This document shows positions 1 through 64,000 of a stretch of DNA of 64,000 nt, one piece after another. The translations under genes were made by a program, and so were the position numbers. Location: the NCBI GenBank assembly GCA_000165345.1, contig CM000430.1:672001-736000 (forward strand). Reading direction: 5' to 3'. Each line of letters opens with the position of its first letter. Positions within the stretch are counted from its first letter, which is position 1. The notes beneath the pieces were generated by a model. The model did no database searches. It was not told the origin of the DNA and was given only the letters and a program-made list of their open reading frames with translations.

Positions 1-76
1 CATTTTTTATAATATTCGATAAATTCCCCCATAGCCTTAGCGCTCTCCCCACGTAAACAAACCAATATTTAGGCGC

Positions 77-98
77 TTTTTGGCGGGTTTTGCATGCA
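77..98. promoter_or_regulatory. E2F-like box (TTTTTGGCGGG) adjacent to TGCATGCA box, upstream of ArfGAP gene
   Basis: Motifs read directly: aggcgctttttggcgggttttgcatgcaatttg. Confidence 0.4.
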
Positions 99-475
99 AT
101 TTGAGCTAATATCATTTTTTCTTGTATTTGAATGAAGTTAAAGGAAGAAAGAAAAAGAGGGAAATAGTTATTAATAATAAAATTGATAACTAACCTGGTA
201 AAAAATAAATGGGAGCTAGGTTAATAATCTTTCAGTCAGAATATTGATTTGTAAATCAGAAAGAAAGAGACAGAAGAATCTAGGGAAAAAGTAATTCGCC
301 TAGAAGGTCCGGACAAATTTTTGCAAGTTTTACTCTTTTTGGAACATTAAACTAATTGAAATAATATAAATCAGAGGAATAAAGAAATATTTAGTAATAT
401 CGGCTTTTGAAGTTAAATTCTAAAAAAACTATAATTACTAAGCAATATTGAAAGATATTTTATTAAATCGAAATA

Positions 476-1720
476 ATGGACAATAAAACCCAACAATTCT
501 TTAAGAGTATAAAGGAAAAGGACCCTCTAAATAATAAATGTATTGACTGCGGAGCGCCTCATCCACAATGGGCATCAGTTTCACATGGATGCTTAATGTG
601 TTTGACATGTAGTGGTGTTCATAGAGGTTTGGGGGTACATATTAGTTTCATAAGATCCATTACAATGGATAGTTGGACTCCAAAACAAATGAAAGCAATG
701 GAATTGGGGGGCAATACCAGATTGACTGAGATTTTTAGTGAATACGGGCTCAATGGCTGTGATATTAAGAAAAAATACAACTCTCAAATAGCTGCCTATT
801 ACAGGGGAATGTTGAAAGATTTATGTGAGGGAAATACGCCAGGTCCAAAACCCTCAAAATCAATTGGTTGTTTGGAATATGTCCCTGAGAGCAATAATAA
901 GAATAATAATGTAGGTAGCAATAACGGATTTTCTCCAATGAGAACTGGTACATCTTTCTCATCTTCTAACTCATTTGGAAATAATCCAAGCGACGACAAA
1001 TATGCAAACTTATTTGACCGTAATATTGGTTCAAAAGGCTTTGGAGGAATTCTCGATAGTTTATCATCGTTTAGCATGAAGGTCATTTCCAATACAAAAA
1101 GCTATGCAGAAAGTACAATCAACCATGTGAATGAAAGAGGGATTTTAGAGAGCGCAATCGACTCAGTAAAAGCTGGAGGAACATACATTGAAGAAGCTGG
1201 TAGAGCTGTTGTTGAGAAGGTCCAGGACGAGAAATTCTGGTCAAATACCGCTACTACAATGCAAAACTCTGCTCAATGGGTCAATAACACTATTCAGAGT
1301 GGTATTTCTGGAGTTAATGAGGTTATCCAGACTGCAATTGATCCAAGTAATTTTAATGATCCACTCAACAACATTTTCGGTGATGATATTAATGAAGCTG
1401 AGACTGACAGAAGTGGCCAAATTGATCCTCAAAAATCCTTAGATTCCATAAATTCCAATTCATTTAATTCAAGTAACAGTAATTTTACTCGAACTATTGG
1501 TAGAAAGCCTTCTCCACCTTCAGAATCTTTAGCTACTAATATGAATAGTAATTCCAAGGCTTCTCCAAGTAACAAAGCTCCACAATCTGTCATTAGCTCA
1601 AGTAATAGTAACGTCAACATTGTACAATCCGATGTAAAGAATATTAACCTCTGGGAAAGCGATCTTGGGGATGATTGGGAGCCTAAAGACTTCAAAAAAG
1701 GTAATACCAAAAAGGCATGA
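476..1720 (+). CDS. ArfGAP domain protein
   Basis: The N-terminus carries the ArfGAP C4 zinc finger [40 protein letters not shown] plus MDSWT. The rest is Ser/Asn-rich and low complexity. The ATG at 476 is clean. Confidence 0.8.
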
Positions 1721-2191
1721 GCTTTTTTTTTATATATTATTGCTTGTTCTAAAAATATCAATCCGAGTTTGAAGTAGGTAATCCATTTTGAAATATTAGA
1801 AATATTAAGAGTAAATTATTTTTTTTTATATTGGAATTACCAAACTCTTGAATTTAGTTTTAGTGGTATAATTTAATTAAATTTTAATCCTTCTTTTCTT
1901 AAGAAAAATAAGAGGATGGATGTTTTAATTTATATTCAAACTTAGAACTTGTAATATTATTTTGATTCCGTCTTTCAATTTAATATTAAATTCGAGATTA
2001 AACTCCATTATCTAGGTCGTCTCTCAAAATCTGAAGTTTTTTACCAAAAAGTAATTAAATGATAGACTATATGTTAACTCCTCATTCTTTTTGTCCTTGA
2101 ATATATCTGTGTGGAACTCTTGAACAATATTTTTCCCAATTTTCAATTTCCAAATTAATCTTAATTTTAAAAAATTTTTTGCAAGCACAAC

Positions 2192-2203
2192 TTTCCCGCC
2201 AAA
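2192..2203. promoter_or_regulatory. E2F-like site TTTCCCGCCAAA about 165 bp upstream of TTC27-like gene
   Basis: It matches the TTTSSCGC E2F consensus. Confidence 0.4.
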
Positions 2204-2367
2204 CCCATTTTGACCATTTATTTAAAGAATTTATAATTGTATTAAAAGAATTGTCAAAATTTGTATTGATTTTCTTATAATATTTAAAACATCCAAAAAT
2301 TAATATTTAACTTTATATTTATGTATAAATTATCTCAACAAAGGATTAAGTTAGGGATCTGATATAA

Positions 2368-5285
<2,918 letters not shown>

Positions 5286-5546
5286 CAAAATTTGTCTCAA
5301 CCAATTTATCAAAAGAAGTATTCTTCTATATTATTTTGATTCTTAGCAATAGTAATGATAAAATATTCATTTAAATTATTACTTCACTTAAATTAATTTC
5401 ATTAATTACATATTTTTTTAATTAACATCACATTTTTTTATTTCACTAATTGTTTTAATATTTTTATAGTAAAAAAGCAAAAAAAAAACTTTCTCAATTA
5501 CTTGCGTTAATGCTCCTTCCACATAAAATAAATATATTTATACACG

Positions 5547-5638
5547 TAATTTGCATGTAATTATTTAATACCGGTATCATTATGTAAACTCTTTCCACAT
5601 TGAAAAAAATGTTGACATATACATGCGTGCATGCAAAT
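5547..5638. promoter_or_regulatory. inverted pair AATTTGCATG ... CATGCAAATT with central ATACCGGTAT palindrome, upstream of PGM copy 1
   Basis: A 10-bp perfect inverted repeat flanks about 72 bp. The inner TGCATGCA box is at 5628-5635. Confidence 0.35.
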
Positions 5639-6134
5639 TTGCAATATATTTAGATAATATATTTCTTACTAAATCCTTTATTAGTTTTATTAAAACAATA
5701 AATAGAGAAAAGTATAAATTATTGTTATTATTACTATTATTATTATTATAAACACAAATTTTGGTTAATTATAAAAGGATAATATCAACAATAAGTAAGG
5801 ATAACAAATAAAGAGCTTAAAGTATAAATTGGAAACTAGTATTTGTGTTTTTTTTTAGAGTAAAGCAAACTGTGTGATTCAATATGAATAATAATTTCTG
5901 AATGCAAATAAATATCTTGGAAATTATCAAATTAAATTAATATTTAGTGGCGCTATGGGGAAAATATTTCTAATCTGGATATTATGTTAATATTACTACA
6001 TGAAATCAAAATAAGCTACTGAATTCAAGATAAATAATATTAAATAATTACCAATTATTTAAGTGCTTTTTTATAAAAACTTTTAAATAATTTTGTTAAG
6101 TTAATAATTGATATATTAATTATAAAATAAAAAT

Positions 6135-7841
6135 ATGGAGCAAGTTCAAGTAACGCCTTATCTTGACCAGAAGCCAGGAACAAGTGGTCTAAGAAAGAAA
6201 ACCCGTGTATTTATGGAAGGAACTTACTTGGCTAACTTTATTGAATCATACTTCCAATCATTCCCACCTGAAAATTTTGAAGGTGCAACACTTTTGGTAG
6301 CTGGCGATGGTAGATTCTTTCTACCAGAAGCAATACAAATTATTTCCGAAATTGCTGCAGCACATAAAGTTAAAAGGATTTGGACTGGTGTTAATGGCTT
6401 ATGTTCAACACCAGCAGGGAGTGCTATCATAAGAGAAAGAGAAGGCGGTATTGCAGTCGGTGGAATCTTATTAACAGCTTCACACAACCCAGGTGGTATT
6501 GATGAGGACTTTGGAGTTAAATTTAACGGAAAGAATGGTGGCCCAGCTCAAGATTCGGTTACCAATACAATTTTTGAAATTACAAAAAAATTAACATCAT
6601 ATAAGAAGATTTCACTTCCTAAAATTGATTTAAGTAAAATTGGCGTGCAGGAATTAATACCCAATCAATTTACCGTCGAAGTAATAGATACATCTGAAGA
6701 TTGGCTAAAATTAATGAAAAAGATATTTGATTTCCAAAAGATTCAAAATCTACTTAATAGAAAAGATTTTAAAATGGCTTTTGATTCTATGCATGGTGTG
6801 GCTGGACCATATGCAAGAAAACTCTTTGTTGACGAATTTGGATTGCCAGAAAGTTCATTGTTACATTTGGAATCAAAGCCAGATTTTGGAGGGCTTCATC
6901 CTGATCCAAATCTTACTTATGCAAAAGACTTAGTTGAATTAATGAAAGTTAAATCTCCAGAAAAAGTTGATAAAAGCACGCCAGATTTTGGTGCTGCTGG
7001 AGATGGTGACTGTGATAGAAATATGATTTTGGGTAAAGGATTCTTTGTTACCCCTTCAGATTCTGTTGCAATTATTGCATCATATGCGAAAGAAGCAATC
7101 CCATACTTCTCAAAAGGATTGGCTGGTGTCTCAAGATCTATGCCTACTAGTACTTCGCTCAATAATGTAGCAGAAAAGCTCGGAATCCCATGCTATGAGG
7201 TACCAACAGGATGGAAATACTTTGGTAATTTAATGGATGCAAAAATGATTGACATATGTGGTGAAGAATCTTTTGGAACAGGAAGTGACCATATTCGTGA
7301 AAAGGATGGATTATGGGCAGTGTTGGCTTGGTTATCGATTCTAGCCCACAAGAATCCAGACCCAACAAAGCCATTGGTATCTGTTGAGGATATCACTAGG
7401 GAATTCTGGAAAACATATGGAAGAAACTACTACACTAGATTCGATTACGAATCAATTGAAACAGAAAAAGCTGATCAATTCTTTAAACATTTAAATTCTT
7501 TAATGGAAGATCATCAGAAATTAAGAGAAATCATTAAACCATATGGTATTGATATCAAATTAACTGATAACTTTACATATAATGATCCAGTAGATAAATC
7601 TGTCGCAAAAAATCAGGGTTTAAGATTTATCTTTCAGGATAACTCCAGAGTTGTTTTCCGCCTATCAGGTACAGGTTCAGTAGGAGCAACAATTCGAATT
7701 TACATTGAAAAGACTGTGAGTGATCAAACAAAAGTTAATAGCACATCAAACGAAATCCTTGGCGATTTGATTGAGATAGTTGAGAAAAAGATTAAATTAA
7801 AAGAATCGACAGGAAGAGATAGGCCAACTGTTATAACTTAA
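6135..7841 (+). CDS. phosphoglucomutase (alpha-D-phosphohexomutase), upstream cytosolic-type copy
   Basis: It has the active-site loop TASHNPGG and the metal-binding loop DGDCDRNMILG, and the length is PGM-like at 568 aa. There is no signal peptide. Confidence 0.9.
   Translation: MEQVQVTPYLDQKPGTSGLRKKTRVFMEGTYLANFIESYFQSFPPENFEGATLLVAGDGRFFLPEAIQIISEIAAAHKVKRIWTGVNGLCSTPAGSAIIREREGGIAVGGILLTASHNPGGIDEDFGVKFNGKNGGPAQDSVTNTIFEITKKLTSYKKISLPKIDLSKIGVQELIPNQFTVEVIDTSEDWLKLMKKIFDFQKIQNLLNRKDFKMAFDSMHGVAGPYARKLFVDEFGLPESSLLHLESKPDFGGLHPDPNLTYAKDLVELMKVKSPEKVDKSTPDFGAAGDGDCDRNMILGKGFFVTPSDSVAIIASYAKEAIPYFSKGLAGVSRSMPTSTSLNNVAEKLGIPCYEVPTGWKYFGNLMDAKMIDICGEESFGTGSDHIREKDGLWAVLAWLSILAHKNPDPTKPLVSVEDITREFWKTYGRNYYTRFDYESIETEKADQFFKHLNSLMEDHQKLREIIKPYGIDIKLTDNFTYNDPVDKSVAKNQGLRFIFQDNSRVVFRLSGTGSVGATIRIYIEKTVSDQTKVNSTSNEILGDLIEIVEKKIKLKESTGRDRPTVIT
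6174..7530 (+). repeat. near-identical segment of tandem PGM duplication (partner 8397..9752)
   Basis: By direct comparison the two tracts are collinear at an offset of 2223 bp with only scattered mismatches. Identity collapses immediately 3' of the codons for MEDHQ/MEDSQ. Confidence 0.85.
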
Positions 7842-8051
7842 TTTTATGGTAATAAACAGGAAACTTAAAAAAGTATAATTCTAAAGATTTTAATGAATTT
7901 TTAATTTCTTAATGTAATTGTTTACAAAATGATTTAATCTGAACTCGAAAAAAAAAAAAAAAAGACCTCATCTTTCGAGGGTTTGGAAGAGCTAATAACA
8001 TTACCGCAAATTAAGAATTAAAACAACACTTTTACTACTTTTTTTACAAAG

Positions 8052-10064
8052 ATGATGAAAATTTTGAACATACTCTTTTCATTAGTTCTTGTAAGTCAGT
8101 ATGTCAATGCAAACGAAAGTGTGGGGAATTTGAGATATTTGCAGAAAATAAATCTGATCGAACCTACCGATGGTCAAGCAAAGGTAGTTACCTCCCAGGA
8201 TGTTCAAATTAATCAGGGAAGGGCCCTAATTAAGAAGAAAGTGTCCGTAGTAACAAGAAATGTCATTGAAACCGAAACAACTGAGACTTATTATTATTCA
8301 GATAAAGGTCTAGATGCTTGGAGTCCTAATGAAAATGATAATCTATTAGATATGTTAGTTCAAGAAGTTCAAATATCTCCTTATCTTGATCAAAAGCCAG
8401 GAACAAGTGGTCTAAGAAAGAAAACCCGTGTATTTATGGAAGGAACTTACTTGGCTAACTTTATTGAATCATACTTCCAATCATTCCCACCTGAAAATTT
8501 TGAAGGTGCAACACTTTTGGTAGCTGGCGATGGTAGATTCTTTCTACCAGAAGCAATACAAATTATTTCCGAAATTGCTGCAGCACATAAAGTTAAAAGG
8601 ATTTGGACTGGTGTTAACGGTTTATGTTCAACACCAGCAGGGAGTGCTATCATAAGAGAAAGAGAAGGCGGTATTGCAGTCGGTGGAATCTTATTAACAG
8701 CTTCACACAACCCAGGTGGTATTGATGAGGACTTTGGAGTTAAATTTAACGAAAAGAATGGAGGCCCAGCTCAAGATTCGGTCACCAACGCAATTTTTGA
8801 AATTACAAAAAAATTAACATCATATAAGAAGATTTCACTTCCCAAAATTGATTTAAGTAAAATTGGCGTACAGGAATTAATACCCAATCAATTTACCGTC
8901 GAAGTAATAGATACATCTGAAGATTGGCTAAAATTAATGAAAAAGATATTTGATTTCCAAAAGATTCAAAATCTACTTAATAGAAAAGATTTTAAAATGG
9001 TCTTTGATTCTATGCATGGTGTGGCTGGACCATATGCAAGAAAACTCTTTATTGACGAATTTGGATTGCCAGAAAGTTCATTGTTACATTTGGAATCAAA
9101 GCCAGATTTTGGAGGGCTTCATCCTGATCCAAATCTTACTTATGCAAAAGACTTAGTTGAATTAATGAAAGTTAAATCGCCAGAAAAAGTTGATAAAAAC
9201 ACACCAGATTTTGGTGCTGCTGGAGATGGTGACTGTGATAGAAATATGATTTTGGGTAAAGGATTCTTTGTTACCCCTTCAGATTCTGTTGCAATTATTG
9301 CATCATATGCAAAAGAAGCAATCCCATACTTCTCAAAAGGATTGGCTGGTGTCTCAAGATCTATGCCTACTAGTACGTCGCTCAATAATGTAGCAGAAAA
9401 GCTCGGAATCCCATGCTACGAGGTACCAACAGGATGGAAATACTTTGGTAATTTAATGGATGCAAAAATGATTGACATATGTGGTGAAGAATCTTTTGGA
9501 ACAGGAAGTGACCATATTCGTGAAAAGGACGGATTATGGGCAGTGTTGGCTTGGTTATCGATTCTAGCCTACAAGAATCCAGACCCAACAAAATCATTAG
9601 TATCTGTTGAGGATATCACTAGGGAATTCTGGAAAACATATGGAAGAAACTACTACACTAGATTCGATTACGAATCAGTCGAAACAGAAAAAGCTGATCA
9701 ATTCTTTAAACATTTAAATTCTTTAATGGAAGATTCTCAGAAATTAAGAAACTCTCTCCGTTCAAGTGGGTTGAAGGTGAAATTTATGGATAACTTTACA
9801 TATAATGATCCAGTAGATGGTTCAGTTACAAAAAATCAGGGTGTTAGGATTATATTTACGGACGGTTCAAGAATTATTTTTAGAATTTCTGGAACAGGAT
9901 CAGTGGGAGCAACTATTAGGGTATATATGGAGAAGACTGTTAAAAACCCTCAGGAATTTGAAAAAACAACCCAACAAGCTCTAAATCACTTAATTGAGAT
10001 AGTTGAGAAAAAGATCAAATTAAAAGAGATTACTGGTAGAAGCAAGCCTACAGTAATTACTTAA
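8052..10064 (+). CDS. phosphoglucomutase paralog with N-terminal signal peptide and ~105-aa extension (parafusin-like candidate)
   Basis: It has the same TASHNPGG and DGDCDRNM motifs. The N-terminus MMKILNILFSLVLVSQYVNANES is a predicted signal peptide. Nucleotides 8397-9752 are about 98-99% identical to 6174-7530 of the upstream copy. Confidence 0.85.
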   Translation: MMKILNILFSLVLVSQYVNANESVGNLRYLQKINLIEPTDGQAKVVTSQDVQINQGRALIKKKVSVVTRNVIETETTETYYYSDKGLDAWSPNENDNLLDMLVQEVQISPYLDQKPGTSGLRKKTRVFMEGTYLANFIESYFQSFPPENFEGATLLVAGDGRFFLPEAIQIISEIAAAHKVKRIWTGVNGLCSTPAGSAIIREREGGIAVGGILLTASHNPGGIDEDFGVKFNEKNGGPAQDSVTNAIFEITKKLTSYKKISLPKIDLSKIGVQELIPNQFTVEVIDTSEDWLKLMKKIFDFQKIQNLLNRKDFKMVFDSMHGVAGPYARKLFIDEFGLPESSLLHLESKPDFGGLHPDPNLTYAKDLVELMKVKSPEKVDKNTPDFGAAGDGDCDRNMILGKGFFVTPSDSVAIIASYAKEAIPYFSKGLAGVSRSMPTSTSLNNVAEKLGIPCYEVPTGWKYFGNLMDAKMIDICGEESFGTGSDHIREKDGLWAVLAWLSILAYKNPDPTKSLVSVEDITREFWKTYGRNYYTRFDYESVETEKADQFFKHLNSLMEDSQKLRNSLRSSGLKVKFMDNFTYNDPVDGSVTKNQGVRIIFTDGSRIIFRISGTGSVGATIRVYMEKTVKNPQEFEKTTQQALNHLIEIVEKKIKLKEITGRSKPTVIT

Positions 10065-10918
10065 ATCTTTTTCTGTATTAAAAAATAAATAATTTCATTA
10101 TTTTATAATTTTTCTTGGTGCAATTTGGAATTTAAATCAACGAATCTATGTATGGAGCCCTCATTTTTTTCTTCGTTTTGTTTTTATAGATATTTTTATT
10201 TGAGTTCAGTTCATTTTTTCAATATTTTCACTAATTTTTTCTCATTGTAATGGATTATTTAAATTTAATAAAAACTGGAATTATATCACTACATCATTTG
10301 TGGATTAATTAAGTTTTTATCCTTTCAAGTTTAGAAAGTTTGTAAAGTTTTATTATTTTTAGTTAGTCTTAAATCATTATGTGATAATTTATTCTGAATG
10401 ATGCATAATTTAATAAGATAAAATAGAATGTAATGTAATTTTGTCACATAAACCGTATTTAGGTCGTTTTGTATTACTTTATCATTAAGTTTCTATGCCT
10501 TTATTTTATCTCTTACTAAATTATCTATTTCCTTTTTTTTTTATAATGGATGCTCAAGTACATGCAACTAATTGCATGCTTTTGGCGCCAGAATGACATT
10601 TTTTCTCCTTTATTTAGCTTCAATATTTTTGTAAACTAGAAAAGGCGAACTAAAAGAAATAACTTACACACACATACAAAGTGCTTTCTTATTTTTATAG
10701 AAAAAAAAAGGAATATTAGAAATAAGCTTTTTTTTATTGTATTATTGTTTAATATGGGCTCTACAAGGAAATATTTTCTAAAAAAACATGGTTTTATTCT
10801 ATACCAAAATAAAATAATTGCTTTACTAATTGCGCAAAAATAAAATAAGTTTAATTAATCATTTCTTTGGTTTGTTAATTAATAATTTCTAACCATTATT
10901 CAAATATATTAATTATGT

Positions 10919-10986
10919 GGGCCCGCCTACGATAGAAATTGCCCGCCCAACGTCCATTCCGACGACAATGGTAGGCGGGAATTTCT
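10919..10986. promoter_or_regulatory. GC-rich island with three CCCGCC/GGCGGG E2F-like cores and 9-bp inverted repeat (CCCGCCTAC...GTAGGCGGG)
   Basis: It is the only GC-rich stretch in a 1.5-kb AT-rich intergenic region. A neighbouring TTGCATGC+TTTGGCGCC pair lies at 10572-10589. Confidence 0.35.
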
Positions 10987-11558
10987 GAGACAATTTTTAT
11001 GAAAATATTAAAGTACCGATATAGAGGTTAATTATATAACTGGTAAGATTTTTCTTTTTTTTTTTAATTTAAAAGAATTAGAAAATGTATAAATAAAAAC
11101 CGGGTAAATACAAGAAACATTATTTAAAGTAAATAATACAGCCAAGTATATTATTAAGGGGAAAAGACATAAAGTTAATGTACTTTTATTAAATAAGAAA
11201 ATAATAGTCAAAACCCCGGGATATAATTGTGGAAAAAAAAAACTGAATATAAAAAAATACCAAGGAGGAATAAGCGAAGTAATTGACAAGAAATCATCAT
11301 ATTTGATATAAATCAAGTTGTTTAGATTTTTTTCAATAATACAGTTTAGTATCCACGCATATATATATATATATATAAATATATATAAATATATATGTAC
11401 ATACATTTATGCCAATAGAGAGCCTTACATAGTTATTAAAGAAAATTTTAATTTAACTATACAAATAGAATATTGTTTAAGTTACAAGAACAATATCTAA
11501 TATATAAGAAATTTCATGTAACTATACAAATTAATTTGGGGATTTCTATGAGAAAAAA

Positions 11559-13259
11559 ATGAATAATATGAAGTTTTTATTTTATTTTGGATTTTTGGTT
11601 TATGTTATTGGATCATCTGTGAATGCTAATGATTTAGCTCTTCCTCTTAAGAAGAATAAGGAATGCGAACATTGCATTATAAAGGGCGATCAAAGTGTTA
11701 AAACTCAGGTTAAAGGAGCCTATTTAGTGGTTGAGAAGGAAACCACTCTTTCTAAAACTCCAGATACACAAATTAAGCCATTTGATGAAGTTCCAAAACC
11801 ACCAAAGGTTGGAACTGATGATGCCGAAGATGATAAAACCAATGTTAAGGAATTAAGTCCCACTGTTGGTGAAGTTCCAAATGTTGTTCCAGAGCCTAGA
11901 TATATTCCAACTGTAAAGATATATGATTCTCAAATTGAGGATTTATCATTTCCAGAAGATGTTGATTCAGAAACACAATCAGAAGAGTCTGAAGATGATA
12001 ATGAAGATGAGCTTATTTTGACACGTTTGCAACTTGGAGGCCAAGTTGAAGTGGTTTCAAAGAGAGACAGTGAAGGTAAGATTGAGATTCAGAATATTGG
12101 TAACCTTGATTTATCTTGTACTCGAATTGAAGAGGAAACTAAGCCAAAGAGTAAATCAAAACTTAGAGGTAATAAATCTTCAAATTCAATGGTTTCTGGT
12201 TCAGATTGCCCTCAAAGTACCCGTTTCCTGACATATGATCTCTTAATGTTACAGAATGTAGGAGAGGAGCCTACTGATGGTGATAGTGTTACTTCACAGC
12301 CATCTTTAGAGCATACAGAGTCTGAGCAGAATAGCGGTAACGGTCGTGTTATTAGAAAGTTAGCTAGTGGTTTGGAATGCGATAAATGTGAATTATGCAC
12401 AGAAGATAAGAAATGCTTCTACCATAATGGTAAGAATACTGATAAATCTTCTGAGGCTTTAGAGTCAGACCTACCTTCATCTACTACTACTACTACTACT
12501 ACTACTTCTTCTTCTACTACCACTACCACTACCACTACCACTACCACTACTACTACTACTACCACCACCGCAATCCCACCTTCAATGTCAGATGAGGAGA
12601 AGTCACCATTTGTAAGTGATGATATCTCCAACGATGAAGTCCCAGCTCAAGATGACTCAAATAAGACTCCATCTACTGAAACAAATAAAGATATAGATAT
12701 GAATGTTTTATTAGACAATATGAATGCTTTAGTTAAGATCGTTAAGGAAGGGAAAGAAGAAAGTGCTAAGGCTCAGTTAGAACTTCGTAAAGATAGGGAA
12801 CTATTGACCAAGGTTATTTTAGATCTTAGAGATTCCAAGGATTTGACACAATTATATATACAGCTTGCCAAACTTGAGATGGAAATTAACTTGGTTAAAC
12901 AAAATATTGGACAATTGAAGAGAGATTTAGAAAAGGCCAAATCTTCTAGTAACTTTTTGACTCAATATGAGAATAAGAATAATACAGAATTAGAATTAAT
13001 GAAAGAGAAAGCTATGAGTAGTAAATTATATTCTCCTAAACTTGCAAGAGCAATTTCCAGACTTGAAAAGAAAAAGATCAGTACTCATGCTATTCAAAAG
13101 GATGTCAGTAAGAGAATTGAAAGCTTATCACAAGCTATTTCTACTGAAGAATCTCGTATTTCTGAATTATTAGAGCAAAAGAAGAAAACTGAAAATATAA
13201 TAAATAAGATTTCAAGTGAGGAGAGGTTATCATTCGATGAAGTTGATAATAAGCATTAA
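11559..13259 (+). CDS. secreted Thr/Ser-rich mucin-like protein with C-terminal coiled coil
   Basis: It has the signal peptide MNNMKFLFYFGFLVYVIGSSVNANDLA and an acidic region. It has a tract of about 30 uninterrupted Thr/Ser encoded by (ACT/ACC)n, which is a likely O-glycosylation stalk. The C-terminus has heptad-like coiled-coil sequence. Confidence 0.6.
   Translation: MNNMKFLFYFGFLVYVIGSSVNANDLALPLKKNKECEHCIIKGDQSVKTQVKGAYLVVEKETTLSKTPDTQIKPFDEVPKPPKVGTDDAEDDKTNVKELSPTVGEVPNVVPEPRYIPTVKIYDSQIEDLSFPEDVDSETQSEESEDDNEDELILTRLQLGGQVEVVSKRDSEGKIEIQNIGNLDLSCTRIEEETKPKSKSKLRGNKSSNSMVSGSDCPQSTRFLTYDLLMLQNVGEEPTDGDSVTSQPSLEHTESEQNSGNGRVIRKLASGLECDKCELCTEDKKCFYHNGKNTDKSSEALESDLPSSTTTTTTTTSSSTTTTTTTTTTTTTTTTTTAIPPSMSDEEKSPFVSDDISNDEVPAQDDSNKTPSTETNKDIDMNVLLDNMNALVKIVKEGKEESAKAQLELRKDRELLTKVILDLRDSKDLTQLYIQLAKLEMEINLVKQNIGQLKRDLEKAKSSSNFLTQYENKNNTELELMKEKAMSSKLYSPKLARAISRLEKKKISTHAIQKDVSKRIESLSQAISTEESRISELLEQKKKTENIINKISSEERLSFDEVDNKH
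12479..12569 (+). repeat. trinucleotide (ACY)n coding microsatellite (poly-Thr)
   Basis: The sequence is tactactactact...accactaccact...; the antisense ORF 12419..12631 is a poly-Val artefact of this repeat. Confidence 0.9.
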
Positions 13260-14200
13260 TTAATGGTTCTCTAAGCTTAATTCTTGCTACTTTAACCCAT
13301 AGATAATTCTATCATAAAGAAGAAAAGAATCCAACTTGAAAATACTCTCTTAATCTAATAACAATCTTCTTCTTATATTGAAAAAAAAGAGAAGATGTAA
13401 TTTATTAACAGGATCTCCGAGACGTGGAATCATTAAAATACCCATTATTCATCCCCTTGTCTCCAATTTGGACATATATATGAGCTTCTGACTAATTTTA
13501 TCATTATTATATTATGATGGTTACTATACTACTAACATACTAGAGCAAATTCCAGATAACAAAAGTGGAAATGATCCTATTTCCTTTTTTTTCTGTTGAT
13601 TGTGGTAACTAATTAATAAAGGAGCAAGTATTTAGTTCATTTGATGATGTAATATGAGAGTTAGTAGTGTATTTATTCACTACATTGTTGTGCTACATCA
13701 TTTTTATCCATACTGAAAAGGAATTAAAGAATGTGGAGAGGAACTAAAGCGAGAAGAGAGAGAAAAACTTGATAGAAATGGAGAATAATAGTAATAAATA
13801 GATTTAGAGGTCGTTATACATAATTGTCGTCGACAACTTACTTTTAAATTCTGCCGAGAATATTCATTATTTAGTCCATTTTAATTATTAACTTTAAAGA
13901 CAATTTTTTTAATGTATTGTTTATATTAATATTGTATTTGAAAGATTAAAAAAAAGTTACTCTCCAAAATGCATGTTTGAGCGCCAATTTTTTTTCTTCT
14001 TAATCAATTTCCTACTCTGCTTATCTTTCAAATCGATAATAATTTATAAAAACTGACTATACTGGGAAATTGGTTGTAGATACATAATTCTGGAAAAGAA
14101 ATACAATTATTGCCGATCATTTAAAAGAAAGTAAACAGTTATATTTGAATAAAAAAATCTAAAATAAAACCTAATAAAGCATTGTCAGTTCTGAAACGCT

Positions 14201-14317
14201 TACCGGTATGACAAATATTTGCATGCAAAATTGAAGGATACCCGCCCAAACATTTTATGCACGCCCACTAGTTGTATAATATAGGGATGGGTATGTTTTT
14301 GTTGGCGCGCGCGCCAA
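14201..14317. promoter_or_regulatory. motif cluster: TACCGGTAT, TGCATGCAAAATTGAA, CCCGCCC, CACGCCC, perfect 16-bp palindrome TTGGCGCGCGCGCCAA
   Basis: It lies in the 3'/3' convergent intergenic region between the mucin-like gene and the Gly/Arg-repeat gene. Confidence 0.35.
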
Positions 14318-14448
14318 TAGCTGCCACCTGTTAATTAAGATGTCTGAAGAGTGGAATGACTGGAGTAAAGTGATCAATTGGAATATAGTGCATAACTGAC
14401 TTGTTATTTCTCTCATTTTTCCTTTCCATCTTTTTCTTTCTCTATCTT

Positions 14449-16161
14449 TCAATGTTTACTCGAATTTTCATGTTTAGACTTGCCATTGCCTCCTCTTCCT
14501 TTTTTTCCCCCTCCTCTAGTGGAATGTCCTCCTCCTCCTCTACTAGAATGTCCTCTACCAGAGCTTCCTCCTCTACCAGAATTTACTCCTCCCCCACCAG
14601 AATGTCCTCCCCTACCAGAATGTCCTCCCCTACCAGAATGTCCTCCCCTACCAGAATGCCCTCCCCTGCCAGAATGTCCTCCTCCCCTAGAAGAATGTTC
14701 GCCTCTCTCCATACCTCCTCCTGCTCTTCTTCCTTCTCCTTCTTGTATCACTATCCCTACTCCTTCTGAGTTTTCCCCAGTACTAAGAGCATCCTTAATT
14801 TCAAGTTTTGAGAATAAATGATCAAATAAAGTAATGTTTGAAGAATTATCATGACGAGATTTCAGGAATTCTCTAGCATCAGAGTCAATTTTCTCAGTTG
14901 ATCTAAGAAGTTTTCCTCTAAGAGGAGCTCCAGGATCTCGATCATCATGTAGCTTATTCTTGTCATTCTTACTAGATGCAGATGTTTTTGATGTAGTTGT
15001 AGCCTTTTTTGATGATAAATTAAACTTTTCCAAAGAAATCAAATTCTGTTTTTTATATTTTTGAATCTCCTCAATAAATTCATTATAAGCTTTAACACTA
15101 TTTTCCAAATTCTTGGAATCATTTTCAGATTCGACCGTATTAGTATTCCCAGTAGAAGATAAAGCCAAACAAGGAACAGATTTTAACTTGGATTGAATTT
15201 CTTTATTTTGTTGATAACTTTGTTGTGCATCTTTAACCTGTTCATTTAACTGCTTCCTTTCTGATTCCTTATTTGCAAATGGGATAAATTTCGGTGGTTT
15301 TTTTGTCAGATTTTTTGATCCAGAAAATCCTTTAGATCCTGATCCACTTAATATATTATTCAATTTCCAAGATTCCACCAAAGATTCCACATTCCCTCCC
15401 AAATATTTTACATTATTATTATTTAATAATAATATTGAATTCTGTACTTGTATTTTACTTAATCCTCCTTGTTGTAAATTCAACAATAACTTTGTACCTG
15501 GATATAATACCATATTGTCTTCATTATTCATACAATTCAATCTCTCATATTCTAAAGCGTTAATTATCACTGTATCATTCTTTTGGGTACTTGATTGTTC
15601 TGAAGTTGGTAATTTCATTTTTCCTGTTGTTAATGTAAAATATAACATTCTCTTTTTAAGCTTTATTTTACTTGAAAATCCTTTTCCTTTTTTTCCTTTT
15701 TCCTCATCTAACTCAACTTTCTCTTGTTTCTTATTCACAAAATTATCACTATGATTATTATCATACTCCATTAAATCATCCCAAATTTCATCTTTAAGAT
15801 CACTATCCAAATCATCATTATCATTATCAAAATCTCCAATTGAAGACCTTTTTGGTCTTATACAATCATATGATTTTACTACCATTACTAGTAAATTATT
15901 CAAATCTGTAACTATTTTTCCATCTCTAAATTTAATTGATTCTCCTATAAAATACTCCCTTAAATCACAATCCAATACAAACTTATCCAGATCTTTTTTC
16001 CATTCATCCTTAATCATACCGCTCTTATTACTAACAACATTCTTTTTAATCTTCCCTCCTTTTTTCTCTAATTCATCCAATATATCTTGTTTCTTCTCTT
16101 CTATTATTGATAATATCCCATACTTTTCTCTCAAATATTCTTCCACTTTAATTATATTCAT
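14449..16161 (-). CDS. hypothetical protein with C-terminal Gly/Arg (GGHSGR)n repeat, RGG-box-like
   Basis: This is a 570-aa ORF. The C-terminus is GGHSGRGGHSGRGGHSGRGG...GKKGRGG, encoded by an 18-nt tandem repeat, with a KDEL-less basic tail. The N-terminal two-thirds are unremarkable. Confidence 0.5.
   Translation of the reverse strand: MNIIKVEEYLREKYGILSIIEEKKQDILDELEKKGGKIKKNVVSNKSGMIKDEWKKDLDKFVLDCDLREYFIGESIKFRDGKIVTDLNNLLVMVVKSYDCIRPKRSSIGDFDNDNDDLDSDLKDEIWDDLMEYDNNHSDNFVNKKQEKVELDEEKGKKGKGFSSKIKLKKRMLYFTLTTGKMKLPTSEQSSTQKNDTVIINALEYERLNCMNNEDNMVLYPGTKLLLNLQQGGLSKIQVQNSILLLNNNNVKYLGGNVESLVESWKLNNILSGSGSKGFSGSKNLTKKPPKFIPFANKESERKQLNEQVKDAQQSYQQNKEIQSKLKSVPCLALSSTGNTNTVESENDSKNLENSVKAYNEFIEEIQKYKKQNLISLEKFNLSSKKATTTSKTSASSKNDKNKLHDDRDPGAPLRGKLLRSTEKIDSDAREFLKSRHDNSSNITLFDHLFSKLEIKDALSTGENSEGVGIVIQEGEGRRAGGGMERGEHSSRGGGHSGRGGHSGRGGHSGRGGHSGRGGHSGGGGVNSGRGGSSGRGHSSRGGGGHSTRGGGKKGRGGNGKSKHENSSKH
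14541..14697. repeat. 18-nt tandem repeat (ccagaatgtcctcccctac)n inside CDS
   Basis: There are 5-7 copies with degenerate flanks. The overlapping + strand ORFs 14401..14769 and 14480..14821 are antisense artefacts. Confidence 0.85.
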
Positions 16162-16364
16162 TTTATTATCTCCACTCCTAAATATATACTAATTCACTTT
16201 TTTATATTTAAGTTTTTAAAAGAACCTAAATCAAATCAACTCTTTCAAAATTATCAATTTCAATATTAATATGACCAATTTTATATTTTTAACTGATAAA
16301 AAAAAATTTTAAAATAAAAAAAAAAATCGACACAAATTTACATTTTATTTTCGTGATCCAAAAA

Positions 16365-16399
16365 CGCCGGTATAGAGAAAAAAAAATAAGGTACCGGCG
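16365..16399. promoter_or_regulatory. inverted pair of ACGCCGGTA motifs (cgccggtatag ... ggtaccggcg) followed by G-rich box
   Basis: It lies upstream of the minus-strand gene starting at 16161. Confidence 0.35.
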
Positions 16400-16593
16400 T
16401 GAGGGGGGAGGAGCAATATCACGGGTAGGGAGGATTAATTAAAAAAAAAAAAAAAAGGGAATTTTTAAAACTTAAAAATTAAATTAGCGATAACTTAGAA
16501 GAAATTTAATATCAGAAAGGAAGAAATAGTATTAAAAAAGAAAAGGAAAAGGTAGAAAATTTAGATAGCTCCAATCTTTTATTAGCTTTGTTG

Positions 16594-19065
16594 TCAAAAG
16601 TAATTAGCAATCCAAGGTTGATCCCTTTGCATAGACTTTATCTCACTATATAAATATTCTGAAACTCTTTGGTGGTTGGAAATAACACTATCTCCTGTCC
16701 CACTGAAAGATCTTTGAACTCTATTAGTCATAATTCTTGATACCCCAATTTTGATATTACTGTCGTAAGTGTTTTCAATATTAGCAGTTATTGGAGATAT
16801 TTCACCCAGCCTAAGTAAATTTGGGCTGCTCATCCTACCAACCCTTGTAATTGTCCTCCTTATAATTCTGTCATCAATCCAAGTCTCCCTCTTATGTTTA
16901 ACAATATTTGACAGAAACAATGATGATTTCAGATATCCCAAGACAAAATACTTTCTTGTACAGGTGATATTATCCAAAGTAAATTTATTTGGCCTTGAAT
17001 AATTAACTTTTTCTGTGCATCCTAAAGTTGGCTTCTTTTCCCTCCCAAAATGGTCGAAACAATTCTTAAAAATCTGAAAAGCTTTTTCCTCCAATACAGT
17101 ATTACTTATTCTACCTTGAAATATGATAGCATCCAATAGACCCCAAACTATAGAAGATCCTCTAATTTGGTTTTTACTATCCTGGTCATTCTGCCCTCCT
17201 CTATTTGTTGTCTCTTCTATTAAGCTTCTTAAAAATTCAATATCTTCAAAATTTATTAAAGTTTCAATGTAATCTAAGATTTCAATAATCAAAGATACTA
17301 AATAACCTCTATAAGTACTTGAATTTGAAATTCTTCCAACTTCTGAAGATTCTTCTTTTTTTATAGAAAGCTCAATCGCAATTCCCCAAACACAACCTTG
17401 CATAATCTTAATAATCTCAAAATTTATCATTTTTAATCTTGAACTAATAATATTCGGTACCTGTTTATTGTCCATTCCTCTACATATTTTAATTGGACTC
17501 ATTAATATCCCTTTTCTTGATTCTGAATTCAATACTTGATTACCTAAGTTCAAAATTCGAGCCCCCAAATCATTCATCCATTTTGTAGGTTTTACTCCAA
17601 ATAGACCCTTCTTTTCCTTTTCATCTTTCTTCTTATTACTATTCTCTTCTTCTAATCTCTTTTCAGCATGTTCTTTTCCTCTTTCCAACTTTACTAGAGT
17701 ATTTATCACAAGCATTAATCCAGAAGCCAATCCAGAATAAAGATACAAATTTTGTTGATTTAATGATGAAATATTTGTAAATATTGAGCCTAAATTCTGA
17801 ACAGATCTTGATAAACTTAATAGTAATTCATATATTAAATCATCTGATAATGAAATCTTATCCCCTCGGTATCTATTATTATTCCAAATATTTAATTTAT
17901 TATTAATTTTCTCTCTCTCTCTAAAGTATTTCATTATTCTTGATAACTTTGTATCCATTGATAAAGGTGTGAATTCTGAATTAATTTTTTCAAAATTGAA
18001 ATGATCAAATACTTGGGTTAGATCTAAAAACCCTTCAAAAAGATCCACCAAAAACTCACATGTTGACTTTATCAGCTGTGGTCTATCCCTATTCTTTCTT
18101 CTACTAAGTAAATTTCTCTCATCTCCCAATTCATTATCCAACCTAAAATTTTGGCATAATCTTCTTAATATATCATCCAATTTAATTTCGGTACCCCTAA
18201 TAAATAGTTCATGATCTTGATCTTGATCTTGACCTTGACAAAACAATATTCCAATTATCAACTTTAACAAATGAAATATTGAAGGATGATTCAGTAAGCT
18301 TATTAAATTTAATAAAAACCTCCCATTTTTTGTTGATAATATGTACTTCCAGGTCCATTCCAAATCATAAATCATCATATAGTAAACTAATTTAGAAAAG
18401 TTGGAAATTCCCACTATATTAGACTCTAATCCAAGTTCCTCCTCATATTCACCATTTTCATCCAGTATGAATTCTATTAATACAGATATTGGCATTGCAT
18501 ATATCCTATCAAGACGGTTCTCCTTTACTAAAATATTATCTTCCAGATTAAGACCTTGATCTGATTTTGAATATGTATTATTATTTCTTTGAATATCTGG
18601 TCCTAGTATCGAGTTTGTTTCAATATTTAAATTTGGCTTTAAGCTGAAATTGGATTCAAATCTTGAACTCGTTTCTGAATCTGTAACTAATCCAGAGTCT
18701 GAGTCTAACTCAGAATCTGATTCTGAATTTAAACCTAAATCTGAATCTGATTCAAGATCAAAATCCAATTCAGAATCTTTTACTGAATCTGAATTAGTAT
18801 TTACATTAAAGTCTATCCCAAAAGTATATCCGCTTATTAATACATCCAAAAACACATTTGTACAGAGCAGCTCTGTTGCTAATCTACTGTATTTAAATAT
18901 CTCTTCTGATGGATATAATGAGATTTCTAATAATCCCATAATATTATCATGATCCATAGCTATCTCCATCAATTCATCATTGCTCATCCCATCCAAATAG
19001 TCCAAAAATTTAAATTTAAAACCTTCAGAACATTCTCCTCCATCAATAAACTTCTCGTCATTCAT
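16594..19065 (-). CDS. SAPS-domain protein (PP6/Sit4 phosphatase regulatory subunit-like)
   Basis: The N-terminal FKYSRLATELLCTNVFLDVL resembles the SAPS signature (R/K)(F/Y)KYP..ACELLT.DV. It has an acidic (SDSE)n repeat region. The ORF-track start at 19071 is TTG, and the first ATG is at 19065. Confidence 0.45.
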   Translation of the reverse strand: MNDEKFIDGGECSEGFKFKFLDYLDGMSNDELMEIAMDHDNIMGLLEISLYPSEEIFKYSRLATELLCTNVFLDVLISGYTFGIDFNVNTNSDSVKDSELDFDLESDSDLGLNSESDSELDSDSGLVTDSETSSRFESNFSLKPNLNIETNSILGPDIQRNNNTYSKSDQGLNLEDNILVKENRLDRIYAMPISVLIEFILDENGEYEEELGLESNIVGISNFSKLVYYMMIYDLEWTWKYILSTKNGRFLLNLISLLNHPSIFHLLKLIIGILFCQGQDQDQDHELFIRGTEIKLDDILRRLCQNFRLDNELGDERNLLSRRKNRDRPQLIKSTCEFLVDLFEGFLDLTQVFDHFNFEKINSEFTPLSMDTKLSRIMKYFREREKINNKLNIWNNNRYRGDKISLSDDLIYELLLSLSRSVQNLGSIFTNISSLNQQNLYLYSGLASGLMLVINTLVKLERGKEHAEKRLEEENSNKKKDEKEKKGLFGVKPTKWMNDLGARILNLGNQVLNSESRKGILMSPIKICRGMDNKQVPNIISSRLKMINFEIIKIMQGCVWGIAIELSIKKEESSEVGRISNSSTYRGYLVSLIIEILDYIETLINFEDIEFLRSLIEETTNRGGQNDQDSKNQIRGSSIVWGLLDAIIFQGRISNTVLEEKAFQIFKNCFDHFGREKKPTLGCTEKVNYSRPNKFTLDNITCTRKYFVLGYLKSSLFLSNIVKHKRETWIDDRIIRRTITRVGRMSSPNLLRLGEISPITANIENTYDSNIKIGVSRIMTNRVQRSFSGTGDSVISNHQRVSEYLYSEIKSMQRDQPWIANYF

Positions 19066-19624
19066 CTTCAATATTATAAATTATCTCTTTTCTAAAATGA
19101 TTAGCAATTTCCAATACTAACTCTTCAATTACTCCCCAATCTGGATGCTTCTGAGAAACTCTTTAGCTTTAAACTCTAAATCTTAATTTTAACTTATTCA
19201 AAATATTTCACTTTTTTCCCATTTTTCTAAATTTTCTCTTTAATCAGAAAATTTTAATCGGTACCTTTAAAAAAAATTTTTAGCTAACTCTATACCGGTG
19301 TATAGGTACCCAATTAATTTTTTTTTTTGATAAAAAAATTTTTTTTTGAAGAAAAAAATACAAATTCTATGCTAATTCAACTAAAAAATACTTACATGAA
19401 AAAACATTAAACTAAAATCATTTTCCTAATTCTTTTTTGTTTTCCAAGCATTATTTCATTAGATATTTTTAATTACCCTCCTCTATAAAATTATCATAAA
19501 ATTCTCCACTTAATATTATTATATAATAACCACTCTATAACTTAATTCCAATTGAATTAAAGCCAAGACAATGTTTTTTCTACTTATATCCCATATTCCT
19601 ACCCTTTTGTACTCATAATTTACC

Positions 19625-22075
19625 TCATAAATATTGAAATACTGACTCATCATGTACCTTCTGCAAATCAGCCGCCTTGTACTTTCTATCACTGTCATAT
19701 ATTTTAACAGATGCTCTAACTGCTGCATGTTCAATTGATAACTCATTTACTCCTCTAATTATCCTACAGAACCCTTTCTCGCCCCAACGTTTACCCCAAC
19801 TATTTTGAACAATCCAATAAGGTATTCTTTCATTACCATAAGTTTCCCATCCCCATCCTGTTATTACCATTGCATGGTCAACTTTATGCCAAGGAATACT
19901 TGACCAAGGATATTGTCGTGTAATAGGGTCATAAAAACCTTTAAATACTCCTGAATTATATAATGAAAATTCTAATGTTGGCTCCAAACTAACTGCAACA
20001 GGCCCTTCATTCCATAATGACTCCATAATATCACGAGCAGTAGTTTTTCCATAAACGTTATTGACATAGCTGTACTCCTTTACCTTAATGATCTTTGAAC
20101 ATGACTTTGGAATGTTTTTTGTAATAGGAATATCTTTCCTACATTGAGTATTTGCTGCGCCCATATGTCCGCCTAAGTCCCAACATAATTGTTGAATAAC
20201 ATTAAACTTTTTAGGAATATTATATTTTGCACCACTGAGATGCCCCAATTCTTCATTATCTGATGAATTCTCATCATCAGAATCGCCATAATAATCGTGA
20301 ACATTTGAAATATGCTCCGCACTATCACTTCCTTCTAAGTGTTCTTCCATATCTTTATAATCATCTTGGTACTTTTGATCATGTTTTTGGCCTTGCTCTT
20401 GATCATGCTCCCGTTCATGCTCCTGTTCATGCTCCTGTTCATGCTCCTGTTCATGCTCCTGTTCATGCTCTTGATCATGCTCTTGATCATGCTCTTGATC
20501 ATACTCTTGATTATCTCCCTCTTGTTGCTTAATTTCCTTAATTTTAGACTTTTTACTTTCAAACTTCTTTCCCTTTTTTGTTTGCAGAAAACTATGGCCA
20601 TCATCTGCGATTCCAACTTCGTCTGGCGTGTAAACAGGAGTTGGATATATTTCCTTGAGACCAAGATTTTTAGCATAATCATCTACACAATCCTGCGTTC
20701 TAACGCCAACTTCCTGAGCAAATTTAAAAGCAAGAGTAATTAATCCACCTCCGCATCCTTGATTATAAACATTACATTCAGACATCTGTATTGATGATGC
20801 ATAGATTTTTCTAAGTATATCAGGCTCATTTGAATATTTAATCCACAAACGAGACGTAATTATTGTAGCTGCTGTTACTGCAAAACAATCTCCGCAATCT
20901 CCTTGATTAAAAACTTCAGGAATTAATCGTACCTTCTTTCCTAATCTTCCATAAACATGCTGAGGATTTGCCCAATCAAATGACCTAATTCTCATCCAAA
21001 TTGGTTCATCAGTGTTATTTTTAGAACCAGAAATCTGCTCTTCTTCCCTAACACTTGATATTTCTGTAATATACTCATCATTCGACTTTTTTCTTTGAAC
21101 AAAATGTGGAGAAATTTTCAATGCTTTTCTTACTTTTGGTAATGTATCCAAATTCTGAATATCTCCTATCTCAAATTTATTACTTCTACTCCATAATTTA
21201 TTCTTACTTTCAAATTCTGAATATTTTGCTGATACTTCATTTAAATACTCAGCAATTGTTGGATTTTGTGCGTTAACTGGATGATCTGGAGGTAATCCCA
21301 AAGGTGATGATCTCCATCTTGGAAGCTTCAAAGTCCATTCTGTTCTATCTGTCATCTTACCATCCCCATCAAATATCCTCATTCCATACCAACAGCCTCT
21401 TCTAAGCTTTAAATCTTCACTCATAACCAGCCAAGGATAATTATTGTACTTACTTCTTTCTTCAAGTGATAATATCTTATTCTCTTCTTTATTATCTTGA
21501 TTAGAAATTACACTTTCAGGATATGAATCCCACCATCCTAGAAGAGTTGTGTGGCAATAGCAATATGATGCATTAATATCTTCATGTTCATTAATATACT
21601 TGAAGAACGCTGTATATCTATATGATTTTGTCCAGAATGTGAAAGCTTGATCTAATATTACTGTCCAGTTACCCGTTGTACCAACTTTTTCAAAATCATT
21701 AAACTTTCCTGTATCAACGCCATCCAAATTCTGGGTTGAAATAACCTTCAATTCACTACCTTCAAATTTTACATCAAATGTAAATGAAAGTTTAAAATTA
21801 TTGTTCATCAATCCTCTCTCTGTTGGTGTTAACATACTATGCGCAAAATCCCTATCTGGAGATGGAAATCCACAAGTTGGATCTTCAAATTTTTGATCTG
21901 AAGGACATGGCTTATAAGTTCCCACATGAATTCTCCATGTGCCAACCACATCGCCATGAATACAATTTGGTGGTAAATCACTTGATATTTCTCTAATTAG
22001 TATTGAAAAAAACCAACAAAATAAAGCCCATTTCCTTCGCAAACTAATATGAAATCTTGATTTAAATCCTCCCAT
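19625..22075 (-). CDS. cathepsin C (dipeptidyl peptidase I)-like papain-family cysteine protease
   Basis: The N-terminal exclusion domain is DLPPNCIHGDVVGTWRIHVG...YTAFFKY...YCYCHTTLLGWW (cathepsin C is DTPANCTY.DLLGTW...FAFFKY). The catalytic Cys box is QGDCGDCFAVTAA and the His/Asn box is VDHAMVITGWG...VQNSWG. It has an acidic (EHEQ/EHDQ)n insertion. Confidence 0.8.
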   Translation of the reverse strand: MGGFKSRFHISLRRKWALFCWFFSILIREISSDLPPNCIHGDVVGTWRIHVGTYKPCPSDQKFEDPTCGFPSPDRDFAHSMLTPTERGLMNNNFKLSFTFDVKFEGSELKVISTQNLDGVDTGKFNDFEKVGTTGNWTVILDQAFTFWTKSYRYTAFFKYINEHEDINASYCYCHTTLLGWWDSYPESVISNQDNKEENKILSLEERSKYNNYPWLVMSEDLKLRRGCWYGMRIFDGDGKMTDRTEWTLKLPRWRSSPLGLPPDHPVNAQNPTIAEYLNEVSAKYSEFESKNKLWSRSNKFEIGDIQNLDTLPKVRKALKISPHFVQRKKSNDEYITEISSVREEEQISGSKNNTDEPIWMRIRSFDWANPQHVYGRLGKKVRLIPEVFNQGDCGDCFAVTAATIITSRLWIKYSNEPDILRKIYASSIQMSECNVYNQGCGGGLITLAFKFAQEVGVRTQDCVDDYAKNLGLKEIYPTPVYTPDEVGIADDGHSFLQTKKGKKFESKKSKIKEIKQQEGDNQEYDQEHDQEHDQEHEQEHEQEHEQEHEQEHEREHDQEQGQKHDQKYQDDYKDMEEHLEGSDSAEHISNVHDYYGDSDDENSSDNEELGHLSGAKYNIPKKFNVIQQLCWDLGGHMGAANTQCRKDIPITKNIPKSCSKIIKVKEYSYVNNVYGKTTARDIMESLWNEGPVAVSLEPTLEFSLYNSGVFKGFYDPITRQYPWSSIPWHKVDHAMVITGWGWETYGNERIPYWIVQNSWGKRWGEKGFCRIIRGVNELSIEHAAVRASVKIYDSDRKYKAADLQKVHDESVFQYL
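20380..20512. repeat. 12-nt tandem repeat (catgctcctgtt / catgctcttgat)n inside cathepsin C CDS
   Basis: About 10 copies encode (EHEQ)/(EHDQ)n. ORFs 20263..20532, 20335..20682 and 20339..20743 are artefacts of this repeat. Confidence 0.85.
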
Positions 22076-22805
22076 TAAGAATGTTTAGCTTCTCTTAAAT
22101 CTTGAGTTTATTTCTATTATAATCAAAAGTTTCTTGCCTTGATGGCTTGATTAAATAAAGTTCCTTATTTAAGTTTATTTGCTTTGTATTTTGCTAAAAT
22201 TTAAGTCGCAAAACTGAATTATAGGAATCCTCTAATAAAAGTGAGCTCCAAATCCTGCTCTATAACGTTTTTCTTTTGAACTATTACTGTTTTGACTCTT
22301 CTACTTCTTAGTATTTCTTTTTCATTACCATTATCTCAATTATATATTATTTAAATATTTTTGCGGCAGATGTTTCAATATTAATGTAAATTTTTTTTTC
22401 TTTATATGAATTTAAATATTTATAATAATTTTACCAAACATTCCAAGATAATCCAAAAATATCTCAATTTTTTAAAACTTTCAAACCAATCTCTTTTTTT
22501 ACTCACTTAAAATCTGATAATTATATAAATAAAGTTTCTCTTTAAATAATTCTTTTCCCACTTCACTTGTGTGTCCACTCACTATTTCTCAATCTAACCA
22601 ATTATTACTTATTTTCTTCTCAAAATACTTCCTATTATTTTCCTCCTTACTTTGCATTCTTCTATTTTATTCGATTTCCCTCAGGAAAATATTCATTAAA
22701 ATTCAACGGTTATTCCTATTAATATTACTCTAATCCAGATTTTATACTTTAAAAAAACTTATGTGGATAACTTTTATTTAAAAAAAAAACACCTAATATG
22801 ACTAT

Positions 22806-22877
22806 TGCATGCAATAAAAATTTGACAATTATGTGGTTTGCAACGCCGGTATATAATTTGCGCATGTGTTGCATGCA
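22806..22877. promoter_or_regulatory. two TGCATGCA boxes plus ACGCCGGTATA, bounded by inverted repeat GGTTTGCAAC / GTTGCATGCAAACC, upstream of cathepsin C-like gene
   Basis: Read directly at 22806-22813, 22845-22855 and 22870-22877. Confidence 0.35.
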
Positions 22878-23196
22878 AACCAGAAAATATTAGAGGGGAA
22901 AAAGTATTGGAATAGTCAAAAGTGAATATTGAAGAGAAAGAGTAAACAGCAGCGAAGAGAGACTTTTTAAATATTCTAATTTTTTTTAAATCAAAAGAAC
23001 TAAACTTCTCTATATATTCAACTGTCCTCCTTATTCTAATAGTTTAGATCCTAGAATGTCTTTCCTATCGTGATTATCTCATTAAGCTTTATAATTTTGG
23101 GAAACTCGTGCTATTAATAAAAACAATTCCAAGAAATCTAAGCAACAGTCATCTTATAAGCCAGTTGCATTAGCTCAGACTTTTGAACTACTCTCC

Positions 23197-25980
23197 TCAA
23201 AGCTCAGACTGATCTCTGTTTTGCTCAGAGCTTGGAACACTGGAACTGTTTGAAGAGGCTTCTGAGGATTCAGAGCTCATACTGGAGTTATTATCCATAG
23301 GAGGAATGAATTCGGAATCTATTGTGTCGTTATTTGATGGAGTTGTGAAATTGAACTGACTGGAAGTAGAGTTACTGCTAGATTGGGTTTCGTTGTCTTG
23401 CTTTTTTGGCTTTGACTTAATCTTAGGTCTAGGCTTAGGAATATTTCTAACTCTCTGAACATTAGAAACCACTTTATCTAACTTTTTGAGAGTCTCAAAT
23501 CTAAGCAAAACTGGAGAGTCTGTTGGCTTTAATTCTGATTGCTTTGATTTAGTGTCATTATACCAAGCTTGGAACTCATCCAACATACTCTTCACCTCAG
23601 CAAAGGTCGAATTCTGGACCCATGTATGAGTAAATTGTATTGCTTCAAATGTCTGAATTGTGTAGTTTAACTTCTTGTCAACATTTGTAATAAGCTCACT
23701 TCTGTACTTAAACTCTTCCGCCTTAAGATGAACTATGTCTGTTTTGTTTGAAACCTTCTTAATCTTCTCTTCTACAAGCTCCAAAGTTATTTCATCTCCA
23801 ATCTCATATAGCCAATCCTCAGTTTCTGAGAGAAGCTTTGTGATTTCTTCCCTTTCTTCCTCCAAAGTTACCTTCTGATAAATATCATCATACAACTTGT
23901 TTCTATTATCATAAATAAGTGCTTCCAATGAGTTCTTTGAGTACATTAATTGCCTGTGTTTAGCATCTAACTTGTTTAACTCATTAATATGGTGGCTAAT
24001 TGATTGCTTAATCTCCTTCGTGAGAGGAAGAGGGCAGTCAAGAGGCTCCTCCAAAAACTTAAGCATGAATGGCTGAGATCTTGTTATTACTTTCTCCTCA
24101 TAAATTGTTTTAGTAGAGCTTTTCTTATCACCATTTGAAACAGAACCATTCTGCGTTGAATTTCCTGTACTATTTGAGCTGGAAGCTGAATTCCCCTCTT
24201 CAACCTTTGTAGAGTTCACTGGTACTGTCACTGGAACTCTAATTGTCTGATTTACCATCTTCCATCCATAAGCACTCTCAAGACTCAAAATTCCATAAGT
24301 GTCTACTTTAATTTGAAGAGTAACATTCAATATAGAGTCCTCAAGAGCACCTCCCTCCTGAGCTTTAGAAATAAATTCTGGAATTCCTGAAATGTTGAAT
24401 CTAGAAATTGGTCTTCCGTTCTCGGATAAAGTTGCAATAAAGTCTTTACTTGACTTAAGCTCAATATGATGTGTTCCATGGTAATGTGATGTACTATTAA
24501 TTACTGGAATCTCCTGATCATCAAACCTTAAAGAATAATTATTGGATGAATATTCATTGTAGAATATGTTTCTAGTTCTAAAAGTGGCTGACTGGTTTGC
24601 TGCAACGAAAGCCGCACCAAAGGCCATTGCCTCATCCCCATTCAATCTCTGGCTAACATTCTTCCCAAATGATCCAAAGTATTGATCCAGCAAGGCTCTC
24701 ACACCAGGAACTCTAATACCACCACCCAAAATCTCCACATCAGTAATTTCCTTCATAGTCTTGTTTGCAACTCTTAAACTCTCATTTATTGGTTCCAAGG
24801 CCTTAGACAATATCTTCTCCTGAATTGATCGATCAAACTCCTCTCTGGAAATCGACTGAGAAATATCTACATCTTTATAAAGCGATTCTACGAAGAAATC
24901 TGCCTGCTTCAAAGTTGAAAGCAACAACTTAGTCCTCACACTCTGTTTCGCAATCTTTTGTAACACTCTTGAGTTATCCAATGGAACTCCCGCCAGCGGG
25001 CTTTTTTCTGGAGCTGCTCTGATCCTTTCGATGACTAAGTCAGCAATTGCCTGGTCTGCAAGGTACCCACCTGAGTTATAGTTTGTAGAACAACCTAATA
25101 CATTTATTTTATGAGTTTGAATTGTTCTTCCCATATGTGTGGCGTTTACTGGTTGGAAGTCCACGATACATGAAGAGGTATGTTTGGCTCCCATGTCATA
25201 GTAGAGAAAAGTTGAATTTTCGTTATTTCTCAAATCAGTTGATTGGTGTACTGCAGCTGCTCCAAGAGAGTTCACCAATCCAAATAGATTCAATCCTGCG
25301 ATTTCCGCTGAATCTACTAAGCTCTTTCTTTGTCTTTGGGTGAAAGTCGGAGGAATAGCTATAACAGCTCCGACTGTCTCACTCCCAAAAACCGGTCCAG
25401 GGTTCAAGTTCAATGAAGATCCACCCTTCTTGTTTTGATTATCCTTCATGGAAGAACCTTCAACCATACGTCTTAAGAAGTCCAAATAATGCCCATTAAG
25501 CTCCTCTGGAATCATTCCATGTCCATCAATTCTAACAAAAGTTCCATTTTGGATCTTGTTATGTTCTATAACATATGGAAAGAGATCTTTACGGAGCCCA
25601 TTAGGTAGAGTGGTTTCACTTTTAAGTTCTCCTGTAGTTTTAGTTACATCAATATCATTTCCACACATCCCCAGAAAGCTTGGAATGTGTAACAAAGTAC
25701 GGATTGGATTTCTAACCATACTTCCAAGGGCATCCTCACCAAATAGACGCACTATAGAAGGAGATGAAGTGCTGAATGATACAGCTGTCGCTGTCTTTCG
25801 TTGGCTATGAGAATTCAAAACTATCTCAATTCCTCTTCCTGGACGAATTGATGCTACTTTTGAATTATCATTTCCAATATCAATTCCAATCAATGAACTT
25901 CTAGCTAAGTTTATCAAAAATGAGGTTGAAACTAACCAAAGTAAAAAAGAACTTAAAATTTGTATTGATATAGGTTTCAT
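23197..25980 (-). CDS. ER Hsp70-superfamily chaperone, HYOU1/GRP170 (Lhs1)-like
   Basis: It has a signal peptide (MKPISIQILSSFLLWLVSTSFLINLARS). The Hsp70 ATPase N-terminus is IGIDIGNDNSKVASIRPGRGIEIVLNSHSQRKT. It is 927 aa with a long acidic/Ser-rich C-terminal extension, which is typical of GRP170 rather than canonical Hsp70. Confidence 0.65.
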   Translation of the reverse strand: MKPISIQILSSFLLWLVSTSFLINLARSSLIGIDIGNDNSKVASIRPGRGIEIVLNSHSQRKTATAVSFSTSSPSIVRLFGEDALGSMVRNPIRTLLHIPSFLGMCGNDIDVTKTTGELKSETTLPNGLRKDLFPYVIEHNKIQNGTFVRIDGHGMIPEELNGHYLDFLRRMVEGSSMKDNQNKKGGSSLNLNPGPVFGSETVGAVIAIPPTFTQRQRKSLVDSAEIAGLNLFGLVNSLGAAAVHQSTDLRNNENSTFLYYDMGAKHTSSCIVDFQPVNATHMGRTIQTHKINVLGCSTNYNSGGYLADQAIADLVIERIRAAPEKSPLAGVPLDNSRVLQKIAKQSVRTKLLLSTLKQADFFVESLYKDVDISQSISREEFDRSIQEKILSKALEPINESLRVANKTMKEITDVEILGGGIRVPGVRALLDQYFGSFGKNVSQRLNGDEAMAFGAAFVAANQSATFRTRNIFYNEYSSNNYSLRFDDQEIPVINSTSHYHGTHHIELKSSKDFIATLSENGRPISRFNISGIPEFISKAQEGGALEDSILNVTLQIKVDTYGILSLESAYGWKMVNQTIRVPVTVPVNSTKVEEGNSASSSNSTGNSTQNGSVSNGDKKSSTKTIYEEKVITRSQPFMLKFLEEPLDCPLPLTKEIKQSISHHINELNKLDAKHRQLMYSKNSLEALIYDNRNKLYDDIYQKVTLEEEREEITKLLSETEDWLYEIGDEITLELVEEKIKKVSNKTDIVHLKAEEFKYRSELITNVDKKLNYTIQTFEAIQFTHTWVQNSTFAEVKSMLDEFQAWYNDTKSKQSELKPTDSPVLLRFETLKKLDKVVSNVQRVRNIPKPRPKIKSKPKKQDNETQSSSNSTSSQFNFTTPSNNDTIDSEFIPPMDNNSSMSSESSEASSNSSSVPSSEQNRDQSEL

Positions 25981-26322
25981 ATTCTAATATATATACTTGA
26001 CTTTTTCTGTATATAAGAATCGAATTGCTTTATTTCTGTTTTATTGCGTTACCAGGCCTTTATTCCTTCTGTACAGGCTCTCTGAATTCGAAATAAAAGC
26101 TTAAAATGTAATTCCAGACTTTGTGAGAACTAAATTTAAACTCCCTGTTTACCAAGTAATCAATTATAGAAAATCTTTCTCAGGAAATCTACTTTTCTAT
26201 CTCTCCTAAACTTAGGAAACTGAGAATAAGGGAATTTCCAAACTCCTCTACTTTCTCCAAAATATGTCTTAAAGTTAAGTTTTAACCTTAATTTTGGCTT
26301 TATAGTGTACCGGGTAGGTTTT

Positions 26323-26470
26323 GGCTCCCCTCCATATTTTAAAGTGGCCCCCCTCGCGGAAATTCCTAAGGCCATAAAGGATACGACACGTATACACCGG
26401 CATATGCAAAAAAAGATTAAAAGCAAGCAAAAGGCTGAAAACTTGAGTTTCCCCCCGTATTTTAAGGAAC
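26323..26470. promoter_or_regulatory. two copies of C-tract + TATTTTAA(A/G)G element in GRP170/PAN3 divergent promoter
   Basis: The copies are ggctcccctccatattttaaagtgg and gtttccccccgtattttaaggaac, about 124 bp apart. A similar cctcccccccctcttatttaaaatag lies at 43775-43800 upstream of ARF1. Confidence 0.3.
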
Positions 26471-26799
26471 AAACAAGGGGGAATTTGTACTAATTTCTAA
26501 CTAAACGATTACTGAAGTAAGAATCTCATCAAAAATTCACGAGAAAACTATATTCCAATCATTAAAGAGTTTAATTAAAGAAAATATAATTGAGCTGGAT
26601 CTACCTTTTTCCACTTGCAACGAATATCAATCGCGAATTGAGGAGTCTCCTTTATATATAGTGAGACTTTAAAGGCAGAATTATTATGGAATTCATGTGG
26701 AAAAGAAGCTGAGTTATACTAATTTAAGCCCATATTATAGTATATATATGATATATTTACATAATATATATCATATATATATGGAAAGGTGGTCAATCT

Positions 26800-29121
26800 A
26801 TGAAAGAAAAGACACCAGGAGAAGCAAAGCGAGGTGATATTGAAACCAAATCACACTCGGGATTGGTTTCCTCGTTCCATGCAGATGCTCCCACTTTCCA
26901 GCCACGAAGTGGCTTCGTGGTAGGGATGGGATCTGGAGCAGGAACAGGAACAGGAACAGGAACAGGAACAGGAACAGGAACAGGAGCAGGAGCAGGAACA
27001 AGTGGAGCTTCAGGCTCAGGAGGGGAGATGGGATCTGGATTAACAGCTTCAGCACAACCTTTTATCCCATCGGCAATTAGACACAATACAAGCAATACAA
27101 TTGATCATGAGCATGGAGGTTTCCAGATCTCCTCTGCTAGCTATTCTAGCTCTCAGCTTGGAGCTCAGCCAGCTAGTGGCTCAAAGCATAACCTAGTTTT
27201 TAGTGGTTCGGGAAGTATTATAGGAGGTGCTAATCAGGATTCAGGAGGGTTTGGAGGGATAGATCTTCTTGGTAATACTTCCGTCTCTGACGGAGCTATA
27301 GGTGTCATTAGTGGTCTCCCCGGATCAGAGTATGAGGGATTATTGCTTGGAGGAACGACGTCTGGACAAAAGTCCAGCTCAAGCTTGCAAGAGGAATCAC
27401 AAACCTCTTTGGGGGGAGGAGGCATTCATGGTATTCAATACGGCTCTGGAGCAAGTTCTGGTTCGGGCAACTCAGGAGTTGGTAGTTTCCAGAGCCATGG
27501 TATGAATGGAATCGATTCCTCAAATTACTATGGTGACTCAGGTAGCCACACGGTGGGACAGAATCAATCCGTAGGAGCCGGATCTGGACCAGGAGCTGTA
27601 TCTGGAGGAATAGGATTGGGTCTGGGAGTAGGGGTTGGTGGGTCAGGCCCCTCTGCAGGGATTACCCAGCACCACCATCCACACCCTAATGTATTGGATC
27701 TTTCGGAATACTGTAGAAGGGTTAGAGGTTGGAATCTGCCATTCTTGAGAACAATCCCACAGATGAATGCTATAACTCAAATAAGACATGAGCTGCAGCT
27801 TCAAAACATTTCCCTTTTATTAACACAAAACGATATTATCTCAGCCAATCAAGGTCATGGCAATAACTCTGGAGAAGGAAGTGGAAATGGAGGTGGAGGA
27901 GCTGGGAATAGTTCTGGAGGAATTGGACAGCATTATGTACCTCCTATTGTACAAAGGGTCTTCTATGGTCTTTGTTTGCTCGATGATTCAAATGTGGCTT
28001 CGACAACTAGATTTTGTGGTTATCAGACCTACGCCTACAAGGCAATTAATGTTGAAGACTACTCTGCCTACTGTTTGAGAAGAATAGACGGCTTTCCTCT
28101 ATCAGAGTTTGAAGCTGTAAGACCTCTTTTAGAGAGATGGCAGAAGCTTGCACAGCATCCATGTATTGTATCATACAGACAGAGCTTTGCATCTTTGGAT
28201 TTTTCACAGGGTTCATTAATAGCAGTATATGATTATATCCCAAATGCTAGTACAATGGAATCAGTTCATTTCAAAGAACCAATCGGAGAGCCTTTATTGT
28301 GGAATTACATTATTCAGATTGTTCTTGCTTTGGTTCATATCCATAGTTCTCAGCTAGCAGCAAGAGTGATTGATCCAACAAAACTGTTAATTTCATATAG
28401 AGGCAGGTTACGTTTGAATTGCGTAGGAATTTTGGACCTAACAAGGGTAGATGAATCTAAAACGATCTTGGACTACCAGAAACAAGATCTGGTTGCTCTT
28501 GGGTACATAATCCTTGCTTTATGTTGTGGATCACTGACAATTATTAATGATTTAAATCATGCAGTTGAACAAATTTTCCTGAAATCATCCTTATACTCGA
28601 ACGATCTAAAAAAGTTAGTACTTATTCTTCTCTCAAAGCCTGCTTTGAACAAGAATAACTTGGATGTTTTCATCCTTGCCAATATGCTAGCAGCAAGAAT
28701 GATCCCTCAAATTGAGCACAGTCTGAAACTTACTGATGCTCTAGAGAACGAATTTAGGAAAGAAATTGACAATGGAAGACTCTTTAGACTTCTCACTAAA
28801 ATTAACACAATTGCGGACAGAACACAACTTAATGCTATTCACAAGTGGAACGAGACTGGGGACAGATATATTTGCAAACTTTTTAGAGAGTACTTATTCC
28901 AGCAAACAGATAGCCAAGGAAGACCCGTAATTGATATGGGGCACATTCTTGACTCTCTTGCCAAAGTCGACGTCGGTACTAGTGAAACCATCACTCTCAT
29001 GTCTAGCGATGGGTCCTCCATCCTGCTTGTCTCCTTTGCTGATATAAAGCATTCAATTGAAAAGTCATTCTGCGAAATCATCGCAGCTACCACCACAAGT
29101 TCTAACTTCCACGACTTATAA
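26800..29121 (+). CDS. PAN3 (poly(A)-nuclease PAN2-PAN3 subunit) pseudokinase
   Basis: The C-terminal pseudokinase/knob region is PCIVSYRQSFASLDF...LLWNYIIQIVLALVHIHSSQLAARVIDPTKLLISYRGRLRLNCVGILDL, which closely parallels PAN3 (ACRVMDPTKILITGKTRLRVNCVGVFD). The N-terminus is Gly/Ser-rich with a (GT)n dipeptide repeat. Confidence 0.7.
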   Translation: MKEKTPGEAKRGDIETKSHSGLVSSFHADAPTFQPRSGFVVGMGSGAGTGTGTGTGTGTGTGAGAGTSGASGSGGEMGSGLTASAQPFIPSAIRHNTSNTIDHEHGGFQISSASYSSSQLGAQPASGSKHNLVFSGSGSIIGGANQDSGGFGGIDLLGNTSVSDGAIGVISGLPGSEYEGLLLGGTTSGQKSSSSLQEESQTSLGGGGIHGIQYGSGASSGSGNSGVGSFQSHGMNGIDSSNYYGDSGSHTVGQNQSVGAGSGPGAVSGGIGLGLGVGVGGSGPSAGITQHHHPHPNVLDLSEYCRRVRGWNLPFLRTIPQMNAITQIRHELQLQNISLLLTQNDIISANQGHGNNSGEGSGNGGGGAGNSSGGIGQHYVPPIVQRVFYGLCLLDDSNVASTTRFCGYQTYAYKAINVEDYSAYCLRRIDGFPLSEFEAVRPLLERWQKLAQHPCIVSYRQSFASLDFSQGSLIAVYDYIPNASTMESVHFKEPIGEPLLWNYIIQIVLALVHIHSSQLAARVIDPTKLLISYRGRLRLNCVGILDLTRVDESKTILDYQKQDLVALGYIILALCCGSLTIINDLNHAVEQIFLKSSLYSNDLKKLVLILLSKPALNKNNLDVFILANMLAARMIPQIEHSLKLTDALENEFRKEIDNGRLFRLLTKINTIADRTQLNAIHKWNETGDRYICKLFREYLFQQTDSQGRPVIDMGHILDSLAKVDVGTSETITLMSSDGSSILLVSFADIKHSIEKSFCEIIAATTTSSNFHDL
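26935..27000 (+). repeat. hexanucleotide (GGAACA)n coding repeat
   Basis: About 9 copies then GGAGCA variants encode GTGTGTGTGAGAG. The antisense ORFs 26793..27095 and 26798..27055 are artefacts. Confidence 0.9.
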
Positions 29122-29454
29122 AACTGTCCATACCTACTTAATCTAGACTTATATAGGAAATTAAGAGAAAGGAAGCATCTTTTCTTGCTAATTAGTAGTT
29201 ATATAAATTTAGTTTTGCATGTTTTGCCCGCTCATTTTTTATATTTTTTTTCTAAGAATTGGCCAAGCTATCCTCTCCCAGAACCTTTAGATTTGAACAA
29301 TTACGCAGGAATATTCCGGGTTTATTTATACTTTAATGATAATTTAATTAAATTATTTAAAAAGAAATTAAAAAAAGAAAGTTCTAGCCCAATGTAATTT
29401 AATTTCAAAAAAAATCAATTCCAAATGCAATCCCCGACTATTTCATGTTCAATC

Positions 29455-29548
29455 TCCCGCCAAAACCAGAAATCATAATTTTAACCTCTAAGTTTAAAAA
29501 TTAATTTGATCAGTGGGTTCCCGCTCACTTTCCCGCCTTAATTGCATG
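29455..29548. promoter_or_regulatory. E2F-like sites TCCCGCCAAAA, TTCCCGC, TTTCCCGCC plus TTGCATG, upstream of gene at 30263
   Basis: Read directly. Confidence 0.35.
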
Positions 29549-30262
29549 TCTAAATACGTATAGAAGGAATCTTGGAAATAATTAAATAGGGGAGAGTTGA
29601 ATCTAAATCTAATTAAATAGATGATCGTACTGTGTGTAAAAGTGTGTAAAGAGATTCTAATATAATAAAAAAATACGTGATGAAATAACGGAGTACGTAT
29701 AATTAAGGAAAAAAATAAATAGGTTTGTTAATGCATATATATAATATAATTGGAGTAGGGTATAATTCGATAGAAGAAAAGGAGTAATAATTGTATGTAT
29801 ATGTATACTGTATATAAATAAATAAATATATTATAAATATATATACAAATATATATTGTATATATATATTAAAGAAAAAAGGGACGGAAGAGCTGAGGAA
29901 TGGAGAGATCCGGTTAATAATAAAGTTTGGTATTTGAATAACTAACGTAAATAATTTTGGAGATTAATATTTAGATATATTTATATGCAAAAAATATAAA
30001 TATATTAAAAATACGTGTATAAAAGAGGATAGAAGAGAAAATTTAGAGCCAATTTTTTCTTTTCTCTCCCCCTCTCTTCAAAGCATTACCAAATTGTAAA
30101 GTCGTAATTGAGACTGGGGAAACCAGGTAGAAGTGTAGAGTGGTTCTTTTTGTTTTTTTTTAACCACTCGAGAGAAGGTGAAATAAACTATTACTGACTA
30201 CTATTATTATCATTATTAGAATAGTGAATATACATATACATTATAATATTATATTTTGAATT

Positions 30263-31129
30263 ATGGGAAATCAATTAGTGAAATTGCGAGCAGATAGAGC
30301 ACAAGATGCTCAAGATGTTAGAGAATGGGCGTTTGCAACTTTCCCAGGATTAGAAACCAATTTAGAAGCTATCTTTGCTTATCACTGCACTGATGGAGTT
30401 GGATTATTAGACTACGAGACAATTGAAAAAATTTCAAGACATTTGATTATGAATTTTGGTTATACTGATTTACTCTTGAGATTTACAACCCCAAACGGTA
30501 CACTAGACAACAGACATGTAAGTAATGGATTAGCTATATTAGATGTTGATATTAGAAAGCCAATAACTTTGGATACTTTTAAGAACTTTGTTGTATGTTG
30601 GTTAGATAGGTTAATCGAGGCTCAAGATAAAGATGTGGAAAATTTGAATTCAGCTTTAAATAATGAGCAAGAGAAACAAAAGGCTAGAATTCTTCATGCA
30701 GTAGCCCAATGGAGAGAGAGATTTAAGACTATTGATGATTTCCATGTATTCTGTGACGATGTTAGAGATGCTAAGAAAGTCGAACTTGATGAAGTTGTTG
30801 CCGATGTTTACGATATGCAGGAAAGACTCAACGAGCAGCAACTTAGACTCTTACAAAGACAAAAAGAAGTTGAGGAAGTTTATGCCAATGTACAAGCAGA
30901 AGAGGCTGCTATACAAGAAGCTCTTTCTAATGCTCCAACTGCTACTCAAATCATTTCCGAGGAAATCGCCAAAACCTTCAAGAATAATATTCAAGGAGAT
31001 GTTACTCAAATTGCATATTCATCCGAACTTACTCCATTTGGAGCCCCAGTTTCTGCTGGTGCCTCTACTTCTTTCAAGAGAAATATTCCAAAGGCAAGAA
31101 AATCTACAAAAGTTTTAGGAATGTGCTAG
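30263..31129 (+). CDS. hypothetical protein (288 aa), N-terminal MGN.., C-terminal Cys
   Basis: The ORF is clean with an ATG start, and its composition is more balanced than the neighbouring genes. I recognised no domain. It starts MGNQLVK and ends ...VLGMC. Confidence 0.4.
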   Translation: MGNQLVKLRADRAQDAQDVREWAFATFPGLETNLEAIFAYHCTDGVGLLDYETIEKISRHLIMNFGYTDLLLRFTTPNGTLDNRHVSNGLAILDVDIRKPITLDTFKNFVVCWLDRLIEAQDKDVENLNSALNNEQEKQKARILHAVAQWRERFKTIDDFHVFCDDVRDAKKVELDEVVADVYDMQERLNEQQLRLLQRQKEVEEVYANVQAEEAAIQEALSNAPTATQIISEEIAKTFKNNIQGDVTQIAYSSELTPFGAPVSAGASTSFKRNIPKARKSTKVLGMC

Positions 31130-31480
31130 TTGTTTAAATTTCTATCATAGCCAACATTCCACTTTTTACTTTATAATATTTACAATTACAATTTGAAAAG
31201 TTTCACAAAAAGAAAAGATGTAGCTAAAAATTAAGCAAGGCCAGGTTAGAAAAGGATGTAATGTATTTGGAGCAATATTAATAATTACTTATTATTTAAA
31301 GTTATAGTCTTTTTTTTATTTACTAGAATATGATATATAAATAAATAAGCGAGGAAAAACCAAGCTGTTAAAATTAGCTTTAGGTGAAATACTCATTTTA
31401 TTTGTTTTTCTTCTAATAAGGTACACTTTATTGTCGTCAAAAAATTAACATGGAAAGTTAAGCCCAAATAACCGGAGAAT

Positions 31481-31526
31481 GTTTGCGCCAAAAAATGCAT
31501 GCAAGTGCATGCATGCAAAATTGAAA
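31481..31526. promoter_or_regulatory. E2F-like TTTGCGCCAAAA followed by three overlapping TGCATGCA boxes and the 16-mer TGCATGCAAAATTGAA
   Basis: It lies in the convergent 3'/3' region between the gene ending at 31129 and the secreted-protein gene ending at 31579. The 16-mer is identical to 14220-14235. Confidence 0.35.
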
Positions 31527-31578
31527 TGTGGGAATCAAATTAAAATAATTTCTTTTCCTATATAAAAGCAATAGAAAT

Positions 31579-34500
31579 TTAATTTGTTTGAATGTGACTA
31601 TTTAATTCTCTCTCAATAGTATTCTGTAGTTTGAATATCTCTTTCCTGATATTTTTTATATAAATTGTGATTATTTCTGGAGTAGAAGTAATTTCAGCAT
31701 AACATCTCAATTCTTTGGTAATGCCCTTAGACTCTTGAGAAAGTTTTTGAATACTTTTTTCTACAAGTTTTATTCCTTCTTCCATACTTTTGTTTAAATA
31801 AGAAGTTTGGAGCATTTCTATCTCTTTCTTTGCAAGTTGGAATTCTGTCACAAGATTATTAAACTTTAAGGAAATTTCTTCAGCTTCAGTACACATTCTA
31901 AAGCTTTCGTGGAACTCAGAAACTGTTTCTGATGCATTCTTTAGAAAAGCTGAAATATTTTCTTTTGCTTGTGAAAACTCTACTGTTATGCTTTCGCATT
32001 TATTATCAGGTTTCTTCCTTCTAACTGCATATTTGAGTATAGAAAGAGCTCTTGATGTTTTGGAAGTCCCATCTTTATCGATTCTTCCACAAAAGAGGTC
32101 TATTCTTGCTTGGAGTTGATATAGAAATTTATCCATAATTTTAAGATTATCATCTAAAATGCTTATATCATTACTATATTTTGAGATTCTTTTAACTAAT
32201 TTTAAGTCTCGATCTAAAATAACCTTGAATTTTGAAAGTTCATTCTTTAATCTGTTTGTCTCATCTCTTAATTTTTTAATATTAGCATGTTTTTCTTTAT
32301 TTGAAAATGTCTCATTTAATATTCCTTGTTTATTCAAAAAAGAATGAGAAATACCAAGTAAAATATCCAGATTCTCTTGATCTGATTTCTCTACGTTAGA
32401 AATAGTAAATTCTAATACTTGAATATGTTTTTCCAAACTTTGAATTTTATTTATTAATGGTTTGGCAAAAGAATCTACTTCTGAATCATCTTCCTTGAGA
32501 CTATCTAATTCTTTTTGAAGATTAAAATTTAGTTCTATCAGTTTTTCTTTTAAATTGGATAATTTCATGATTGTCTCATTCTTTAAAGAATCACTTTTAT
32601 TGGTATCTGAAATTACAAAACCTGTTTCAAAGAAATTCTTTATTAAGTTTTTCGATTTTTTTTCAAGTATAAAATCTAATGATAGTAACTTCAACTCCTC
32701 CTGAGTAGAAATTAGTGGAGACTCTTCTTCCCACATTGAATACTTGGTCATAAATTTGCTTGATATACCCAACCTCAAAGTTGGATTATTTATAATGTCA
32801 ACAAAATTTGTATTACACCTTTCAATCTGTTGATTCATATATGTATGATTTAATATATATTCTAACTTCTCTAGGTCAAGGACTCCTGTCATAGAAAACT
32901 TTTCTTTTTCTCTATCCAATAGCTCAATCTGAAGTTTTAAATCTGGAAATAACATCTCATTATAATGTCTTAATCTTAATATACCATTTTGTAATTCTGA
33001 AATTTTTGATATGCTCTCAGATTTAAGAAATTCATTAACTATTTTAAACAAACCAACTATTTTTGTATGGTGAAACTCTGAATTGGAATCAAACTTAAAT
33101 GGACTTTTTAACCCTTTTTCCCAAAGATTCTTAAACAGATCTTTTGAAGATTCGAAAAAACTCTCAAGCTGAACTTTTGGGTCATTTTCTTTGATTTTTT
33201 TATATATTCCATTCCAAATCTCCAAATACCCTTTCTTTAATACTTGAAAATGAATTTCAAACTTATTTAGTAATTGTTTAAAGATTTCAGAATTTTTCTC
33301 ATGTCTCACGACTAGAATCCCAGTTCTTAAAGCATCTAATGTAAATCTAAATCCATTAAGGGATTTCTTAATACCTTGATCTACCTCTTCCAAATCTCCT
33401 TGATACTCTTTTAATGTATATACTAAATCTGATAAATTACGTAAATTGTAAGCTAAAAAGGACTTTGAAAGGGCCAATATTACTTTGAATATTAAATTAA
33501 CTGATATTTGAAGCCAGTCAACAAAATATTTGACCATTTTTCTATTTGAAACAATCCAATGACTTCTTTCTCTTTGGAGACTTAAGAAATGAGATTTCAA
33601 AGCTTGAATATCTTGAGAAATATCTTCTACAGTAATAATAGAATTAAGTTCATCAGATCTAGCTTTAATAATAATGTCCAATAAACCTTTCAGATTTAGA
33701 TCTAGCTCGATTTTCTTTGAAACTATCGCATTGTGTTCTTTAATAATAGATTCATTTTTACTTTTTAAGAGTGAAATAGAGTTTTGAGATCTTTTAATGA
33801 GTTTCCTAGATATTCCATTCAAAATTGAAATATTTTGGCCTTCTCCAATAACTAGTCCCCATGCTATTTGTCTACAAGAAGAACTAGAAGTGATAGTAGA
33901 AATCAAAGACAGAATTTTATTAATCTTTTCAACGAGTTCCTGTAGTTCTTTTTTGTGAAATTTTTGTTTCTGTTTCTTATTGGAAAAACCACTACTTAAC
34001 ATTGAAATTGCAAATATATTAATTGAATCGAGCAATGAATACCACTTATTAACATCTATACCATTTACATAATTTAATGGAGTGTTTTTCAAGATCTTTT
34101 TATTACTTGTCTCATCATCTTGAAGAAATAAATCCTTGAATTTTTCTTGAACTTTTATATCTATATTGGAAAACCATCCTTTCTTATTTAGGGAAGATTT
34201 TTTTAATATTGGACCAACTTCATCCTTATATGCCAGATATTTCTCATTAAAATCAGACTCTAAATCTTGTATATGAGTTTTATTTGTAAGATCTAACGAC
34301 ATTTTCAAGCTTCCAATTTCTGAAAGTGATGACTCAATTAATTGATCAGTCTCTTGTTTAACCAATTCTAAATATAACTTTTCATTATTTAATAATTCAA
34401 AATTACTTTCTTTTTGAATATCATTTAAGCCTATATTCTTAACTTGCTCCAATTCTACCTCTATATTATTTTCTTCTTTACTTTTAATTCCATCTTCCTC

Positions 34501-34602
34501 TACTTCTACAACATCGTTTTTTTTGGAGTCTAAATCATTTCCAGAAACAAAAGAATAGGTAAACCATAGATTTAATAATAAAACATAGAAGATCTTTCTC
34601 AT
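31579..34602 (-). CDS. large secreted coiled-coil-rich hypothetical protein (1007 aa)
   Basis: It has the signal peptide MRKIFYVLLLNLWFTYSFVSGND. The rest is Lys/Glu/Leu/Ile-rich heptad-like sequence throughout. I recognised no catalytic motif. Confidence 0.45.
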   Translation of the reverse strand: MRKIFYVLLLNLWFTYSFVSGNDLDSKKNDVVEVEEDGIKSKEENNIEVELEQVKNIGLNDIQKESNFELLNNEKLYLELVKQETDQLIESSLSEIGSLKMSLDLTNKTHIQDLESDFNEKYLAYKDEVGPILKKSSLNKKGWFSNIDIKVQEKFKDLFLQDDETSNKKILKNTPLNYVNGIDVNKWYSLLDSINIFAISMLSSGFSNKKQKQKFHKKELQELVEKINKILSLISTITSSSSCRQIAWGLVIGEGQNISILNGISRKLIKRSQNSISLLKSKNESIIKEHNAIVSKKIELDLNLKGLLDIIIKARSDELNSIITVEDISQDIQALKSHFLSLQRERSHWIVSNRKMVKYFVDWLQISVNLIFKVILALSKSFLAYNLRNLSDLVYTLKEYQGDLEEVDQGIKKSLNGFRFTLDALRTGILVVRHEKNSEIFKQLLNKFEIHFQVLKKGYLEIWNGIYKKIKENDPKVQLESFFESSKDLFKNLWEKGLKSPFKFDSNSEFHHTKIVGLFKIVNEFLKSESISKISELQNGILRLRHYNEMLFPDLKLQIELLDREKEKFSMTGVLDLEKLEYILNHTYMNQQIERCNTNFVDIINNPTLRLGISSKFMTKYSMWEEESPLISTQEELKLLSLDFILEKKSKNLIKNFFETGFVISDTNKSDSLKNETIMKLSNLKEKLIELNFNLQKELDSLKEDDSEVDSFAKPLINKIQSLEKHIQVLEFTISNVEKSDQENLDILLGISHSFLNKQGILNETFSNKEKHANIKKLRDETNRLKNELSKFKVILDRDLKLVKRISKYSNDISILDDNLKIMDKFLYQLQARIDLFCGRIDKDGTSKTSRALSILKYAVRRKKPDNKCESITVEFSQAKENISAFLKNASETVSEFHESFRMCTEAEEISLKFNNLVTEFQLAKKEIEMLQTSYLNKSMEEGIKLVEKSIQKLSQESKGITKELRCYAEITSTPEIITIYIKNIRKEIFKLQNTIERELNSHIQTN

Positions 34603-35313
34603 ATTAGTTTAACATTATGTTTTCCTAAGTTCCAGTACAATCTCAAATTTAAGAATAACTTCTAAAACTACTAAAATTAGTTTCTCGAGGTTTTTAATTT
34701 TGTTTTTCACGGAATTCCTTTTTTCCCCCTTTTCCTTTAATTCTTTTTTTTTACATTAATATAAACCAAATTTGCATGCTAGTTAGAATTTCAATAATCT
34801 TTATGCGCCCTATGCTGGAAAGAAGAAGCTTACCAAAATTTTCTACAGAAAACTTTTATACAAATATTTTAGGCCCAGTTATATTTAATATCTCTGTAGT
34901 TTTACTTAAAATTGCGTTAACAAATCTCTTGTGTTCTCTTATTCTTTTTAGTTTTTTTTCTATTCAAGATAATCCTTAGTCATCTAATAACATGATCTAA
35001 TTTGCCCGCGCGCGCCACACCAAAAAAAAGCGAAGTTATTTAATGAGTGGGAAAAAAAGAATGAAGAGAAATAGATTGTTATTATCTCGAAAATGACATA
35101 TTTTAGTAAAAATGTTATAAAATGTGCAAAAAATTTTATAGGATTAGGAGATGTACGCTTTTAAAGTTCATTTATGATTATTTTAATACGTAAAAAGTAC
35201 AAGCACTCGATTATAAAACAATAAGTAGAGGTATAGAAAAAATAGATAAATAATAATGAATATGTAGATATAATCAATGTTTAGAGTCTATGTATATATA
35301 CAATAAAGAACTT

Positions 35314-36311
35314 TTAGATGATTCTCTCAAGTTCAATTGCATAGCCTAATGCGTTTGAAATAAGATCTAAATTATTTGAGGAGCTGGAAGTTTTCTTTTC
35401 AAAGTAGACAGCATTATCAATGAGCTTCCATTGAACATTTGAGGAATTTACTTGTTCTTTGTTGAAATTGGGAGACATTTCATTGATAAAAGAGATTAAC
35501 TCTTCATTGGTGGAGAATCTCATCATGCTCTTAAGCTTATCAATGCTTATCTTATCATAACTACATTCAATACATTTTGCCACTTTTTCTCTACAAGTGT
35601 CAATCAGCTCTTTAAAGAAGATTTGATAGTCTGGAGTTGGTAGTGTACTTTGCATTTGCATGATTTTACTATAATTACCATCAAGAAGATACAATTCAAG
35701 TTTTTTTGAAAAAGAAACAAACTTGTTTTCTTGGTCATTTGGAGGAATAATTTCCAGAGCAATATGGAAATCGCTGATTTTATCACAACTGAGAAGATAT
35801 AGTAAGTACAAACCTTTGATCATATCTTGGTTTTCGGATTTTGCAAGTATCTGTAAGAAAAGTTGATTAGGAATAAAATGGTAATAATTAAGGAGATTTT
35901 GAAAACTTACCGATTCATAATCAATATAGTATCTCTGTAAATTCAAAAAATCTCTTTCAAATCCAAATGAGTCTTTTTTCCTAACAGAAACCAATGCTGA
36001 AATTTCTAAAACGTCCCTTGCAATCACTAATTCTGTCAAATCTATTTCTTTAGAAGATAATGATAAGCTAGGAAGTTCAATTAACAAAATTTTCATCTCC
36101 TTTATCAAATTTGATAACTTATTTAGGTTATCTGATTGTTCTTTTCCTATCTCCACTTTTGCCTAATAGTAAAGCCGAAATAAGTATGTGATAAGTTTAT
36201 GGTTTCAAATATCTTTTGCCATGCCATTACATAGACAAAAGAAACATATTTGAACCATTAATAAGAACTTACCTGTTGTAATAAATTCAATATTTTACTC
36301 GTATCCACCAT
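35314..36311 (-). CDS. 26S proteasome regulatory subunit Rpn12 (PSMD8), predicted 2 exons
   Basis: LVIARDVLEISALVSVRKKDSFGFERDFLNLQRYYIDY, LELYLLDGNYSKIM, CREKVAKCIECSYDKI and C-terminal ALGYAIELERII align with the PSMD8/Rpn12 PCI domain. The main exon is 36162..35314. The ORF-track start is a GTG. I propose a 39-nt first exon, 36311..36273 (MVDTSKILNLLQQ), with a GTAAGT donor at 36272 and a TATTAG acceptor at 36164-36163. Confidence 0.7.
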
Positions 36312-36852
36312 TGTTTTGACGATCTCAATAATACACTCACTAATTATTAACCCTCGAAAGTCTTAGAAATAACCAAAATAAAGCAAGTAAATTCAAATTC
36401 TGTTAAACTGCAAGTCCTCTGTGAAATCCCACAAGATATTTACCTAAAACTTCTTCTCAAACTTTCTTGCTTTTTATTAATTAAATTCTCCTCCAAACAA
36501 AATTTCAATATTTGTTTACTTTTCCAGCATCATGGCTTTTTCTAAACCCCTCTAAAGTTACCGCCAAATCGAGGCGCGCCACTTTGTGAGAATCAATTAA
36601 TTATGGTTTTGAAAAGGTTTAAAAAACAAAAAACAAGAAACAGAAATTCTCGACAGAAATTAAGGATTTAGTATAAATTGACGTGATATATTGAGTATTG
36701 GATGTCTGGGATTTATACGGGGAACACAAATAAGTTGTTTTGCCGTTTTTCCTAGCATTTAATTAAGGTAGGACAAAATTTGCTCTAATTACAGTATTAA
36801 AGTTTCCTATTGCATACTGAAAATCGATAATTATTTATAAATCTAAGTAGAA

Positions 36853-38412
36853 ATGTCGAGAGATCAGATGACATATAGAGAATACTATGATATGCCACGT
36901 TCAGTTCCATACGGAATACCTGAAGGATATAGAAATGACTACTATCACATGAGGATGCGTAGGGACTTTGAAGGTGGGTATCCACCCGATTATGGGCATA
37001 ATATGGATGGCAGACACTATCCAGAAGATTATTACTCATATCCTGCTCAAAGATTTGAACATCACGGTGGGACTATGGAAGGTGTAAGAGAATCAAAGTT
37101 CTCAAATGGAAGTGATAAATGGGACAGATCAAATGGAGAAAGAAGAAATATAGGAAATGATTTAATTCAAAACTTACATGCAGAAACATACAGAAGAGAT
37201 CCCGGTATTATTTCAAGGGAAAATGATATAAGAAAGCAGATTAGACTTGAAGAGGGACCAGGAGGTCCGCCTCAACAGAGTGTTCCAAGCTCTCAAGTGG
37301 GTAAATTAAGTATGCAAGAGGTTGAATCAGGGGTTAGAATAAGTAAAGGGCCTAAAGATGGGAGTGGTGGATTATCTGTTTTCCATACAACTGGGAAGGA
37401 CTCGATTTGGACAAAAATTGATATCTTAAACAAGAAAAAGCTCTGTTATGATTGCCAGAAAGAAAAGTGGAGGGACAAAATTACTCCATTATGTAAGGAG
37501 TGCTATAAATCACTCTCAAATTCCTCAGGCGGTAACAGCTCTAAGAAAGAATGTACCTACTGTAGAATTGAGTTCCTTCAGCATAGGATTTTGAAGAAAG
37601 CTTTCAAAGTGTTTAACAAAGAGATTTGTATGGATTGTTGTAAGAATCTTTGTAAATATAACACAATTCCAGTGCGCTGCCACTTTTGTGACTGTTGGTC
37701 AGCTTGGAACTCCCATCTATTATGTGATAGATGCTCCTCTTCAAGAGAACAATTTGGTGAGCCTCTTCCATGCGATATGTGTAGGAAAAGTTGTGCTTTT
37801 GATAGGGGAGAGGAGGCCAGGAAAAAGCTTGATGGAAGACTGTTTTGTTTCCTATGCACATTTAAATATAAGAAGCTAAAGCATGAAGAGGTGAAAAAAA
37901 CCAATTCTGAATACAAGAGAGCCGAAAAGACTCTTACTAAGGTTGATTTACCAGAAATGGAACCAAAAAATGAACAAAATGATGACAAGAATTGCTTTCC
38001 GAATTTGTCATCAACATCAGATTCAAACAGCAAAGAGAATGTAGACTGGAAGATTATTGCTCAGGAAAGAACAATCTTGTATGAAAAGGCAAAACAGCAT
38101 CTTGCTGAGCTTCAAGCAAAAGAACTTAGCAACAAAATTGAAACTGGGTCATTAATTACTCAGCTTAAAGAATCGAACTCAAATCTCGAGAAGAAAAACA
38201 AGCTTCTAGAAGATAAGATTCTTCGACTTAATGCTGAACTTAATGATTGGCAACTTAAACTTAATAATATTTGCGATGAAAAGAATAAGCAACTTAAGCT
38301 AATTAAGGATGAAAAAAGACAAGCAATTCAGGAAATGGAGGGGTTACTTGAGAAGCTAAAGTCTGAAAATAGAGAGTTAATGGAGCAGCTCAGCTCATCC
38401 TCTAATTTGTAG
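36853..38412 (+). CDS. hypothetical Tyr-rich N-terminus / multi-CxxC zinc-finger / C-terminal coiled-coil protein
   Basis: It is a 519-aa ORF. It has many CxxC pairs (CYDCQKEKW...CKECYK...CTYCR...CMDCC...CHFCDC...CDRC...CDMCRKSC) and a coiled coil at the end. Confidence 0.4.
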   Translation: MSRDQMTYREYYDMPRSVPYGIPEGYRNDYYHMRMRRDFEGGYPPDYGHNMDGRHYPEDYYSYPAQRFEHHGGTMEGVRESKFSNGSDKWDRSNGERRNIGNDLIQNLHAETYRRDPGIISRENDIRKQIRLEEGPGGPPQQSVPSSQVGKLSMQEVESGVRISKGPKDGSGGLSVFHTTGKDSIWTKIDILNKKKLCYDCQKEKWRDKITPLCKECYKSLSNSSGGNSSKKECTYCRIEFLQHRILKKAFKVFNKEICMDCCKNLCKYNTIPVRCHFCDCWSAWNSHLLCDRCSSSREQFGEPLPCDMCRKSCAFDRGEEARKKLDGRLFCFLCTFKYKKLKHEEVKKTNSEYKRAEKTLTKVDLPEMEPKNEQNDDKNCFPNLSSTSDSNSKENVDWKIIAQERTILYEKAKQHLAELQAKELSNKIETGSLITQLKESNSNLEKKNKLLEDKILRLNAELNDWQLKLNNICDEKNKQLKLIKDEKRQAIQEMEGLLEKLKSENRELMEQLSSSSNL

Positions 38413-38703
38413 CTATTCGTTGCTTATAACCATTTTATTACCTTTTCTACAACTAATTTAGTCTAAAACTCAATTAATTCTGGTTTCTTCCTTTATCTTT
38501 TCTTCTGTTTGTTTTAATCAAATATTTTAATTATTCGGTACCTTTTTTTAACTTTAACATGTTATCCCATGTTTGCCGCCATTACCACACAAAATTACGA
38601 GGATAGAAAAAAATTCTAAGTAGTTATTTCTGGATAAAAATTGAAATATAAAAAAGGAGGATGAGAATATGAGAAGCCTAAATACATAATTTCTAAGAAA
38701 AAT

Positions 38704-39198
38704 ATGTACTTAGAAAAGGAGAGCCTTCATCTATTGAATGGTTCTTTCTTCAGAGTTAATTTTAAAGCAATTTCTCAAGGGGAATTGAAAAATATACTAA
38801 AAGCATGCGGATTAAAATCATCAACAAATACTTCAAGTAATCAACAAATAGCTTTATTGGAAGGAATAAGGCGGTATCTTTTAACTGAAGATCTTTCAGA
38901 GCTTACAGATCTATCGAATCCTAATATTAAAAGTATTGAATCTAAAAGATACACTTTTGATTATAAGAATATTATTAATGAAGATACTATTTCCTTGGAA
39001 CTCATTCTAAAGTCTCTAAGGAGATCTCCCCTTACTCTTGAAAAGATTATGATGAGCAATTCTGTAAGTGTTTCTGAAATCGCAGAATGCTGTTCTAGTT
39101 ACCTAAATACTCCAAAAAGTGTTTTTTTAAACAAAATAATTTTAGACAAGATCCAGTTAGTTCTTGATTCTTTAAAAATAAAAAATATAGTTAGCTAA
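38704..39198 (+). CDS. hypothetical protein (164 aa)
   Basis: This is an ORF only. A SAP-like motif (ELKNILKACGLKSS) is weak. Confidence 0.3.
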   Translation: MYLEKESLHLLNGSFFRVNFKAISQGELKNILKACGLKSSTNTSSNQQIALLEGIRRYLLTEDLSELTDLSNPNIKSIESKRYTFDYKNIINEDTISLELILKSLRRSPLTLEKIMMSNSVSVSEIAECCSSYLNTPKSVFLNKIILDKIQLVLDSLKIKNIVS

Positions 39199-39385
39199 TC
39201 ATTTGGTCTTCTTTTCAACAAACTATTTATTTTTAAATTCATTGCTTTCAAAACTTTCTTTTATTTATTCTTTAACTTTACAACTGGAAATGCAAGATTT
39301 CCCGCCAAAACATTTTTTTTGGTACTTGGCCACGGCATATAATAATTATATATACGAATATTTCCAGAGAAAAAATTAAGATAAG

Positions 39386-39751
39386 ATGGAAAATTCAGAT
39401 TCTGTTATGAAAGGGAATATTTCTGAGAATCAGGAAATGGAGACTGAGACTCAGTTAGACAAAGAGAGTTTAAATGTGATTTTGGAAGAGGGGGAGAATT
39501 TCTACCCTTTGCTAGAAAGTTCTATTGAAGATGAAATGGTGAATAACAAAGTAGATCTTTCTTCGTAAGTGAATTAAATGAATCTATTGAATTTTCATTC
39601 TGGGATTGCCCTTATTTTTTGTTTGCATGATATTTTTAGGTATATGGATAAATTCAAACAACTTCATGAATCCAAGGTCAGATCGATGAATTTAGAACAA
39701 ATAGAATACTACTGCAAAGAATTTGTGGAAGCATTAGAAGGAGGAAAGTAA
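39386..39751 (+). CDS. small hypothetical protein (96 aa), 2 exons
   Basis: Exon 1 is 39386..39564. There is a GTAAGT donor at 39565 and a TTTTTAG acceptor ending at 39639. Exon 2 is 39640..39751 and continues in frame (..SSYMDKFKQLHESKVRSMNLEQIEYYCKEFVEALEGGK*). The ORF track stops at the in-intron TAA. Confidence 0.4.
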
Positions 39752-39919
39752 TATAAAGCTAAAACTTCTCTTAAAGGCTGTTTTGATTAGTAATTTAACA
39801 AACATGATTGACATTATTTCAACATTCAAGCCGAAGCAAAATACTATCTGCAATATTTGAATTCGCAAAAACAAAAAGATAGATGATATAAGTAGGAAAT
39901 TAAGCTATGTGATAATCTA

Positions 39920-42515
39920 TTATAAGTTAAAGTTTGATATTAATGTCTCAAGCTGCTTAGTTATATTGCTCAGCTTATTTATATTTCGATGGCATTGCTG
40001 CCTTTTTTCCACTATCCCTTTTTCTTCTTGAAGAAGGTCGTCAAAAATCTCCTCTCTATAGAGTTTTGCTACCAACTCTCTCTGAATTGCTTCTTTAGCA
40101 GCATTCACCATAAAATACATGATTGCCTTGGGAACTGAGTCTGCTACGTTCTTACGCACAATGTTAAAGTATGACACAATGAAAAATTTTATCACATCTG
40201 ACTCAATCTTTTCCCGTTCTGAAGGATCCCCAGATGTTGCTATTGTTTCTGGAACCAATGGCAATCCCATCTTTCCCCCAAACCTTCCTGAATAATTCTT
40301 CTCATTCTCTGCCAAATTGGCGCCAAATACCCCTGCATGCACAGTTTTGGCGGGATTGTGGCCTTGTATTTTCTTAACTGGGCTAAAAATGTCAATGGAA
40401 GAAGTTGTTGAACGGTTGGTTGGGAAAACTGGTGAGTTTTCGTTGATGCTTTTTATTGGTTTGGAAACAGAGCTTATTTGGTGAGTTTCGATAACTTTGT
40501 AATTTTGGTAGGTTGAAATATTTTCTGTCTCGTTATATTCTGTGGAAACATATTGTGATTTACGAGACTCATGTTGATCATTAAAGAAATCATTCAAAAT
40601 AATTCTACTTTTTCCTGAAGGAGTCATCGGGACTGAATCAGAATCAAGAATAATAGAGTCTTGTACTTGTTTGTTGGACCTATCATTTGAGTTATTTCTA
40701 GTCAAACCTTCAGTTAAAAAGGCTTTTTCCTTTTCAAAAATAGAAGTTAGGGCTGACGCACCTCCAATAAAGTCTGGATGGTTTGTATTTATATAGGCCA
40801 ATTCCATATTTATAAGGTCAATCACAGCTCTGTTAGTTGGTCCAAGGCATTCTTCTAGGACATGATTGACTACTGAAATCATATTATTCTTCAAATTAGA
40901 GTATCGATTAAGCTCCGGTAAAGAACATTGCTCAACTAATCTTTTAAGTTCATCATAGACTTGTTCTACGCAAGTAAGAGAAGGCCTAAGTAACTTTTTT
41001 ATTTGGATCCTTGCAAGAACTTCAAATGCGCCTTCAGATACAAATAAAGACGATTTTGTTCCTGTTGAATTTTTTATTGCTGTTCTAATTTCAGTATCTG
41101 ATAGACCATCCAAAGGATCAAAGTTGAAAAGAGTGTTTCCAAACCAGTTATGAAATACATAATTCAGTCTTGCACCTCCTGAAAGCTTCATTAGGCCAGT
41201 TTGATAGGATGCTTGTCCATCAATCATATTTTGGAACTTTCTTGAAAACTTTGAAAAGCAGTTTAGTATCATAGCTCCTTTGTTTTTTATCATATAGGAT
41301 CCATCAAGGCCTATACTTTCTCCTCCAATGAATAAAGCTTTGTTAGTTAAGGCACTAATTCCATCTAAATAAGAAAGCAATATATTATATTGTAATTGAA
41401 GTATTTCATTATATTTACTTACCTATTTCATCCATTATATCAGATTGAGAAAAATCACCATAATTAATTAGCTCCATTTGTTTAAGATCTATAAGCTTTT
41501 TTGAATGGTTCTTAATCTGTGGAAGCAACTTAAGAATGTGATCCAGAAACTCCTTTTGGAGAATATTTACTAAGTTGTAAGTTCCACAGCGAGACTGATA
41601 AGACTTCAGTTTTGAGTTGTTTTCGAAAAAAGACTTTTCATCATTCAAAGAAGCTCTCAAAGATCTTGGACCTCCTGCTTTTTGTCTGGAATCTCTGCAC
41701 ATAACTGCTACATACCCCCTATTTAAAGGATATGATTGATTACTTAGTACTTGTAGTGTTGTTGAGTAATTTTCTACTGTGTCCAGTTTACTTAAAACAC
41801 CTATTGTTCTGATACCTTCAGGATCCACCTCTCTTGCAATATTTAAGCTATCAGAATTTGCAATATCAGTGTTTGCAGCTGTAATTGCCAAAATTAAACA
41901 GCTTGGACGTCTTATATATGACAAAACAATCTTCCTAATTTGAGTTTCTATATCAAAAGGTTGGTCCTCAATTGGTACTTTTGTCAATCCTGGTAGGTCC
42001 ACCAAAGTCAAATTAATTGCCTTCTTTGAGAAGATTCTCAGTAATATCGGAACTTCTGAAACATTCTTATTTTCTCCTATCAATCTATTGGTCTCAATCA
42101 GAATTTCTTCTTTGACTTTTTCGAAATCTGTAAATTTCAGCCCCTTTTTATGGCCAAACTCTGCGTAGTCATCTCTATTTTCTTGCTTAATTTGCTGAAG
42201 TTGCAAAATAAGTGGCCTCCTAGTGACTATTCCTTGTCCTCTTGGCAGAAAATGACGGCCTAATAGGTCATAAGTGCATTAATAAACAACGAAAATAGTA
42301 ATCATAAGAATTATTATAAATTTAATATAATTTGTCAGAAACTTACCTATAATGTATTCCAAAAGTGAAGTTTTCCCTACTGATTGAGAGCCTACTACTG
42401 CTATTTCAGGTAGGTCTAAGTTTAATTCATTTGAAACATTGCAGCCTCCTGAGCCCTCTTTTAAAATAGTCAGAATATCATGAAGTTCGTTTATAATAGG
42501 TATCAGAGAATCCAT
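39920..42515 (-). CDS. dynamin-related GTPase, predicted 3 exons (816 aa)
   Basis: Exon 1 is 42515..42347 (MDSLIPIINELHD...GSQSVGKTSLLEYIIG, which carries the P-loop). Intron 1 is 42346..42260 (GTAAGT..TATTAG). Exon 2 is 42259..41423 (RHFLPRGQGIVTRRPLILQLQ..., LVDLPGLTKV, the dynamin G2-G4 motifs). Intron 2 is 41422..41365. Exon 3 is 41364..39920 (GGARLNYVFHNWF middle domain, GED). The ORF-track start at 42527 is a TTG. Confidence 0.8.
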
Positions 42516-42999
42516 GCTTCTAACCAAATCTGAGCGTTTTTTTACTTGGTTATTTTTCTAACCTGTTTTCTCTCAATTCCTTCCGCCCTATTTTGGTCTG
42601 ACAAAATGTAAATTTCTACACTGATTGACATATTCCCGCCATTTTAAATAAACCCCACATTGAAATAGTCATTCTTGGAGAATAATTTTCCATTAATAAT
42701 TGAATAAATAAAACATTAAAAATATCTTAATAGTTTTATAATTTCAAAAGAACTTCAATCCACTAAATTGATTTCATTTTTGAATGATCTCTTTTTTCTT
42801 TAAAATCTGTGTACTTGAATTTTACTTAAGACTTAAAATAGGTTAATATAGAGTAGAATCAGTTCATACAAAATATATTTAAAAGATTTAGGAGACAGAA
42901 TTTTCACAATTAGAACAGGAATCGAAGATATCAAATAATATAAATTAAATGAAAGACGTAAAACAGATTACAAAAATTCTAAATAGGTAATAGAAACAG

Positions 43000-43551
<552 letters not shown>

Positions 43552-43950
43552 TTAACTGTTATATTTCTTTTTTATAATATAGTCACAAATATAAAATATA
43601 TTCCCTCTTTCTGACCTAAAATTTGTGTGAATACCTAATTTTGCTAACCCAAGTTCTTTTTTAATTCAAGACCCCTTGCCCTTCTCCTTGGTATTACGAA
43701 TAGTCCTTGCAAGAATTATTTGGACAGTACCTAAAGCAAACCTTAAATTCAATAAGGTTAAATAATATCAGTTGTCCAGTTCCCTCCCCCCCCTCTTATT
43801 TAAAATAGACCCCAAATTAATTATTTATTTGAACACTTAATAACCTGTCTAAATTTTAAAATTATATGTTTATACATAAATATATTGCAAACACTAGGTA
43901 AATATTACTTTTGGGCTTTATTATTATACCCAAAATCGAGCACTTTTTGA

Positions 43951-43968
43951 GCGGGAATCATTCCCGCC
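43951..43968. promoter_or_regulatory. inverted E2F half-site pair GCGGGAATCATTCCCGCC upstream of ARF1
   Basis: Read directly. It lies about 400 bp upstream of the ARF1 ATG. Confidence 0.35.
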
Positions 43969-43972
43969 TTGA

Positions 43973-45225
43973 TTAATAAGGATTGTTTTGAATTAGAACA
44001 CATTCTGGAGCATAATAATCAATTCGGCAGTTTTTGGAGCATGTGAATATTGCAATGACTCCAAATTCAACTTTGCTTGGGAGATTTCCTAGAACAATAG
44101 CCTCAGGCTGGATTTGGAATTCAAAAACCCGGTTTGAATTGCAGAGAGGGCATTTTTGAGGAGTCTCTGAGGGGATATTTTTATCAGAAATCCATAAGGG
44201 TGATCCGTTGTGGCTATATCTAATAATATGGCCAGGATACTTTCTTGAATTGTTTATGAACTTGTCGAAAAGGACATCTTTTTCTGTGTTCGAGTTTGAT
44301 ATTTTTCCGAATGCCTTCATCTCAGAATCATCCAAAACATTATCTAAAGAGAAAATAAAGTATTATTAGAGTGTTAACTAGATAGGTTGTAGAACTTACC
44401 AATATTTTCAGAAAACTTTTCCTTATAGTCTTGAAAAAGCTTGTATTCTGATGACTTGGGATCTATATTTTGTTTATTAACACTTTCAAAATGTTTCTTC
44501 TCACAATTAATCCTTTGTTCTCTTTCTAATATATTGTAAGGTTCATTATTAATGTTGTCAAGTTGATCAGGTAATTCTTCAAGACCCAAATCATTTTCAC
44601 CGGTTATGGGTGTCATTTCTTCGTCGGGATCATTTTCAAAGTTATCGTCTTGAGTTTCTTCTTGATCGTCATCTTCATCTTCCTCGTCAGTTGAGCATAT
44701 TTCGATATCTAAGCTAAACTCATCTAAAATTACTTTACCAGCTCCAGAATCGATTGCATTACACTTATCATGAGTATTAGATTGTTGACATTTAGACTCA
44801 GTAGATAAAGGTAACCCGCAAGTATTGCAAATATTATTGAATTTCAATTCTTTAAGCTCTAAAATAGTCTCCTCTGGGTTAACATCTTCAAATAGAAAAG
44901 AGGTTGGGGCTGGATTATAGTCATAATAGTCATTCATTCGAGGAAGCTGGCAACGGAATGCCTGAACACTACAAGTACAATTTGTACAAATAAATAAAAA
45001 AATACTTCTATGAAATAAATCTTCTCTGTCATCCTGAGGCGCATAAACCTGCAACAAAAATCTCATTCTTGTTCCGCAACTATTGCATTGTAAATCTCTA
45101 TACTGAGGAAGGTTTTGAGGGTTAAGCCAAGCAGGCTTTCCCCCGAATTTTGAAGGAAAATACCTGGAATCTAAAACTAAGGGCGTCCTTGGTTTTTCCA
45201 AGTATCCTAGTAAAACGTCATTCAT
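43973..45225 (-). CDS. PDCD2 (programmed cell death protein 2)-like, predicted 2 exons (398 aa)
   Basis: The N-terminal domain is FPSKFGGKPAWLNPQ...CNSCGTRMRFLLQVYAP...LFHRSIFLFIC. The PDCD2_C domain is SHNGSPLWISDKNIP...CPLCNSNRVFEFQIQP. Exon 1 is 45225..44400 and the GTAAGT intron is 44399..44344. Exon 2 is 44343..43973. The ORF-track start at 45234 is a GTG. Confidence 0.8.
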
Positions 45226-45648
45226 CACAAACACAGTGCATATAAATACTAGAATATAAGCCTTCCAACCTCTGAAACAAATAAAGTTCTTTAAAGAATC
45301 TCCAAGCTTTTTTTCTAGTCAAAATTGAATTTATTTATTTTAGGCGCCAAAGTCATGCCATTAACACGCAATTCTACAAAATTTGACAGTAATAACGGTA
45401 TAGGTAAAAAAACTCAGGCGGGCATGTGATTAATTACAGTTTTTCAATTAAAAGCAGACGAATAAAAATTCAAATTTAACATTTTGTACTAAGGCGCAAA
45501 CTCAGGTAAATTAAGTTAGGTTGGAAGTCTTTTTTTTTAACTATATTTCCAGTTGGTATTGTAGTCCAACGGTTATATAGTGAAAGTTAAGGTTGATTAA
45601 AGTTGAAACAGGTGAAAAATTTAAAAGAATATTGATAGAATTGTGAAG

Positions 45649-48600
45649 ATGGACTCTACAGCAGAAGTTTATTCTTTACCCCAACTACAAGACAGGATAA
45701 AGAGGGATCCAGGGGCTTATTTATCAGATTTTGAGCTACAATTACAGCATTTTTATTCAACATTGGATGTATTTAGATTAAATCCGCAAAATATTCCCAA
45801 AGAAATATTTCAGTTAATGATATTTATTGCTCAGACTTGCCCATATTACTATAAATATGGAGTATGTAACAAGTTTATTGAGAAACTTCTTGATGAATTA
45901 AAGAATAACTCTAGTTTAATGACTTCAGATATGCGAGTTTCAATGGCAACTTCATTAATTTTACTTTCAAATCAAAAAATTATTGACATTGTATATTTAT
46001 TGCCTCTATGGTTTGATTTAATGCGTCTTCCTGATAAAATTTTAAGATCAAAGTTATTGAAACATATAGTTTCAAGTATAGTCAATGCCAATATCAAGAA
46101 AACTGGTAAGAAAACGAGCGCAAAGAACAGGTCAAAGAGTATATTAAAGAGTAAACAAATTGGTACATCATTTTCAATTTCAGAAACAACATTTAGTTAC
46201 TTCGGCGAAACTGGGAATGATAACACTTCAGATCAAACTCTAAAACAATTAAAAAGTTATAATATATCTATGGGATATGACTTGAAAAAATTTAATTCTA
46301 CAGTCATGTCATTTTTAAGAGAAAGAATTGCAGATCCAAAAGATGTTTTACGTTCAATGGCTATTATTATTGATGTTTATAGGCAACATGTTTGGAATGA
46401 TGCTCAAGCTGTGAATATTATAGCTAAGTGTTGTGTGGGTTCAACTTCACCAAAAGTAGCTTCAACTGCAGCGAGATTTCTTTTGGGAAGGAATTGTTCA
46501 ATGGAAGAATTGGAGAATGATATAGAAGATGAAGATGAAAAGAGAGAATTGGCAGCAGAAGCAGCAAAGGCTATGAAATCTGCTTTAATCGGAATCAGTT
46601 CTAATAGTAAAAAGAAGAAAATGGAAAAGGCTAAGCAAGCAATGAAGAAATTGGAAAAACAAAAAAAGAATAAGACTGAAAACAACTCTTTAATTAAAAG
46701 TAACCAATGTATTGATTTAATACATTGTCCACAAGAATTTGCAGAAGAATTATTCCATAGAGTTGCTTCACATACTGATCCTTTTGAGGTTAGAATGACA
46801 CTTATTGGTCTTATTTCTCGTTTAATTGAACGTCATCGTCTGATTCTTATCAATTACTATTCATATCTTGGCAGATATTTATCTCCAAATAATAAAAATG
46901 TTACAAATGTTTTGGCTTTTTTGGCACAAGCTTGTCACGAATTAATACCTCCACAAGAACTTTCTTCAACTATCAAGTTACTTATGGATAATTTTGTTAA
47001 TGAATGTTGTAGGCCTGAAGTTATTGTGGTTGGTTTGAATACTATTCGAGAAATTTGTCAGAGAGTACCTTTGGTTATGGATAAGGATAAGCTCTTGGAT
47101 TTGGCTAACTTTAGAAAGATGAATGATAAAGGAGTATCAATCGCAGCAAAGAGTTTGGTTAATCTCTATAGGGAAATTATGCCAAGTATGCTTCATCGTT
47201 CTTTAATGAGCAAGGATGCTGCAATGAATATGAAGGATGAGAATCAAGATGAAAATAGTTTTGCTTATGGTTATAAAAAGATTGATCAAACTATTTCTGG
47301 AGCTGATTTGCTTATTAAGTATAATAATAGGAAGAATAAATCAAAGAAAGATACTGAGTCTGAATCTTGCCAATCTGTTGAAGATTATGATTACCAAGTG
47401 GATCAAGATACCGATCATGACCATGATGATGATGATGTAGATGGCATTGATCTTGAGGAAATTGATGAATTAAGTCAAGTTGATATGGAAGAACTCGCCT
47501 CTTCTAATGAAGATGATTTTGAGGACTCTGATGAATCAGATATTGGCTCTGATATTGAAGATTCTACTTCAATTAAGGTTTCCAAGTCTCCAGAAAATAT
47601 AATGGAAAGTAATAATATAGTTTTTGATAAGATTTTAGATCAGGATGACTTCAAATTGATTAAAAAACTTAAAACAAGAGTAGAAGCAGCAAAGGCTGTT
47701 GGAGCATCTAAAGGTCCGAAAAATGAGCAGTTAGACTTTTCTACAGCATCATCAGATGAAGGTTTTGGTTCAGGAATTAGTGAAGAGGATAATACTTCAG
47801 AAAGTGAAAGTGAAAATGATTCAGACTCTAATGATTCCACAGATTACGATATTAGTAGAGATATTAGAGATGAGATTACTCGTAACATGGGTAGAAAGAA
47901 GTTGAGTAAACAACAAAGGGTTCAATCTATTATGAAGGGAAGGCAGGACAGAGAGACATTTAAAGAAAGGAGAATTAGAGGTAAGTTTTTCTTGATTCTT
48001 ATGGTCCAATTGTTTTGTTTTTTTTTTTTGTGCATGTGGTTCAGTTATTTATAAGGAATTCAGAGAAGAATTTAAAGCAAATAGTCTTTATTTCTTTCTT
48101 TTTCCTCCTCCAAACAATTGAGTGGATAAAGTAAATTATGGCATGCAAAGCCGGCTAGTTACTACATCTATTAGTTACTAGTGACTATGTAAAAGGTTGT
48201 TGAGTCTAATGCCAAAGTAATTCGTTATTTGAATAGTTGATCAATTCTATCACTAGAAACTTTTATGTGGTTAGAGACATTCAATATATCAAGTACAAAC
48301 TTTTAATAATTATCCACAATCTAAAAAAAATTCATCTAAATGGTTTGGAGGAGTAAAAAGGGCTTATTTAGATATTAACAATAAATTTCAAACTCATGCA
48401 CTAAACTTTTAAAAGAGAAAAAAAAACCACAAAACTCTTGGAACACTTTAAAAATTAACAAACTTGTAAACAAACTTTACTTTATTTTTTTCATTTTACA
48501 GAATCTTTGAGTAAGAAACAAAGTATTCCAAATGAAGTCAAATCAAGAAATAAACCAATGATGATGGTAGTTAAGAAGAGAGGTATCAATAAGAAAAATG

Positions 48601-48695
48601 AAACAGCAAATATGAAATTGAGTAGGATCAAAAAACATCTTCGAAATTTGAAGAAGGATACTGGAAAAAAGAAAAGATTCAGAAAGAGGTAAATT
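45649..48695 (+). CDS. SDA1 ribosome-biogenesis/nuclear export protein homolog, predicted 2 exons
   Basis: The N-terminus SLPQLQDRIKRDPGAYLSDFELQLQHFYSTLDVFRLNP...FQLMIFIAQTCPYY is SDA1-like, and there is an acidic C-terminal region. Exon 1 is 45649..47980 with a GTAAGT donor at 47981. The only frame-compatible acceptor is TTTTACAG at 48500-48501. Exon 2 is 48502..48695 and encodes the SDA1-like basic tail ...NKPMMMVVKKRG...KKRFRKR*. The intron is 521 nt. Confidence 0.6.
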
Positions 48696-48882
48696 CCCAC
48701 TTCTTTTTTCTTTTTGTTTATTGTTTATATTTTATTCATCTTGATATGGCTTCTTTCTTATATATTGGAATTCTAAGCTTTTCTTTTAATTAACTTATCC
48801 ACATTTGAAGTAATTAATAATATACACGATTAACAAAATAACAACAAAACTTATGGCCATATTTATTTCTTTTTGAAGTAAC

Positions 48883-51800
48883 TCAGCCTTTTTTCTTTAT
48901 TCTATACAATTTTGGAAGGTCAAGATAATGCTCTTTAATTATTGATAATGAGCTTCTTGGATATATGTTGAATTTCTTATTTAGTATTGAGGAATACTGT
49001 TGGTACTTTATTCTATAAGATATAAAGAAATCATCAATTCCAAGTGATTTATAACGTGAATTAAGGCAAGTAATAATTGAATCATACACAGCACATTTAA
49101 TTAGCAAATTCCATTGGTATTTATTAGGAAGTTGCTTTTTATACGAATAAATATTGTAGCAACATGCGTTTGAAATCCACTCCAAAACTTTGACTAAGAA
49201 TCTGGGATTAATAAACCCTTGGTGTATTTTCTTAATTCTTTTAAAGGTTGAAAGCAGTTTTAGTATACCAATATATACAACAATCACTATATTTGTGTAA
49301 ATCTATATGATAAAGAAAAGAATTTTCATAATAAACAAGAATGAAAATTAATTAATTAATTAATTGGTTGGTTATTTGTTGAATTATATTTAAAACTTAC
49401 CGTAAATAAAGAATTGATTTTACAATCATATAGCAATCCATTCTTGATTCTAAAATCAAAGTATCTTATTAATTTTATACCCAAAACAGACCACATATAA
49501 TTTGACTTTTGAAGGTTTTCAGATATCGTCGTCGACTTAAACCTGTGAAAATTTGAATAATTACTTGTAAATTGGTGCTTAGTTGTCAAGGTTACAGTAT
49601 CCATAACACATATGAATTCCAAATTCTTCCATGGGGAAACCATGCAATTCAAATAGCTGTACTCACTGGAAAACTTCATTCCTGTCCATGATACTTGTTT
49701 ATGGAACTGTTTTAAGGCTATCTTAGCCTTGTTAATCATTTCTTTTTCATTTTGGCAGTCCTTTTCACTTTTGTTGGTATTTATTCTCTTTTCCACTGGA
49801 CTGCTTGTGCACTCTGTCGAAGGTGGGAAGGAAGAAGAGGACGATGAGGAAGACGACGAAGAAGATGAAGAGGAAGATGAAGAGGAACAAGATGATGAAC
49901 AGGAAGAGGAAGGCGAAGATAGTAAAACATCATCCTCCTCAAGGATGATGATCTCATTATTGTGGTCAATCCAAGGAAAGTTAGAGTTGATTTTGTCCTT
50001 GGAAACGTTCGATCCCCATAGTTTTTGTATATAAAGTAACTTTAAGAACTTTTTGGCGGACTCCAAATCGGATGTGAGAAAAAGAAAATCGTCTACCCAT
50101 CTCAATAAGAGACTTTCTTGCTTATTGCTCTGAGAAGGACTTTCTTGATCATAACTTTTGAGATTGGCACGGATTTGGCAATTCTGGTTGTTGATATTAT
50201 TATTAAACTCTTCGGAAGGTTGCAGTAAAACACTTTTAGCATTAATATTATATTCTGATATTTCTAGTCTTCTTTTTTTACTTGTACTAGTATTATAAAT
50301 ATTTATCTCATTTTCTTTAAATTCTGGGTAACGGGATAATCCTGTCTCAAGATCATGTTGTGAAAATAAGTCTTTTTCAGTTGGATCAAGTAATTGTACT
50401 TTTTCTTGTTTAATTGGATTCAGAAATGATAAAGAAATGTAAGAGGAGGAAAAAAATGAATGTCCCAAAAGATTCTGGATTTCTGGATTTAGATCTAAGA
50501 AATTATAATAGAGACAACAAAGAATGTAAGAAATACTTGATCCTTGTGGAATTCCAAAATCTTGCTTAAATAAGCTTAGAAATCTTTTTCCAAATTTGAT
50601 AGAATTTCCAAGTTGTTTAGATTTTATTAGTCTTAAAGACTTTGAACATGTCCTAAGTCGAAAAAAGCTTGTGTTAAGGTGGATCTTAATGATCTCCTTG
50701 ACTAATTTCCAGTTTATCACACGTCTTGAATTTAAAAAAGTAAAGATTTCTGCTTTTTTTTGTCCCAAAATACTCAAATCCTTGTTTGATAAACAAGAAT
50801 TTTTAAGATTCCAAAGAAGTTCATCTAAATCTGGTCCTATAATCCTCTTAATTTTTGATTTGACGACTTTTTGATCTTCATCATGATCTTTCTCAAAAAT
50901 AGGTACCATATTTAGTTTTCCTTTTGAAGTAATAATACATGATCTCCCAAGCTCATCTTGGTAAGAGTCTCTATTCATATTATCAAAAGGCGGAATAATT
51001 GTTGTTTTACTTAAAGCCCTTGAATATAAGCTCAAAAGGGAAATTTCATTTGGAAGAGAAATTACATCCAAAAACTCAAAAATCTTGGACTTATTTATAT
51101 TTTCAAAACAGTTCACTAAATCTGCTTTAATAATATAAATCTTTACATGGGACATTTTTTTACCTTGATTTTGATAAAAATCTTCATTCATTTGAAATTG
51201 TTGTTTGTCTCTTCTATTCTTTATCCACCAATTCTTTATAATCTTATAAATATCTCCAAACTGTACAAGAGAAGCACCAAGATGATTCTTTCCTGTCATT
51301 CTTAATAGAAAAGATCTTAAAATCTTGGAAGGATAAAACAACATATTATTTGTTGATGGACGTCTTATATCTATAATTCTATTACTTGAAGGACGTCTCA
51401 TTACCTTATTAATTGGAGTAGTAGGTACCGATGATCCTGAATTTATTCCAATTCCTATATTATAATTACCAAATCCTAATCCCACTCCTAATCTTCCTGG
51501 TGGTGTCATAATCTGACAATTTTGGCTTGAAAATGATGTAAAATTCTTTCCTCCTATATTATTAATATGACCATAATTATGATTATTTCCTACAATACCG
51601 TTATTACCATTACTATTAAAGTAGTTATAATAGTAATTGTTATTAATCCAACTTGTTGGAAGATCTCCACCAGTCCAAACTGAATTACAATCACAAAAAC
51701 CAATCTTCTTCTTTTCTTCACAAGTGTGATCTCTTTCAAGATTTTGTTGAAGAATTTGTCCAGATCCAACTTTTGATAAATTTATTAATGGTCTTAAACC

Positions 51801-53780
51801 TTTAGATTTCGGTACCCATCTTATTTTTGGGATATTTTCAGAAAACTCAGAGTTCTTATCAATTAATTTTGAAATTTCTTGAATTGAAGATAAATTCATT
51901 ATATAGTCTTTTGACTGAATTCCTTTTAATATACTTTCTAGATACCATTTATCAGCTTGTCTCACGATCTTTATCCAAACTGGATGTCTAAAATATCTTA
52001 CTTTATTACTACCCTCAATTTCTGTTGCATAGAAATGTCTTCTTAATATTGGAAATACCAAATATACTATTAAAAAATAAATGTTCCTAGCTAGATATGT
52101 TTTTCCAAGGCTAATTAAACTTTTTTTAATACTAGATCTTGTCTTATTATTCGGTACCTTTTTAGATCTTTGATTAGAATTAATTAAATTTTTTGATTCT
52201 TTAATAAATTGATAACTTTTTTCTTCAAGTATTCTATTTACCCAATTTGAAACCTCAATTCCATTCATTGCATGTTGAATCTTAAAAGTTTCTCTAATAT
52301 GAAGATTCACAATTATTGGGATCTTTTTATTAATAAAAGTCTTAAAGTTTTTAAAGGTACCAAGTATATTCTTTGGTAATACTTTAATCAAGTATAATCT
52401 TAAAAAATTTACTACTCTAGTAGAACTTGTTTCAAAACAAGGAATAGGTAATTTATTGAAGTTTTGTAAATCTGAATCTTTAATTGGTTCTATTGGACAT
52501 ATTTGATCTAGAAAGTTAACTGGAGACGTATTTCTAATATTTAACAATAAATTTTGGAATTCTTCCATCATAGCAGAAGCCAATTTACATTTAACACGGG
52601 AGAATTTTGTCATTTCATAACTTCCAAGTAATCCAATCAAACTTTGTCTGTTGTGATCTTTGAATATATGATCAGTTTGAATAATAAATCTAAGTAGTGT
52701 TCTTGCTCCTAATAAATTTGGAGGTAAAAGTCTTAGAACAGATAAACAAGGAAGACCTCCTCTTTTTGAGAAATGATCACAATAAAGAAATGTTGAGCGA
52801 TATGGAATATCAATTTTGTAGATTTTAGAAAGTCTTGAATCTTTAATAATTCCTCCTGATCTTTTGTTTACTTGTCTTGGAGTTTCATCTAAAGGCTTAA
52901 CTTCTTCTTTTTCCTCAATTGTAAGAATTGGAGTTAAAGAAGATGATGATACAAATGAATTGGTCTTTTTTGGCCCTGTCTCATAAAGTCTAGCAAGCTC
53001 TTCCAGGAAGTCATTAGTTAACATTCTACCAGCTTGTTGAATGAGAATTTCAGAGTGATCACCAAGTATTCTAAAGATAATACAGCAAACAAATAAGAAG
53101 AGAATCTCAATAGGACCTATTTTGGAAAGAAGAGTATTCCAAGCATGGAGGTTTTGAAACTTGTATAAAGTAGAATTACAGAATGAGTATTTCTTGGGCT
53201 TTATAGTGTCGAAGCTAGTTCTTAATCCTGAATAACTCCCTGAATGAAAGATCCTAATCCTTGGAAAGTGCTTACGGAGTAGGAGCTCAAAGTCTTGTAC
53301 TTGATAGGTCAGAGAATCCTTTTCAGAATCTGGAATTATATTCTTAATTTGGTCTGTAATAAAGGAAGGAGACAATGTCTCATTATATTCGGTATTTCTT
53401 GACCTCTTTCCTGAAGACATAGACGACTGATTTCTAGGTGAGCTAAAGTAGTTCTGACCTAGTATCGATGACCACTCGAGCAATTTTTCGATATTTATAC
53501 CCAACAACTTCCTCCTGTCTCCGTTAATATCAAGACTATTGTCTAAGGAATTAAATGTAAGTTCCCTTAAGCCAAGAAATCCCTCCTTTAAAGCTTTTGG
53601 TATAGAAGGATCTTCCAGTATCAAAGTCTCTTCAAGTAGCCTCCTTAACTCCCCTGAGGAATCATTGTACAATCCTTCTTCTTTGAATACTCTAATCTTT
53701 CTTTTCTGCTCCAGGTACTCTCCCAGCGTCAGAACCTCTTGCTTCATCAACACTGCTAAAGCACCCTTCAACACACTCAT
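48883..53780 (-). CDS. TERT: telomerase reverse transcriptase (TERT), predicted 2 exons
   Basis: The RT motifs present are a T-motif-like YATEIEG, motif B' FGIPQGSSISYILCCLYY, motif C LLRWVDDFLFLT, and a motif-E-like FPWIDH. The N-terminal region is long and there is a Ser-rich insertion. Exon 1 is 53780..49401. I propose a phase-0 GTAAGT donor at 49400 and a CATATAG acceptor at 49304-49303. Exon 2 is 49302..48883 and would add a 139-aa C-terminal extension. Confidence 0.75.
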
Positions 53781-53836
53781 CCTCTGTATTCATTATCGTC
53801 ATGTAATTACTTTTTGTTCACGACTTACTATTAAAG

Positions 53837-53858
53837 TGGCGGGAAAGGTGCGCGCCAT
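53837..53858. promoter_or_regulatory. E2F-like GTGGCGGGAAAGGTGCGCGCCA about 60-80 bp upstream of TERT start codon
   Basis: Two E2F-type cores lie immediately upstream of a replication-linked gene. A further TTTTGGCGCCAA is at 54269-54280 in the same divergent region. Confidence 0.4.
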
Positions 53859-54596
53859 ACATGATTGTATTTAGATTTAATGCTCTGAGGAGAAGAAATG
53901 GGTTGGGGGAGACCATAGAAAGGTTAAGAATGAAGGAGGCGATGATGGTGGGGTATTAGAAGAAGGGAGGAATAAATGTTAAGGATTTAGGAATTATAAG
54001 AGGTAAATATATGAGTAAGGAGTTTTGGTTAATTGAGTGAAGTGTTAAGTAGAAGCGTGGAGAGGGAATTTGATTATAGGCAATCGAACTATGGTAAAGA
54101 AAGAGATAAATGGAGGTAAGATATAAATCATCAGTTCAGAGTGTTTGAAAATAAAAGAAGGAAAGAAAAATAAAAGAATCAAAGCATTTTGAGAAGGAAT
54201 TAAATTTGAAAAAGTTGGAGGCCACCACACAATTTACACACAACCTAGGGGGATCTGTCTCTAACGTGTTTTGGCGCCAACAAAGATTTATGCAAGCTAT
54301 AGGAGAAGAAAGAATAGGTAAAAGAGAATAAATAGAAGAAAGGTAAAAAGTTGTGTAAAATTAATAATAAAAGATTCAAGTTGAGATACTGGAGGAATTG
54401 AAAGAGAGAAGGAGACTGCGTGTGAGGAAATTCTGGAGAAAGATAGAGGAAAAGGAGGGTCAGGGAGGGAAGTAATATACAAAAAGAGGTTAAAAGGAGA
54501 ATTTAAGAATAACAAGAAATATATCTTAGGAGTGAGAAGTATTTAGCAGGACAGATTTAGGAGGAGGAGAAAAATAGAGTTTTAGTAGGTGAAAAC

Positions 54597-54660
<64 letters not shown>

Positions 54661-54682
54661 ATATATGTACAAATAGAGTAAT

Positions 54683-55831
54683 ATGGGGAATTCAGTTCCC
54701 TCATCTTCATCGTCAGTATCATCAGAAACAGTTAATACGAATAGGAACGGGGCTGAAAATATGAGTAGTCCAATAGGAATAAAGAATTTTGGGAACACGT
54801 GTTATATGAATGCTGGGTTACAGTTTATATCAGCAATGGGAATCTTTACAGAAGAAAATTTTGGAGGGATAAAACTTAATAAGAGCTCCTCAGAGGAGGT
54901 TTGTAGGTCATTAATATCAATTTTAATTCAGTTAGGAAAACCAAGTAGAATAACAGATGCAATTTCTCCATATCAACTTTTTAAGCAGCTTAGACAACAG
55001 AACTCTGATCTTTTTAACCAGCATCAACAAGATGCACATGAATTTATTATGTATATTTTGGAAATAATCCATGATGGGACTATTAAACCATGTAATGCTC
55101 CAAAGCTGTCAAACGAAGATCTTGAGAAATTGAGCAAAAAATCAACCCGACCAGGAAATGTTTTTTGGAATAACCATATGATGAGAAATAATTCAATTTT
55201 GAATAATACAATATGTGGACAGTTCAGAAGTAGAATAACTTGCGAGAATTGTGGAAATAATAGTGATACTTTTGATCCCTTTTGGGATATAACATTGGCT
55301 CTTCCTGAAGTTTCAGATGATTATGAGAAGATTTCAATTGGGTCTTGCTTTAGAAAGTTTTTTGAGCAACAGAATCTTTTTCACGAAAATGATGAACCAA
55401 ATTACAATTGTTCCCATTGTAAGAGTGTTGTAAACGCAACAAGATGTATAAATATTTCGCAGTTCCCAAATGTATTGCTTGTAACTTTAAAGAGGTTTAA
55501 TAACAACGGAGAAAAATGTAATGGGATTGTTTCCTTTAAAACAGCAGGAATAATACTCAAATCTCTCACGGAGATTGGCCACTTCAAGTTAGTAGCAGTG
55601 CTTCAACACAATGGAAGTACTCTTTTCCAAGGCCATTATATCTCCTATGTTTTCAAAAAGGAGTTCAACGGATGGTTTAAATTTGATGATGATATAGTCA
55701 CTTTAGTAGACGATATTCTTGAGGAGGATATTCAGGCTTACTGCCTTCTTTATATTCTCGAGTCAAAGAGCGCTTTGAACTCCAACTCTGAACAAGCTTA
55801 TTCTGTGGGTATAAGGAATCAGAGAAATTAG
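54683..55831 (+). CDS. ubiquitin carboxyl-terminal hydrolase (USP/UBP, peptidase C19)
   Basis: The Cys box is GIKNFGNTCYMNAGLQF, there is a QQDAHEF motif, and the His box is GHYISYVFKKEFNGWFKFDDDIV. Confidence 0.85.
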   Translation: MGNSVPSSSSSVSSETVNTNRNGAENMSSPIGIKNFGNTCYMNAGLQFISAMGIFTEENFGGIKLNKSSSEEVCRSLISILIQLGKPSRITDAISPYQLFKQLRQQNSDLFNQHQQDAHEFIMYILEIIHDGTIKPCNAPKLSNEDLEKLSKKSTRPGNVFWNNHMMRNNSILNNTICGQFRSRITCENCGNNSDTFDPFWDITLALPEVSDDYEKISIGSCFRKFFEQQNLFHENDEPNYNCSHCKSVVNATRCINISQFPNVLLVTLKRFNNNGEKCNGIVSFKTAGIILKSLTEIGHFKLVAVLQHNGSTLFQGHYISYVFKKEFNGWFKFDDDIVTLVDDILEEDIQAYCLLYILESKSALNSNSEQAYSVGIRNQRN

Positions 55832-56281
55832 ACCCAGTAGTCTCAAACGCTTACAACTTACTCAAAATTCTATATAGCTGTTATAATTTAATGTTTTTAG
55901 TTCCATTTCTTACATGTTATTTTTCATTTTAATCAGTCCTTCCGCAATTATAGATGTTTGCAATAGTTTTGGCGGGTTAAGTCGTTTTTTCCAATGCTTG
56001 TAGGAGAGTTCAGAAAGTTGCTTTGCTTGCATAAAGGGTGGGGATTTTTTTGTTTGGTCCTTTTTAGTTTGAAATAGGCAAAATTTGAAGATATTTTTTT
56101 CTTCTTAGCTGGATTTTACTGTTGGATTACTTTTGACCAGAAACTTATCAATCTGTTTATCCCCCCAACAAATCTTTACGAGCCCAAGCAGATTTAAGTA
56201 ATTTAATAAATCACTTAATTTAGAGCTATTGTTTTCTTTAATTAAGACCGGTATAGCTTTATCGAAATTATTCAAGGAAAA

Positions 56282-58456
56282 ATGGTAGATGAAGACTCAA
56301 ACTCTTCTTTATCTCCATCTTCTAATTCGGAAATTACCAAAATCTCCAATGAATACCATGACCGTGGCAGTGGTAAGAAGAGAAGAACATTTAGCAGGGG
56401 GAGATTCAGAAAGCCAGGAGCGCATGGAAGCCATAAACCAGATATGCCCGGGCTTTCAGCACCAGGAGTTCCGGGAGGAGGTGAACCAGCATCAGTAATT
56501 TCAGAACCAGGTGCAGAAAACTCCAAAGGAAGCAAGTCTGAACCAAAGAACAATCGAAATCTTGGGGGAAGAAAAGACTTCCGTAAATACAGGAACAAGA
56601 AGGTTGACCCAAAAAAAGGCATTTCCAATGCAAAAGAAGGGGTAAGATCTGAATTCAATAAAAATGGCCGAGGTAATTTCGTAATGACGAAGCCAAAATA
56701 CAGTTGGGGGAATGAGTTCTCCAGACTTAGTAAGCTTTATGGGGCTAATATTATTGCAGAGGAGTTGGTTTGCGATGAAGATGAAAACAACAAGCCAACT
56801 GAAGAGAGAAAGAACGATGAAGTTGATGATTCTTTCAGAAAAACCTCAATAAAGTTGTCTTGCAAATATCAGCCAAGCGATCCAGATTTCCCTTTCTCAA
56901 AGCTGAGTGAATATAATATGCAAGATTCCAAGACAGAATTTTCTTCTCCTGAAAAATTTTCAATTTTAATACATATAACCATTCCATCAGGATATCCAAA
57001 AGAAAATATCGACCAAGTTGTTTTTGATACTCCAGAATACCAGTATGTGAGTTCCAAGTTTAACGAAGCTTTTCAAGAATGTATTTCAAAATCTTCCTTG
57101 ACTTCAAATCCAATTTATGAAGCTCTTAAGACATTTGATAGGAATTTTTCAGAATTAGTTTTAAATGGACTTCCTTCAATAGAATCTATTAATGAATTTA
57201 TTCTTTTGAACTGGACTCCTGGGGAGCAAAAGCTTCTAGAAGAGGCAATTTGCTATTACAAGTATACAAAGGACGTGAACAAGAAATGGATTGAGATTGC
57301 CAATCATGTTGGTAATGGAAAGACTGTTAAACAGTGCATTGACAGGTATAAGTATTGTAGGTCTTTAGTGGTCAATAAAGAATCAGAGAAAAAAACCATA
57401 ATGGGGGAGGAAAGTGATGTACAATACGCCACCAATGAATCAAAAGTTGATGATGGACTTTTGTATTCAGAAAAGGATGGTCTCGATAAAACACCAGTGG
57501 AAGAATTGAGCAGATTAAATTTGATGAATTATGAGAATTTGCTCATTAATGGTTTGGAAATTTTTTCTATTGATTTAATTTTGATTGCAATTCTGAGGCT
57601 TCAAATTTATTGCTCAAGATGTAATGAGGTGAATGATTATAAACCAATAAGTATTCCAAGTAACCATGATTTGACTTTAAATAACCAAGACGAAACAAGG
57701 GAATTGACTTTCTTGGATAATTTGGTGTTAGGTAACTCACAAAACTGTAAGAAATGTGGTTTAAAACATTCCATACACTTTTCACCACTAATATGCCATT
57801 CTAATGATATAAAAATTGGGAAGATCGAATTTTCTGAATGCTCATTGAGAGATATTTTACCTTCAGATATTCTTGTCTCATGCTCAAACTGCAGTAATTT
57901 TCTGAGGATTAGAGAGTTCTTTGTGGGGAAGCAGTATTCAGTGAACTGTAGAAATTGTTTTAAAGAACTGAAAATTAAGGCAGATGGTTTAATTGTTGGG
58001 AATGAAATATTTAATGTTGACAAAAGCACAGATTTTTTGCTTGCTGAATTGAATAATATGAAAAAGTTCAAAAAAAAGATTAATAAGGATACAAAGCTTC
58101 CCACAGCTGTTGGTACCCCTCTTCCTTCAAATGGAACTTGCTCACATTATAAGAAATCCAATCGTTGGAACAGATTTCCTTGCTGTAATAAAGCCTATCC
58201 GTGCCATGAGTGTCATGATAAGGATAATCCTGATCATAAGTTTGAATGGGCAAAACAAATGATTTGTGGATTTTGTAGTAGAGAACAGGGATTCTCTGAA
58301 AATTGTAAATATTGCCGTGCAAATCTGACAGGTAAATCAGGTAATGCATCTGGAAGATTCTGGGAAGGAGGTAAAGGGTGTAGAAATCCTCTTACTTTGA
58401 GTAATCGTGATAGCAGAAAACGAAAGCTGATTTCTCGACAACTCAAAAAGACTTGA
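56282..58456 (+). CDS. SANT/Myb-like plus CHY-type zinc-finger protein
   Basis: It has a basic/RG-rich N-terminus. The SANT-like region is WTPGEQKLLEEAICYYKYTKDVNKKWIEIANHVGNGKTVKQCIDRY. The C-terminal CHY zinc finger is CSHYKKSNRWNRFPCCNKAYPCHECHDKDNPDHKF...CGFCSREQ...CKYC. Confidence 0.55.
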   Translation: MVDEDSNSSLSPSSNSEITKISNEYHDRGSGKKRRTFSRGRFRKPGAHGSHKPDMPGLSAPGVPGGGEPASVISEPGAENSKGSKSEPKNNRNLGGRKDFRKYRNKKVDPKKGISNAKEGVRSEFNKNGRGNFVMTKPKYSWGNEFSRLSKLYGANIIAEELVCDEDENNKPTEERKNDEVDDSFRKTSIKLSCKYQPSDPDFPFSKLSEYNMQDSKTEFSSPEKFSILIHITIPSGYPKENIDQVVFDTPEYQYVSSKFNEAFQECISKSSLTSNPIYEALKTFDRNFSELVLNGLPSIESINEFILLNWTPGEQKLLEEAICYYKYTKDVNKKWIEIANHVGNGKTVKQCIDRYKYCRSLVVNKESEKKTIMGEESDVQYATNESKVDDGLLYSEKDGLDKTPVEELSRLNLMNYENLLINGLEIFSIDLILIAILRLQIYCSRCNEVNDYKPISIPSNHDLTLNNQDETRELTFLDNLVLGNSQNCKKCGLKHSIHFSPLICHSNDIKIGKIEFSECSLRDILPSDILVSCSNCSNFLRIREFFVGKQYSVNCRNCFKELKIKADGLIVGNEIFNVDKSTDFLLAELNNMKKFKKKINKDTKLPTAVGTPLPSNGTCSHYKKSNRWNRFPCCNKAYPCHECHDKDNPDHKFEWAKQMICGFCSREQGFSENCKYCRANLTGKSGNASGRFWEGGKGCRNPLTLSNRDSRKRKLISRQLKKT

Positions 58457-58558
58457 ATTGATAATGGTTATTAAGATCCAAACATTTATTTTTTTTGGAT
58501 TTCTCGACCTTTTGTTTGGCTATAATAAGAAAGAAAAAACCAAATATTATAAAAATAT

Positions 58559-59620
58559 TCAATGTAATATTTCTTGAATAAACGTGGAAACCATTTCAAA
58601 TCCGAATTGTAGACTTATTAGCATGAATGTATAATCTTCAAAATTATCCAATATGTATATTAGTATGTGATTTAATAGTAGAATCATTGATAGCATCTTT
58701 CTTGAAAAAATAAAGAACAATTTTGCAAGTATTATTACCAATAAGTAATATTCTAGGATACGAGAATATAACTTTTTTCTTATGTTATCGAATGAATTGT
58801 TTATTTTCTCAATATAGGATGTTAATTTTGATTTTATATTTTCCAAGATAAATTCAATTTTTCTTGACAAACTTTTTTTCTTATTTCCCATAGAAACTTC
58901 TAAGTTTTTCATTAAATTTTCAATATCTTCGTCTATCAGTTTAATTTCTGTGCTAACAGATTTTGATAAATGTTGAATATAATTATTTACAGTATCTGTA
59001 TTTTCAGCTATTTTTCTGTAGGCTAATTGATCAATTGAATATTGTTTATAAAAAATAGACAAAATAACTAACTTAATAGTAAGATTTTTTGAATTGTTTT
59101 CAAATTTACTGTTTTCATTTCCAAATTTCATTATACCATAATCACCTAGATTAATTTTTGAAAGTTGATTTACAATCCTCTCAATATCTTCAAGCTCATA
59201 CTGATTATACCATTTAATGTCATAGTTACTAATTATTGTGCTATTCAAATATGGATGACTTTGATATGCTATAAATCTTTCTCTTATTTTTGATTTTGTA
59301 TTTTTATTAATTAAATCTATTAATTTTCTTAAGAATATAATATTCTTAGTTCTACCATTAAAGCCAAATATACCATTACTTCCACTCTTAGCTGCTTTCA
59401 ATAAATGAATTAACTCACTTTCTAGAATAATCCAATAACATTTTAATTCTTCTTCTTTCCTAGTAGTACATTGGTCAGTAATTAATATATCTTTTCTTAA
59501 CTCTTGCACAAAATTTTCAAAAAAATCCAAAAAATTCACTTTACACCTGATTTCACAAATTATTACTACGATTAGCAATGCGAATAGCCAAATCTGACTA
59601 CTTTTGAGCTTTGCATGCAT
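58559..59620 (-). CDS. hypothetical membrane/secreted protein
   Basis: The ORF-track start at 59641 is a GTG, and the first ATG is at 59620, giving MHAKLKSSQIWLFALLIVVIICEI (a signal peptide or anchor). There is a C-terminal hydrophobic segment. Confidence 0.35.
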   Translation of the reverse strand: MHAKLKSSQIWLFALLIVVIICEIRCKVNFLDFFENFVQELRKDILITDQCTTRKEEELKCYWIILESELIHLLKAAKSGSNGIFGFNGRTKNIIFLRKLIDLINKNTKSKIRERFIAYQSHPYLNSTIISNYDIKWYNQYELEDIERIVNQLSKINLGDYGIMKFGNENSKFENNSKNLTIKLVILSIFYKQYSIDQLAYRKIAENTDTVNNYIQHLSKSVSTEIKLIDEDIENLMKNLEVSMGNKKKSLSRKIEFILENIKSKLTSYIEKINNSFDNIRKKLYSRILEYYLLVIILAKLFFIFSRKMLSMILLLNHILIYILDNFEDYTFMLISLQFGFEMVSTFIQEILH

Positions 59621-59971
59621 GCCGGTATTAATTTTTGTCACCTATTAAAAATGAACAAACAGGCGCCAACATGTACATGCATACATTGAGAGTATTTTTT
59701 TGGCCACGTAATAAGGGAGGAAAAAAAAAAAAAAAAAATTAATCCCACACAAATTACAAACTGACATAAAATAATAAAAAAATATTATAAAGGAGGAGAC
59801 TCGTAAGGAAAATTTATGTAAAGATATGCCATAGTTGAAGGTTTTGTATATTTTTCAAGTTAATGATTAAATGTTAAAGAGCAATTTGTTAGGATTAAAA
59901 AATACACATACACACGTAAATATAAAGCAATAAATAAACTTTTTGAAGAGAAATATAATGAATTGATATAG

Positions 59972-61951
59972 ATGAAATTCATCAAATGTTCAAAGGGGCA
60001 GAAGAGAGTGTTATTAATGATAATTTTATTACTAATTTCGTACTACATTTATATTGGAGGCTTTACTTATAGCAAAAATAATAATTCCAAATATGTAGGA
60101 AGATATATACAAGCTTATAGTAAGTGCTTACACGGATATTTTCGAATTTATTGGTTGGAAATACCCAAACTGGCTTTTAAATTAACAAGTTTACTTCCAT
60201 TTGTCAAACGAGGAAGCATTCAGAAACTTTTTGATTGGGGAAATCTCACTAGATTGAATAATGAGGATTCATTATCTAAAAAACAAAGCAAGAGCTGTAA
60301 ATACCTTATTATGCTTTTAAACCCATGGGACTTACCAATTGATTGCATTTCTGAGGAATTTTTGGAGGAGAAATTTATTAGTAGTAGTAGCAAATCATCC
60401 ACATTTATAATGGAGCGTAATCTGAATGATAATCCATGGAGGAAAGAACTCTATAGAAGCATTTCGGAAAGGACAAGTAATACTAATTTTTTTGAAGATC
60501 ATATAACTCTGGCAATGCTCGTAGAAGATTTAGAAAACGAATTATCGAGTTTAATTATAGGGGAAGGCTTTCCGAAAGAAACGGGAGAGGATTATCTAAA
60601 TAGATTATTGGATATATCACTAGACTTGGAGTTTAGTGATGTAGAGTGTAAGAGAACTGTCAATATTAAGAGGCTTTGGGAATTTGGCCGTCTATATAAC
60701 GAATTAAATAAAAACAGTGAATCTTCTAAAGCTGGAGAGTCCAAATACTATAGAGAATTTTTGGCTTTTGTTTATTATAGATGCATTTATGGTGCAGAAG
60801 GCTCTAATATATCTAAGAGTCTAGAAAAGAATACAAATACTGAGCATCTTTTTATTAAGCTTGGAATTAGAGATAAAACTGACTTAAATAAAGGCTCATT
60901 CTTTGATGTGGTTTCCTGTTATCAATTAATTCCTGTCATTGGAATTGAAGATAATGAATTAGTTTCTCTTGGAAATCTATGTGGTTGGGAGTTTGAGAAA
61001 AAAAATTTCTACTCTCAAAATGACATTGATCAGGAAAAAATACACCTTATAAGACAACACATAGTCCAAATCGATGAGATTTATTCAAAGTTAGATATTA
61101 TTCGGCTAAACAACAAGTATTATCAGAATCTAACTAAAGAAAATGAAATGGAGGACTTTCAGACAAGCTATTTTAACCAAATAATACTTCTGTTGAAGAA
61201 GACTACTAGGCAAATAATGATTCAATATACCTTTATGTCTGAAGAAATCGGCAACTTTATTAATTCTTCAAGGAAATTTGATCAAAGTTTTGAAGCCAAA
61301 TCCCCAAAAAGCCCTAGTGTCTATCCTATTATATCAACTACCGATCTCAAAAATAATATTTCCAATCATTACAATAAACAAATTTCAGATTCTATCAACT
61401 GGAAACAACTCATATCAAGTATAGTTGACAACACACAAAACATCCTGGTGAGGGAACACATCAACACAATGTTAATCAATTTCCTATTCGATGCAATTAT
61501 TAACATGCTGAATCCCTGGATAAGCTTGTTCTATCAAGCAAGTTTTATCATTAATTCTTATCTGAGCATTATATCTTTTCTATTGGTTATAGTAGCAATC
61601 CTGGTATGCTTTAACACAATTCCATGCTTCAGAAATGAAAAAGATGAGAAAAAGTCACAAAGTATTTGGTCAAAAGTTTTGAGAATTTACAAGGCTAATG
61701 TAATTGTTATATTATTGAATGCAATTCTTATTTTGGGCGGGCTAATTAGGTATTTATATTTGCCTAATGAAATTGAGCTTTTAAACACAAATATAGCAAT
61801 AATAAAAGCAGTCAATAAGGTATTTAATATTGTACTCTGTCCATGTGTGGTGAATATAATAACATCATTTTCTACAGTTTTTTCAATTTTTCAGTGGCAA
61901 TTAATATGGATGAGCAGAAAACTCTCGTTTTCGAGCTTAATTAATTTATAA
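59972..61951 (+). CDS. hypothetical multi-pass membrane protein (659 aa)
   Basis: It has an N-terminal TM (VLLMIILLLISYYIYIGGF) and a C-terminal cluster of 3-4 hydrophobic helices. There are no recognisable motifs. Confidence 0.4.
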   Translation: MKFIKCSKGQKRVLLMIILLLISYYIYIGGFTYSKNNNSKYVGRYIQAYSKCLHGYFRIYWLEIPKLAFKLTSLLPFVKRGSIQKLFDWGNLTRLNNEDSLSKKQSKSCKYLIMLLNPWDLPIDCISEEFLEEKFISSSSKSSTFIMERNLNDNPWRKELYRSISERTSNTNFFEDHITLAMLVEDLENELSSLIIGEGFPKETGEDYLNRLLDISLDLEFSDVECKRTVNIKRLWEFGRLYNELNKNSESSKAGESKYYREFLAFVYYRCIYGAEGSNISKSLEKNTNTEHLFIKLGIRDKTDLNKGSFFDVVSCYQLIPVIGIEDNELVSLGNLCGWEFEKKNFYSQNDIDQEKIHLIRQHIVQIDEIYSKLDIIRLNNKYYQNLTKENEMEDFQTSYFNQIILLLKKTTRQIMIQYTFMSEEIGNFINSSRKFDQSFEAKSPKSPSVYPIISTTDLKNNISNHYNKQISDSINWKQLISSIVDNTQNILVREHINTMLINFLFDAIINMLNPWISLFYQASFIINSYLSIISFLLVIVAILVCFNTIPCFRNEKDEKKSQSIWSKVLRIYKANVIVILLNAILILGGLIRYLYLPNEIELLNTNIAIIKAVNKVFNIVLCPCVVNIITSFSTVFSIFQWQLIWMSRKLSFSSLINL

Positions 61952-62528
61952 TGGTAGATCTAGACTATAAATGGACATGGTAGGAAAATAATATTTTTTC
62001 AGAACAATTTTTGCAAGTAAAAAAAAATAGAGGAGAAACCCCTTACTTGCTAGATTTTACATGTACTAGAGAGTTATAGAAGAGAAAAGGAACGAATTAA
62101 AAAAAAAAGTTTGGAATAAAAAGCAAAATAAAGTACTGAGGATAGATTGAATTGGGAAAATAATTGCGATAAGTTGGGAAGAAAATAAAGGTTTCATGAT
62201 ATATATGTGACTGAATAAGACTATATATTATTGGAATAGTTAATAAACAGGTTTGAAAGAAAAATTAGTAATATTTAATCCAGGATAAAGTTGCAGGTTA
62301 AAAGATTCAAGACACAAAAATACTCACATGATATATATAAATATATGCAAAAAAAGGTAAAAGAGTGATTTGGCTATTTGGAAGTGCTTATTACTCATTT
62401 CGTATATTTATACATATATATGTATTTATATTTTTATACATATATATGTATAAATATATAATATGTATACATGTATATAAATAGTGAGAGAAATTGAATT
62501 AGATTATTGAAACATAATTGGTGGAAAT

Positions 62529-64000
62529 ATGGAATCATCAAAGTACAAGCTATTAGAGACAGGATTTTGGAGTGAAATGCCATCAAAAATGAAGATAGAA
62601 TCACTAAAATCCCAAGAAATTAGTGGAGTAAAACAAACAAGTGTTGAGACAATGCATCCAATAATAGGGCAGGATCAATGGACAAATGGTATGGAATGCC
62701 TAATAAGTTCAGAAGGAAAAGATGGAAACTCAATTGATTCAAAAGATCTAGATAATAGCGAAGGATTAGTTGTTGTAGGCGGAGTAATTGAACAAAATAA
62801 GAACGAAATAATAGGAGGATTGGGTTTGGAATCTTCGGTAATTTCAATGAATAATGGTTTTGGTGGAGGTAATAATGATCCATTAAAAAGTTCGGATGAT
62901 TTAAGTATAGGATTGTCCCCAAAGAGGTCAAAATGCATGTTGAATGATGGTTTAGAGTTGGAGTCAGCAATAGCTACAAATGGTAGTGGGGTTGCAGGAG
63001 GTTCATGTTCAGCAGTAGGGAAATCTTCCCTAAAGTGGAATGGCGGAGGGACAGGTAGTAATAATGGTGGAATAGTGACACCATGTTCAGGCCAAGATAG
63101 CAGCCATATAGTGACTCCACCACCTCCAATGAACCATTCTTATCGACAACTTGGAAGTATGAATGCTTCAACAATATCAACAACTCCAACAAGAAGTATT
63201 CACCACAGTGCAGGGGTAGATGTTGACTTAGATTTGGATGTTGAAATAGATGAAGAGGAGATAGTTGATGATGAAGCAGATTTAAATAACCAAGATGAAC
63301 CTAATGTTGGTTTGAGTGGAAGCTCTCGGGCTAATAGCGACGTTGGAGGCGGCAGTGGAAATGGAGGAAGTGGCAGTGGGGGATCATTGTTTAGTGGAAC
63401 TCAGAACGGTATATTCTTCATTAAGAAGAACAATGGAGGTAATGGAGTTAATAGTCACCACCATCATCACCATAATCAAGGAGGAAGCGGTGGCCAGACA
63501 AAGCCAAGTGGAGGATTAGGAGTGACCCAAACTAGCGATCAGTATAAAAGCGGATACAAAGGTGTATCTTGGAATAAAAGGATGCAGAGTTGGCTGGCAT
63601 TTTGGACTGAGGGTCAAAGACGTAGAAGTAAGACTTTTAACTCTAAGATATATGGGTTTGATGTGGCTAGGAGCGAAGCAATAGCATTTTTGAAGGCAAA
63701 GCAAAGCGAATTACAGAGTATTGGTCAGCTTCCAAGTAAGAAATCAGTGCAATATATTCGTTCAAACATGGATGAATTATCATCTTTAAAGAGTATGAAT
63801 GGCATGTATTTATCAAATATGATTTCAGGAAGAAATTTGAATAGTATTGCGAGGCCAAAGTTTGGGGGTATTTTGAAATCGCAGAAAGGAGATATGCTTT
63901 GTGATTATGATGATGGGCATGAAGGAACTTCTTTAAGTGGAATTGGAGCAGTAATAGGAAACAATGAAACTAATGAGGGATTAATATTGGATAATTTGTC
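62529..64000 (+). CDS. ApiAP2 transcription factor (partial; runs off the 3' end of the window)
   Basis: I found an open frame from the ATG at 62529 to the window end by manual translation. It is missing from the ORF track, presumably because it lacks a stop codon. The AP2 DNA-binding domain at about 63549..63720 is YKGVSWNKRMQSWLAFWTEGQRRRSKTFNSKIYGFDVARSEAIAFLKAK, and the N-terminus is low complexity. Confidence 0.7.
   Translation, partial: MESSKYKLLETGFWSEMPSKMKIESLKSQEISGVKQTSVETMHPIIGQDQWTNGMECLISSEGKDGNSIDSKDLDNSEGLVVVGGVIEQNKNEIIGGLGLESSVISMNNGFGGGNNDPLKSSDDLSIGLSPKRSKCMLNDGLELESAIATNGSGVAGGSCSAVGKSSLKWNGGGTGSNNGGIVTPCSGQDSSHIVTPPPPMNHSYRQLGSMNASTISTTPTRSIHHSAGVDVDLDLDVEIDEEEIVDDEADLNNQDEPNVGLSGSSRANSDVGGGSGNGGSGSGGSLFSGTQNGIFFIKKNNGGNGVNSHHHHHHNQGGSGGQTKPSGGLGVTQTSDQYKSGYKGVSWNKRMQSWLAFWTEGQRRRSKTFNSKIYGFDVARSEAIAFLKAKQSELQSIGQLPSKKSVQYIRSNMDELSSLKSMNGMYLSNMISGRNLNSIARPKFGGILKSQKGDMLCDYDDGHEGTSLSGIGAVIGNNETNEGLILDNL

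Follow-up and report, generated by a model that had tools for sequence, protein, structure and literature searches.

Tandem phosphoglucomutase genes of Cryptosporidium parvum share a 1.34-kb tract that probably evolves in concert through interlocus gene conversion

The window analyzed here is a 64-kb stretch of C. parvum chromosome 2. The sole long repeat within these 64 kb is a tandem pair of phosphoglucomutase genes, CpPGM1A (cgd2_3260) and CpPGM1B (cgd2_3270). The features of the locus are listed in Table 1. CpPGM1A is a 100% match to the record [quoted passage not shown], and its closest solved structure is that of human PGM1 (E = 3e-176). In CpPGM1B, four Pfam PGM domains occupy residues 114-667. 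Both proteins have the architecture of the PGM1 subfamily (PGM_PMM_I, II and III and the PGM1 C-terminal domain, all above the curated Pfam cut-offs), and the human and rabbit PGM1 structures match them over their full length (E about 1e-176). Both translations also carry the phosphoserine loop TASHNPGG, the metal loop DGDxDR, the sugar loop GEESFG and the phosphate loop R(L/I)SGTGS; these four catalytic or ligand-binding motifs align with human PGM1. Judged by domains and motifs, the two proteins are assigned to the PGM1 subfamily of the alpha-D-phosphohexomutase superfamily.

Table 1. Coordinates of the phosphoglucomutase genes and their segments, counted from the first nucleotide of the window.
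Feature	Position	Strand	Description
CpPGM1A (cgd2_3260) CDS	6135..7841	+	ORF, 568 aa; cytosolic phosphoglucomutase
5' homology edge in A, unhomogenised	6135..6170	+	12 codons; 10/36 mismatches, 72% identity with 8358-8393
Homogenised (putatively gene-converted) tract, A copy	6171..7511	+	codons 13-459; domains I-III and start of domain IV; likelihood fit
Unconverted A-type 3' segment	7512..7841	+	codons 460-568, most of domain IV; 67.3% identity with 9735-10064
A-B intergenic spacer	7842..8051	+	210 nt, with B's own upstream region
CpPGM1B (cgd2_3270) CDS	8052..10064	+	ORF, 670 aa; 100% match to database protein
B-specific N-terminal extension	8052..8357	+	signal peptide and ~80-aa linker; translation starts MMKILNILFSLVLVSQYVNA
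Homogenised (putatively gene-converted) tract, B copy	8394..9734	+	likelihood fit, site patterns, dS
Unconverted B-type 3' segment	9735..10064	+	most of domain IV; 92.6% identity with C. meleagridis B

This pair has been described before. Nie, Yin, Wang, Wang and Zhu 2021 (Pathogens 11:21, PMC8781159) reported cgd2_3260 and cgd2_3270 as ORFs of 1707 and 2013 bp with 91.7% nucleotide identity, separated by a spacer of 210 bases, with conserved active-site residues and with mismatches clustering near the C-terminus. Both enzymes were found to be active; A is cytosolic, and B carries a signal peptide plus a linker. The recombinant enzymes A and B are reported to act as mutases converting glucose-1-phosphate to glucose-6-phosphate, with Km values of 0.17 and 0.13 mM and Vmax values of 7.30 and 2.76 umol/min/mg, respectively (PMC8781159). 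That study reads the pair as one within-genus duplication, and gene conversion, concerted evolution and recombination have 0 occurrences in its text. In the searchable literature, we found no paper reading this PGM pair as a case of concerted evolution.

The alignment of the A and B coding sequences needs no gaps, the offset staying at 2223 nt, and the two are 91.6% identical overall, in line with the published 91.7%. The best two-breakpoint likelihood fit delimits a tract with only 25 mismatches in 1341 nt (98.1% identity), compared with 118 mismatches in the 363 nt of homologous CDS outside it (Fisher p = 1.4e-61). The likelihood gain of this fit was matched by 0 of 200 codon permutations. 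When the A copy of the tract is stretched to 7526, it holds 27 mismatches in 1356 nt. The sequence-only reading had described a sharp-edged near-identical tract of ~1.35 kb with 98-99% identity, and the alignment bears this out. Its limits, 6174-7530 and 8397-9752, are right within a few bases, with the second interval one base short and the final four positions lying in already diverged sequence. The identity of 70-75% that it gave for the termini holds for the 5' part, though this amounts to only 36 nt, and is a little too high for the 3' segment, which is 66.3% identical between A and B at 7527-7841. At the protein level, 40 of the 53 differences between A and B fall in codons 460-568, in agreement with the earlier remark that the C-terminal 100 residues differ at many positions; another 5 lie in codons 1-12 and 8 in codons 13-459. 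The description of the tract as the catalytic core is not strictly correct. The tract spans domains I-III and the initial ~30 residues of domain IV, and the conserved phosphate-binding loop (RLSGTGS in one copy, RISGTGS in the other) sits in the unconverted part.

Homology between the two copies ends with the coding sequences. Searches with blastn (word size 7) and tblastn of the region upstream of A against the B spacer and extension returned nothing past the CDS ends, and the same searches between the two downstream regions revealed no homology past the stop codons. By these comparisons, the duplication boundaries appear to be no longer visible, and the B extension has no visible derivation from the region upstream of A. 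A footprint of GC-biased conversion is absent in C. parvum, where the core GC3 of 0.24 does not exceed that of the C-terminus (0.23-0.27).

The comparison among species that had been proposed as a check on gene conversion gave the pattern of concerted evolution, the core grouping by species and the C-terminus by ortholog. Within a species, the cores of A and B are 98.1% (C. parvum), 97.9% (C. meleagridis) and 94.2% (C. canis) identical, compared with 91.5% between parvum and meleagridis and 77% between parvum and canis. In the final 312 nt, the parvum/meleagridis orthologs are 94.2% (A-A) and 92.6% (B-B) identical, versus 66% for A-B. The nucleotide tree of the core joins A and B of each species with bootstrap values of 100 for C. 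canis, 84 for C. parvum and 83 for C. meleagridis; the corresponding values in the core protein tree are 100, 96 and 100. Site patterns in the core are distributed between species grouping and ortholog grouping as 30:0 in the comparison with C. hominis, 85:1 with C. meleagridis and 248:2 with C. canis. In the final 312 nt, the same ratios are 0:97, 1:77 and 8:33. The short 5' edge at 6135-6170 also groups by ortholog, 9:0 versus C. hominis and 5:0 versus C. meleagridis. The C. hominis A and B sequences used here are short-read contigs from two different samples, and the named C. hominis proteins share the species-specific residues of those contigs. C. andersoni, C. bovis, chipmunk genotype I and further C. 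hominis loci were compared as proteins only.

Synonymous sites follow the same division. The A and B copies of C. parvum have a dS of 0.061 in the core versus 1.45 in the 3' segment, where dN is 0.31; the core values in C. hominis and C. meleagridis are 0.046 and 0.072, and the C-terminal values range over 1.0-1.45. Orthologous cores have a dS of 0.145-0.162 (parvum-hominis) or 0.39-0.44 (parvum-meleagridis), with saturation in the comparison with C. canis. Because the core dS between A and B is lower than that between parvum and hominis orthologs, the homogenisation postdates the split of these two species.

A low core dS of 0.05-0.07 in three species could also be obtained if the genes had been duplicated recently, or the core partially re-duplicated, independently in each species. 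We regard this as very improbable. The gene order, the B signal peptide and linker, the 210-nt spacer and both C-termini are orthologous over C. parvum, C. hominis, C. meleagridis and C. canis. The B C-terminal ortholog clade is supported at 98% in the nucleotide tree and 99% in the protein tree, and the C-terminal site counts given above contradict a recent origin. In addition, the fitted 3' breakpoint lies at alignment position 1377 in both C. parvum and C. hominis, at 1359 in C. meleagridis and at 1332 in C. canis. The boundary is thus common to the four species within about 45 nt, and re-duplication would have had to recreate it four times independently. The site counts by ortholog, the conserved B extension and spacer and the shared synteny show instead that the duplication is older than the speciations.

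The gastric species C. muris, C. andersoni and C. serpentis serve as a control. In their core, A and B are each monophyletic, without homogenisation, and identity between the two C. muris genes stays near 71% along the whole length. Neither the site patterns (14 species-grouping, 8 ortholog-grouping and 16 discordant) nor the C-terminal protein tree settles the orthology of C. muris B with the B gene of the intestinal species. The assemblies of C. ubiquitum, C. felis and C. ryanae show a single A-type gene at the PGM locus, whereas PMC8781159 places the pair in all available genomes; C. bovis and C. xiaoi have one PGM protein each on record.

The C. muris pair is also informative about selective constraint. 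Its unconverted core is less diverged than its C-terminus (27% vs 45% mismatch), and core dN/dS is low throughout, as would be expected if no exchange had occurred and the core were simply under far stronger purifying selection than the C-terminus, possibly at synonymous sites too. By analogy with C. muris, some of the C-terminal divergence is due to weaker protein constraint, and the premise that an old duplicate diverges uniformly fails to that extent. However, the contrast between the segments is only 1.7-fold in C. muris, compared with 17-fold in C. parvum. Constraint cannot give both paralogs 30, 85 or 248 common species-specific substitutions against 0-2 paralog-specific ones, and core synonymous sites vary freely between orthologs, as the dS values for parvum-hominis and parvum-meleagridis show. 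We consider constraint alone to have a negligible chance of accounting for the mosaic.

Nor are the termini free to diverge, as the sequence-only reading had supposed. The C-terminal orthologs have omega values of 0.07-0.19, which show purifying selection on the C-termini of A and of B, two distinct constrained sequences that appear to escape conversion. The 5' edge, for its part, is where homology ends.

The near-identity might also come from an error of assembly or polishing, for example with one copy partly overwritten by the other, and several other Cryptosporidium assemblies do mishandle this locus. The C. tyzzeri UGA55 and C. meleagridis TU1867 assemblies hold a single-copy chimera with the 5' part of A and the 3' part of B (A5'/B3'), which lacks the A-B spacer kept in C. 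hominis and C. meleagridis. The A5'/B3' form also occurs in gene models, and other annotations of the locus contain fused, truncated or "isoform" gene models. Nevertheless, such an artefact is a highly unlikely source of the near-identity in the window. The same A and B proteins have been deposited for C. parvum as EAK88694/EAK88693, QOY42904/QOY42903 and WRK31117/WRK31119, with B also as KAL5370121, and their recurrence in independently deposited annotations argues that the mosaic is no assembly artefact of the window. The mosaic is also found, with species-specific sequence, in C. meleagridis UKMEL1, C. canis and C. hominis. Furthermore, the 25 residual mismatches of the tract are mostly synonymous (17 versus 8 non-synonymous), as in real genes. 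A 568-aa A/B chimera protein labelled C. parvum was considered as a genomic deletion allele in the long-read assemblies and rejected. It is one of three products listed for a single locus tag, alongside normal A and B, and is therefore a transcript model, not a differing genome structure.

Among C. parvum-like assemblies, that of isolate 43IA8 departs from the window sequence at 19 positions over 9.7 kb, 18 of them within the tract. All 18 carry the paralog's base and lie in three contiguous blocks, which are short internal patches of at least 4, 119 and 419 nt and run in both directions. In GCA_048859185.1, the paralog's base is present at 8 of the 9 differences within the PGM genes. These blocks could also have arisen in assembly or polishing, if short reads were assigned to the wrong one of two copies that are 98% identical. 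We infer from such patterns, rather than from a directly observed event, that conversion may be ongoing in C. parvum.

The copies might also have been homogenised by cycles of unequal crossing-over, with contraction to one copy followed by re-expansion. The expected deletion product, A5'/B3', is present in two assemblies and in gene models, and these forms show that the junction arises easily, either in vivo or in silico. However, contraction to A5'/B3' loses the A-type C-terminus, the spacer and the B extension, which re-expansion cannot restore and which are all kept across species. The short internal two-way patches of 43IA8 are typical of non-crossover conversion. Crossing-over cycles therefore seem very unlikely.

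We consider it very probable that the locus reflects an old tandem duplication followed by recurrent interlocus gene conversion of the 1.34-kb tract, that is, concerted evolution. An ancestral PGM1-type phosphoglucomutase would have been duplicated in tandem, after which repeated non-reciprocal copying between the paralogs, probably through homologous repair of DNA breaks in meiosis or mitosis, would have kept the tract near-identical within each species. Because the paralogs are kept near-identical in this way, the tract would evolve as one unit. On the 5' side, conversion would stop where homology ends, since the signal peptide and linker of B lie opposite the promoter region of A. On the 3' side, it would stop at codon 460, beyond which the remaining ~109 codons encode most of domain IV in two different versions, each conserved in its own right. 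Conservation patterns suggest that this edge may be held by selection against hybrids without the isoform-specific C-terminus. The divergence of ~33% may contribute as well, as it would by itself block the formation of heteroduplexes.

A stronger proposal is that the boundary at codon 460 is selected because the last ~109 residues carry isoform-specific properties, and that conversion is still active in C. parvum populations. We put this forward tentatively and think it rather doubtful as a whole. One such property could be the Vmax of B, which is roughly 2.6-fold lower, and the same residues may underlie the association of B with the pellicle and the parasitophorous-vacuole membrane. If this proposal is true, the 4-kb PGM locus would serve as a natural reporter for ectopic homologous recombination in C. 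parvum, a parasite that is not known to possess end-joining repair.

As an instance of gene conversion, the PGM pair is clean but ordinary, and it leaves the general understanding of the process unchanged. Interlocus conversion with "islands of divergence" has a theoretical basis reviewed in PMC3924837, and paralogous copies of GOT1 in Tigriopus (PMC3728101) and of ATP1A1 in Leptodactylus frogs (bioRxiv 10.1101/2020.08.04.234435) are examples of it. In these systems, most of the length is homogenised and a sharply bounded diverged segment groups by ortholog, as in the PGM pair; the islands are read there as selection for paralog-specific function opposing conversion. In contrast, the PGM island takes up a whole end of the gene, its last 109 codons, and not just a few internal sites, and, unlike the islands of GOT1 and ATP1A1, it has no adaptive function yet tied to it. 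Among parasitic protists, concerted evolution of tandem arrays is described for Trypanosoma brucei (PMC1855330) and for Leishmania beta-tubulin (PMC1533823). These arrays likewise consist of tandem paralogs with coding regions homogenised within species and diverging flanks. However, they are multi-copy dosage arrays under polycistronic transcription, whereas there are just two PGM genes, which have their own upstream regions, differ in protein targeting and belong to an extremely compact apicomplexan genome.

Several consequences follow for work on this locus. The published identity of 91.7% does not date the duplication, which is far older than it appears, and whole-gene trees will mispair A with B within each species. 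The near-identity explains why genome projects have mishandled the locus, with effects on copy-number and orthology tables. A and B can be told apart only by the last ~330 nt and by the B N-terminal extension; therefore, primers, guide RNAs, homology arms, peptides and read mapping directed at the core hit both genes. A double-strand break in one PGM copy is likely to be repaired from the other. Finally, the sharply bounded and conserved island of divergence makes domain IV the region in which to search for whatever special role the secreted isoform has.

The tandem genes A (cgd2_3260, CpPGM1A) and B (cgd2_3270, CpPGM1B) lie on chromosome 2 with 210 nt between them, and both have been characterised by Nie et al. 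2021 (PMC8781159). The B protein is 100% identical, and the A protein identical, to entries named 'phosphoglucomutase, tandemly duplicated gene [Cryptosporidium parvum Iowa II]'. Each contains the four Pfam phosphoglucomutase domains and aligns end to end with human PGM1; B has 102 extra N-terminal residues, consisting of a signal peptide and a linker. The pair is the sole long repeat of the 64-kb window. It is bracketed by (TA)n-rich low-complexity stretches at 5247-5316, just 3' of the TPR-repeat gene, and 11336-11399, ~1.3 kb downstream of B, which the repeat finder returned as an 88% inverted repeat and which are probably mere microsatellite sequence.

Table. Coordinates in the window of the phosphoglucomutase genes and of the low-divergence tract
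Feature	Position	Strand	Product	Basis
A ORF	6135-7841	+	568 aa	
B ORF	8052-10064	+	670 aa	
Low-divergence tract, A copy	6171-7511	+		two-breakpoint likelihood fit
Low-divergence tract, B copy	8394-9734	+		two-breakpoint likelihood fit

A and B align with zero gaps at an offset of 2223 nt. Within the tract, whose limits come from a likelihood fit with two breakpoints, 25 of 1341 nt are mismatched (98.1% identity), compared with 118 of 363 nt in the homologous coding sequence beyond it (Fisher p 1.4e-61); none of 200 codon permutations approached the observed likelihood gain. Identity is 72% over the first 36 nt and 66% over the last 315 nt, and no A-B homology is detectable 5' of the A start or 3' of either stop codon. 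The sequence-only reading, which had placed a near-identical tract with diverged ends at 6174-7530 and 8397-9752, was essentially correct in its coordinates and percentages. The proteins differ at 53 amino acids, 40 of them in codons 460-568. Since the exact A and B proteins recur under several independent C. parvum accessions, the mosaic is not specific to this assembly.

The locus was also fetched from C. meleagridis UKMEL1 (L001) and TU1867 (L002), C. tyzzeri (L003), C. canis (L004), C. ubiquitum (L005), C. felis (L006), C. ryanae (L007), C. muris (L008), two more C. parvum-type assemblies (L009, L010) and two C. hominis contigs (L011, L012). In each of them the locus has identical neighbours, with the TPR-repeat gene upstream and one further common gene downstream. 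Over the core, alignment positions 37-1377, the two copies within a species are 98.1% (C. parvum), 97.9% (C. meleagridis) and 94.2% (C. canis) identical, whereas orthologs between species are 91.5% (parvum/meleagridis) and ~77% (parvum/canis) identical. The last 312 nt show the reverse pattern, with A-A at 94.2%, B-B at 92.6% and A-B at only 66%. Sites grouping by species versus by ortholog number 30:0 in the core and 0:97 in the last 312 nt for C. parvum against C. hominis, 85:1 and 1:77 against C. meleagridis, and 248:2 and 8:33 against C. canis. Bootstrapped neighbour-joining trees of the core and the C-terminal segment conflict in the same sense. Between A and B of C. parvum, synonymous divergence rises from 0.061 in the core to 1.45 in the C-terminal segment; the core figure lies below that of C. 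parvum-C. hominis orthologs (0.145-0.162), which indicates that homogenisation postdates the split of these species. This result is the one that the sequence-only reading had set as confirmation of concerted evolution.

Between C. parvum and C. meleagridis, the synonymous divergence of the homogenised core (6171-7511 vs L001) is 0.39-0.44, higher than that of the PGM C-terminus (0.23) and of the two genes adjoining the pair (0.20 and 0.30). This excess may come from ancestral paralog divergence added to species divergence, or from mutagenic repair.

Weaker protein constraint explains part of the C-terminal divergence, as the gastric species illustrate. In C. muris, C. andersoni and C. serpentis, A and B form separate clades in core and C-terminus alike, and C. 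muris A and B are ~71% identical along their whole length, with mismatches of 27% and 45% on the two sides of the boundary. Constraint, however, accounts for this 1.7-fold contrast only, not for the 17-fold contrast of C. parvum.

The fit puts the 3' breakpoint at alignment position 1377 for both C. parvum and C. hominis, at 1359 for C. meleagridis and at 1332 for C. canis; the boundary is therefore old and stable. It corresponds to codon 460, ~30 residues into the C-terminal domain (domain IV, residues 430-565 in A) and away from the domain border. Both C-terminal segments keep the phosphate-binding loop, their dN/dS among orthologs is 0.07-0.19, and they are not decaying. At the 5' boundary homology itself ends, so that conversion tracts have no anchor there. 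The C. canis core contains lower-identity patches (68-77% in three 60-nt windows, at alignment positions 421-480, 781-840 and 1321-1380), as expected for a patchwork of separate conversion events. C. canis A (L004 3050-4756) has a one-codon insertion at codon 460, exactly at the 3' conversion boundary, and the 568-aa protein P0137, from a third isolate of this species, shows a mixed A/B pattern.

Repeated non-reciprocal gene conversion between the tandem paralogs during homologous repair best explains these patterns. Cryptosporidium is not known to have end-joining repair, a lack that would favour repair from the paralog. Unequal crossing-over cannot be the sole homogenising process. Its deletion product, joining A 5' to B 3', lacks the A-type C-terminus, the spacer and the B extension, yet all three are kept as orthologs across species. 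Under gene conversion, the 3' edge may be maintained by selection for isoform-specific C-termini, and C-terminal divergence may itself reinforce it, because 66% identity would be insufficient for heteroduplex. Maintenance of this kind follows the published model in which duplicated genes that undergo conversion retain an 'island of divergence' (PMC3924837, PMC3728101).

Exchange may still be going on within C. parvum. Over 9.7 kb, isolate 43IA8 and the window disagree at 19 positions, 18 of them within the tract, and at all 18 the isolate carries the other copy's base, in three contiguous blocks (two in A, one in B); the intergenic flank (2.3 kb compared) is otherwise identical. In GCA_048859185.1, eight of nine differences inside the PGM genes are the other copy's base. 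These differences are no more than suggestive of segregating tracts and ongoing conversion, and short reads mis-assigned during polishing could give the same pattern.

Several assemblies and gene models depart from the intact pair. C. meleagridis TU1867 (L002 5001-6704; MDA-amplified DNA, ONT reads) and C. tyzzeri UGA55 (L003 5001-6704) each have one PGM gene, an A-5'/B-3' chimera with the A upstream and B downstream flanks and without the spacer and signal-peptide region. The switch lies at alignment positions 906-954 in the former and 1434-1465, within the normally diverged part, in the latter; either assembly collapse or true deletion via unequal crossing-over could be responsible. In two annotations of C. 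parvum, a single locus tag covers three products (QOY42902/3/4 = CPATCC_000589; WRK31117/8/9): normal A (P0010), normal B (P0001) and a 568-aa A/B chimera (P0133) from which precisely one repeat unit of 2223 nt is missing. It probably arose as an artefact, by template switching or by alignment of transcript evidence over the repeat, or else represents a rare deletion allele. C. hominis B models (P0004, P0121, P0122, P0123) measure 570, 607, 634 and 657 aa across assemblies, with N-termini truncated or spliced out and one internal deletion, and disagree at positions where one variant has the A state. In chipmunk genotype I (P0134), A and B are fused in one 1178-aa model.

In contrast to the published claim of a pair in all available genomes, a single PGM gene, of A type at its C-terminus, occupies the locus in the assemblies of C. 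ubiquitum, C. felis and C. ryanae, and for C. bovis and C. xiaoi only one PGM protein each is on record. Downstream of PGM in C. ubiquitum (L005 6913-7271), a weak frameshifted match to the B signal peptide and linker (E ~5e-4) suggests loss of B by decay.

Nie et al. 2021 (PMC8781159) had already published the duplication, the signal peptide, the 91.7% identity and the concentration of mismatches near the C-terminal end, which they used for epitopes and primers; neither gene conversion nor concerted evolution figures in their paper. Full-text literature searches found no paper ascribing either to this locus. Concerted evolution by gene conversion is a textbook phenomenon. The finding is therefore of modest general interest, though of some practical use in Cryptosporidium genomics and in the design of reagents.

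Follow-up and report, generated by a model that had tools for sequence, protein, structure and literature searches.

A tandem phosphoglucomutase copy of Cryptosporidium parvum with a predicted signal peptide and an orphan linker

The window analyzed here is a stretch of 64,000 nucleotides of contig CM000430.1 (GCA_000165345.1), and two phosphoglucomutase (PGM) genes lie in tandem on its plus strand (Table 1). The upstream gene, PGM1A, contains four PGM Pfam domains and has no hydrophobic N-terminus. It is the cytosolic housekeeping copy. The spacer between the two genes is presumed to be the promoter and 5′ UTR of PGM1B. In an alignment of C. parvum, C. meleagridis, and C. hominis, a block of ~90 nt just 5′ of the PGM1B ATG is conserved, and the length of an A-run at ~7946-7961 differs between the species. 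The PGM1B protein is identical in three C. parvum chromosome 2 assemblies, all with an unspliced product of 670 aa, and its N-terminus is 102 aa longer than that of PGM1A. Annotation hazards at the PGM locus include chimeric and fused gene models as well as collapsed assemblies.

PGM1B is the same gene as CpPGM1B of Nie et al. 2021 (Pathogens 11:21, PMC8781159). That paper describes the tandem pair, the 210-nt spacer, a signal peptide, a linker of ~80 aa without homologues, and ~91% identity between the copies, and it gives kinetics, expression levels, and differential localization. The signal peptide, the linker, the enzyme activity, and the localization of PGM1B are thus already known from Nie et al. 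(PMC8781159).

Table 1. Features of the PGM locus, in window coordinates.
Feature	Position	Strand	Remarks
PGM1A (cgd2_3260, CpPGM1A)	6135-7841	+	568 aa; ORF and translation; without N-terminal extension
Intergenic spacer PGM1A-PGM1B	7842-8051	+	210 nt; 23% GC
PGM1B (cgd2_3270, CpPGM1B)	8052-10064	+	670 aa; N-terminus MMKILNILFSLVLVSQYVNANES
Signal peptide, predicted cleavable	8052-8111	+	aa 1-20; rule-based scoring
In-frame 108-nt segment	8091-8198	+	aa 14-49; bounded by GTAAGT and YAG
Orphan linker	8112-8357	+	aa 21-102; low-confidence/disordered in AlphaFold2
Conserved linker motif LIKKKVSVVTRNVIETETTETYYYS	8226-8300	+	aa 59-83
Met101, in-frame ATG	8352-8354	+	aligned with the PGM1A start codon; possible alternative start
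PGM1 catalytic body of PGM1B	8358-10064	+	aa 103-670 and stop codon; four domains
Approximate gene-conversion tract	8394-9680	+	shared with PGM1A ~6171-7457; 97-100% identical
Catalytic Ser218 in TASHNPGG	8697-8720	+	PGM1B

The likeness between the two copies begins at around aa 103 of PGM1B (~8358 in the window). The PGM1B sequence before this point yields only AT-rich noise and no alignment against the DNA 5′ of PGM1A, so there is no sign that the extension was derived from the upstream region of PGM1A. The initial annotation had described a unique extension of ~105 aa ending at 8396. The unique segment is real, but its length relative to PGM1A is 102 aa, composed of a signal peptide of ~20 aa and a linker of ~82 aa, and position 8396 is ~10 codons inside the PGM domain.

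The signal peptide was called by rule-based scoring, not by a trained predictor. The criteria are a short positive n-region, an uninterrupted h-region of ~7-15 residues, and small residues at -3 and -1. Under these rules PGM1B carries a Sec-type (ER) signal peptide, with the n-region MMK (+1), the 11-aa h-region ILNILFSLVLV, the c-region SQYVNA, and the -3/-1 site VNA/NES (20/21). The same architecture is seen in five orthologues with differing sequences, among them those of C. hominis, C. meleagridis, C. canis, and C. muris. By the same scoring it is absent from PGM1A and from a form of PGM1B starting at Met101. The downstream copies of C. andersoni, C. serpentis, and chipmunk genotype I also have a signal peptide-like N-terminus. 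In all, the signal peptide is kept in nine Cryptosporidium taxa, across the gastric-intestinal split, despite sequence turnover. A crude rule classifies 5 of the 124 first-Met ORFs in the window as signal peptide-like; three of the five are long (353-1007 aa), and PGM1B is among them. The signal peptide that the initial annotation placed on the downstream copy is thus corroborated by rule-based scoring, by the orthologues, and by Nie et al. (PMC8781159).

A mitochondrial or apicoplast transit peptide, which would have spoken against this assignment, is not what is found. At the N-terminus of PGM1B, the hydrophobic core is uninterrupted and there is a single Lys, unlike an amphipathic presequence rich in Arg. 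Cryptosporidium is not known to have an apicoplast. Inspection by eye revealed no PEXEL/TEXEL host-export signal (RxLxE/Q/D or RRLxx after the signal peptide) in PGM1B. The sole PEXEL-like candidate, R27-Y-L-Q-K, has Lys at the fifth position, corresponds to KHLQR in chipmunk genotype I, and is missing in C. canis.

The linker has no match in Pfam. An exhaustive phmmer search with aa 21-105 against 1.84 billion representative proteins found zero homologues. A word-index search with the 114-aa N-terminus was also empty, but it missed even the C. parvum protein itself and reflects a limit on short queries, which is not evidence. The orthologues were recovered by a search with the full-length PGM1B protein. 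AlphaFold2 pLDDT is below 50 for aa 13-96, and is mostly above 85 in the PGM body. The linker nevertheless contains a motif (Table 1) common to the intestinal species retaining copy B: C. parvum, C. hominis, C. meleagridis, chipmunk genotype I, and C. canis. Candidate peptides from the linker (aa 21-102) include YLQK..., VSVVTR, and GLDAWSPNENDNLLDMLVQEVQISPYLDQKPGTSGLR.

The GC content of the extension is 34%, compared with 36% for the coding body and 19-23% for the flanking intergenic DNA. Under the local base composition, the chance of 105 open codons is P ~2e-4. Against C. meleagridis, dN/dS is ~0.7 for the linker (from small counts) and 0.04-0.16 for the PGM domain, and the extension evolves almost neutrally. 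The coding-like composition, the open frame, the signal peptide in nine taxa, and the lack of conservation of Met101 support the view that the extension is translated. The antibody of Nie et al. was raised to the C-terminal peptide aa 631-643 (PMC8781159). As its target is the C-terminus, this antibody does not prove the extension on native PGM1B. In western blots with PGM1B, a faint band of ~80 kDa is reported (PMC8781159). By our own estimate, this is closer to the ~75 kDa predicted for the full-length protein than to the ~63 kDa of the Met101 product.

Both copies contain PGM_PMM_I, II, III, and the PGM1 C-terminal domain above the curated Pfam cut-offs, as is typical of the PGM1 subfamily in the alpha-D-phosphohexomutase superfamily. 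Solved PGM1 structures are matched end to end with E ~1e-177, in the case of PGM1B from aa ~103-106. LLTASHNPGG is present in both copies. The phosphoserine loop TASHNPGG, the Mg2+ loop DGDCDR, the sugar loop GEESFG, and the phosphate-binding loop R..SGTGS are all present. S218, H219, D392, D394, D396, R397, E479, S481, R611, S613, G614, and T615 do not vary across an alignment of 46 sequences including both copies. The catalytic residues, which the initial annotation had marked for checking, are intact in both. According to Nie et al. (PMC8781159), both recombinant enzymes are active. Recombinant CpPGM1B-S has a Km of 0.13 mM and a Vmax of 2.76 µmol/min/mg, the specific activity of recombinant PGM1B is ~25-29% of that of PGM1A, and its transcript levels are 3-7 times below those of PGM1A (PMC8781159). 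A lumenal or extracellular PGM would require glucose-1,6-bisphosphate and Mg2+ there, a demand that counts against the secretory reading.

As for localization, PGM1A is reported as cytosolic, while the immunofluorescence of PGM1B marks the pellicle or granules of sporozoites and the parasitophorous vacuole membrane (PVM), and its mass-spectrometry peptides come only from membrane or insoluble fractions (PMC8781159). Together with the sequence checks, this localization upholds the split between a cytosolic and a secretory copy proposed at the outset. In the supplements of two recent secreted-protein papers, cgd2_3260, cgd2_3270, and phosphoglucomutase are all unmentioned. CpGT1 and CpGT2 are located at the feeder organelle and transport glucose-6-phosphate (PMC10327089).

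The signal peptide and the linker on the downstream PGM copy are confirmed as real. It is quite probable that the ORF at 8052-10064, CpPGM1B, is a catalytically intact PGM1 paralogue whose N-terminal signal peptide, of the classical cleavable type, routes it to the secretory pathway. PGM1B would be translocated co-translationally into the ER, with the signal peptide predicted to be cleaved after Ala20. The ~80-kDa band, the peptides from membrane fractions, and the immunofluorescence at the PVM lend indirect support to translocation and cleavage. The protein could then be packaged into secretory granules and released to the parasite surface or the vacuole interface. The orphan linker might be a spacer or a sorting element.

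The two copies differ little over most of their length. In a per-100-nt identity profile, their first ~1.35 kb are 97-100% identical within a species, and the final ~330 nt (about 9735-10064) are just 62-86% identical between A and B. The signal separating A-type from B-type, examined by comparing NJ trees of aa 1-455 and aa 456-568, sits in this final part. There are no indels between the copies in the PGM body. Judging from these sequence patterns, gene conversion keeps domains I-III of the copies near-identical. Because it homogenizes the rest, divergence between the copies is confined to domain IV and the N-terminal targeting module.

PGM1B is not present in every species. In C. ubiquitum, it is found only as a decayed pseudogene remnant, and C. 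felis, C. ryanae, C. bovis, and C. xiaoi have one PGM copy. PGM goes unmentioned in the main text of the C. felis genome paper. In the extension, codon 49 (8196-8198) is CAG in the C. parvum window, TAG in the C. hominis contig L013, and TAG in several C. hominis assemblies. Single fusion genes with an A-type 5′ part and a B-type 3′ part are seen in C. meleagridis TU1867 (L011), C. tyzzeri (L012), the Logan contig L010, and one C. canis isolate (P0134). These are not counted as losses because the collapse of a near-identical 1.35-kb tandem repeat gives exactly such a product. The TU1867 assembly is based on MDA-amplified DNA and Nanopore sequencing. In the searchable literature, no published account was found of the gene conversion, the C. 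ubiquitum remnant, the single-copy species, or the C. hominis TAG. The word "concerted" and gene "conversion" are absent from the main text of PMC8781159, and no description of a C. hominis stop codon was found in its available text. Nie et al. state that both copies are present in all available Cryptosporidium genomes (PMC8781159); in contrast, single-copy loci and a pseudogene remnant are found here. Since several lineages have lost the gene or carry it in a disabled form, the function of PGM1B is apparently dispensable. Such expendability weakens the claim of an important secreted function.

The N-terminus of PGM1B could be read in other ways. Translation might begin at Met101, which is aligned with the start of PGM1A, and then the upstream 300 nt would be 5′ UTR and PGM1B a second cytosolic enzyme. 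One C. hominis annotation uses this start (CUV04686.1, 570 aa; model P0123), apparently because of a premature stop upstream. In C. parvum such a start is extremely unlikely, and the extension survives the objection, which the initial annotation itself had raised. The 100 upstream codons are open and coding-like in composition. Leaky scanning to Met101 is implausible because nine ATGs, all but one out of frame, follow the first ATG before Met101 is reached. Met101 is missing in C. canis, chipmunk genotype I, and the gastric species, in which the PGM fold is thus reached only by translating the extension. The native band near 80 kDa and the presence of the protein in membrane fractions also argue against Met101. 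A different possibility is that 8091-8198 is an intron, spliced always or sometimes, with a product of 634 aa starting with MMKILNILFSLVL joined to DVQINQ. If so, the codon-49 TAG of C. hominis would be harmless. Two C. hominis models, OLQ17010.1 and PPA62640.1, share a 634-aa product with exactly this segment removed. The GTAAGT and YAG boundaries are present in three species, and 108 nt is a multiple of three, so that spliced and unspliced forms are both in frame. However, the GC content of the segment is 41%, the highest in the extension and above the PGM bodies and intergenic DNA. Its dN/dS is 0.3-0.4 without indels, indicating weak coding constraint, and VSQYVNA, the conserved c-region with the cleavage site, is encoded within it. 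Such a donor is missing in C. canis, all three C. parvum assemblies have the unspliced product, and the 3′ end of the segment coincides exactly with the stop codon, resembling a gene-caller's patch. The intron is therefore improbable. An uncleaved signal anchor is also unlikely. In that case, PGM1B would be a type II membrane protein whose PGM domain faces the lumen, the alveolar space, or the vacuole. Its behavior is that of a membrane protein, with aggregation on boiling and peptides only from the membrane or insoluble fractions, and it contains no second hydrophobic segment; the hydrophobic core of C. muris is 18 residues long. Against these points, the C. parvum core is only 11 residues, and the small-residue -3/-1 site at 20/21 is conserved in every species. 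A cleaved signal peptide is favored on account of this short core and conserved site.

The role of the protein could also be seen differently. The initial annotation called the secreted copy parafusin-like. On this reading, PGM1B would be an exocytosis scaffold regulating Ca2+-triggered secretion, as Paramecium parafusin and Toxoplasma PRP1 do. Scaffolds of this type lack a signal peptide, cycle on and off the vesicle membrane from the cytosolic face, and are defined by Ca2+-dependent dephosphorylation or dephosphoglucosylation at exocytosis. PGM-family proteins are tied to regulated exocytosis in ciliates and Toxoplasma, part of the sporozoite PGM1B signal is granular, and Nie et al. also raise the possibility (PMC8781159). 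Parafusin (pp63, PDB 1kfi) and PRP1 (PGM1) share the PGM1 subfamily fold with PGM1B, which matches 1kfi end to end with E ~1e-168. The analogy fails on topology. Parafusin is a scaffold outside secretory vesicles, and Toxoplasma PRP1 is cytoplasmic (PMC5705807). Neither has a signal peptide; in the Paramecium chain 1kfi, the PGM fold is preceded by only 9 residues, too few to accommodate one. A PGM with a signal peptide ends up lumenal or extracellular, on the opposite side of the membrane from parafusin. Copy B does not resemble parafusin more than copy A does, no parafusin-type features distinguish B from A, and B is not a diverged parafusin-type paralogue. PGM1B is active, whereas parafusin is described by Nie et al. 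as lacking PGM activity (PMC8781159), and Toxoplasma can complete its lytic cycle without PRP1. The parafusin-like label is thus very unlikely to hold, and the initial interpretation as a whole is partly supported. PGM1B might otherwise be a decaying, redundant duplicate, whose body is intact only via gene conversion from PGM1A and whose signal peptide has no important function. The C. ubiquitum remnant, the single copy in C. felis and the C. bovis/ryanae/xiaoi group, the nonsense codon 49 in some C. hominis, the omega of ~0.7 in the extension, and the low transcript level and specific activity all fit such decay. Decay is still unlikely, since the signal peptide has been retained over the gastric-intestinal split in nine taxa, the 3′ ~330 nt escaping conversion are still at omega 0.09-0.16, and the linker motif is conserved from C. 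parvum to C. canis. The PGM1B protein is also detectable with a specific localization.

PGM1B as a secretory paralogue can be compared with other systems. In plants and algae, plastid-targeted PGM shows how a cytosolic/organellar pair is made by an N-terminal targeting extension on a conventional PGM1. There the extension is a transit peptide to the organelle holding starch, whereas that of PGM1B is an ER-type signal peptide and the amylopectin of the parasite is cytosolic. Where chloroplasts are absent, PGM1s are typically cytosolic, according to Nie et al. (PMC8781159). A second glycolytic enzyme of Cryptosporidium, CpLDH, has also been reported at the PVM (cited in PMC8781159). PGM1B has a dedicated targeting module and a cytosolic twin.

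An ER-type signal peptide on a glycolytic enzyme is unusual. Because Cryptosporidium relies on glycolysis and on host hexose phosphates, secretion of a PGM to the host-parasite interface could matter for how nutrients are acquired. This question has already been posed in the literature, and the signal peptide itself adds nothing new. What is added here is a constraint on any function, as divergence is possible only in domain IV and the targeting module. Nor is the secreted copy a universal requirement, as several species, and apparently also many C. hominis isolates, have lost or disabled it. It can be tentatively speculated that secreted PGM1B is an accessory factor repeatedly discarded by lineages, with the C. 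hominis TAG as a segregating null, or alternatively that the 108 nt are an optionally retained in-frame intron switching between two targeting forms. In the case of discard, nothing beyond the signal peptide would be left after the CAG-to-TAG change at codon 49 in C. hominis. If the discard is true, a secreted sugar-phosphate mutase at the host interface could be a lineage- and strain-specific trait, and this trait might relate to host range or carbohydrate scavenging.

The 670-aa product of PGM1B, the downstream gene of a tandem phosphoglucomutase pair, is found in identical form on chromosome 2 of three Cryptosporidium parvum assemblies. Its database label is 'phosphoglucomutase, tandemly duplicated gene [C. 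parvum Iowa II]'. According to Nie et al. (2021, Pathogens 11:21, PMC8781159), PGM1B is separated from PGM1A by a 210-nt spacer and has an N-terminal signal peptide and a linker of ~80 aa 'with no apparent homologs', and the copies are about 91% identical. The initial annotation is therefore a correct rediscovery of a published finding. It describes a real feature and, except for the label 'parafusin-like', reads it correctly.

Features of the PGM1A/PGM1B locus, in window positions
Feature	Position	Strand	Remark
PGM1A (cgd2_3260)	6135-7841	+	568 aa, upstream tandem partner
PGM1B (cgd2_3270)	8052-10064	+	670 aa, downstream copy
Near-identical tracts of the two copies	6171-7457 and 8394-9680 (approx.)	+	identity comparison
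A-run	7946-7961		length varies between species
Block before PGM1B	7962-8051		likely promoter and 5' UTR
Proposed in-frame intron	8091-8198		aa 14-49; improbable
Codon 49	8196-8198		CAG or TAG
Linker motif	8226-8300		aa 59-83
Met101	8352-8354		
Next gene downstream	11559-13259	+	566 aa

Both PGM1A and PGM1B have four PGM domains (Pfam) and contain TASHNPGG. In an alignment of 46 sequences including both copies, the catalytic Ser/His, the Mg2+ loop (D392, D394, D396, R397), the sugar loop (E479, S481) and the phosphate loop (R611, S613, G614, T615) are invariant. The catalytic residues are thus intact in both copies. Nie et al. reported that both recombinant enzymes are active, PGM1B having ~25–29% of the specific activity of PGM1A with the linker present or absent, and that PGM1B is 3–7 times below PGM1A in transcript and protein levels.

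PGM1B starts with MMKILNILFSLVLVSQYVNANES, and its N-terminus is 102 aa longer than that of PGM1A. The homology between the copies starts at about aa 103 of PGM1B (~8358), and solved PGM1 structures, including Paramecium parafusin (1kfi), match PGM1B only from aa ~103–106 on. The DNA 5' of ~8358 has no aligning counterpart upstream of PGM1A, and the extension has no Pfam match. Its composition is coding-like: GC is 34%, against 36% in the coding body and 19–23% in flanking intergenic DNA, and GC1 exceeds GC2 and GC3. Given the local base composition, the chance of 105 open codons is ~2e-4. Position -3 relative to the first ATG is a purine. The extension of ~105 aa proposed in the initial annotation is therefore upheld, at 102 aa beyond PGM1A.

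A real start near 8355, at Met101, had been named as the reading that would remove the extension. Leaky scanning to Met101 is implausible, as nine more ATGs (eight out of frame) lie between it and the first ATG. No Met is present at the equivalent position in C. canis, chipmunk genotype I, C. muris, C. andersoni or C. serpentis, so that in these five taxa the PGM fold can be reached only through a translated extension. The native PGM1B band runs near 80 kDa (predicted ~75 kDa), and PGM1B peptides were seen only in membrane or insoluble fractions (PMC8781159); we estimate ~63 kDa for a product starting at Met101. The published band size and fractionation fit the long form. The antibody was raised against aa 631–643, and the N-terminus itself is thus outside its detection (PMC8781159). 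Several independent lines indicate that the extension is translated.

The signal peptide was judged by rule-based scoring of classical features. In C. parvum, the n-region of PGM1B is MMK (+1); it is followed by a hydrophobic core of 11 uncharged residues (ILNILFSLVLV) and by a c-region with VNA|NES at 20/21. By the same scoring, neither PGM1A nor the hypothetical Met101 product has a comparable N-terminus. Orthologues share this layout despite mostly unrelated sequences: the site is VNA|N or VNA|K in C. hominis and C. meleagridis, VTS|S or TSS|R in C. canis, and SIG|D in C. muris. A crude rule assigns a signal-peptide-like start to 5 of the 124 first-Met ORFs of the window; PGM1B is one of three long ORFs (353–1007 aa) among these. 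One such N-terminus alone could be an accident of AT-rich coding; its recurrence across nine taxa, as predicted from their sequences, is not. The signal peptide proposed in the initial annotation is supported accordingly. A mitochondrial presequence was also considered and rejected, because the N-terminus contains a single basic residue and its hydrophobic stretch is uninterrupted.

The linker (aa 21–102) has no Pfam match, and a search of 1.84 billion representative proteins gave no hit at E<=0.001. Its pLDDT is below 50 in the structure model. It evolves fast, with omega ~0.7 against C. meleagridis, compared with 0.04–0.16 for the PGM domain, though counts are small. The motif LIKKK[VI]SV...ET.TTETYYYS is common to all intestinal species keeping the gene, including C. 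canis. The linker of gastric species is shorter (~56 aa), unrelated, and contains Cys. The spacer ends with an A-run and the block that is likely the promoter and 5' UTR. The next gene downstream is syntenic at every Cryptosporidium locus examined. Its product has its own signal-peptide-like start, MNNMKFLFYFGFLVYVIGSSVNA|ND, with a cleavage motif similar to VNA|NE of PGM1B. It also contains a long mucin-like tract of poly-Thr, and its C-terminal region is charged, rich in Lys/Glu and coiled-coil-like by eye.

PGM1B of C. hominis is annotated at four lengths: 634, 657, 570 and 607 aa. The cause of the divergent models is a TAG at codon 49, present in an ENA C. hominis-like contig (L013), where C. 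parvum, C. meleagridis and C. hominis GCA_045269125.1 have CAG. Three of these models look like work-arounds for the stop. The 634-aa model (two accessions) skips aa 14–49 by an 'intron' ending exactly at the TAG, and the 570-aa model begins at Met101. The 607-aa products come from three ENA contigs; the one read (P0004, on L013) starts immediately past the stop, at the codon for Val64, which is GTG in C. parvum. It is improbable that aa 14–49 are really spliced out as an in-frame intron. The segment has 41% GC and an omega of 0.3–0.4, encodes the conserved c-region and cleavage site, and has no counterpart in C. canis, and all three matched C. parvum assemblies carry the unspliced 670-aa product. 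Taken at face value, the TAG truncates PGM1B after 48 residues. In C. hominis, TAG was read directly in one contig and CAG in one assembly; other gene models fit the TAG allele in several further assemblies, which suggests a nonsense allele segregating within C. hominis. Other annotation artefacts are seen at this locus (gene model 5001–8930 on L001/L002; proteins P0141 and P0142). A 568-aa model joining the N-terminus of PGM1A to the body of PGM1B across ~2.2 kb is carried by C. parvum IOWA-ATCC and by another annotation of C. parvum (WRK31118.1). In chipmunk genotype I, a 1178-aa model fuses PGM1A and PGM1B through the spacer.

Nie et al. stated that both genes are present in all available genomes. 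The following exceptions conflict with this statement. Downstream of PGM1A, C. ubiquitum (L007) has the conserved beginning of the spacer and then a decayed remnant of PGM1B (~5913–6271 of L007). The remnant reads MMKILNFFLLVN*CELKQ*..., then past a frameshift KEVLVKKKSTCETEILETQYYSN...YFANFIE. It covers the signal peptide, the linker and the first ~35 residues of the PGM domain, with stop codons and a frameshift and without the PGM body, and is a pseudogene. The single intact gene has a PGM1A-like (A-type) 3' end, which excludes assembly collapse. At the C. felis and C. ryanae loci, a single A-type gene borders directly on the next syntenic gene, and no remnant of PGM1B is detectable. C. bovis and C. 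xiaoi, in the protein cluster holding the C. ryanae protein, have one 568-aa PGM each and no longer form. A 624-aa form with a signal peptide is present in C. andersoni and C. serpentis. Single genes of 566–568 aa with the start of PGM1A, a PGM1B-like (B-type) 3' end and then the downstream flank of PGM1B are seen in C. meleagridis TU1867 (L011), C. tyzzeri (L012), a Logan contig (SRR31860986, L010) and one C. canis isolate (P0134). Real unequal crossover is possible, but collapse of the near-identical tandem repeat in assembly would give this product and is the most likely origin; these genes were therefore left out of the loss count.

Within each of C. parvum, C. hominis, C. meleagridis and C. 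canis, PGM1A and PGM1B share 97–100% identity over the first ~1.35 kb of their PGM bodies and only ~58–86% over the last ~330 nt. In the 5' region, dS between C. parvum and C. meleagridis is ~0.44, so that the within-species identity indicates ongoing gene conversion, not recent duplication. In neighbor-joining trees, aa 1–455 group by species, and aa 456–568 form A-type and B-type clades for intestinal species. The copies of C. muris are ~70% identical over their whole length and fall outside both clades. Shared synteny and the predicted signal peptide favor a single origin of gastric and intestinal B copies. Under gene conversion, differences between PGM1A and PGM1B can arise only in the N-terminal module and in domain IV. 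The main text of PMC8781159 does not mention gene conversion, as judged by a search for the term.

The parafusin/PRP1 idea was already raised by Nie et al. themselves. Parafusin is a scaffold on secretory vesicles, and Toxoplasma PRP1 is a cytoplasmic protein of which a small part is associated with vesicles (PMC5705807). The signal peptide would place PGM1B on the opposite side of the membrane from parafusin. In the solved structure of parafusin, no more than 9 residues precede the fold. PGM1B is also catalytically active (PMC8781159), and it is no diverged paralogue, domains I–III being 97–100% identical to PGM1A. The label 'parafusin-like' is thus not appropriate, and the likeness goes no further than 'a PGM1-family protein seen near secretory structures'.

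A signal-peptide architecture, an intact active site, a coding extension and cross-species retention can be read for PGM1B from the sequences. Its enzyme activity, membrane-fraction behavior and immunofluorescence at the pellicle or parasitophorous vacuole membrane are published (PMC8781159); PGM1A was reported as cytosolic. PGM1B was located along the pellicle and in granules of sporozoites, and in intracellular stages at the parasitophorous vacuole membrane. PGM1B probably enters the ER co-translationally, is cleaved after Ala20, is packed into secretory granules and is delivered to the parasite surface or the vacuole. Its role might also be a non-catalytic, moonlighting one. The comparative observations worth passing on concern gene conversion, the pseudogene of C. 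ubiquitum, the lineages with a single copy and the nonsense allele of C. hominis. The repeated losses argue that the role of PGM1B, whatever its nature, is not essential.

Follow-up and report, generated by a model that had tools for sequence, protein, structure and literature searches.

Does the open reading frame with a long threonine tract on chromosome 2 of Cryptosporidium parvum encode a mucin-like antigen, or is the tract an accessory part of a conserved secreted protein? The frame lies in a 64,000-nucleotide stretch of that chromosome (the window), starts with ATG and encodes 566 residues followed by a stop codon. Two ORFs upstream of it measure 1707 and 2013 bp and are spaced 210 bp apart, an exact match to the published CpPGM1A (cgd2_3260) and CpPGM1B (cgd2_3270), and the ORF downstream matches the Pfam family RMI1_N_C. 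Published gene lists give the order cgd2_3270, cgd2_3290, cgd2_3300, and the name they attach to cgd2_3300 is "RecQ mediated genome instability protein". The frame flanked by PGM1B (cgd2_3270) on one side and by the RMI1-like gene (cgd2_3300) on the other is therefore cgd2_3290. The order PGM, target, RMI1 is kept in C. hominis and C. felis.

The gene is known, and its novelty is low. Databases carry cgd2_3290 as an "uncharacterized protein", and it is already catalogued as "Muc10", listed as cgd2_3290 / Chro.20345 / cubi00739 / cand002970 (Liu et al. 2016, Table S2; PMC5146892). A profile search retrieved C. andersoni cand_002970 (P0008) as an ortholog, in agreement with the last of these entries. 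The mature protein has a computed mass of ~60.5 kDa and a pI of 4.9.

Our preferred interpretation, which we consider probable, is that cgd2_3290 encodes a genus-wide, secretory-type Cryptosporidium protein built of five modules, in which the Thr run is an accessory and labile spacer within a conserved secreted scaffold. From the N-terminus, the modules would be a signal peptide, ~250 acidic and probably disordered residues, a CxLCx5CFYH cluster, a variable linker and a basic two-helix domain (Table 1).

Table 1. Features of cgd2_3290, in window coordinates.
Feature	Position	Strand	Basis
Complete intronless CDS of cgd2_3290 ("Muc10")	11559..13259	+	ORF list, flanking genes, collinear orthologs
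Predicted signal peptide, aa 1-23 (MNNMKFLFYFGFLVYVIGSSVNA)	11559..11627	+	Hydropathy maximum, n/h/c-region layout
N-terminal half, aa 24-273, acidic	11628..12377	+	AlphaFold2 pLDDT, invariant alignment columns
Acidic block, aa 121-152 (IYDSQIEDLSFPEDVDSETQSEESEDDNEDEL)	11919..12014	+	Net charge -15 over 32 residues
Predicted beta-hairpin, aa 152-177 (LILTRLQLGG QVEVVSKR...)	12012..12089	+	DSSP strands, AlphaFold2 model
Cys/His cluster, aa 274-289 (CDKCELCTEDKKCFYH)	12378..12425	+	Ortholog alignment
Ser/Thr run, aa 307-337 (SS T8 S3 T18), putative O-GalNAc spacer	12477..12569	+	Sequence, TRF
Conserved acidic motif, aa 344-355 (SDEEKSPFVSDD), between spacer and coiled coil	12588..12623	+	Ortholog alignment
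Predicted helix 1, aa 381-487	12699..13019	+	AlphaFold2 model, heptad scan
Predicted helix 2, aa 493-565, past a Ser-Pro break	13035..13253	+	AlphaFold2 model

The N-terminus reads MNNMK-FLFYFGFLVYVIG-SSVNA|N and resembles a signal peptide, with probable cleavage after VNA. The call was made from hydropathy and by eye: the top 19-residue Kyte-Doolittle windows of the whole protein fall here (maximum 1.35), and both the hydrophobic character and the small-residue c-region are kept in 9 of 9 orthologs despite low sequence identity. The signal peptide proposed in a first-pass annotation of this DNA is thus supported, as is its statement that the protein ends with no obvious GPI signal or transmembrane segment: neither was found, no 19-residue window across the protein exceeds 1.6, and the C-terminus (...SFDEVDNKH) is hydrophilic, the last 20 residues having a mean hydropathy of -0.9.

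Residues 24-300 have a pI of about 4.6, and the acidic region reported in the same annotation corresponds to the block at aa 121-152, where acidic character is common to all orthologs. Between residues 24 and 273, conservation is concentrated in short motifs, CxHC, PF..VP.PPKVG, VPEPKxxP.VK.YDS..EDL.FPED, ELILTRLxLGG and LRG. AlphaFold2 finds no confident fold in this half (pLDDT below 50 with 5 sequences, mean 49 with 9), which is probably disordered, as judged from alignments so shallow (5-9 sequences) that a real fold could be missed. The sole beta-hairpin predicted in the N-terminal half, with a block-mean pLDDT of about 54-71, contains the residues L157, G160 and G161, invariant across orthologs. 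Readings of ELILTRLQLGG as a ubiquitin-like or double-glycine leader, and of RKLAS (RRLAS in C. felis) as a PEXEL/TEXEL motif, were too weak to keep.

In the Cys/His cluster, C277, L279, C280, K285, C286, F287 and H289 are invariant in the 9 orthologs, giving CxLCx5CFYH. The cluster may be a disulfide knot or a metal site; its assignment as a zinc knuckle was dropped as too weak.

The C-terminal domain (aa 381-566, about 185 residues) is basic, with a pI of 9.2. Block-mean pLDDT in its two predicted helices lies between about 66 and 98; beyond residue ~430 most values exceed 88, and the second helix stays above 90 up to residue ~550. A Ser-Pro turn at 488-492 separates the helices, and this break in the monomer AlphaFold2 model suggests a helical hairpin. 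Over the last 181 residues, the heptad a/d score is 0.40, against 0.24 +/- 0.04 in shuffles, and the best segment, aa 428-470 (TQLYIQLAKLEMEINLVKQNIGQLKRDLEKAK), lies inside helix 1. The long heptad coiled coil of the first-pass annotation is thereby upheld as regards helicity and heptad periodicity, but it is split into two or three segments and is not a single unbroken rod. A Foldseek search of the PDB returned generic antiparallel coiled coils only, none at E <= 0.001, and a PDB profile search gave only Rad50 coiled-coil and tail-fibre matches (E about 0.006-0.013); these were rejected as compositional.

Collinear orthologs occur genus-wide in Cryptosporidium, with a tandem duplication in C. 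felis (paralogs 1945 and 1946), and all 9 orthologs aligned keep the N-terminal motifs, the CxLCx5CFYH cluster and the coiled coil. A profile of the N-terminal region found 7 matches among 1.84 billion representatives, all of them Cryptosporidium or Logan contigs, and as far as this profile reaches the family appears to be restricted to the genus. Homolog searches with the N-terminal 277 residues or with the C-terminal alignment gave no matches and missed even the known orthologs P0001-P0004; they are therefore uninformative on coiled-coil relatives outside the genus. Metagenome scans with a protein pattern and with an exact 23-mer yielded no match and no further alleles. No Pfam domain scores above threshold in cgd2_3290.

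The Ser/Thr run behaves differently from these modules. The first-pass annotation had put about 30 consecutive Thr/Ser residues in roughly 90 nt at 12479-12569; the run comprises 31 residues in 93 nt and begins two nucleotides earlier. The further description of the repeat as perfect does not hold: the codons read TCA TCT (ACT)8 (TCT)3 (ACTACC)5 (ACT)5 (ACC)3, a composite and interrupted trinucleotide/hexanucleotide microsatellite whose longest pure tracts are (ACT)8, 24 nt, and (ACTACC)5, 30 nt, and to which TRF assigns period 3, 27.3 copies and 84% matches. In 50 mononucleotide shuffles of the window, no Ser/Thr run exceeded 6 residues; across the six frames of the window itself there is just one other Ser/Thr run of at least 10. 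[quoted passage not shown]

The linker that holds the run is of low complexity and varies from 52 to 155 residues across orthologs. Ser/Thr enrichment of the linker is confined to the C. parvum / C. hominis / C. felis lineage, and the tract of C. felis uses mixed codons. The run has no counterpart in bovis-clade species and C. andersoni and is absent or unrecognisable in distant orthologs. Because C. andersoni, C. ryanae, C. xiaoi and one C. felis paralog of the two lack the run, it belongs to a lineage-specific linker and not to the conserved core. In C. parvum, the linker apparently grew to 31 Ser/Thr residues via slippage of ACT and ACTACC units.

A published pipeline of SignalP plus NetOGlyc classed cgd2_3290 as a secreted mucin-type glycoprotein (PMC5146892). 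A criterion quoted in PMC12407990 asks for a Ser/Thr/Pro content of 20-55% of residues and clustered S/T domains; Ser, Thr and Pro together make up 25.4% of mature cgd2_3290, just above the lower bound, with one dense cluster of 31 S/T. If the mucin domain is required to be the conserved, defining part across orthologs, cgd2_3290 falls outside, its S/T run ranging from 31 down to 0. The similarity to Pfam PF01456 (Mucin) is compositional only: a weak match over aa 292-339 scores 17.8 bits against a gathering threshold of 34.7, 1 of 9 orthologs matches, and the protein is not a member of the family. The "mucin" label fits the lineage-specific linker only.

Among secreted proteins of the parasite, Gp20 (cgd7_1280) shares with cgd2_3290 a signal peptide, an acidic composition, consecutive Thr of the SSTTTTTTT type and the lack of a membrane anchor. 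However, Gp20 has a mass of about 20 kDa, carries four Thr domains and lacks a coiled coil, and its Thr arrays have been shown to be O-GalNAc-modified (PMC5549699), whereas cgd2_3290 is about 60 kDa, has one Thr run and a 185-residue helical domain, and its glycosylation is putative; no sequence homology between the two was detected. The micronemal mucin-like glycoprotein gp900 (cgd7_4020) likewise has a signal peptide, a poly-Thr tract and a link to invasive stages, but its Thr arrays, of 33-155 or more residues, dominate the protein, which ends in a C-terminal transmembrane domain (PMC5549699); in cgd2_3290 there is just one run, of 31 residues, and TM segment and GPI signal are both missing. 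Muc25 (cgd6_40, the MSC6-7 marker), which belongs to the same predicted-mucin numbering as Muc10, also has a signal peptide, lacks an anchor and is transcribed both in sporozoites and in intracellular stages (PMC12407990). Experiments have localised Muc25, a mucin of the small granules that is exported to the microvilli of the host, and its gene has been knocked out (PMC12407990), while cgd2_3290 is known from sequence and transcripts, shows ordinary divergence (dN/dS 0.30) and has identical alleles in the assemblies found. DG8 (cgd8_5300), an example of the intrinsically disordered secreted granule proteins, was selected by criteria among which were a signal peptide, strong predicted disorder and abundant transcripts, and cgd2_3290 fits these three; DG8 also belongs to the dense-granule cluster of hyperLOPIT and has been confirmed by tagging, and the two proteins have no sequence similarity.

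Transcript data place cgd2_3290 among the top-500 expressed genes (Tandel 2019). In the supplement of that study, its level is about 12.4 log2 CPM in sporozoites and 9.7 and 8.9 in two later sample sets, which we take to be cultures of 24 h and 48 h, the second of these times being inferred. Sorted asexual stages reach 10.5 log2 CPM and females 8.7-8.8, a logFC of -1.74 (Tandel 2019). A search of the accessible literature turned up no protein-level, glycosylation or localisation results for the gene and no report of antigenicity or of a role in invasion. Neither cgd2_3290 nor Chro.20345 nor Muc10 is mentioned in the searchable main texts, and the gene was not found in the accessible parts of the supplements of a CRISPR screen, a CP2 pull-down and a TSP proteome. 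Nearly all O-glycopeptides reported by Haserick et al. (PMC5549699) came from four other proteins. The tryptic peptide containing the Ser/Thr run is 52 residues long, and standard proteomics would therefore miss it.

Taken together with known systems, these features suggest how the protein might work. It would enter the secretory pathway, where parasite GalNAc-transferases may densely modify the Thr array with O-GalNAc, following the precedent of Gp20, whose consecutive Thr (e.g., SSTTTTTTTAPV) are nearly saturated with O-GalNAc by the C. parvum enzymes (PMC5549699). The linker would thereby become a stiff spacer that resists proteases, and the coiled coil may drive oligomerisation or partner binding. 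The protein would be stored in a secretory organelle of the invasive stages and released at or after invasion, as its high transcript levels in sporozoites and asexual stages suggest. The "mucin" property would then be accessory and evolutionarily labile rather than the defining function of the protein.

An alternative, in line with the first-pass annotation and with the Muc10 listing (PMC5146892), is that the protein acts on the surface or in invasion as a classical mucin-like antigen of the kind of gp900, gp40/15 or CpMuc4/5. Its O-glycosylated Thr array would then be the functional adhesive or antigenic element and would vary in length between isolates, which would make it useful for typing. 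We consider this alternative unlikely. The organism and the overall architecture are as that annotation had them; a signal peptide is combined with a 31-residue Ser/Thr run, the C. xiaoi ortholog is annotated as "mucin like protein", and transcripts peak in sporozoites. Poly-Thr tracts, including that of gp900, have been used earlier for Cryptosporidium genotyping, and the tract of the window (93 nt, 31 codons) is 20 codons longer than that of C. hominis GCA_001483515.1 (33 nt, 11 codons). Against the antigen interpretation, however, stand the small share of the protein that the run occupies, its absence from the gastric and bovis-clade orthologs and from one C. felis paralog, all of which keep the flanking modules, the Pfam Mucin score below cut-off, and the lack of a membrane anchor for surface retention. 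The gene was also not found in the accessible part of the supplement of a 1,761-antigen array study. Selection points away from an antigen as well: dN/dS against C. hominis is 0.30 for the gene, as compared to 0.28 for a neighbouring housekeeping-type gene, and falls to 0.19 in the coiled coil, helix 1 being the most conserved part of the protein. These values are unlike those of an antigen under diversifying selection and are consistent with purifying selection. Finally, the CDS, repeat included, is identical at the nucleotide level in four other assemblies, among near-identical isolates and in a look-up that retrieves identical proteins only, so that other alleles may exist; two of these assemblies differ nearby, one in an adjacent 18-bp minisatellite and another in PGM1B.

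Less probable still is a structural role in the oocyst interior or the parasitophorous vacuole, in which coiled-coil oligomers and glycosylated spacers would form a fibrillar matrix or tether and not an invasion ligand. A signal peptide, an oligomerising coiled coil, a stiff glycosylated spacer and no anchor would suit fibrous secreted material, mucin-like glycoproteins have been proposed, in work cited in PMC5146892 and PMC5549699, as tethers between sporozoites and the inner oocyst wall, and the transcript is abundant in sporozoites, which come from oocysts. The rest of the protein is, however, kept in orthologs that have no Thr run at all. Oocyst-wall proteins are expected to show female-enriched expression, and cgd2_3290 displays the opposite pattern, its transcript being about 3.3-fold lower in sorted females, the oocyst-building stage, than in asexual stages. 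A non-secreted cytosolic or nuclear coiled-coil protein, with no functional signal peptide and an unglycosylated Thr insertion, is very improbable: the C-terminal domain weakly resembles intracellular coiled coils of the SMC/Rad50-arm type and the Cx2Cx5Cx2H spacing could superficially pass for a zinc knuckle, but the N-terminus is hydrophobic with a small-residue c-region in all nine orthologs, the conserved cysteine positions are typical of oxidised secretory proteins, and the published SignalP plus NetOGlyc pipeline called the protein secreted (PMC5146892).

The secreted scaffold with a labile spacer is the interpretation we retain as probable. A bolder version of it is offered as a tentative and rather doubtful proposal: cgd2_3290 and its orthologs may define a Cryptosporidium-only family of secreted scaffolds. 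Its conserved core would combine an acidic disordered arm that bears short linear motifs, an invariant Cys3-His cluster that either binds a metal or forms an intermolecular disulfide, and a helical hairpin of basic character. This core would assemble into part of the interface between parasite and host or of some other structure peculiar to the genus, and the Thr run would be a late, lineage-specific spacer insertion in intestinal species.

The practical value of these results is modest. The use of this locus as a typing marker was not found in the searched literature; the difference between 93 nt in C. parvum and 33 nt in C. hominis could provide a simple species-discriminating PCR size marker, with a value for within-species subtyping that is unproven. 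The mucin character of "Muc10" is limited to a short linker that varies between species, and the protein should therefore not be treated like gp900, gp40 or Muc25 in the choice of vaccine antigens or typing markers. If the protein is a component of the host-parasite interface, it is the coiled coil and the Cys/His cluster, not the Thr run, that would be worth study.

The ORF encoding the Thr-rich protein is real, and its genomic setting identifies it. The two ORFs upstream, separated by 210 bp, match exactly the published lengths and spacing (1707, 2013 and 210 bp) of the tandem phosphoglucomutases CpPGM1A (cgd2_3260) and CpPGM1B (cgd2_3270) of C. parvum chromosome 2, and the downstream ORF matches Pfam RMI1_N_C; with PGM1A/PGM1B on one side and an RMI1-like gene on the other, the ORF is therefore cgd2_3290. 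This gene is 'Muc10' (cgd2_3290 / Chro.20345 / cubi00739 / cand002970) in Table S2 of Liu et al. (2016), where it is listed among mucin-type glycoproteins predicted by SignalP and NetOGlyc (PMC5146892). C. andersoni cand_002970 emerged as an ortholog from an exhaustive profile search; since this is also the entry listed under Muc10, the identification is confirmed. Other assemblies encode the identical protein on two chromosome records of ~992 kb and on two short contigs. Already annotated and catalogued, the gene is of low novelty. In the intergenic region upstream, a short minus-strand ORF is probably spurious and may explain the missing identifier cgd2_3280.

Features of Muc10 (residues, aa) and of its surroundings (window nucleotides, nt)
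Feature	Position	Description
CpPGM1A	nt 6135-7841	1707 bp
CpPGM1B	nt 8052-10064	2013 bp
Intergenic region upstream of Muc10	nt 10065-11558	1.5 kb, AT-rich
Upstream ORF	nt 11032-11406 (-)	124 aa, low-complexity; called as a gene in other assemblies
Upstream microsatellite	nt 11359-11396	(AT)19 / ATATATATAA
Muc10 ORF	nt 11559-13259 (+)	ATG start, 566 aa encoded (ORF listing)
N-terminus		MNNMK-FLFYFGFLVYVIG-SSVNA; signal-peptide layout
Invariant short motifs	aa 112-113, 122, 131-132, 157, 160-161	EP, Y, FP, L, GG
Acidic block	aa 121-152	net charge -15
Invariant Cys/His cluster	aa 277-289	C277-x-L-C280-x4-K-C286-F-x-H289
Ser/Thr run	aa 307-337, nt 12477-12569	31 consecutive Ser/Thr
C-terminal helices	aa 381-487, 493-565	AlphaFold2
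RMI1-like gene cgd2_3300	nt 14449-16161 (-)	Pfam RMI1_N_C match
Minisatellite in cgd2_3300	nt 14533-14682	18-bp unit, 8.3 copies
Coding tandem repeat	nt 20394-20519	12/36-bp unit, 9.4 copies, 93% match
Coding tandem repeat	nt 26935-27000	GGAACA hexamer, 11 copies, 95% match
Coding tandem repeat	nt 49829-49919	GAA-rich tract

Muc10 is modular. The secreted-type architecture proposed in the first-pass annotation (signal peptide, acidic region, Thr run, no membrane anchor) is borne out by the sequence: among 19-residue hydropathy windows the N-terminus is the protein maximum, none reaches the TM-type value of 1.6, and the C-terminus is hydrophilic, so that neither a GPI signal nor a TM segment was found by hydropathy. 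The C-terminal coiled coil likewise holds: AlphaFold2 models the final ~185 residues as two long helices broken by a Ser-Pro turn (block-mean pLDDT ~66-98, mostly >88 from residue ~430), and a simple a/d heptad score for this domain lies ~4 SD above shuffles. The helical domain is basic (pI 9.2) and the N-terminal arm acidic (pI 4.6). As for the Thr run, Ser/Thr runs in shuffled copies of the window never exceed 6 residues in any frame. Its length stands, but the description of the underlying trinucleotide repeat as perfect does not: the tract starts 2 nt away from the position first assigned and is composite and interrupted (TCA TCT (ACT)8 (TCT)3 (ACTACC)5 (ACT)5 (ACC)3), with 84% matches over 27.3 copies of period 3 in TRF.

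The conserved parts of the protein lie elsewhere. Muc10 has orthologs in C. hominis (94% identical at aligned positions), C. xiaoi (annotated as 'mucin like protein'), C. ryanae, C. andersoni, C. muris and contigs of two Logan read-archive assemblies, and C. felis has two adjacent paralogs, HWI79_1945 and HWI79_1946; the order PGM, Muc10, RMI1 is kept in C. hominis and C. felis. Run against 1.84 billion representative proteins, a profile built from the N-terminal 300 residues matched nothing beyond these orthologs, and by this measure the family appears restricted to Cryptosporidium. Searches using the N-terminal 277 aa, or the C-terminal domain as an alignment, gave 0 matches and missed even the C. 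hominis ortholog found by the full-length query; they are not evidence of absence. No ortholog has a Pfam family at threshold, and PDB sequence and fold searches gave only generic coiled coils. In a nine-sequence alignment the N-terminal short motifs, the Cys/His cluster and many positions in the C-terminal helices are invariant; this family-wide Cys3-His cluster and conserved helical domain are mildly new, as is the tandem duplicate in C. felis. The two C. felis copies (JABXOJ010000026.1, 2972-4582 and 6001-7686), flanked by PGM and RMI1, encode 536 aa without a Thr run (HWI79_1945) and 561 aa with an S/T-rich run in mixed codons (HWI79_1946).

In every ortholog a low-complexity linker joins the Cys cluster to the helices. 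These linkers differ widely in length and S/T content, which makes the Thr run a lineage-specific form of a variable spacer, a mildly new observation; it is not the protein's conserved core. The codon pattern suggests that the C. parvum run grew through slippage of ACT and ACTACC units.

Linkers joining Cys cluster and helices
Ortholog	Length (aa)	Composition	Longest S/T run
C. parvum	90	S+T 50%	31
C. hominis	69	S+T 37%	11
Logan SRR31860986 (ortholog P0002)	85	S+T 44%	24
C. felis 1946	89	S+T 37%	11, mixed ACA/ACT/ACG/ACC/TCC codons
C. xiaoi, C. ryanae, ortholog P0006	133-155	S+T 18-26%, acidic 23-26%	3-4
C. felis 1945	55	S+T 30%	4
C. andersoni	52	S+T 19%	no run >=3

Muc10 is under purifying selection. 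Its CDS is 96.6% identical in nucleotides to that of C. hominis (dS 0.078, dN 0.023), with a dN/dS of 0.30, vs 0.19 for the coiled coil alone and 0.28 for the neighboring RMI1-like gene; this comparison gives no hint of diversifying selection, which an immunodominant surface antigen would be expected to show. A single difference stands out, a 60-nt (20-codon) indel in the Thr tract, and the expected variation in repeat length is thereby seen between species. Four other C. parvum assemblies show 0 nucleotide differences in the CDS, and among these close relatives the tract is therefore stable; the allele look-up returns identical proteins only, and other Thr-tract alleles could exist. A literature search found no use of the cgd2_3290 locus as a typing marker.

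Other sites in the window do vary. The cgd2_3300 minisatellite, which encodes the Gly/Arg/Ser/His-rich repeats (RGGHSG...) of the C-terminal tail, lacks one 18-bp unit (14596-14613) in GCA_035232765.1, one of the four assemblies with an unchanged cgd2_3290 CDS; across the assemblies seen, minisatellite length varies and Thr tract length is constant. As VNTR candidates, the three coding tandem repeats are cleaner than the Thr tract. In GCA_031892065.1, another of the four assemblies, seven SNPs relative to the window fall within 119 bp (8752-8870) of CpPGM1B, and all seven alternative bases are the paralogous base of PGM1A, which looks like gene conversion between the duplicates or an assembly artefact.

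Under the loose working definition used for Cryptosporidium 'mucins', Muc10 qualifies: it has a predicted signal peptide, an S+T+P content of 25%, one dense S/T cluster and a catalogue entry. It falls outside Pfam Mucin, and its mucin domain is not the conserved, defining element. The original observation was correct and its interpretation partly right: in composition the protein is mucin-like, but the role of the repeat was overstated, and surface location, antigenicity, a part in invasion and differences between isolates are putative properties. Muc10 most resembles the anchorless secreted Thr-array glycoproteins Gp20 and Muc25 and is similar by criteria to disordered granule proteins such as DG8; it has neither a TM domain like gp900 nor a GPI anchor like gp15.

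The gene is among the top 500 expressed (Tandel et al., 2019, supplements). Its log2 CPM is ~12.4 in excysted sporozoites vs 9.7 and 8.9 in two later sample sets, taken from the sample sheet as 24 h and 48 h cultures (the 48 h label is our reading), and 10.5 in sorted asexual stages vs 8.7-8.8 in females in vitro/in vivo (logFC -1.74; Tandel et al., 2019). This profile fits a product made for invasive stages and argues against a female-made oocyst-wall protein. The predicted signal peptide would direct Muc10 into the secretory pathway. In the secreted C. parvum Gp20, consecutive Thr residues are nearly saturated with O-GalNAc, and arrays of this kind are considered rigid and extended (PMC5549699); by analogy, the Muc10 Thr array may be densely O-GalNAc-modified. 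The basic helical domain could mediate oligomerization or partner binding, while the acidic, apparently disordered N-terminal arm would display the short conserved motifs and the Cys/His cluster. In sporozoites and merozoites, a secretory organelle would store the protein.

Follow-up and report, generated by a model that had tools for sequence, protein, structure and literature searches.

The DNA that we analysed is a 64,000-nucleotide stretch of Cryptosporidium parvum chromosome 2 (hereafter the window), in which the site of interest lies between two genes whose 3' ends face each other. The first, on the + strand at 11559-13259, is an ORF of 566 aa with a poly-Thr tract, the C. xiaoi orthologue of which is named 'mucin like protein'; gene order and identifier numbering suggest that it is cgd2_3290 (CPATCC_000587). 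The second, on the − strand at 14449-16161, is an ORF of 570 aa with a Gly/Arg-rich C-terminus, whose orthologues contain PF08585 (RMI1_N), and on the same grounds this RMI1-like gene would be cgd2_3300 (CPATCC_000586). The 570-aa protein was matched exactly on two C. parvum chromosome records, and further proteins of the window are those of C. parvum Iowa II or IOWA-ATCC, e.g. the tandem phosphoglucomutases, CPATCC_000580/581/589 and CHM_2g3360. Both ORFs bear out a preliminary description of this DNA, which had placed the site between convergent genes with stops at 13259 and 14449. No gene call is present in the 1,189 bp between the two stops (13260-14448) in either of two C. parvum annotations or in those of C. 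hominis, C. tyzzeri, C. meleagridis and chipmunk genotype I. The convergent arrangement of the RMI1-like and mucin-like genes is kept from C. parvum to C. bovis and C. ryanae, and the gap measures approximately 1.19 kb in C. parvum, C. hominis and C. tyzzeri, 1.17 kb in C. meleagridis, 1.37 kb in chipmunk genotype I, approximately 1.39 kb in a Cryptosporidium Logan contig (L011), 0.70 kb in C. felis and 0.48-0.54 kb in C. bovis and C. ryanae.

This gap evolves as non-coding DNA. Six-frame tblastn comparisons with chipmunk genotype I, C. felis, C. ryanae and C. bovis returned conservation that was independent of frame and interrupted by stops; as it occurs in several frames at once and with stops, it is conservation at the nucleotide level, and a protein-coding gene in the gap was rejected. 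Substitutions in the gap showed no 3-periodicity in the comparisons with C. meleagridis, C. hominis and chipmunk genotype I (p = 0.94, 0.33 and 0.98 respectively), and indels in multiples of three numbered 4 of 18, 0 of 10 and 6 of 28 respectively. In both flanking coding sequences, 100% of the indels were in frame and a strong third-position bias was found. A 19-codon ORF on the + strand at 14341 has its frame shifted by a 5-nt deletion in C. hominis, and small ORFs in the gaps of chipmunk genotype I (83 aa) and L011 (118 aa) are unrelated to each other.

Close to the stop of the RMI1-like gene, the gap contains a series of motifs, and all five of the motif positions given in the preliminary description proved exact. 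The most distal from that gene is TACCGGTAT at 14201-14209, with the core CCGGTAT, a promoter-associated co-motif that resembles motif 4 (CCCATACCAGGTGGA; instance CCTATACCGGCTGTC) from upstream of the C. parvum lncRNAs in the searched part of the supplement of Li 2021 (PMC7840661). The next, TGCATGCAAAATTGAA at 14220-14235, consists of an AP2_1 site (BGCATGCAH) and its extension AAATTGAA; the AP2_1 consensus (BGCATGCAH or TGCATGCA) is matched by TTGCATGCAA at 14219-14228, and a second exact copy of the 16-mer occurs at 31510, inside another convergent gap. An E2F-like site of the TTSSCGCCWAA type, TACCCGCCCAA, is found at 14239-14249, where 9 of 11 positions match and CCCGCCC occupies 14241-14247; it resembles the instances TTCCCGCCCAA and AGCCCGCCCAA of motif 1 (E2F) in the searched part of the same supplement. 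This is followed at 14260-14266 by a CACGCCC box, a weak E2F-like or GC box. The perfect 16-bp palindrome that had been described beforehand, TTGGCGCGCGCGCCAA, is located at 14302-14317 and occurs once in the window. It comprises two E2F half-sites, one TTGGCGCG per strand, that overlap around (GC)5, and both strands match the published E2F consensus (TTSSCGCCWAA, DTTGSCGCCH or [A/T][C/G]GCGC[G/C][A/T]). Just 3' of the palindrome we tentatively recognize one more conserved box, CCACCTGTTAAT at 14324-14335, which reads C[AG]CCTGT[TC]AAT in C. parvum, C. hominis, C. tyzzeri and C. meleagridis and the first part of which (CCACCTG, 14324-14330) appears to be the reverse complement of part of motif 4 as that motif is given in the searched part of the Li 2021 supplement. 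In addition, a smaller second pair, ATGCATG followed by GAGCGCCAA (an E2F half-site), lies at 13969-13987; it is present in C. hominis, C. tyzzeri and C. meleagridis and degraded in chipmunk genotype I. Both E2F (DTTGSCGCCH, TTTGGCGGGAAV) and AP2_1 (BGCATGCAH), the latter bound by the AP2 domain of cgd2_3490, are published C. parvum motif families (PMC3734150).

These motifs are not randomly placed. In the window we counted ten copies of TGCATGCA, 17 of TTSSCGCS and nine of CCGGTAT, against 0.66, 1.05 and 1.24 expected respectively from dinucleotide-preserving shuffles; the preliminary description had made its case depend on a motif density above that of shuffled sequence, and the three motifs are each over-represented 7-16 times. 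Moreover, 15 of the 17 E2F sites, eight of the ten AP2_1 sites and seven of the nine CCGGTAT copies fall in the 28% of the window that is free of long ORFs, and four CCGGTAT copies lie no more than 60 nt from a TGCATGCA. All three classes come together in 117 bp at only two window positions, 14203 and 59612, the second of which is a divergent 5'/5' region, and such a cluster was found in none of 300 simulated sequences (first-order Markov, 64 kb each), as was also the case for the pair of E2F and TGCATGCA. The local GC content is 0.44 at the module compared with 0.27 in the remaining gap. The same motif grammar had been said to mark genuine 5' regions elsewhere in the window, and we located it in such regions at 91, 5568-5635, 22806-22877, 40317-40341 and 59612-59669; in some of these promoters (59612 and 40317) E2F is the motif nearest the gene. 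Less can be said for the earlier view that no promoter is expected at a place of this kind, which is too strong because antisense lncRNA promoters have been published and because E2F motifs occur in three more apparently convergent gaps of the window (10574-10589, 31485-31525 and 39299), two of the three also with an AP2_1-type core.

Between C. parvum and chipmunk genotype I the gap is 61% identical (59% in the footprint analysis), compared with 69-76% for neighbouring intergenic regions, so that conservation of the gap is patchy and not general. Within 14195-14325, variable columns in an alignment of four species made up 8 of 56 in the motif cores and 37 of 75 in the spacers (Fisher p = 2e-5), a test with a residual ascertainment bias because the cores were defined on the C. 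parvum sequence. With chipmunk genotype I added, the counts were 18 of 56 and 53 of 75 respectively (p = 1e-5), and for the trio of C. parvum, C. hominis and C. tyzzeri they were 2 of 56 and 13 of 75 (p = 0.012), whereas in the remaining gap 24% of columns varied among the four species and 53% once chipmunk genotype I was added. As judged from these alignments, purifying selection acts on the motif cores, whereas the gap around them changes in the manner of non-coding DNA.

At the level of the single motifs, the TACCGGTAT site retains TACCGG or GCCGG in C. hominis, C. tyzzeri, C. meleagridis and chipmunk genotype I and has CCGGTAT in L011. TGCATGCAAAATTGAA is identical in C. hominis, C. tyzzeri and C. 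meleagridis and reads TGCATGaAAtATTtAA in chipmunk genotype I; the CCCGCCCA core of the TACCCGCCCAA site is the same in the first three and gone in the last. The CACGCCC box is present in C. hominis and C. tyzzeri, and C. meleagridis has a second TGCATGCA at its place. What the chipmunk module retains is TACCGG, TTTGCATGAA and GTGGCGCGCGCGC. The element (T/G)TGGCGCGC is present in all six taxa (C. parvum, C. hominis, C. tyzzeri, C. meleagridis, chipmunk genotype I and the Logan species), in which 129-154 nt separate the E2F core from the RMI1 stop and 1036-1256 nt separate it from the mucin stop. In C. meleagridis, the right half of the palindrome is eroded (TTGGCGCGCACGCCAG) and a new E2F-type sequence, TTGCCGCC, has appeared approximately 10 nt downstream, overlapping the 14324-14335 box; we read the changes in this species as motif turnover.

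The L011 gap extends this comparison beyond the reach of alignment. The mucin orthologue of L011 is 50% identical and its gap cannot be aligned to that of C. parvum save for a 17-nt match, the only one of high identity, in which 16 of 17 nt agree over TTTGgTGGCGCGCGCGC. Its cluster consists of CCGGTAT, 5 nt, TGGCGCGCGCGCGC (containing (GC)6), 10 nt and TTGCATGCA, at approximately 130 nt from the RMI1 stop, and each of the three motifs is present once only in that gap. C. felis, C. ryanae and C. bovis are too divergent for nucleotide alignment; motif searches found TTCCCGCG and TTCCCGCC (E2F-type) together with ATGCA at 220-270 nt from the RMI1 stop in C. felis, and no module in the gaps of C. 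ryanae and C. bovis, in which RMI1 is without the Gly/Arg tail. Motif order varies between species.

A chance or neutral GC-rich patch without function would suit the missing annotation at the locus, the failure to find an lncRNA from it in the searched part of the Li 2021 catalogue and the poor overall conservation of the gap. However, such a cluster arose in no simulation, the cores are far more conserved than the spacers, and motifs both turn over and persist in sequence that can no longer be aligned, and we consider this explanation highly improbable. The part of the earlier promoter proposal that concerns sequence is borne out, as the site consists of recognized C. parvum cis-elements (E2F/DP1, AP2_1 and the motif-4-like CCGGTAT) with conserved cores. 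On composition and conservation, 14201-14335 is best read as a functional cis-regulatory module.

The palindrome might instead act in RNA or in 3'-end formation, either as a hairpin (6-bp stem and 4-nt loop) within an extended 3' UTR or a read-through transcript of one of the convergent genes or as a barrier to convergent polymerases, with the AP2 and CCGGTAT motifs incidental or separate. No element is better kept across the taxa than the (GC)5-6 core, it stands at a fixed distance from a stop codon, and the three arm substitutions, in C. tyzzeri, C. meleagridis and chipmunk genotype I, are all transitions compatible with G·U pairing on the + strand, although this is not significant (p = 0.125). 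Against such a role, the sequence that does not vary is (T/G)TGGCGCG, the left half-site and a fit to the E2F consensus, and the palindrome as such is not preserved because its right arm decays in four taxa. Pairing is in any case uninformative here because any (GC)n tract is self-complementary. Nor can a hairpin explain why CCGGTAT and TGCATGCA are conserved along with the palindrome, including in the unalignable gap of L011, and the other GCGCGC-type sites of the window (35007 and 36573) are located in 5' regions. An action of the palindrome in RNA is in our view very unlikely.

Elsewhere in the gap, the strongest phylogenetic footprint is at 13770-13895, where blocks at 13770-13795 and 13843-13895 are imperfect inverted repeats of each other and 13845-13889 is 93-97% identical between C. 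parvum and chipmunk genotype I, compared with 59% across the gap. We weighed the possibility that a small structured ncRNA on the − strand is transcribed from the module, or that the module is the relic promoter of a lost gene there, with 13770-13895 as the functional RNA. In keeping with this, the gap of C. ryanae and C. bovis, both of which are without the module, is shorter by approximately 700 bp, the identity of 13845-13889 is well over background, and the second pair of ATGCATG and GCGCCAA lies 75 nt from the block. There is also a precedent in 43 novel intergenic intermediate-size ncRNAs, some of them conserved in the five closest species only (Li et al. 2022, PMC9465071). The arms of the 13770-13895 repeat do pair, yet the pairs are invariant with one compensatory pair only, and folding energies over 13755-13905 were no better than those of shuffled sequence (z-scores of +0.83 and −0.04, not significant), so a structured RNA at this position was rejected. 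Searches of the whole window with the Rfam 15 families gave no match at the gathering score, and four weak matches in the gap (E = 1 to 8); permissive matches in C. parvum, chipmunk genotype I and L011 (E = 0.13 to 9) did not recur at orthologous places. In addition, the block was not significantly recovered in L011 (E = 1.7), candidate C/D and H/ACA boxes are not conserved, and the small chipmunk and L011 ORFs are unrelated. A small structured RNA or lost gene is in our view an unlikely explanation. The 13770-13895 block may be part of a − strand transcript that the module would drive, or a 3'-end signal.

Several individual RNA candidates were likewise discarded. A C/D snoRNA at 13642-13716 has a D box that is not conserved in C. 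hominis and C. tyzzeri, the ACA of an H/ACA box after the 13770-13895 hairpin is lost in C. tyzzeri and chipmunk genotype I, and a telomerase-RNA template, AAACCTAA at 14166-14173, is not conserved. A weak match to Plasmodium RNase P at 14345-14453 (17 bits, E = 6.7) does not reappear at the corresponding position of chipmunk genotype I or L011, and a tRNA search of the window found none.

The module may be compared with two published sets of C. parvum promoters. The canonical 5' modules, known from Oberstaller et al. 2013 (PMC3734150) and from sporozoite ATAC-seq peaks (984 in the preprint of Xiao et al. 2025), share with it the E2F motif (DTTGSCGCCH or TTTGGCGGGAAV) and AP2_1 (BGCATGCAH), and it is similarly a GC-rich island amid AT-rich intergenic DNA, with a combination that recurs in the divergent promoter at 59612-59669. 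In contrast to those modules, both of its neighbours present their 3' ends, and no protein-coding start lies downstream on either strand. The second set comprises the lncRNA promoters. [quoted passage not shown] The top motifs there (E2F TTSSCGCCWAA and ApiAP2 ANTTGCATGYA) correspond to those of our module, which also has motif-4-like elements (CCGGTAT and CCACCTG) and likewise lies in non-coding DNA at the 3' end of a protein-coding gene. It differs in that 309 of 363 antisense genes of Li 2021 are head-to-head with an upstream mRNA gene, whereas this module stands alone in a 3'/3' gap, and in that its E2F site is an unusually long 16-bp (GC)5 palindrome, compared with TTGGCGCCAA in the Li 2021 promoters. 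A third difference is that no transcript from the locus of the module was found in the searched part of that catalogue.

The search behind this last statement found neither lncRNA sequence from 13400-14640 on either strand nor any upstream-motif row matching the palindrome or the GC boxes in the part of the Li 2021 supplement that was covered, in which the primer of Cp_lnc_50, used as a positive control, was found. This negative result is weak because the set has no time points before 24 h and is approximately half the size of the current lncRNA annotation; expression of E2F and DP peaks early (2-12 h), at time points absent from that set (PMC7840661; review). According to the review, an antisense transcript is present for approximately 10% of C. 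parvum genes and 766 lncRNAs are annotated in the CpBGF assembly. Searches of the literature and of databases found no locus-specific expression.

Given that the motif cluster is real, non-random and conserved, we suggest that the module probably acts as promoter for a non-coding RNA that has escaped annotation, likely an antisense one. This reading is plausible because E2F/DP1 and AP2_1 head the motifs found upstream of C. parvum lncRNAs, and these RNAs usually begin at the 3' end of their sense gene; the module would probably be an added member of the known E2F/AP2-marked lncRNA (antisense) promoters of this species. Taken as a whole, with one CCGGTAT, one AP2_1 site, one or two E2F-like GC boxes and the double E2F palindrome as its parts, a module that drives an unannotated ncRNA through the binding of E2F/DP1 and AP2_1 factors is the best explanation that we can offer, and we hold it with slightly more confidence than doubt. 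Factor binding, transcription initiation, its direction and its product are what we infer from this arrangement. E2F/DP1 and an AP2_1-binding ApiAP2 protein such as cgd2_3490 are the predicted binders; once bound, they would open the chromatin and allow RNA polymerase II to start the transcript.

The most likely product would be a natural antisense transcript on the + strand, starting no more than approximately 100 bp past the palindrome (approximately 14320-14420) and running back across the Gly/Arg-repeat 3' part of the RMI1-like gene, which is the likely sense partner of any antisense transcript here. Three observations speak for this direction: the module keeps a constant spacing to the RMI1 stop, antisense RNAs are known to be biased towards 3' ends, and E2F is the motif nearest the gene in some promoters of the window (59612 and 40317). 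Also or instead, a lincRNA of approximately 0.9 kb might run on the − strand across the gene-free gap, including the 13770-13895 block. Such a lincRNA, or second product, is favoured by the footprint at 13770-13895 and by the approximately 700 bp of additional gene-free DNA, which every species with the module has retained.

The fixed position relative to the RMI1 stop also allows a different interpretation, in which the module would serve the RMI1-like gene from downstream, as an E2F-responsive enhancer or silencer approximately 140 nt past the stop that would act on the RMI1 promoter, for instance via promoter-terminator proximity, without a stable transcript. The distance of 129-154 nt is constant in six taxa while the remaining gap diverges. 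The 5' region of the RMI1-like gene itself (16162-16593) has an inverted pair, CGCCGGTAT...TACCGGCG, i.e. paired GCCGGTA elements, adjoining a G-box, and no TTSSCGCS site. E2F targets typically include genes for DNA replication and repair. As summarized in the review, PMC3734150 reports an excess of E2F motifs upstream of DNA-replication genes. Furthermore, the module is restricted to species with a Gly/Arg-tailed RMI1, being missing in C. ryanae and C. bovis, and the searched part of the Li 2021 catalogue has no lncRNA at the locus. However, we found no 3' enhancer described for Cryptosporidium in the literature examined, in every test made so far (ATAC-seq) these motifs coincide with regions of transcription start, and the correlation with clade amounts to two independent lineages only. 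A downstream element of the RMI1-like gene is, in our assessment, quite unlikely.

The module would be of practical use. Hardly any experimental tests of gene regulation in Cryptosporidium have been made so far, and a conserved module of approximately 135 bp, alone in a gene-free gap and with no neighbouring 5' end, would be a clean substrate with which to ask whether E2F/DP1 and AP2_1 are sufficient, in which direction they act and whether antisense transcription controls a sense DNA-repair gene. Should the transcript already be present in the CpBGF annotation, the finding would be a correct rediscovery from the DNA letters alone.

A second module of this kind is found at 31470-31525, in the convergent gap 31130-31578 between cgd2_3350-like and cgd2_3360-like genes, and as a parallel case it speaks for the promoter reading. 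It likewise has ACCGG, then GCGCCAA, then TGCATGCA within the identical 16-mer TGCATGCAAAATTGAA, in the region 50-110 nt beyond the stop of the − strand gene. It differs from the module near RMI1 in the size of its gap (449 bp), in having three AP2_1 copies and in the lack of a (GC)5 palindrome. Duplication between the two gaps was rejected, as they have only the 16-mer in common and no significant similarity beyond the motifs. Convergent gaps in Cryptosporidium may carry a distinct class of 3'-anchored modules of E2F, AP2_1 and CCGGTAT, held 40-150 nt past the stop of one gene, that would control this sense gene and not make a functional RNA, an idea to which we assign a small probability. 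Were it correct, the role of the module near RMI1 would be control of its sense gene, by antisense transcription or by E2F action from the 3' end, and the RMI1-like DNA-repair gene would gain an E2F cell-cycle control that is absent from its own 5' region. Chipmunk genotype I and C. ubiquitum retain the E2F site of the 31470-31525 module, at 41-93 nt past the minus-strand stop.

The E2F/AP2_1/CCGGTAT motif cluster of the convergent gap between the mucin-like and RMI1-like genes (window 14201-14335) has a counterpart in a second convergent gap, at window 31130-31578, where a module with the same motif grammar occupies positions 31470-31525, 50-110 nt beyond the stop of the minus-strand gene. 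This second module contains AACCGG, GCGCCAA, three copies of TGCATGCA and the 16-mer TGCATGCAAAATTGAA, which is identical in both modules. Chipmunk genotype I and C. ubiquitum have retained the E2F site of this second module, and a further block of the second gap, apart from the module at approximately 31215-31270, is highly conserved among these two species and C. parvum.

The CCGGTAT element occurs nine times in the window, compared with 1.24 expected, often as GCCGGTAT, with seven of these occurrences outside ORFs. We located sites at window 5568-5577, 14203, 16367, 19292, 22846, 56248 and 59622, and the element frequently has TGCATGCA no farther than 60 nt away. The 5' region of the RMI1-like gene holds a G-box and, adjoining it, an inverted pair (CGCCGGTAT...TACCGGCG, 16365-16398). 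CCGGTAT is absent from the named C. parvum motif families in the literature that we searched; its closest likeness is to 'motif 4', described upstream of C. parvum lncRNAs by Li et al. 2021 (PMC7840661).

Motifs are also present in a 968-bp gap after the second phosphoglucomutase gene (within window 10065-11406), which carries GCATGC with TTGGCGCC (10574-10589), CCCGCCC (10942) and GGCGGGAA (10974). Adjoining this gap is a 124-aa minus-strand gene (11032-11406) whose annotation is inconsistent: its length is given as 124 or 84 aa in C. parvum, 100 aa in C. tyzzeri and 48 aa in one of two C. hominis assemblies, with no annotation in the other, nor in C. meleagridis or chipmunk genotype I. The feature may be a non-coding transcript, or else a coding gene of doubtful validity.

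Within the main module, the orthologues of the palindrome at window 14302-14317, which consists of two overlapping E2F half-sites, have the left half-site as their constant part and differ in the arms by A15>G in C. tyzzeri, A16>G in C. meleagridis and C14>T in chipmunk genotype I. All three substitutions are transitions that would retain G·U pairing if the plus strand were an RNA, a pattern that is not significant (p = 0.125).

Among more distant species, C. ryanae and C. bovis have a convergent gap of approximately 0.5 kb without the E2F/AP2 module, and their RMI1 orthologues, of only 393 aa (contigs L006 and L007, gene 5001-6182), are without the Gly/Arg-rich C-terminal tail that is present in RMI1 of the parvum-to-felis clade. 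In C. felis (contig L005), the continuous RMI1 ORF of 486 aa (5001-6461) already includes this tail, and the annotated model, which is spliced, encodes 545 aa and ends at 6987, extends beyond the stop of that ORF. This extra part of the model probably arose as an artefact of annotation, and because of it the C. felis convergent gap appears to be 175 bp rather than approximately 700 bp.

The strongest phylogenetic footprint of the main convergent gap is formed by two blocks, at window 13770-13795 and 13843-13895, which show 93-97% identity between C. parvum and chipmunk genotype I, compared with 59% for the whole gap, and which make up an imperfect inverted repeat spanning approximately 125 nt. 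A search of Rfam returned no match for this 13770-13895 footprint and its folding z-score was not significant; it could act as a protein-binding site or as a 3'-end signal, or correspond to a small ncRNA. The same gap in chipmunk genotype I harbours an (ACT)n/(ACC)n microsatellite (contig L004, 7620-7790, equivalent to window ~13500-13540), of which no more than a short remnant, ACTATACTACTAAC, is present in C. parvum. The expanded chipmunk tract yields a 51-aa poly-Thr ORF, which is probably a product of slippage and not a gene.

What the first reader, a model, noticed from the sequence alone, without database searches (positions are those of the whole stretch)
31481..31526. Exact 16-mer TGCATGCAAAATTGAA shared with 14220-14235, again in a convergent 3'/3' region next to an E2F-like box
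The identical 16-mer occurs twice in 64 kb, which is essentially impossible by chance. Both copies lie in convergent 3'/3' regions and both are adjacent to E2F-like GC boxes (TTTGCGCCAAAA here). This copy is preceded by three overlapping TGCATGCA boxes. Related GCATGCAAATTT variants occur in ordinary 5' regions at 5628, 34778 and 59611. This suggests a composite element of an AP2-type TGCATGCA box plus A/T extension, which may mark bidirectional or antisense promoters.
Basis: seen in the sequence. Interest (0 to 1): 0.5.

Follow-up and report, generated by a model that had tools for sequence, protein, structure and literature searches.

The report
Known AP2/E2F boxes; 16-mer identity coincidental
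The repeated 16-base word is two copies of the well-known Cryptosporidium AP2 binding box TGCATGCA with an A/T-rich tail, each inside a conserved cluster of E2F and AP2 boxes between convergent genes; such clusters are already published as typical upstream regions of antisense RNAs, and the exact 16-base match is most likely coincidence.

Summary
The window is Cryptosporidium parvum. TGCATGCAAAATTGAA occurs exactly at 14220 and 31510, both in gaps between convergent genes and next to E2F-type GC boxes.

The claim "essentially impossible by chance" is wrong. This AT-rich window holds 11 unrelated exact pairs of 16 bases or more, and Markov simulations give 5.7 +/- 2.5. Given the 10 copies of the enriched TGCATGCA core, two copies share an 8-base flank about 2-3% of the time.

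The 16-mer is not conserved. C. meleagridis has one mismatch. Chipmunk genotype I and C. ubiquitum differ at both sites. The tail evolves at about the rate of the surrounding gap.

What is conserved is the module: an E2F-type box plus a nearby TGCAT-type box, at the same position in 4-5 species at each site.

Li et al. 2021 already reported E2F and ApiAP2_1 (ANTTGCATGYA, i.e. the core plus an A-rich flank) as the top motifs upstream of C. parvum antisense lncRNAs, which are biased to 3' ends.

Best reading: two ordinary E2F/AP2 regulatory modules, probably promoters of unannotated non-coding or antisense transcripts. Transcription from them is not shown. Low novelty.

The parts
31510..31525 (+). 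16-mer copy 2: AP2_1 core TGCATGCA (31510-31517) plus tail AAATTGAA
   Evidence: C. meleagridis has TGCATGCAAAAATGAA (1 mismatch) and chipmunk genotype I has TGCATGCATGTATATTGAA.
31496..31513 (.). Two further palindromic AP2_1 boxes (31496-31503 and 31506-31513; the second overlaps the 16-mer core)
   Evidence: Multiple TGCATG-type boxes are kept in C. meleagridis and chipmunk genotype I, and one TGCATG in the L008 species.
31482..31493 (-). E2F/DP1-type box TTTGCGCCAAAA (minus strand TTTTGGCGCAAA)
   Evidence: It is the best-conserved element of the cluster: TTCGCGCC (meleagridis), TTTGGCGCC (chipmunk, ubiquitum), TTTGCCGCC (L008 species) at the same position.
31525..31536 (-). Motif-5/G-box-like block AATGTGGGAATC (minus strand ATTCCCACATT)
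   Evidence: ATTGAAATGTGGGAATC is identical in C. parvum and chipmunk genotype I. It resembles Li et al. motif 5 instances TTCCCCACATG and GTCCCCACATT, which often co-occur with the AP2 motif upstream of lncRNAs.
14220..14235 (+). 16-mer copy 1: AP2_1 core TGCATGCA (14220-14227) plus tail AAATTGAA. The left flank is also A/T-rich (minus strand TGCATGCAAATATTTG).
   Evidence: Chipmunk genotype I has TGCATGAAATATTTAA, C. ubiquitum TTCATGTGAATTTGG, C. canis CACATGCATACTTT at the aligned position.
14239..14249 (-). E2F-type box TACCCGCCCAA (GGCGGG type)
   Evidence: It matches Li et al. motif 1 instances such as TACCCGCCATA and TGCCCGCCCAA. C. ubiquitum has CCCGCC at the aligned place.
14302..14317 (.). 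Palindromic double E2F box TTGGCGCGCGCGCCAA
   Evidence: The GCGCGCGC core is invariant in C. parvum, chipmunk genotype I, C. ubiquitum and C. canis, about 125-150 bp past the stop codon of the RMI1-like gene.
13970..13987 (.). Second, smaller box cluster in the site-1 gap: TGCATG (13970-13975) and GCGCCAA (13981-13987)
   Evidence: Box clusters occur at similar distances from the right-hand gene's stop in chipmunk genotype I (TGCATGTTTG) and C. ubiquitum (CCCGCC, TTGGCGCG); one search aligns the C. parvum TGCATG with GTGCGT in chipmunk genotype I, so strict orthology of these boxes is not shown.

Best explanation
The two 16-mers are two independent instances of the known Cryptosporidium ApiAP2 'AP2_1' site: the palindrome TGCATGCA with the usual A-rich flank. 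Each sits in a short cluster of standard promoter-type boxes together with E2F/DP1 sites, and at site 2 also a G-box/motif-5-like block.

These clusters are real, evolutionarily retained cis-regulatory modules in two convergent intergenic gaps. By analogy with published genome-wide data, they most likely recruit E2F/DP1 and a TGCAT-binding ApiAP2 to start transcription of unannotated non-coding RNAs. Those RNAs would be antisense to the 3' end of the adjacent minus-strand gene (RMI1-like 14449-16161; 1007-aa gene 31579-34602), or intergenic within the 1.19-kb site-1 gap.

The exact identity of the last 5-7 bases of the two copies is chance on top of the known flank preference. It is not a 16-bp functional unit.

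Shown here: motif identity, enrichment, positions and conservation. Inferred: factor binding and transcription.
For: - Organism and geometry: the window is C. parvum, the genes are convergent, and no gene is called in either gap.
- Core enrichment: TGCATGCA occurs 10 times against 0.66 expected. Eight of the ten copies are outside ORFs.
- Published binding: AP2 domains cgd2_3490, cgd1_3520, cgd8_3230 and cgd5_4250 bind TGCAT/TGCATGCA; cgd1_3520 also binds the G-box (PMC4117751; PMC3734150).
- Published context: E2F/DP1 and ApiAP2_1 are the top two motifs within 100 bp upstream of 396 mostly antisense, 3'-biased lncRNAs, and they co-occur at 17 of them (PMC7840661). Their logo ANTTGCATGYA equals the core plus A-N-T, and 14 of 20 full-core instances have the A flank.
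- Conservation of the module rather than the word. At site 2 the E2F box is kept in five species and the TGCATG boxes in four. At site 1 GCGCGCGC is invariant in four species, with a TGCAT-type box 50-85 bp away; C. felis has TTTCCCGCCACATGCAAAG plus GCGCGC.
- Box density: AP2_1 and E2F boxes are as dense in convergent gaps (0.94 and 2.35 per kb) as in tandem or divergent gaps, and about 20-fold rarer in coding sequence.
- Chance level of the identity.
- No hidden alternative content: no conserved ORF, no Rfam family, no stable RNA fold, and no flank homology.
Against: - No transcript evidence could be obtained for either locus. All public contigs carrying the genes are genomic.
- Fourteen-mers from four candidate antisense or gap transcripts, and 12-13-mers from the conserved blocks, are absent from the stored (truncated) lncRNA FASTA of Li et al.. 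I had no positive control from this window.
- Sporozoite ATAC-seq peaks were reported to lack AP2 motifs (bioRxiv 10.1101/2025.01.17.633476). Any AP2-driven activity would therefore be stage-specific.
- Over the box clusters, identity to chipmunk genotype I and C. ubiquitum is only slightly above the gap average. The footprint rests on the individual boxes.
- The modules are absent from the distant species C. ryanae, C. bovis and C. muris at site 2.
- The conditional probability of the shared tail (about 0.02-0.03), plus the fact that both copies are the two convergent-gap copies, leaves some room for a real subclass.
Confidence: 0.6

Rival explanations
1. The 16-mer is a true composite site read as a unit. 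It could reflect extended specificity of one ApiAP2, or an AP2 plus a partner bound to AAATTGAA. It would define a subclass of sites that marks antisense or bidirectional promoters at convergent gene pairs.
For: - The conditional chance of a shared 8-base flank is only 0.017-0.03.
- The two identical copies are exactly the two core-bearing convergent gaps. Both have the same orientation, with the tail pointing at the 3' end of the minus-strand gene.
- In the window, 5 of 30 GCATGC flanks fit A(2-4)T(2-3)G against 0.18 expected. In the three ordinary 5' regions the tail points toward the gene.
Against: - The tail is not conserved at either site and changes at about the background rate: 7/8 (meleagridis) and 6/8 (chipmunk) at site 2; 6/8 and 4/8 at site 1. 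Gap averages are 0.84, 0.74, 0.60 and 0.49.
- Spacing between the core and ATTGAAATG differs in chipmunk genotype I.
- The A(2-4)T(2-3)G pattern was defined after seeing the data, and it has 0 of 54 matches in nine other-species loci.
- The arrangement of the E2F boxes differs between the two sites.
Confidence: 0.1
2. The box clusters are functional E2F/AP2 binding sites but not promoters of separate transcripts. They would act on the flanking protein-coding genes, as downstream or distal regulatory elements, or as bound boundary or termination-associated elements between convergent transcription units.
For: - The boxes are conserved, yet no lncRNA was found at these loci in the stored list.
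- The site-2 cluster lies 33-96 nt past the stop codon, before the first canonical A(A/G)TAAA signal at 147 nt. It therefore sits inside the likely 3' UTR DNA of the 1007-aa gene.
- A strongly conserved unstructured block (31205-31267) in the same gap shows that other constrained non-coding elements exist there.
Against: - I found no published precedent in Cryptosporidium for downstream enhancers or boundary elements.
- The same motif pair is documented as lncRNA-upstream.
- All long convergent gaps in the window carry such boxes, which fits extra transcription units.
Confidence: 0.17
3. The element acts at the RNA level. UGCAUGCA repeats in the 3' UTR of the minus-strand mRNAs would form a hairpin or bind an RNA-binding protein.
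For: The site-2 boxes probably lie within the 3' UTR. Tandem palindromes can pair: an 8-bp stem is predicted.
Against: - The folds are no more stable than shuffled sequence: z = -0.86 and -0.83 at site 2, +1.47 and +0.60 at site 1.
- Site 1 has a single box 214 nt from the stop codon.
- The co-conserved partner is a GC-rich E2F DNA motif.
- No Rfam match was found.
Confidence: 0.04
4. The boxes in these gaps are non-functional chance occurrences or decaying remnants, and the 16-mer repeat is pure coincidence. A duplicated segment or mobile-element remnant belongs to this group of explanations.
For: - Exact 16-mer pairs are common here.
- Overall identity of the cluster regions is near the gap average.
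- The modules are absent in distant species.
Against: - The core is about 15-fold enriched, and it is largely excluded from coding sequence.
- E2F boxes are kept at the same position in 4-5 species while the surrounding sequence has diverged to 48-60% identity.
- Duplication is excluded, because the flanks are unrelated.
Confidence: 0.09

Closest known systems
ApiAP2 'AP2_1' motif (BGCATGCAH / TGCATGCA), bound in vitro by C. parvum cgd2_3490, cgd1_3520, cgd8_3230 and cgd5_4250, and by the P. falciparum orthologue PF14_0633
   Same: Identical palindromic core. It is strongly enriched in non-coding DNA of the window. The A-rich first flank bases match the published logo ANTTGCATGYA. Boxes occur singly or in tandem, as in Li et al. 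table S3.
   Different: Here two of the box-bearing regions are 3'/3' gaps rather than annotated 5' regions. The further tail TTGAA is not part of any published logo and is not conserved.
Cryptosporidium E2F/DP1 sites (TTTGGCGC, GGCGGG, [C/G]GCGC[G/C])
   Same: TTTTGGCGCAAA, TACCCGCCCAA and TTGGCGCGCGCGCCAA fit the published consensus. They are the best-conserved elements at both sites.
   Different: They are located downstream of stop codons of convergent genes. Whether E2F/DP1 binds them was not tested.
lncRNA-upstream motif set of Li et al. 2021 (motifs 1, 2 and 5 within 100 bp of antisense lncRNA starts)
   Same: Same motif types in the same close packing. The position at the 3' end of a sense gene matches the reported 3' bias of antisense RNAs.
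   Different: No lncRNA from these two loci was found in the stored part of their set, so membership as an lncRNA promoter is unproven.
TGCATGCA elements in other Apicomplexa (Toxoplasma TRP-2 / AP2XII-8 sites, Plasmodium AP2-EXP / AP2-Sp sites)
   Same: Same core, also a promoter-proximal ApiAP2 site (titles and abstracts; PMC4117751).
   Different: Those organisms lack E2F/DP1. The pairing with E2F boxes is specific to Cryptosporidium.

Membership tests
ApiAP2 AP2_1 binding site | Sequence matches [T/C]GCATGC[A/G] (BGCATGCAH) | tested here: met
   TGCATGCA at 14220, 31496, 31506 and 31510.
ApiAP2 AP2_1 binding site | Over-represented, and preferentially in non-coding or upstream DNA | tested here: met
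   10 observed against 0.66 expected. Density is 0.41-0.94 per kb in tandem and convergent gaps (0 in divergent gaps) against 0.04 per kb in coding sequence.
ApiAP2 AP2_1 binding site | Bound by a TGCAT-specific AP2 domain at this locus | not testable with these tools
   Only published protein-binding microarray specificities are available. There are no ChIP or EMSA data for these coordinates.
E2F/DP1 site | [C/G]GCGC[G/C] or GGCGGG core flanked by T-rich and A-rich bases | tested here: met
   TTTTGGCGCAAA (31482-31493, minus strand), TACCCGCCCAA (14239-14249), TTGGCGCGCGCGCCAA (14302-14317).
E2F/DP1 site | Evolutionary retention at the orthologous position | tested here: met
   Site 2: five species. 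Site 1: GCGCGCGC in four species.
Antisense or intergenic lncRNA promoter (Li et al. 2021 type) | Motifs lie within about 100 bp upstream of a mapped lncRNA start | tested here: inconclusive
   Probes from all candidate transcripts are absent from the stored lncRNA FASTA. That file is truncated, and the newer annotation with 766 lncRNAs could not be queried.
Antisense or intergenic lncRNA promoter (Li et al. 2021 type) | Located at the 3' end of a sense gene with no protein-coding gene to serve | tested here: met
   The genes are convergent, no gene is called in the gaps, and there is no conserved ORF.
   One mismatch in C. meleagridis. Two or more changes plus an indel in chipmunk genotype I. 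Degenerate in C. ubiquitum. The tail's identity is close to the gap average.
   Only two copies in 64 kb, conditional P about 0.02-0.03. The whole genome could not be scanned with these tools.
Dispersed repeat or duplicated segment | Similarity extends beyond the shared word | tested here: not met
   Flank identity is 0.25-0.33 against 0.30 expected.

The most novel reading that the evidence does not exclude
The conserved E2F plus TGCAT modules in these convergent gaps are dedicated promoters of conserved, still unannotated antisense or intergenic RNAs. The extended TGCATGCAAAATTG-type site would be the preferred target of one particular TGCAT-binding ApiAP2 that sets the direction of transcription, with the tail pointing downstream. 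That would give Cryptosporidium a sequence code for 3'-end antisense initiation.
Probability: 0.08. Interest if true: 0.45.

Novelty: already known. Interest (0 to 1): 0.15.

Why it matters
If the modules do start antisense or intergenic transcripts, they add two conserved examples to a published picture: E2F and AP2 boxes at the 3' ends of Cryptosporidium genes driving stage-specific antisense RNAs. They would also give concrete, small targets for reporter or CRISPR tests in a parasite where almost no cis-element has been validated.

The main practical lesson is methodological. In a 68% A+T genome, an exact 16-mer repeat within 64 kb is expected several times by chance. When it contains a 15-fold enriched transcription-factor box, the identity says little beyond 'two sites of the same factor'.

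Tried and rejected
- **Small RNA gene in the gaps:** no tRNA. No Rfam hit at gathering threshold. Only E of about 0.7-0.9 noise at relaxed threshold.
- **Hidden protein-coding gene:** six-frame tblastn between species gave only multi-frame, stop-containing matches, which means nucleotide-level conservation.
- **RNA hairpin from the tandem palindromes:** z-scores from -0.86 to +1.47. Consensus folding of conserved block B gave 3 pairs and no covariation. My first attempt on block A used wrong coordinates for L012 and is uninformative.
- **Duplication or mobile element:** the flanks are unrelated.
- **Looking up the loci in Li et al.'s lncRNA set:** seven sequence-probe searches found no match to the candidate transcripts. 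Two E2F 11-mers identical to the site-2 box occur in table S3 (Cp_lnc_2, Cp_lnc_90), but without the adjacent AP2 boxes, so they are other loci. PMC9465071 has no stored supplement.
- **Transcript ends from public assemblies:** all contigs carrying the 1007-aa gene are genomic.
- **A guess from gene order that the 1474-aa ORF is the TGCATGCA-binding AP2 cgd2_3490:** wrong. It carries a telomerase RNA-binding domain.
- **A softer extension A(2-4)T(2-3)G:** nominally enriched in the window, but post hoc and not replicated in other species.
- **Not attempted:** scans of the bacterial, viral or metagenome collections for the 16-mer, because they do not hold this genome and a 16-mer would give only chance hits.

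Full report
**What the window is.** Exact-protein look-ups place the window on a roughly 992-kb chromosome of Cryptosporidium parvum (CP044421.1, CP029781.1, CM109962.1). The genome is compact and 68% A+T. Gene order is shared with C. meleagridis, chipmunk genotype I, C. ubiquitum, C. canis, C. felis, C. ryanae, C. bovis, C. muris and one unnamed species from a Logan assembly.

**The observation.**
- TGCATGCAAAATTGAA is present exactly, on the + strand, at 14220-14235 and 31510-31525.
- Site 1 lies in the 1189-bp gap between a mucin-like gene (11559-13259, +) and an RMI1-like gene (14449-16161, -). It is 214 bp from the RMI1-like gene's stop codon.
- Site 2 lies in the 449-bp gap between a 288-aa gene (30263-31129, +) and a 1007-aa gene (31579-34602, -). 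It is 54 bp from the 1007-aa gene's stop codon.
- Three independent annotations call no protein-coding gene in either gap.
- E2F-type boxes are adjacent at both sites. Site 2 carries three TGCATGCA boxes in total.
- The cited variants at 5628 and 34768 (- strand) are real. The one at 59611 is weak.

- Excluding the tandem phosphoglucomutase duplication and simple repeats, the window contains 11 exact pairs of 16 bases or more in unrelated places. Order-1 and order-3 Markov simulations of the same sequence give 5.7 +/- 2.5.
- What is truly non-random is the 8-base core: 10 copies against 0.66 expected.
- Given those cores, I drew 16-20 random intergenic 8-mers as flanks. Two of them matched exactly in 1.7-2.7% of trials, or 2-3% after conditioning on the common A or AA start.
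- Outside the 16 bases the two sites are unrelated: 0.25-0.33 identity against 0.30 expected. This excludes a duplicated segment.

**What the pieces are.**
- The core is the 'AP2_1' motif (BGCATGCAH), one of the most over-represented upstream motifs in C. parvum. Four ApiAP2 domains bind it in vitro (PMC3734150, PMC4117751).
- The GC boxes fit the Cryptosporidium E2F/DP1 consensus.
- The MEME logo for the AP2 motif in Li et al. 2021 is ANTTGCATGYA, which is the core plus A-N-T on one side. Of the 20 full-core instances I could read in their table S3, 14 have the A flank. So the first one to three bases of the tail are already part of the known motif.
- At site 2 the bases after the 16-mer (minus strand ATTCCCACATT) resemble their motif 5 (TTGTCCACATK; variants TTCCCCACATG and GTCCCCACATT). 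In their table that motif frequently accompanies the AP2 motif.
- Site 2 therefore reads: E2F box, then three AP2_1 boxes, then a motif-5/G-box-like block, all within 55 bp.

**Conservation.** The 16-mer is in every C. parvum assembly fetched and in no other species.

| Site | Species | Sequence at the aligned position |
|---|---|---|
| 2 | C. parvum | TGCATGCAAAATTGAA |
| 2 | C. meleagridis | TGCATGCAAAAATGAA |
| 2 | chipmunk genotype I | TGCATGCATGTATATTGAA |
| 2 | C. ubiquitum | ACATGTGTGTCAAATTAAA |
| 1 | C. parvum | TGCATGCAAAATTGAA |
| 1 | chipmunk genotype I | TGCATGAAATATTTAA |
| 1 | C. ubiquitum | TTCATGTGAATTTGG |

- The tail's identity (7/8, 6/8, 6/8, 4/8) tracks the average of the surrounding gap (0.84, 0.74, 0.60, 0.49).
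- The modules, in contrast, are retained. At site 2 an E2F box stands at the same place in five species, followed by TGCATG-type boxes in four.
- At site 1 the GCGCGCGC core of the double E2F box is invariant in C. parvum, chipmunk genotype I, C. ubiquitum and C. canis, about 125-150 bp past the RMI1-like gene's stop codon. A TGCAT/CATGCA box lies 50-85 bp to its left. C. felis has TTTCCCGCCACATGCAAAG plus GCGCGC in the equivalent region.
- The distant C. ryanae, C. bovis and C. muris lack the site-2 module.
- The arrangement differs between the sites: E2F is upstream of the 16-mer at site 2 and downstream at site 1. This argues against a fixed composite.

**Context within the window.** Using ORF-based gene models, AP2_1 and E2F boxes are about as dense in convergent gaps (0.94 and 2.35 per kb) as in tandem (0.41, 1.77) or divergent gaps (0, 2.54). 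They are rare in coding sequence (0.04, 0.13). Every convergent gap of 449 bp or more carries E2F and/or TGCATG-type boxes; the only one with none is 102 bp long. This fits the idea that long 3'/3' gaps hold extra transcription units.

**How it most likely works.**
- Li et al. 2021 found that E2F/DP1 and ApiAP2_1 are the top two motifs within 100 bp upstream of 396 lncRNAs. Of those lncRNAs, 92% are antisense and biased to the 3' end of the sense mRNA. The authors proposed bidirectional promoters.
- The two modules here have that composition and position. My preferred reading is that they are promoters for unannotated antisense or intergenic RNAs, using E2F/DP1 and a TGCAT-binding ApiAP2.
- This step is inference. 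Probes from all candidate transcripts were absent from the stored, truncated copy of their lncRNA FASTA. I could not query the newer annotation with 766 lncRNAs. No transcriptome-derived contig was available.
- Mapping the published poly(A) signal A(A/G)TAAA suggests that the site-2 cluster lies inside the DNA for the 3' UTR of the 1007-aa gene: the cluster is 33-96 nt past the stop codon and the first signal is at 147 nt. The RMI1-like gene has no canonical signal for 772 nt.
- These facts keep alive the rival that the boxes act on the flanking genes or on termination, rather than starting separate RNAs.

**Rivals tested.**
- An RNA-level hairpin is not supported (z from -0.86 to +1.47).
- No Rfam family, tRNA or conserved ORF is present.
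- A softer extension A(2-4)T(2-3)G follows 5 of 30 GCATGC flanks in the window (0.18 expected). I defined it after seeing the data, and it has 0 of 54 matches in the other species' loci.

**Comparison with what is known, and verdict.**
- Everything that could be tested places the sites in two known motif families (AP2_1 and E2F/DP1) and in a published context (lncRNA-upstream motif pairs at gene 3' ends).
- The proposed 16-bp composite element fails the conservation test and cannot be evaluated genome-wide with these tools.
- The finding is therefore a correct observation with an overstated significance. Its interpretation is broadly in line with existing literature but adds nothing new to it.
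- Interest is low. The residual novel reading, a direction-setting extended AP2 site for 3'-end antisense initiation, has a probability of roughly 8%.

Noticed in passing
window 31205-31267: A strongly conserved, unstructured non-coding block 75-140 nt past the stop codon of the 288-aa gene. It is 92% identical between C. parvum and C. ubiquitum over 63 nt, in a gap that is otherwise 48% identical. AAATTAAGCAAG is invariant in five species. It has no ORF, no Rfam hit and no consensus fold. It is much better conserved than the 16-mer region and may be a 3' UTR or DNA protein-binding element.
   Followed up: partly
window 13838-13887 (and the whole gap 13260-14448): The site-1 gap keeps an unusual length in C. 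parvum, chipmunk genotype I and C. ubiquitum (1189, 1366 and 1151 bp, against a 504-bp genome mean). It contains a 49-nt block that is 96% identical between C. parvum and chipmunk genotype I, plus a second TGCATG + GCGCCAA cluster at 13970-13987. A minus-strand AATAAA at 13677 follows the block. This could be an unannotated intergenic RNA. No ORF is conserved.
   Followed up: partly
window 40313-40366: An E2F / AP2_1 / E2F cluster (TTGGCGCCAAATACCCCTGCATGCACAGTTTTGGCGGGA) lies in frame inside the dynamin ORF, about 400 bp from its 3' end and next to another convergent junction. It is conserved in C. meleagridis, but being coding sequence that is uninformative. It is a possible intragenic antisense promoter.
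   Followed up: partly
window 6171-7792 versus 8394-10015: The two tandem phosphoglucomutase genes share many long exact stretches (up to 224 bp). This suggests recent duplication or ongoing gene conversion.
   Followed up: no
window 10065-11031: Another long (967 bp) convergent gap carries several E2F-type boxes (10583, 10922, 10942, 10974) and two TGCATG boxes. The adjacent 124-aa ORF is annotated inconsistently between assemblies (124 aa versus 84 aa).
   Followed up: no
window 22806 and 22870; L012 9209-9273, L013 9229-9291, L016 21702-21766: A group of GCATGC-type boxes, including two full TGCATGCA cores in C. parvum, lies 730-800 bp upstream of the cathepsin C gene. The same region in chipmunk genotype I, C. 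ubiquitum and C. meleagridis carries matching GCATGC boxes (for example ttattGCATGCaaac), a clearer conserved AP2_1 site than the 16-mer.
   Followed up: no
L014 (C. canis) 12087-12104, orthologue of the left end of the site-1 gap: C. canis has a short (TGCA)n run, TGCATGCATGCATGCATGCG, next to CGCGCC just past the stop codon of the left-hand gene. So AP2_1-type boxes can expand as a microsatellite.
   Followed up: no
window 49356-53780 (-): The 1474-aa ORF carries a telomerase RNA-binding domain (Pfam PF12009, E = 3.5e-20). It is probably the telomerase reverse transcriptase gene.
   Followed up: partly
L015 (C. felis) 15334-17320: The C. felis gene model for the RMI1-like gene spans 1987 bp for 545 residues. 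It runs over the region that holds the E2F/CATGCA module in the other species, leaving a gap of only 174 bp. This may be a mis-annotated 3' extension.
   Followed up: no
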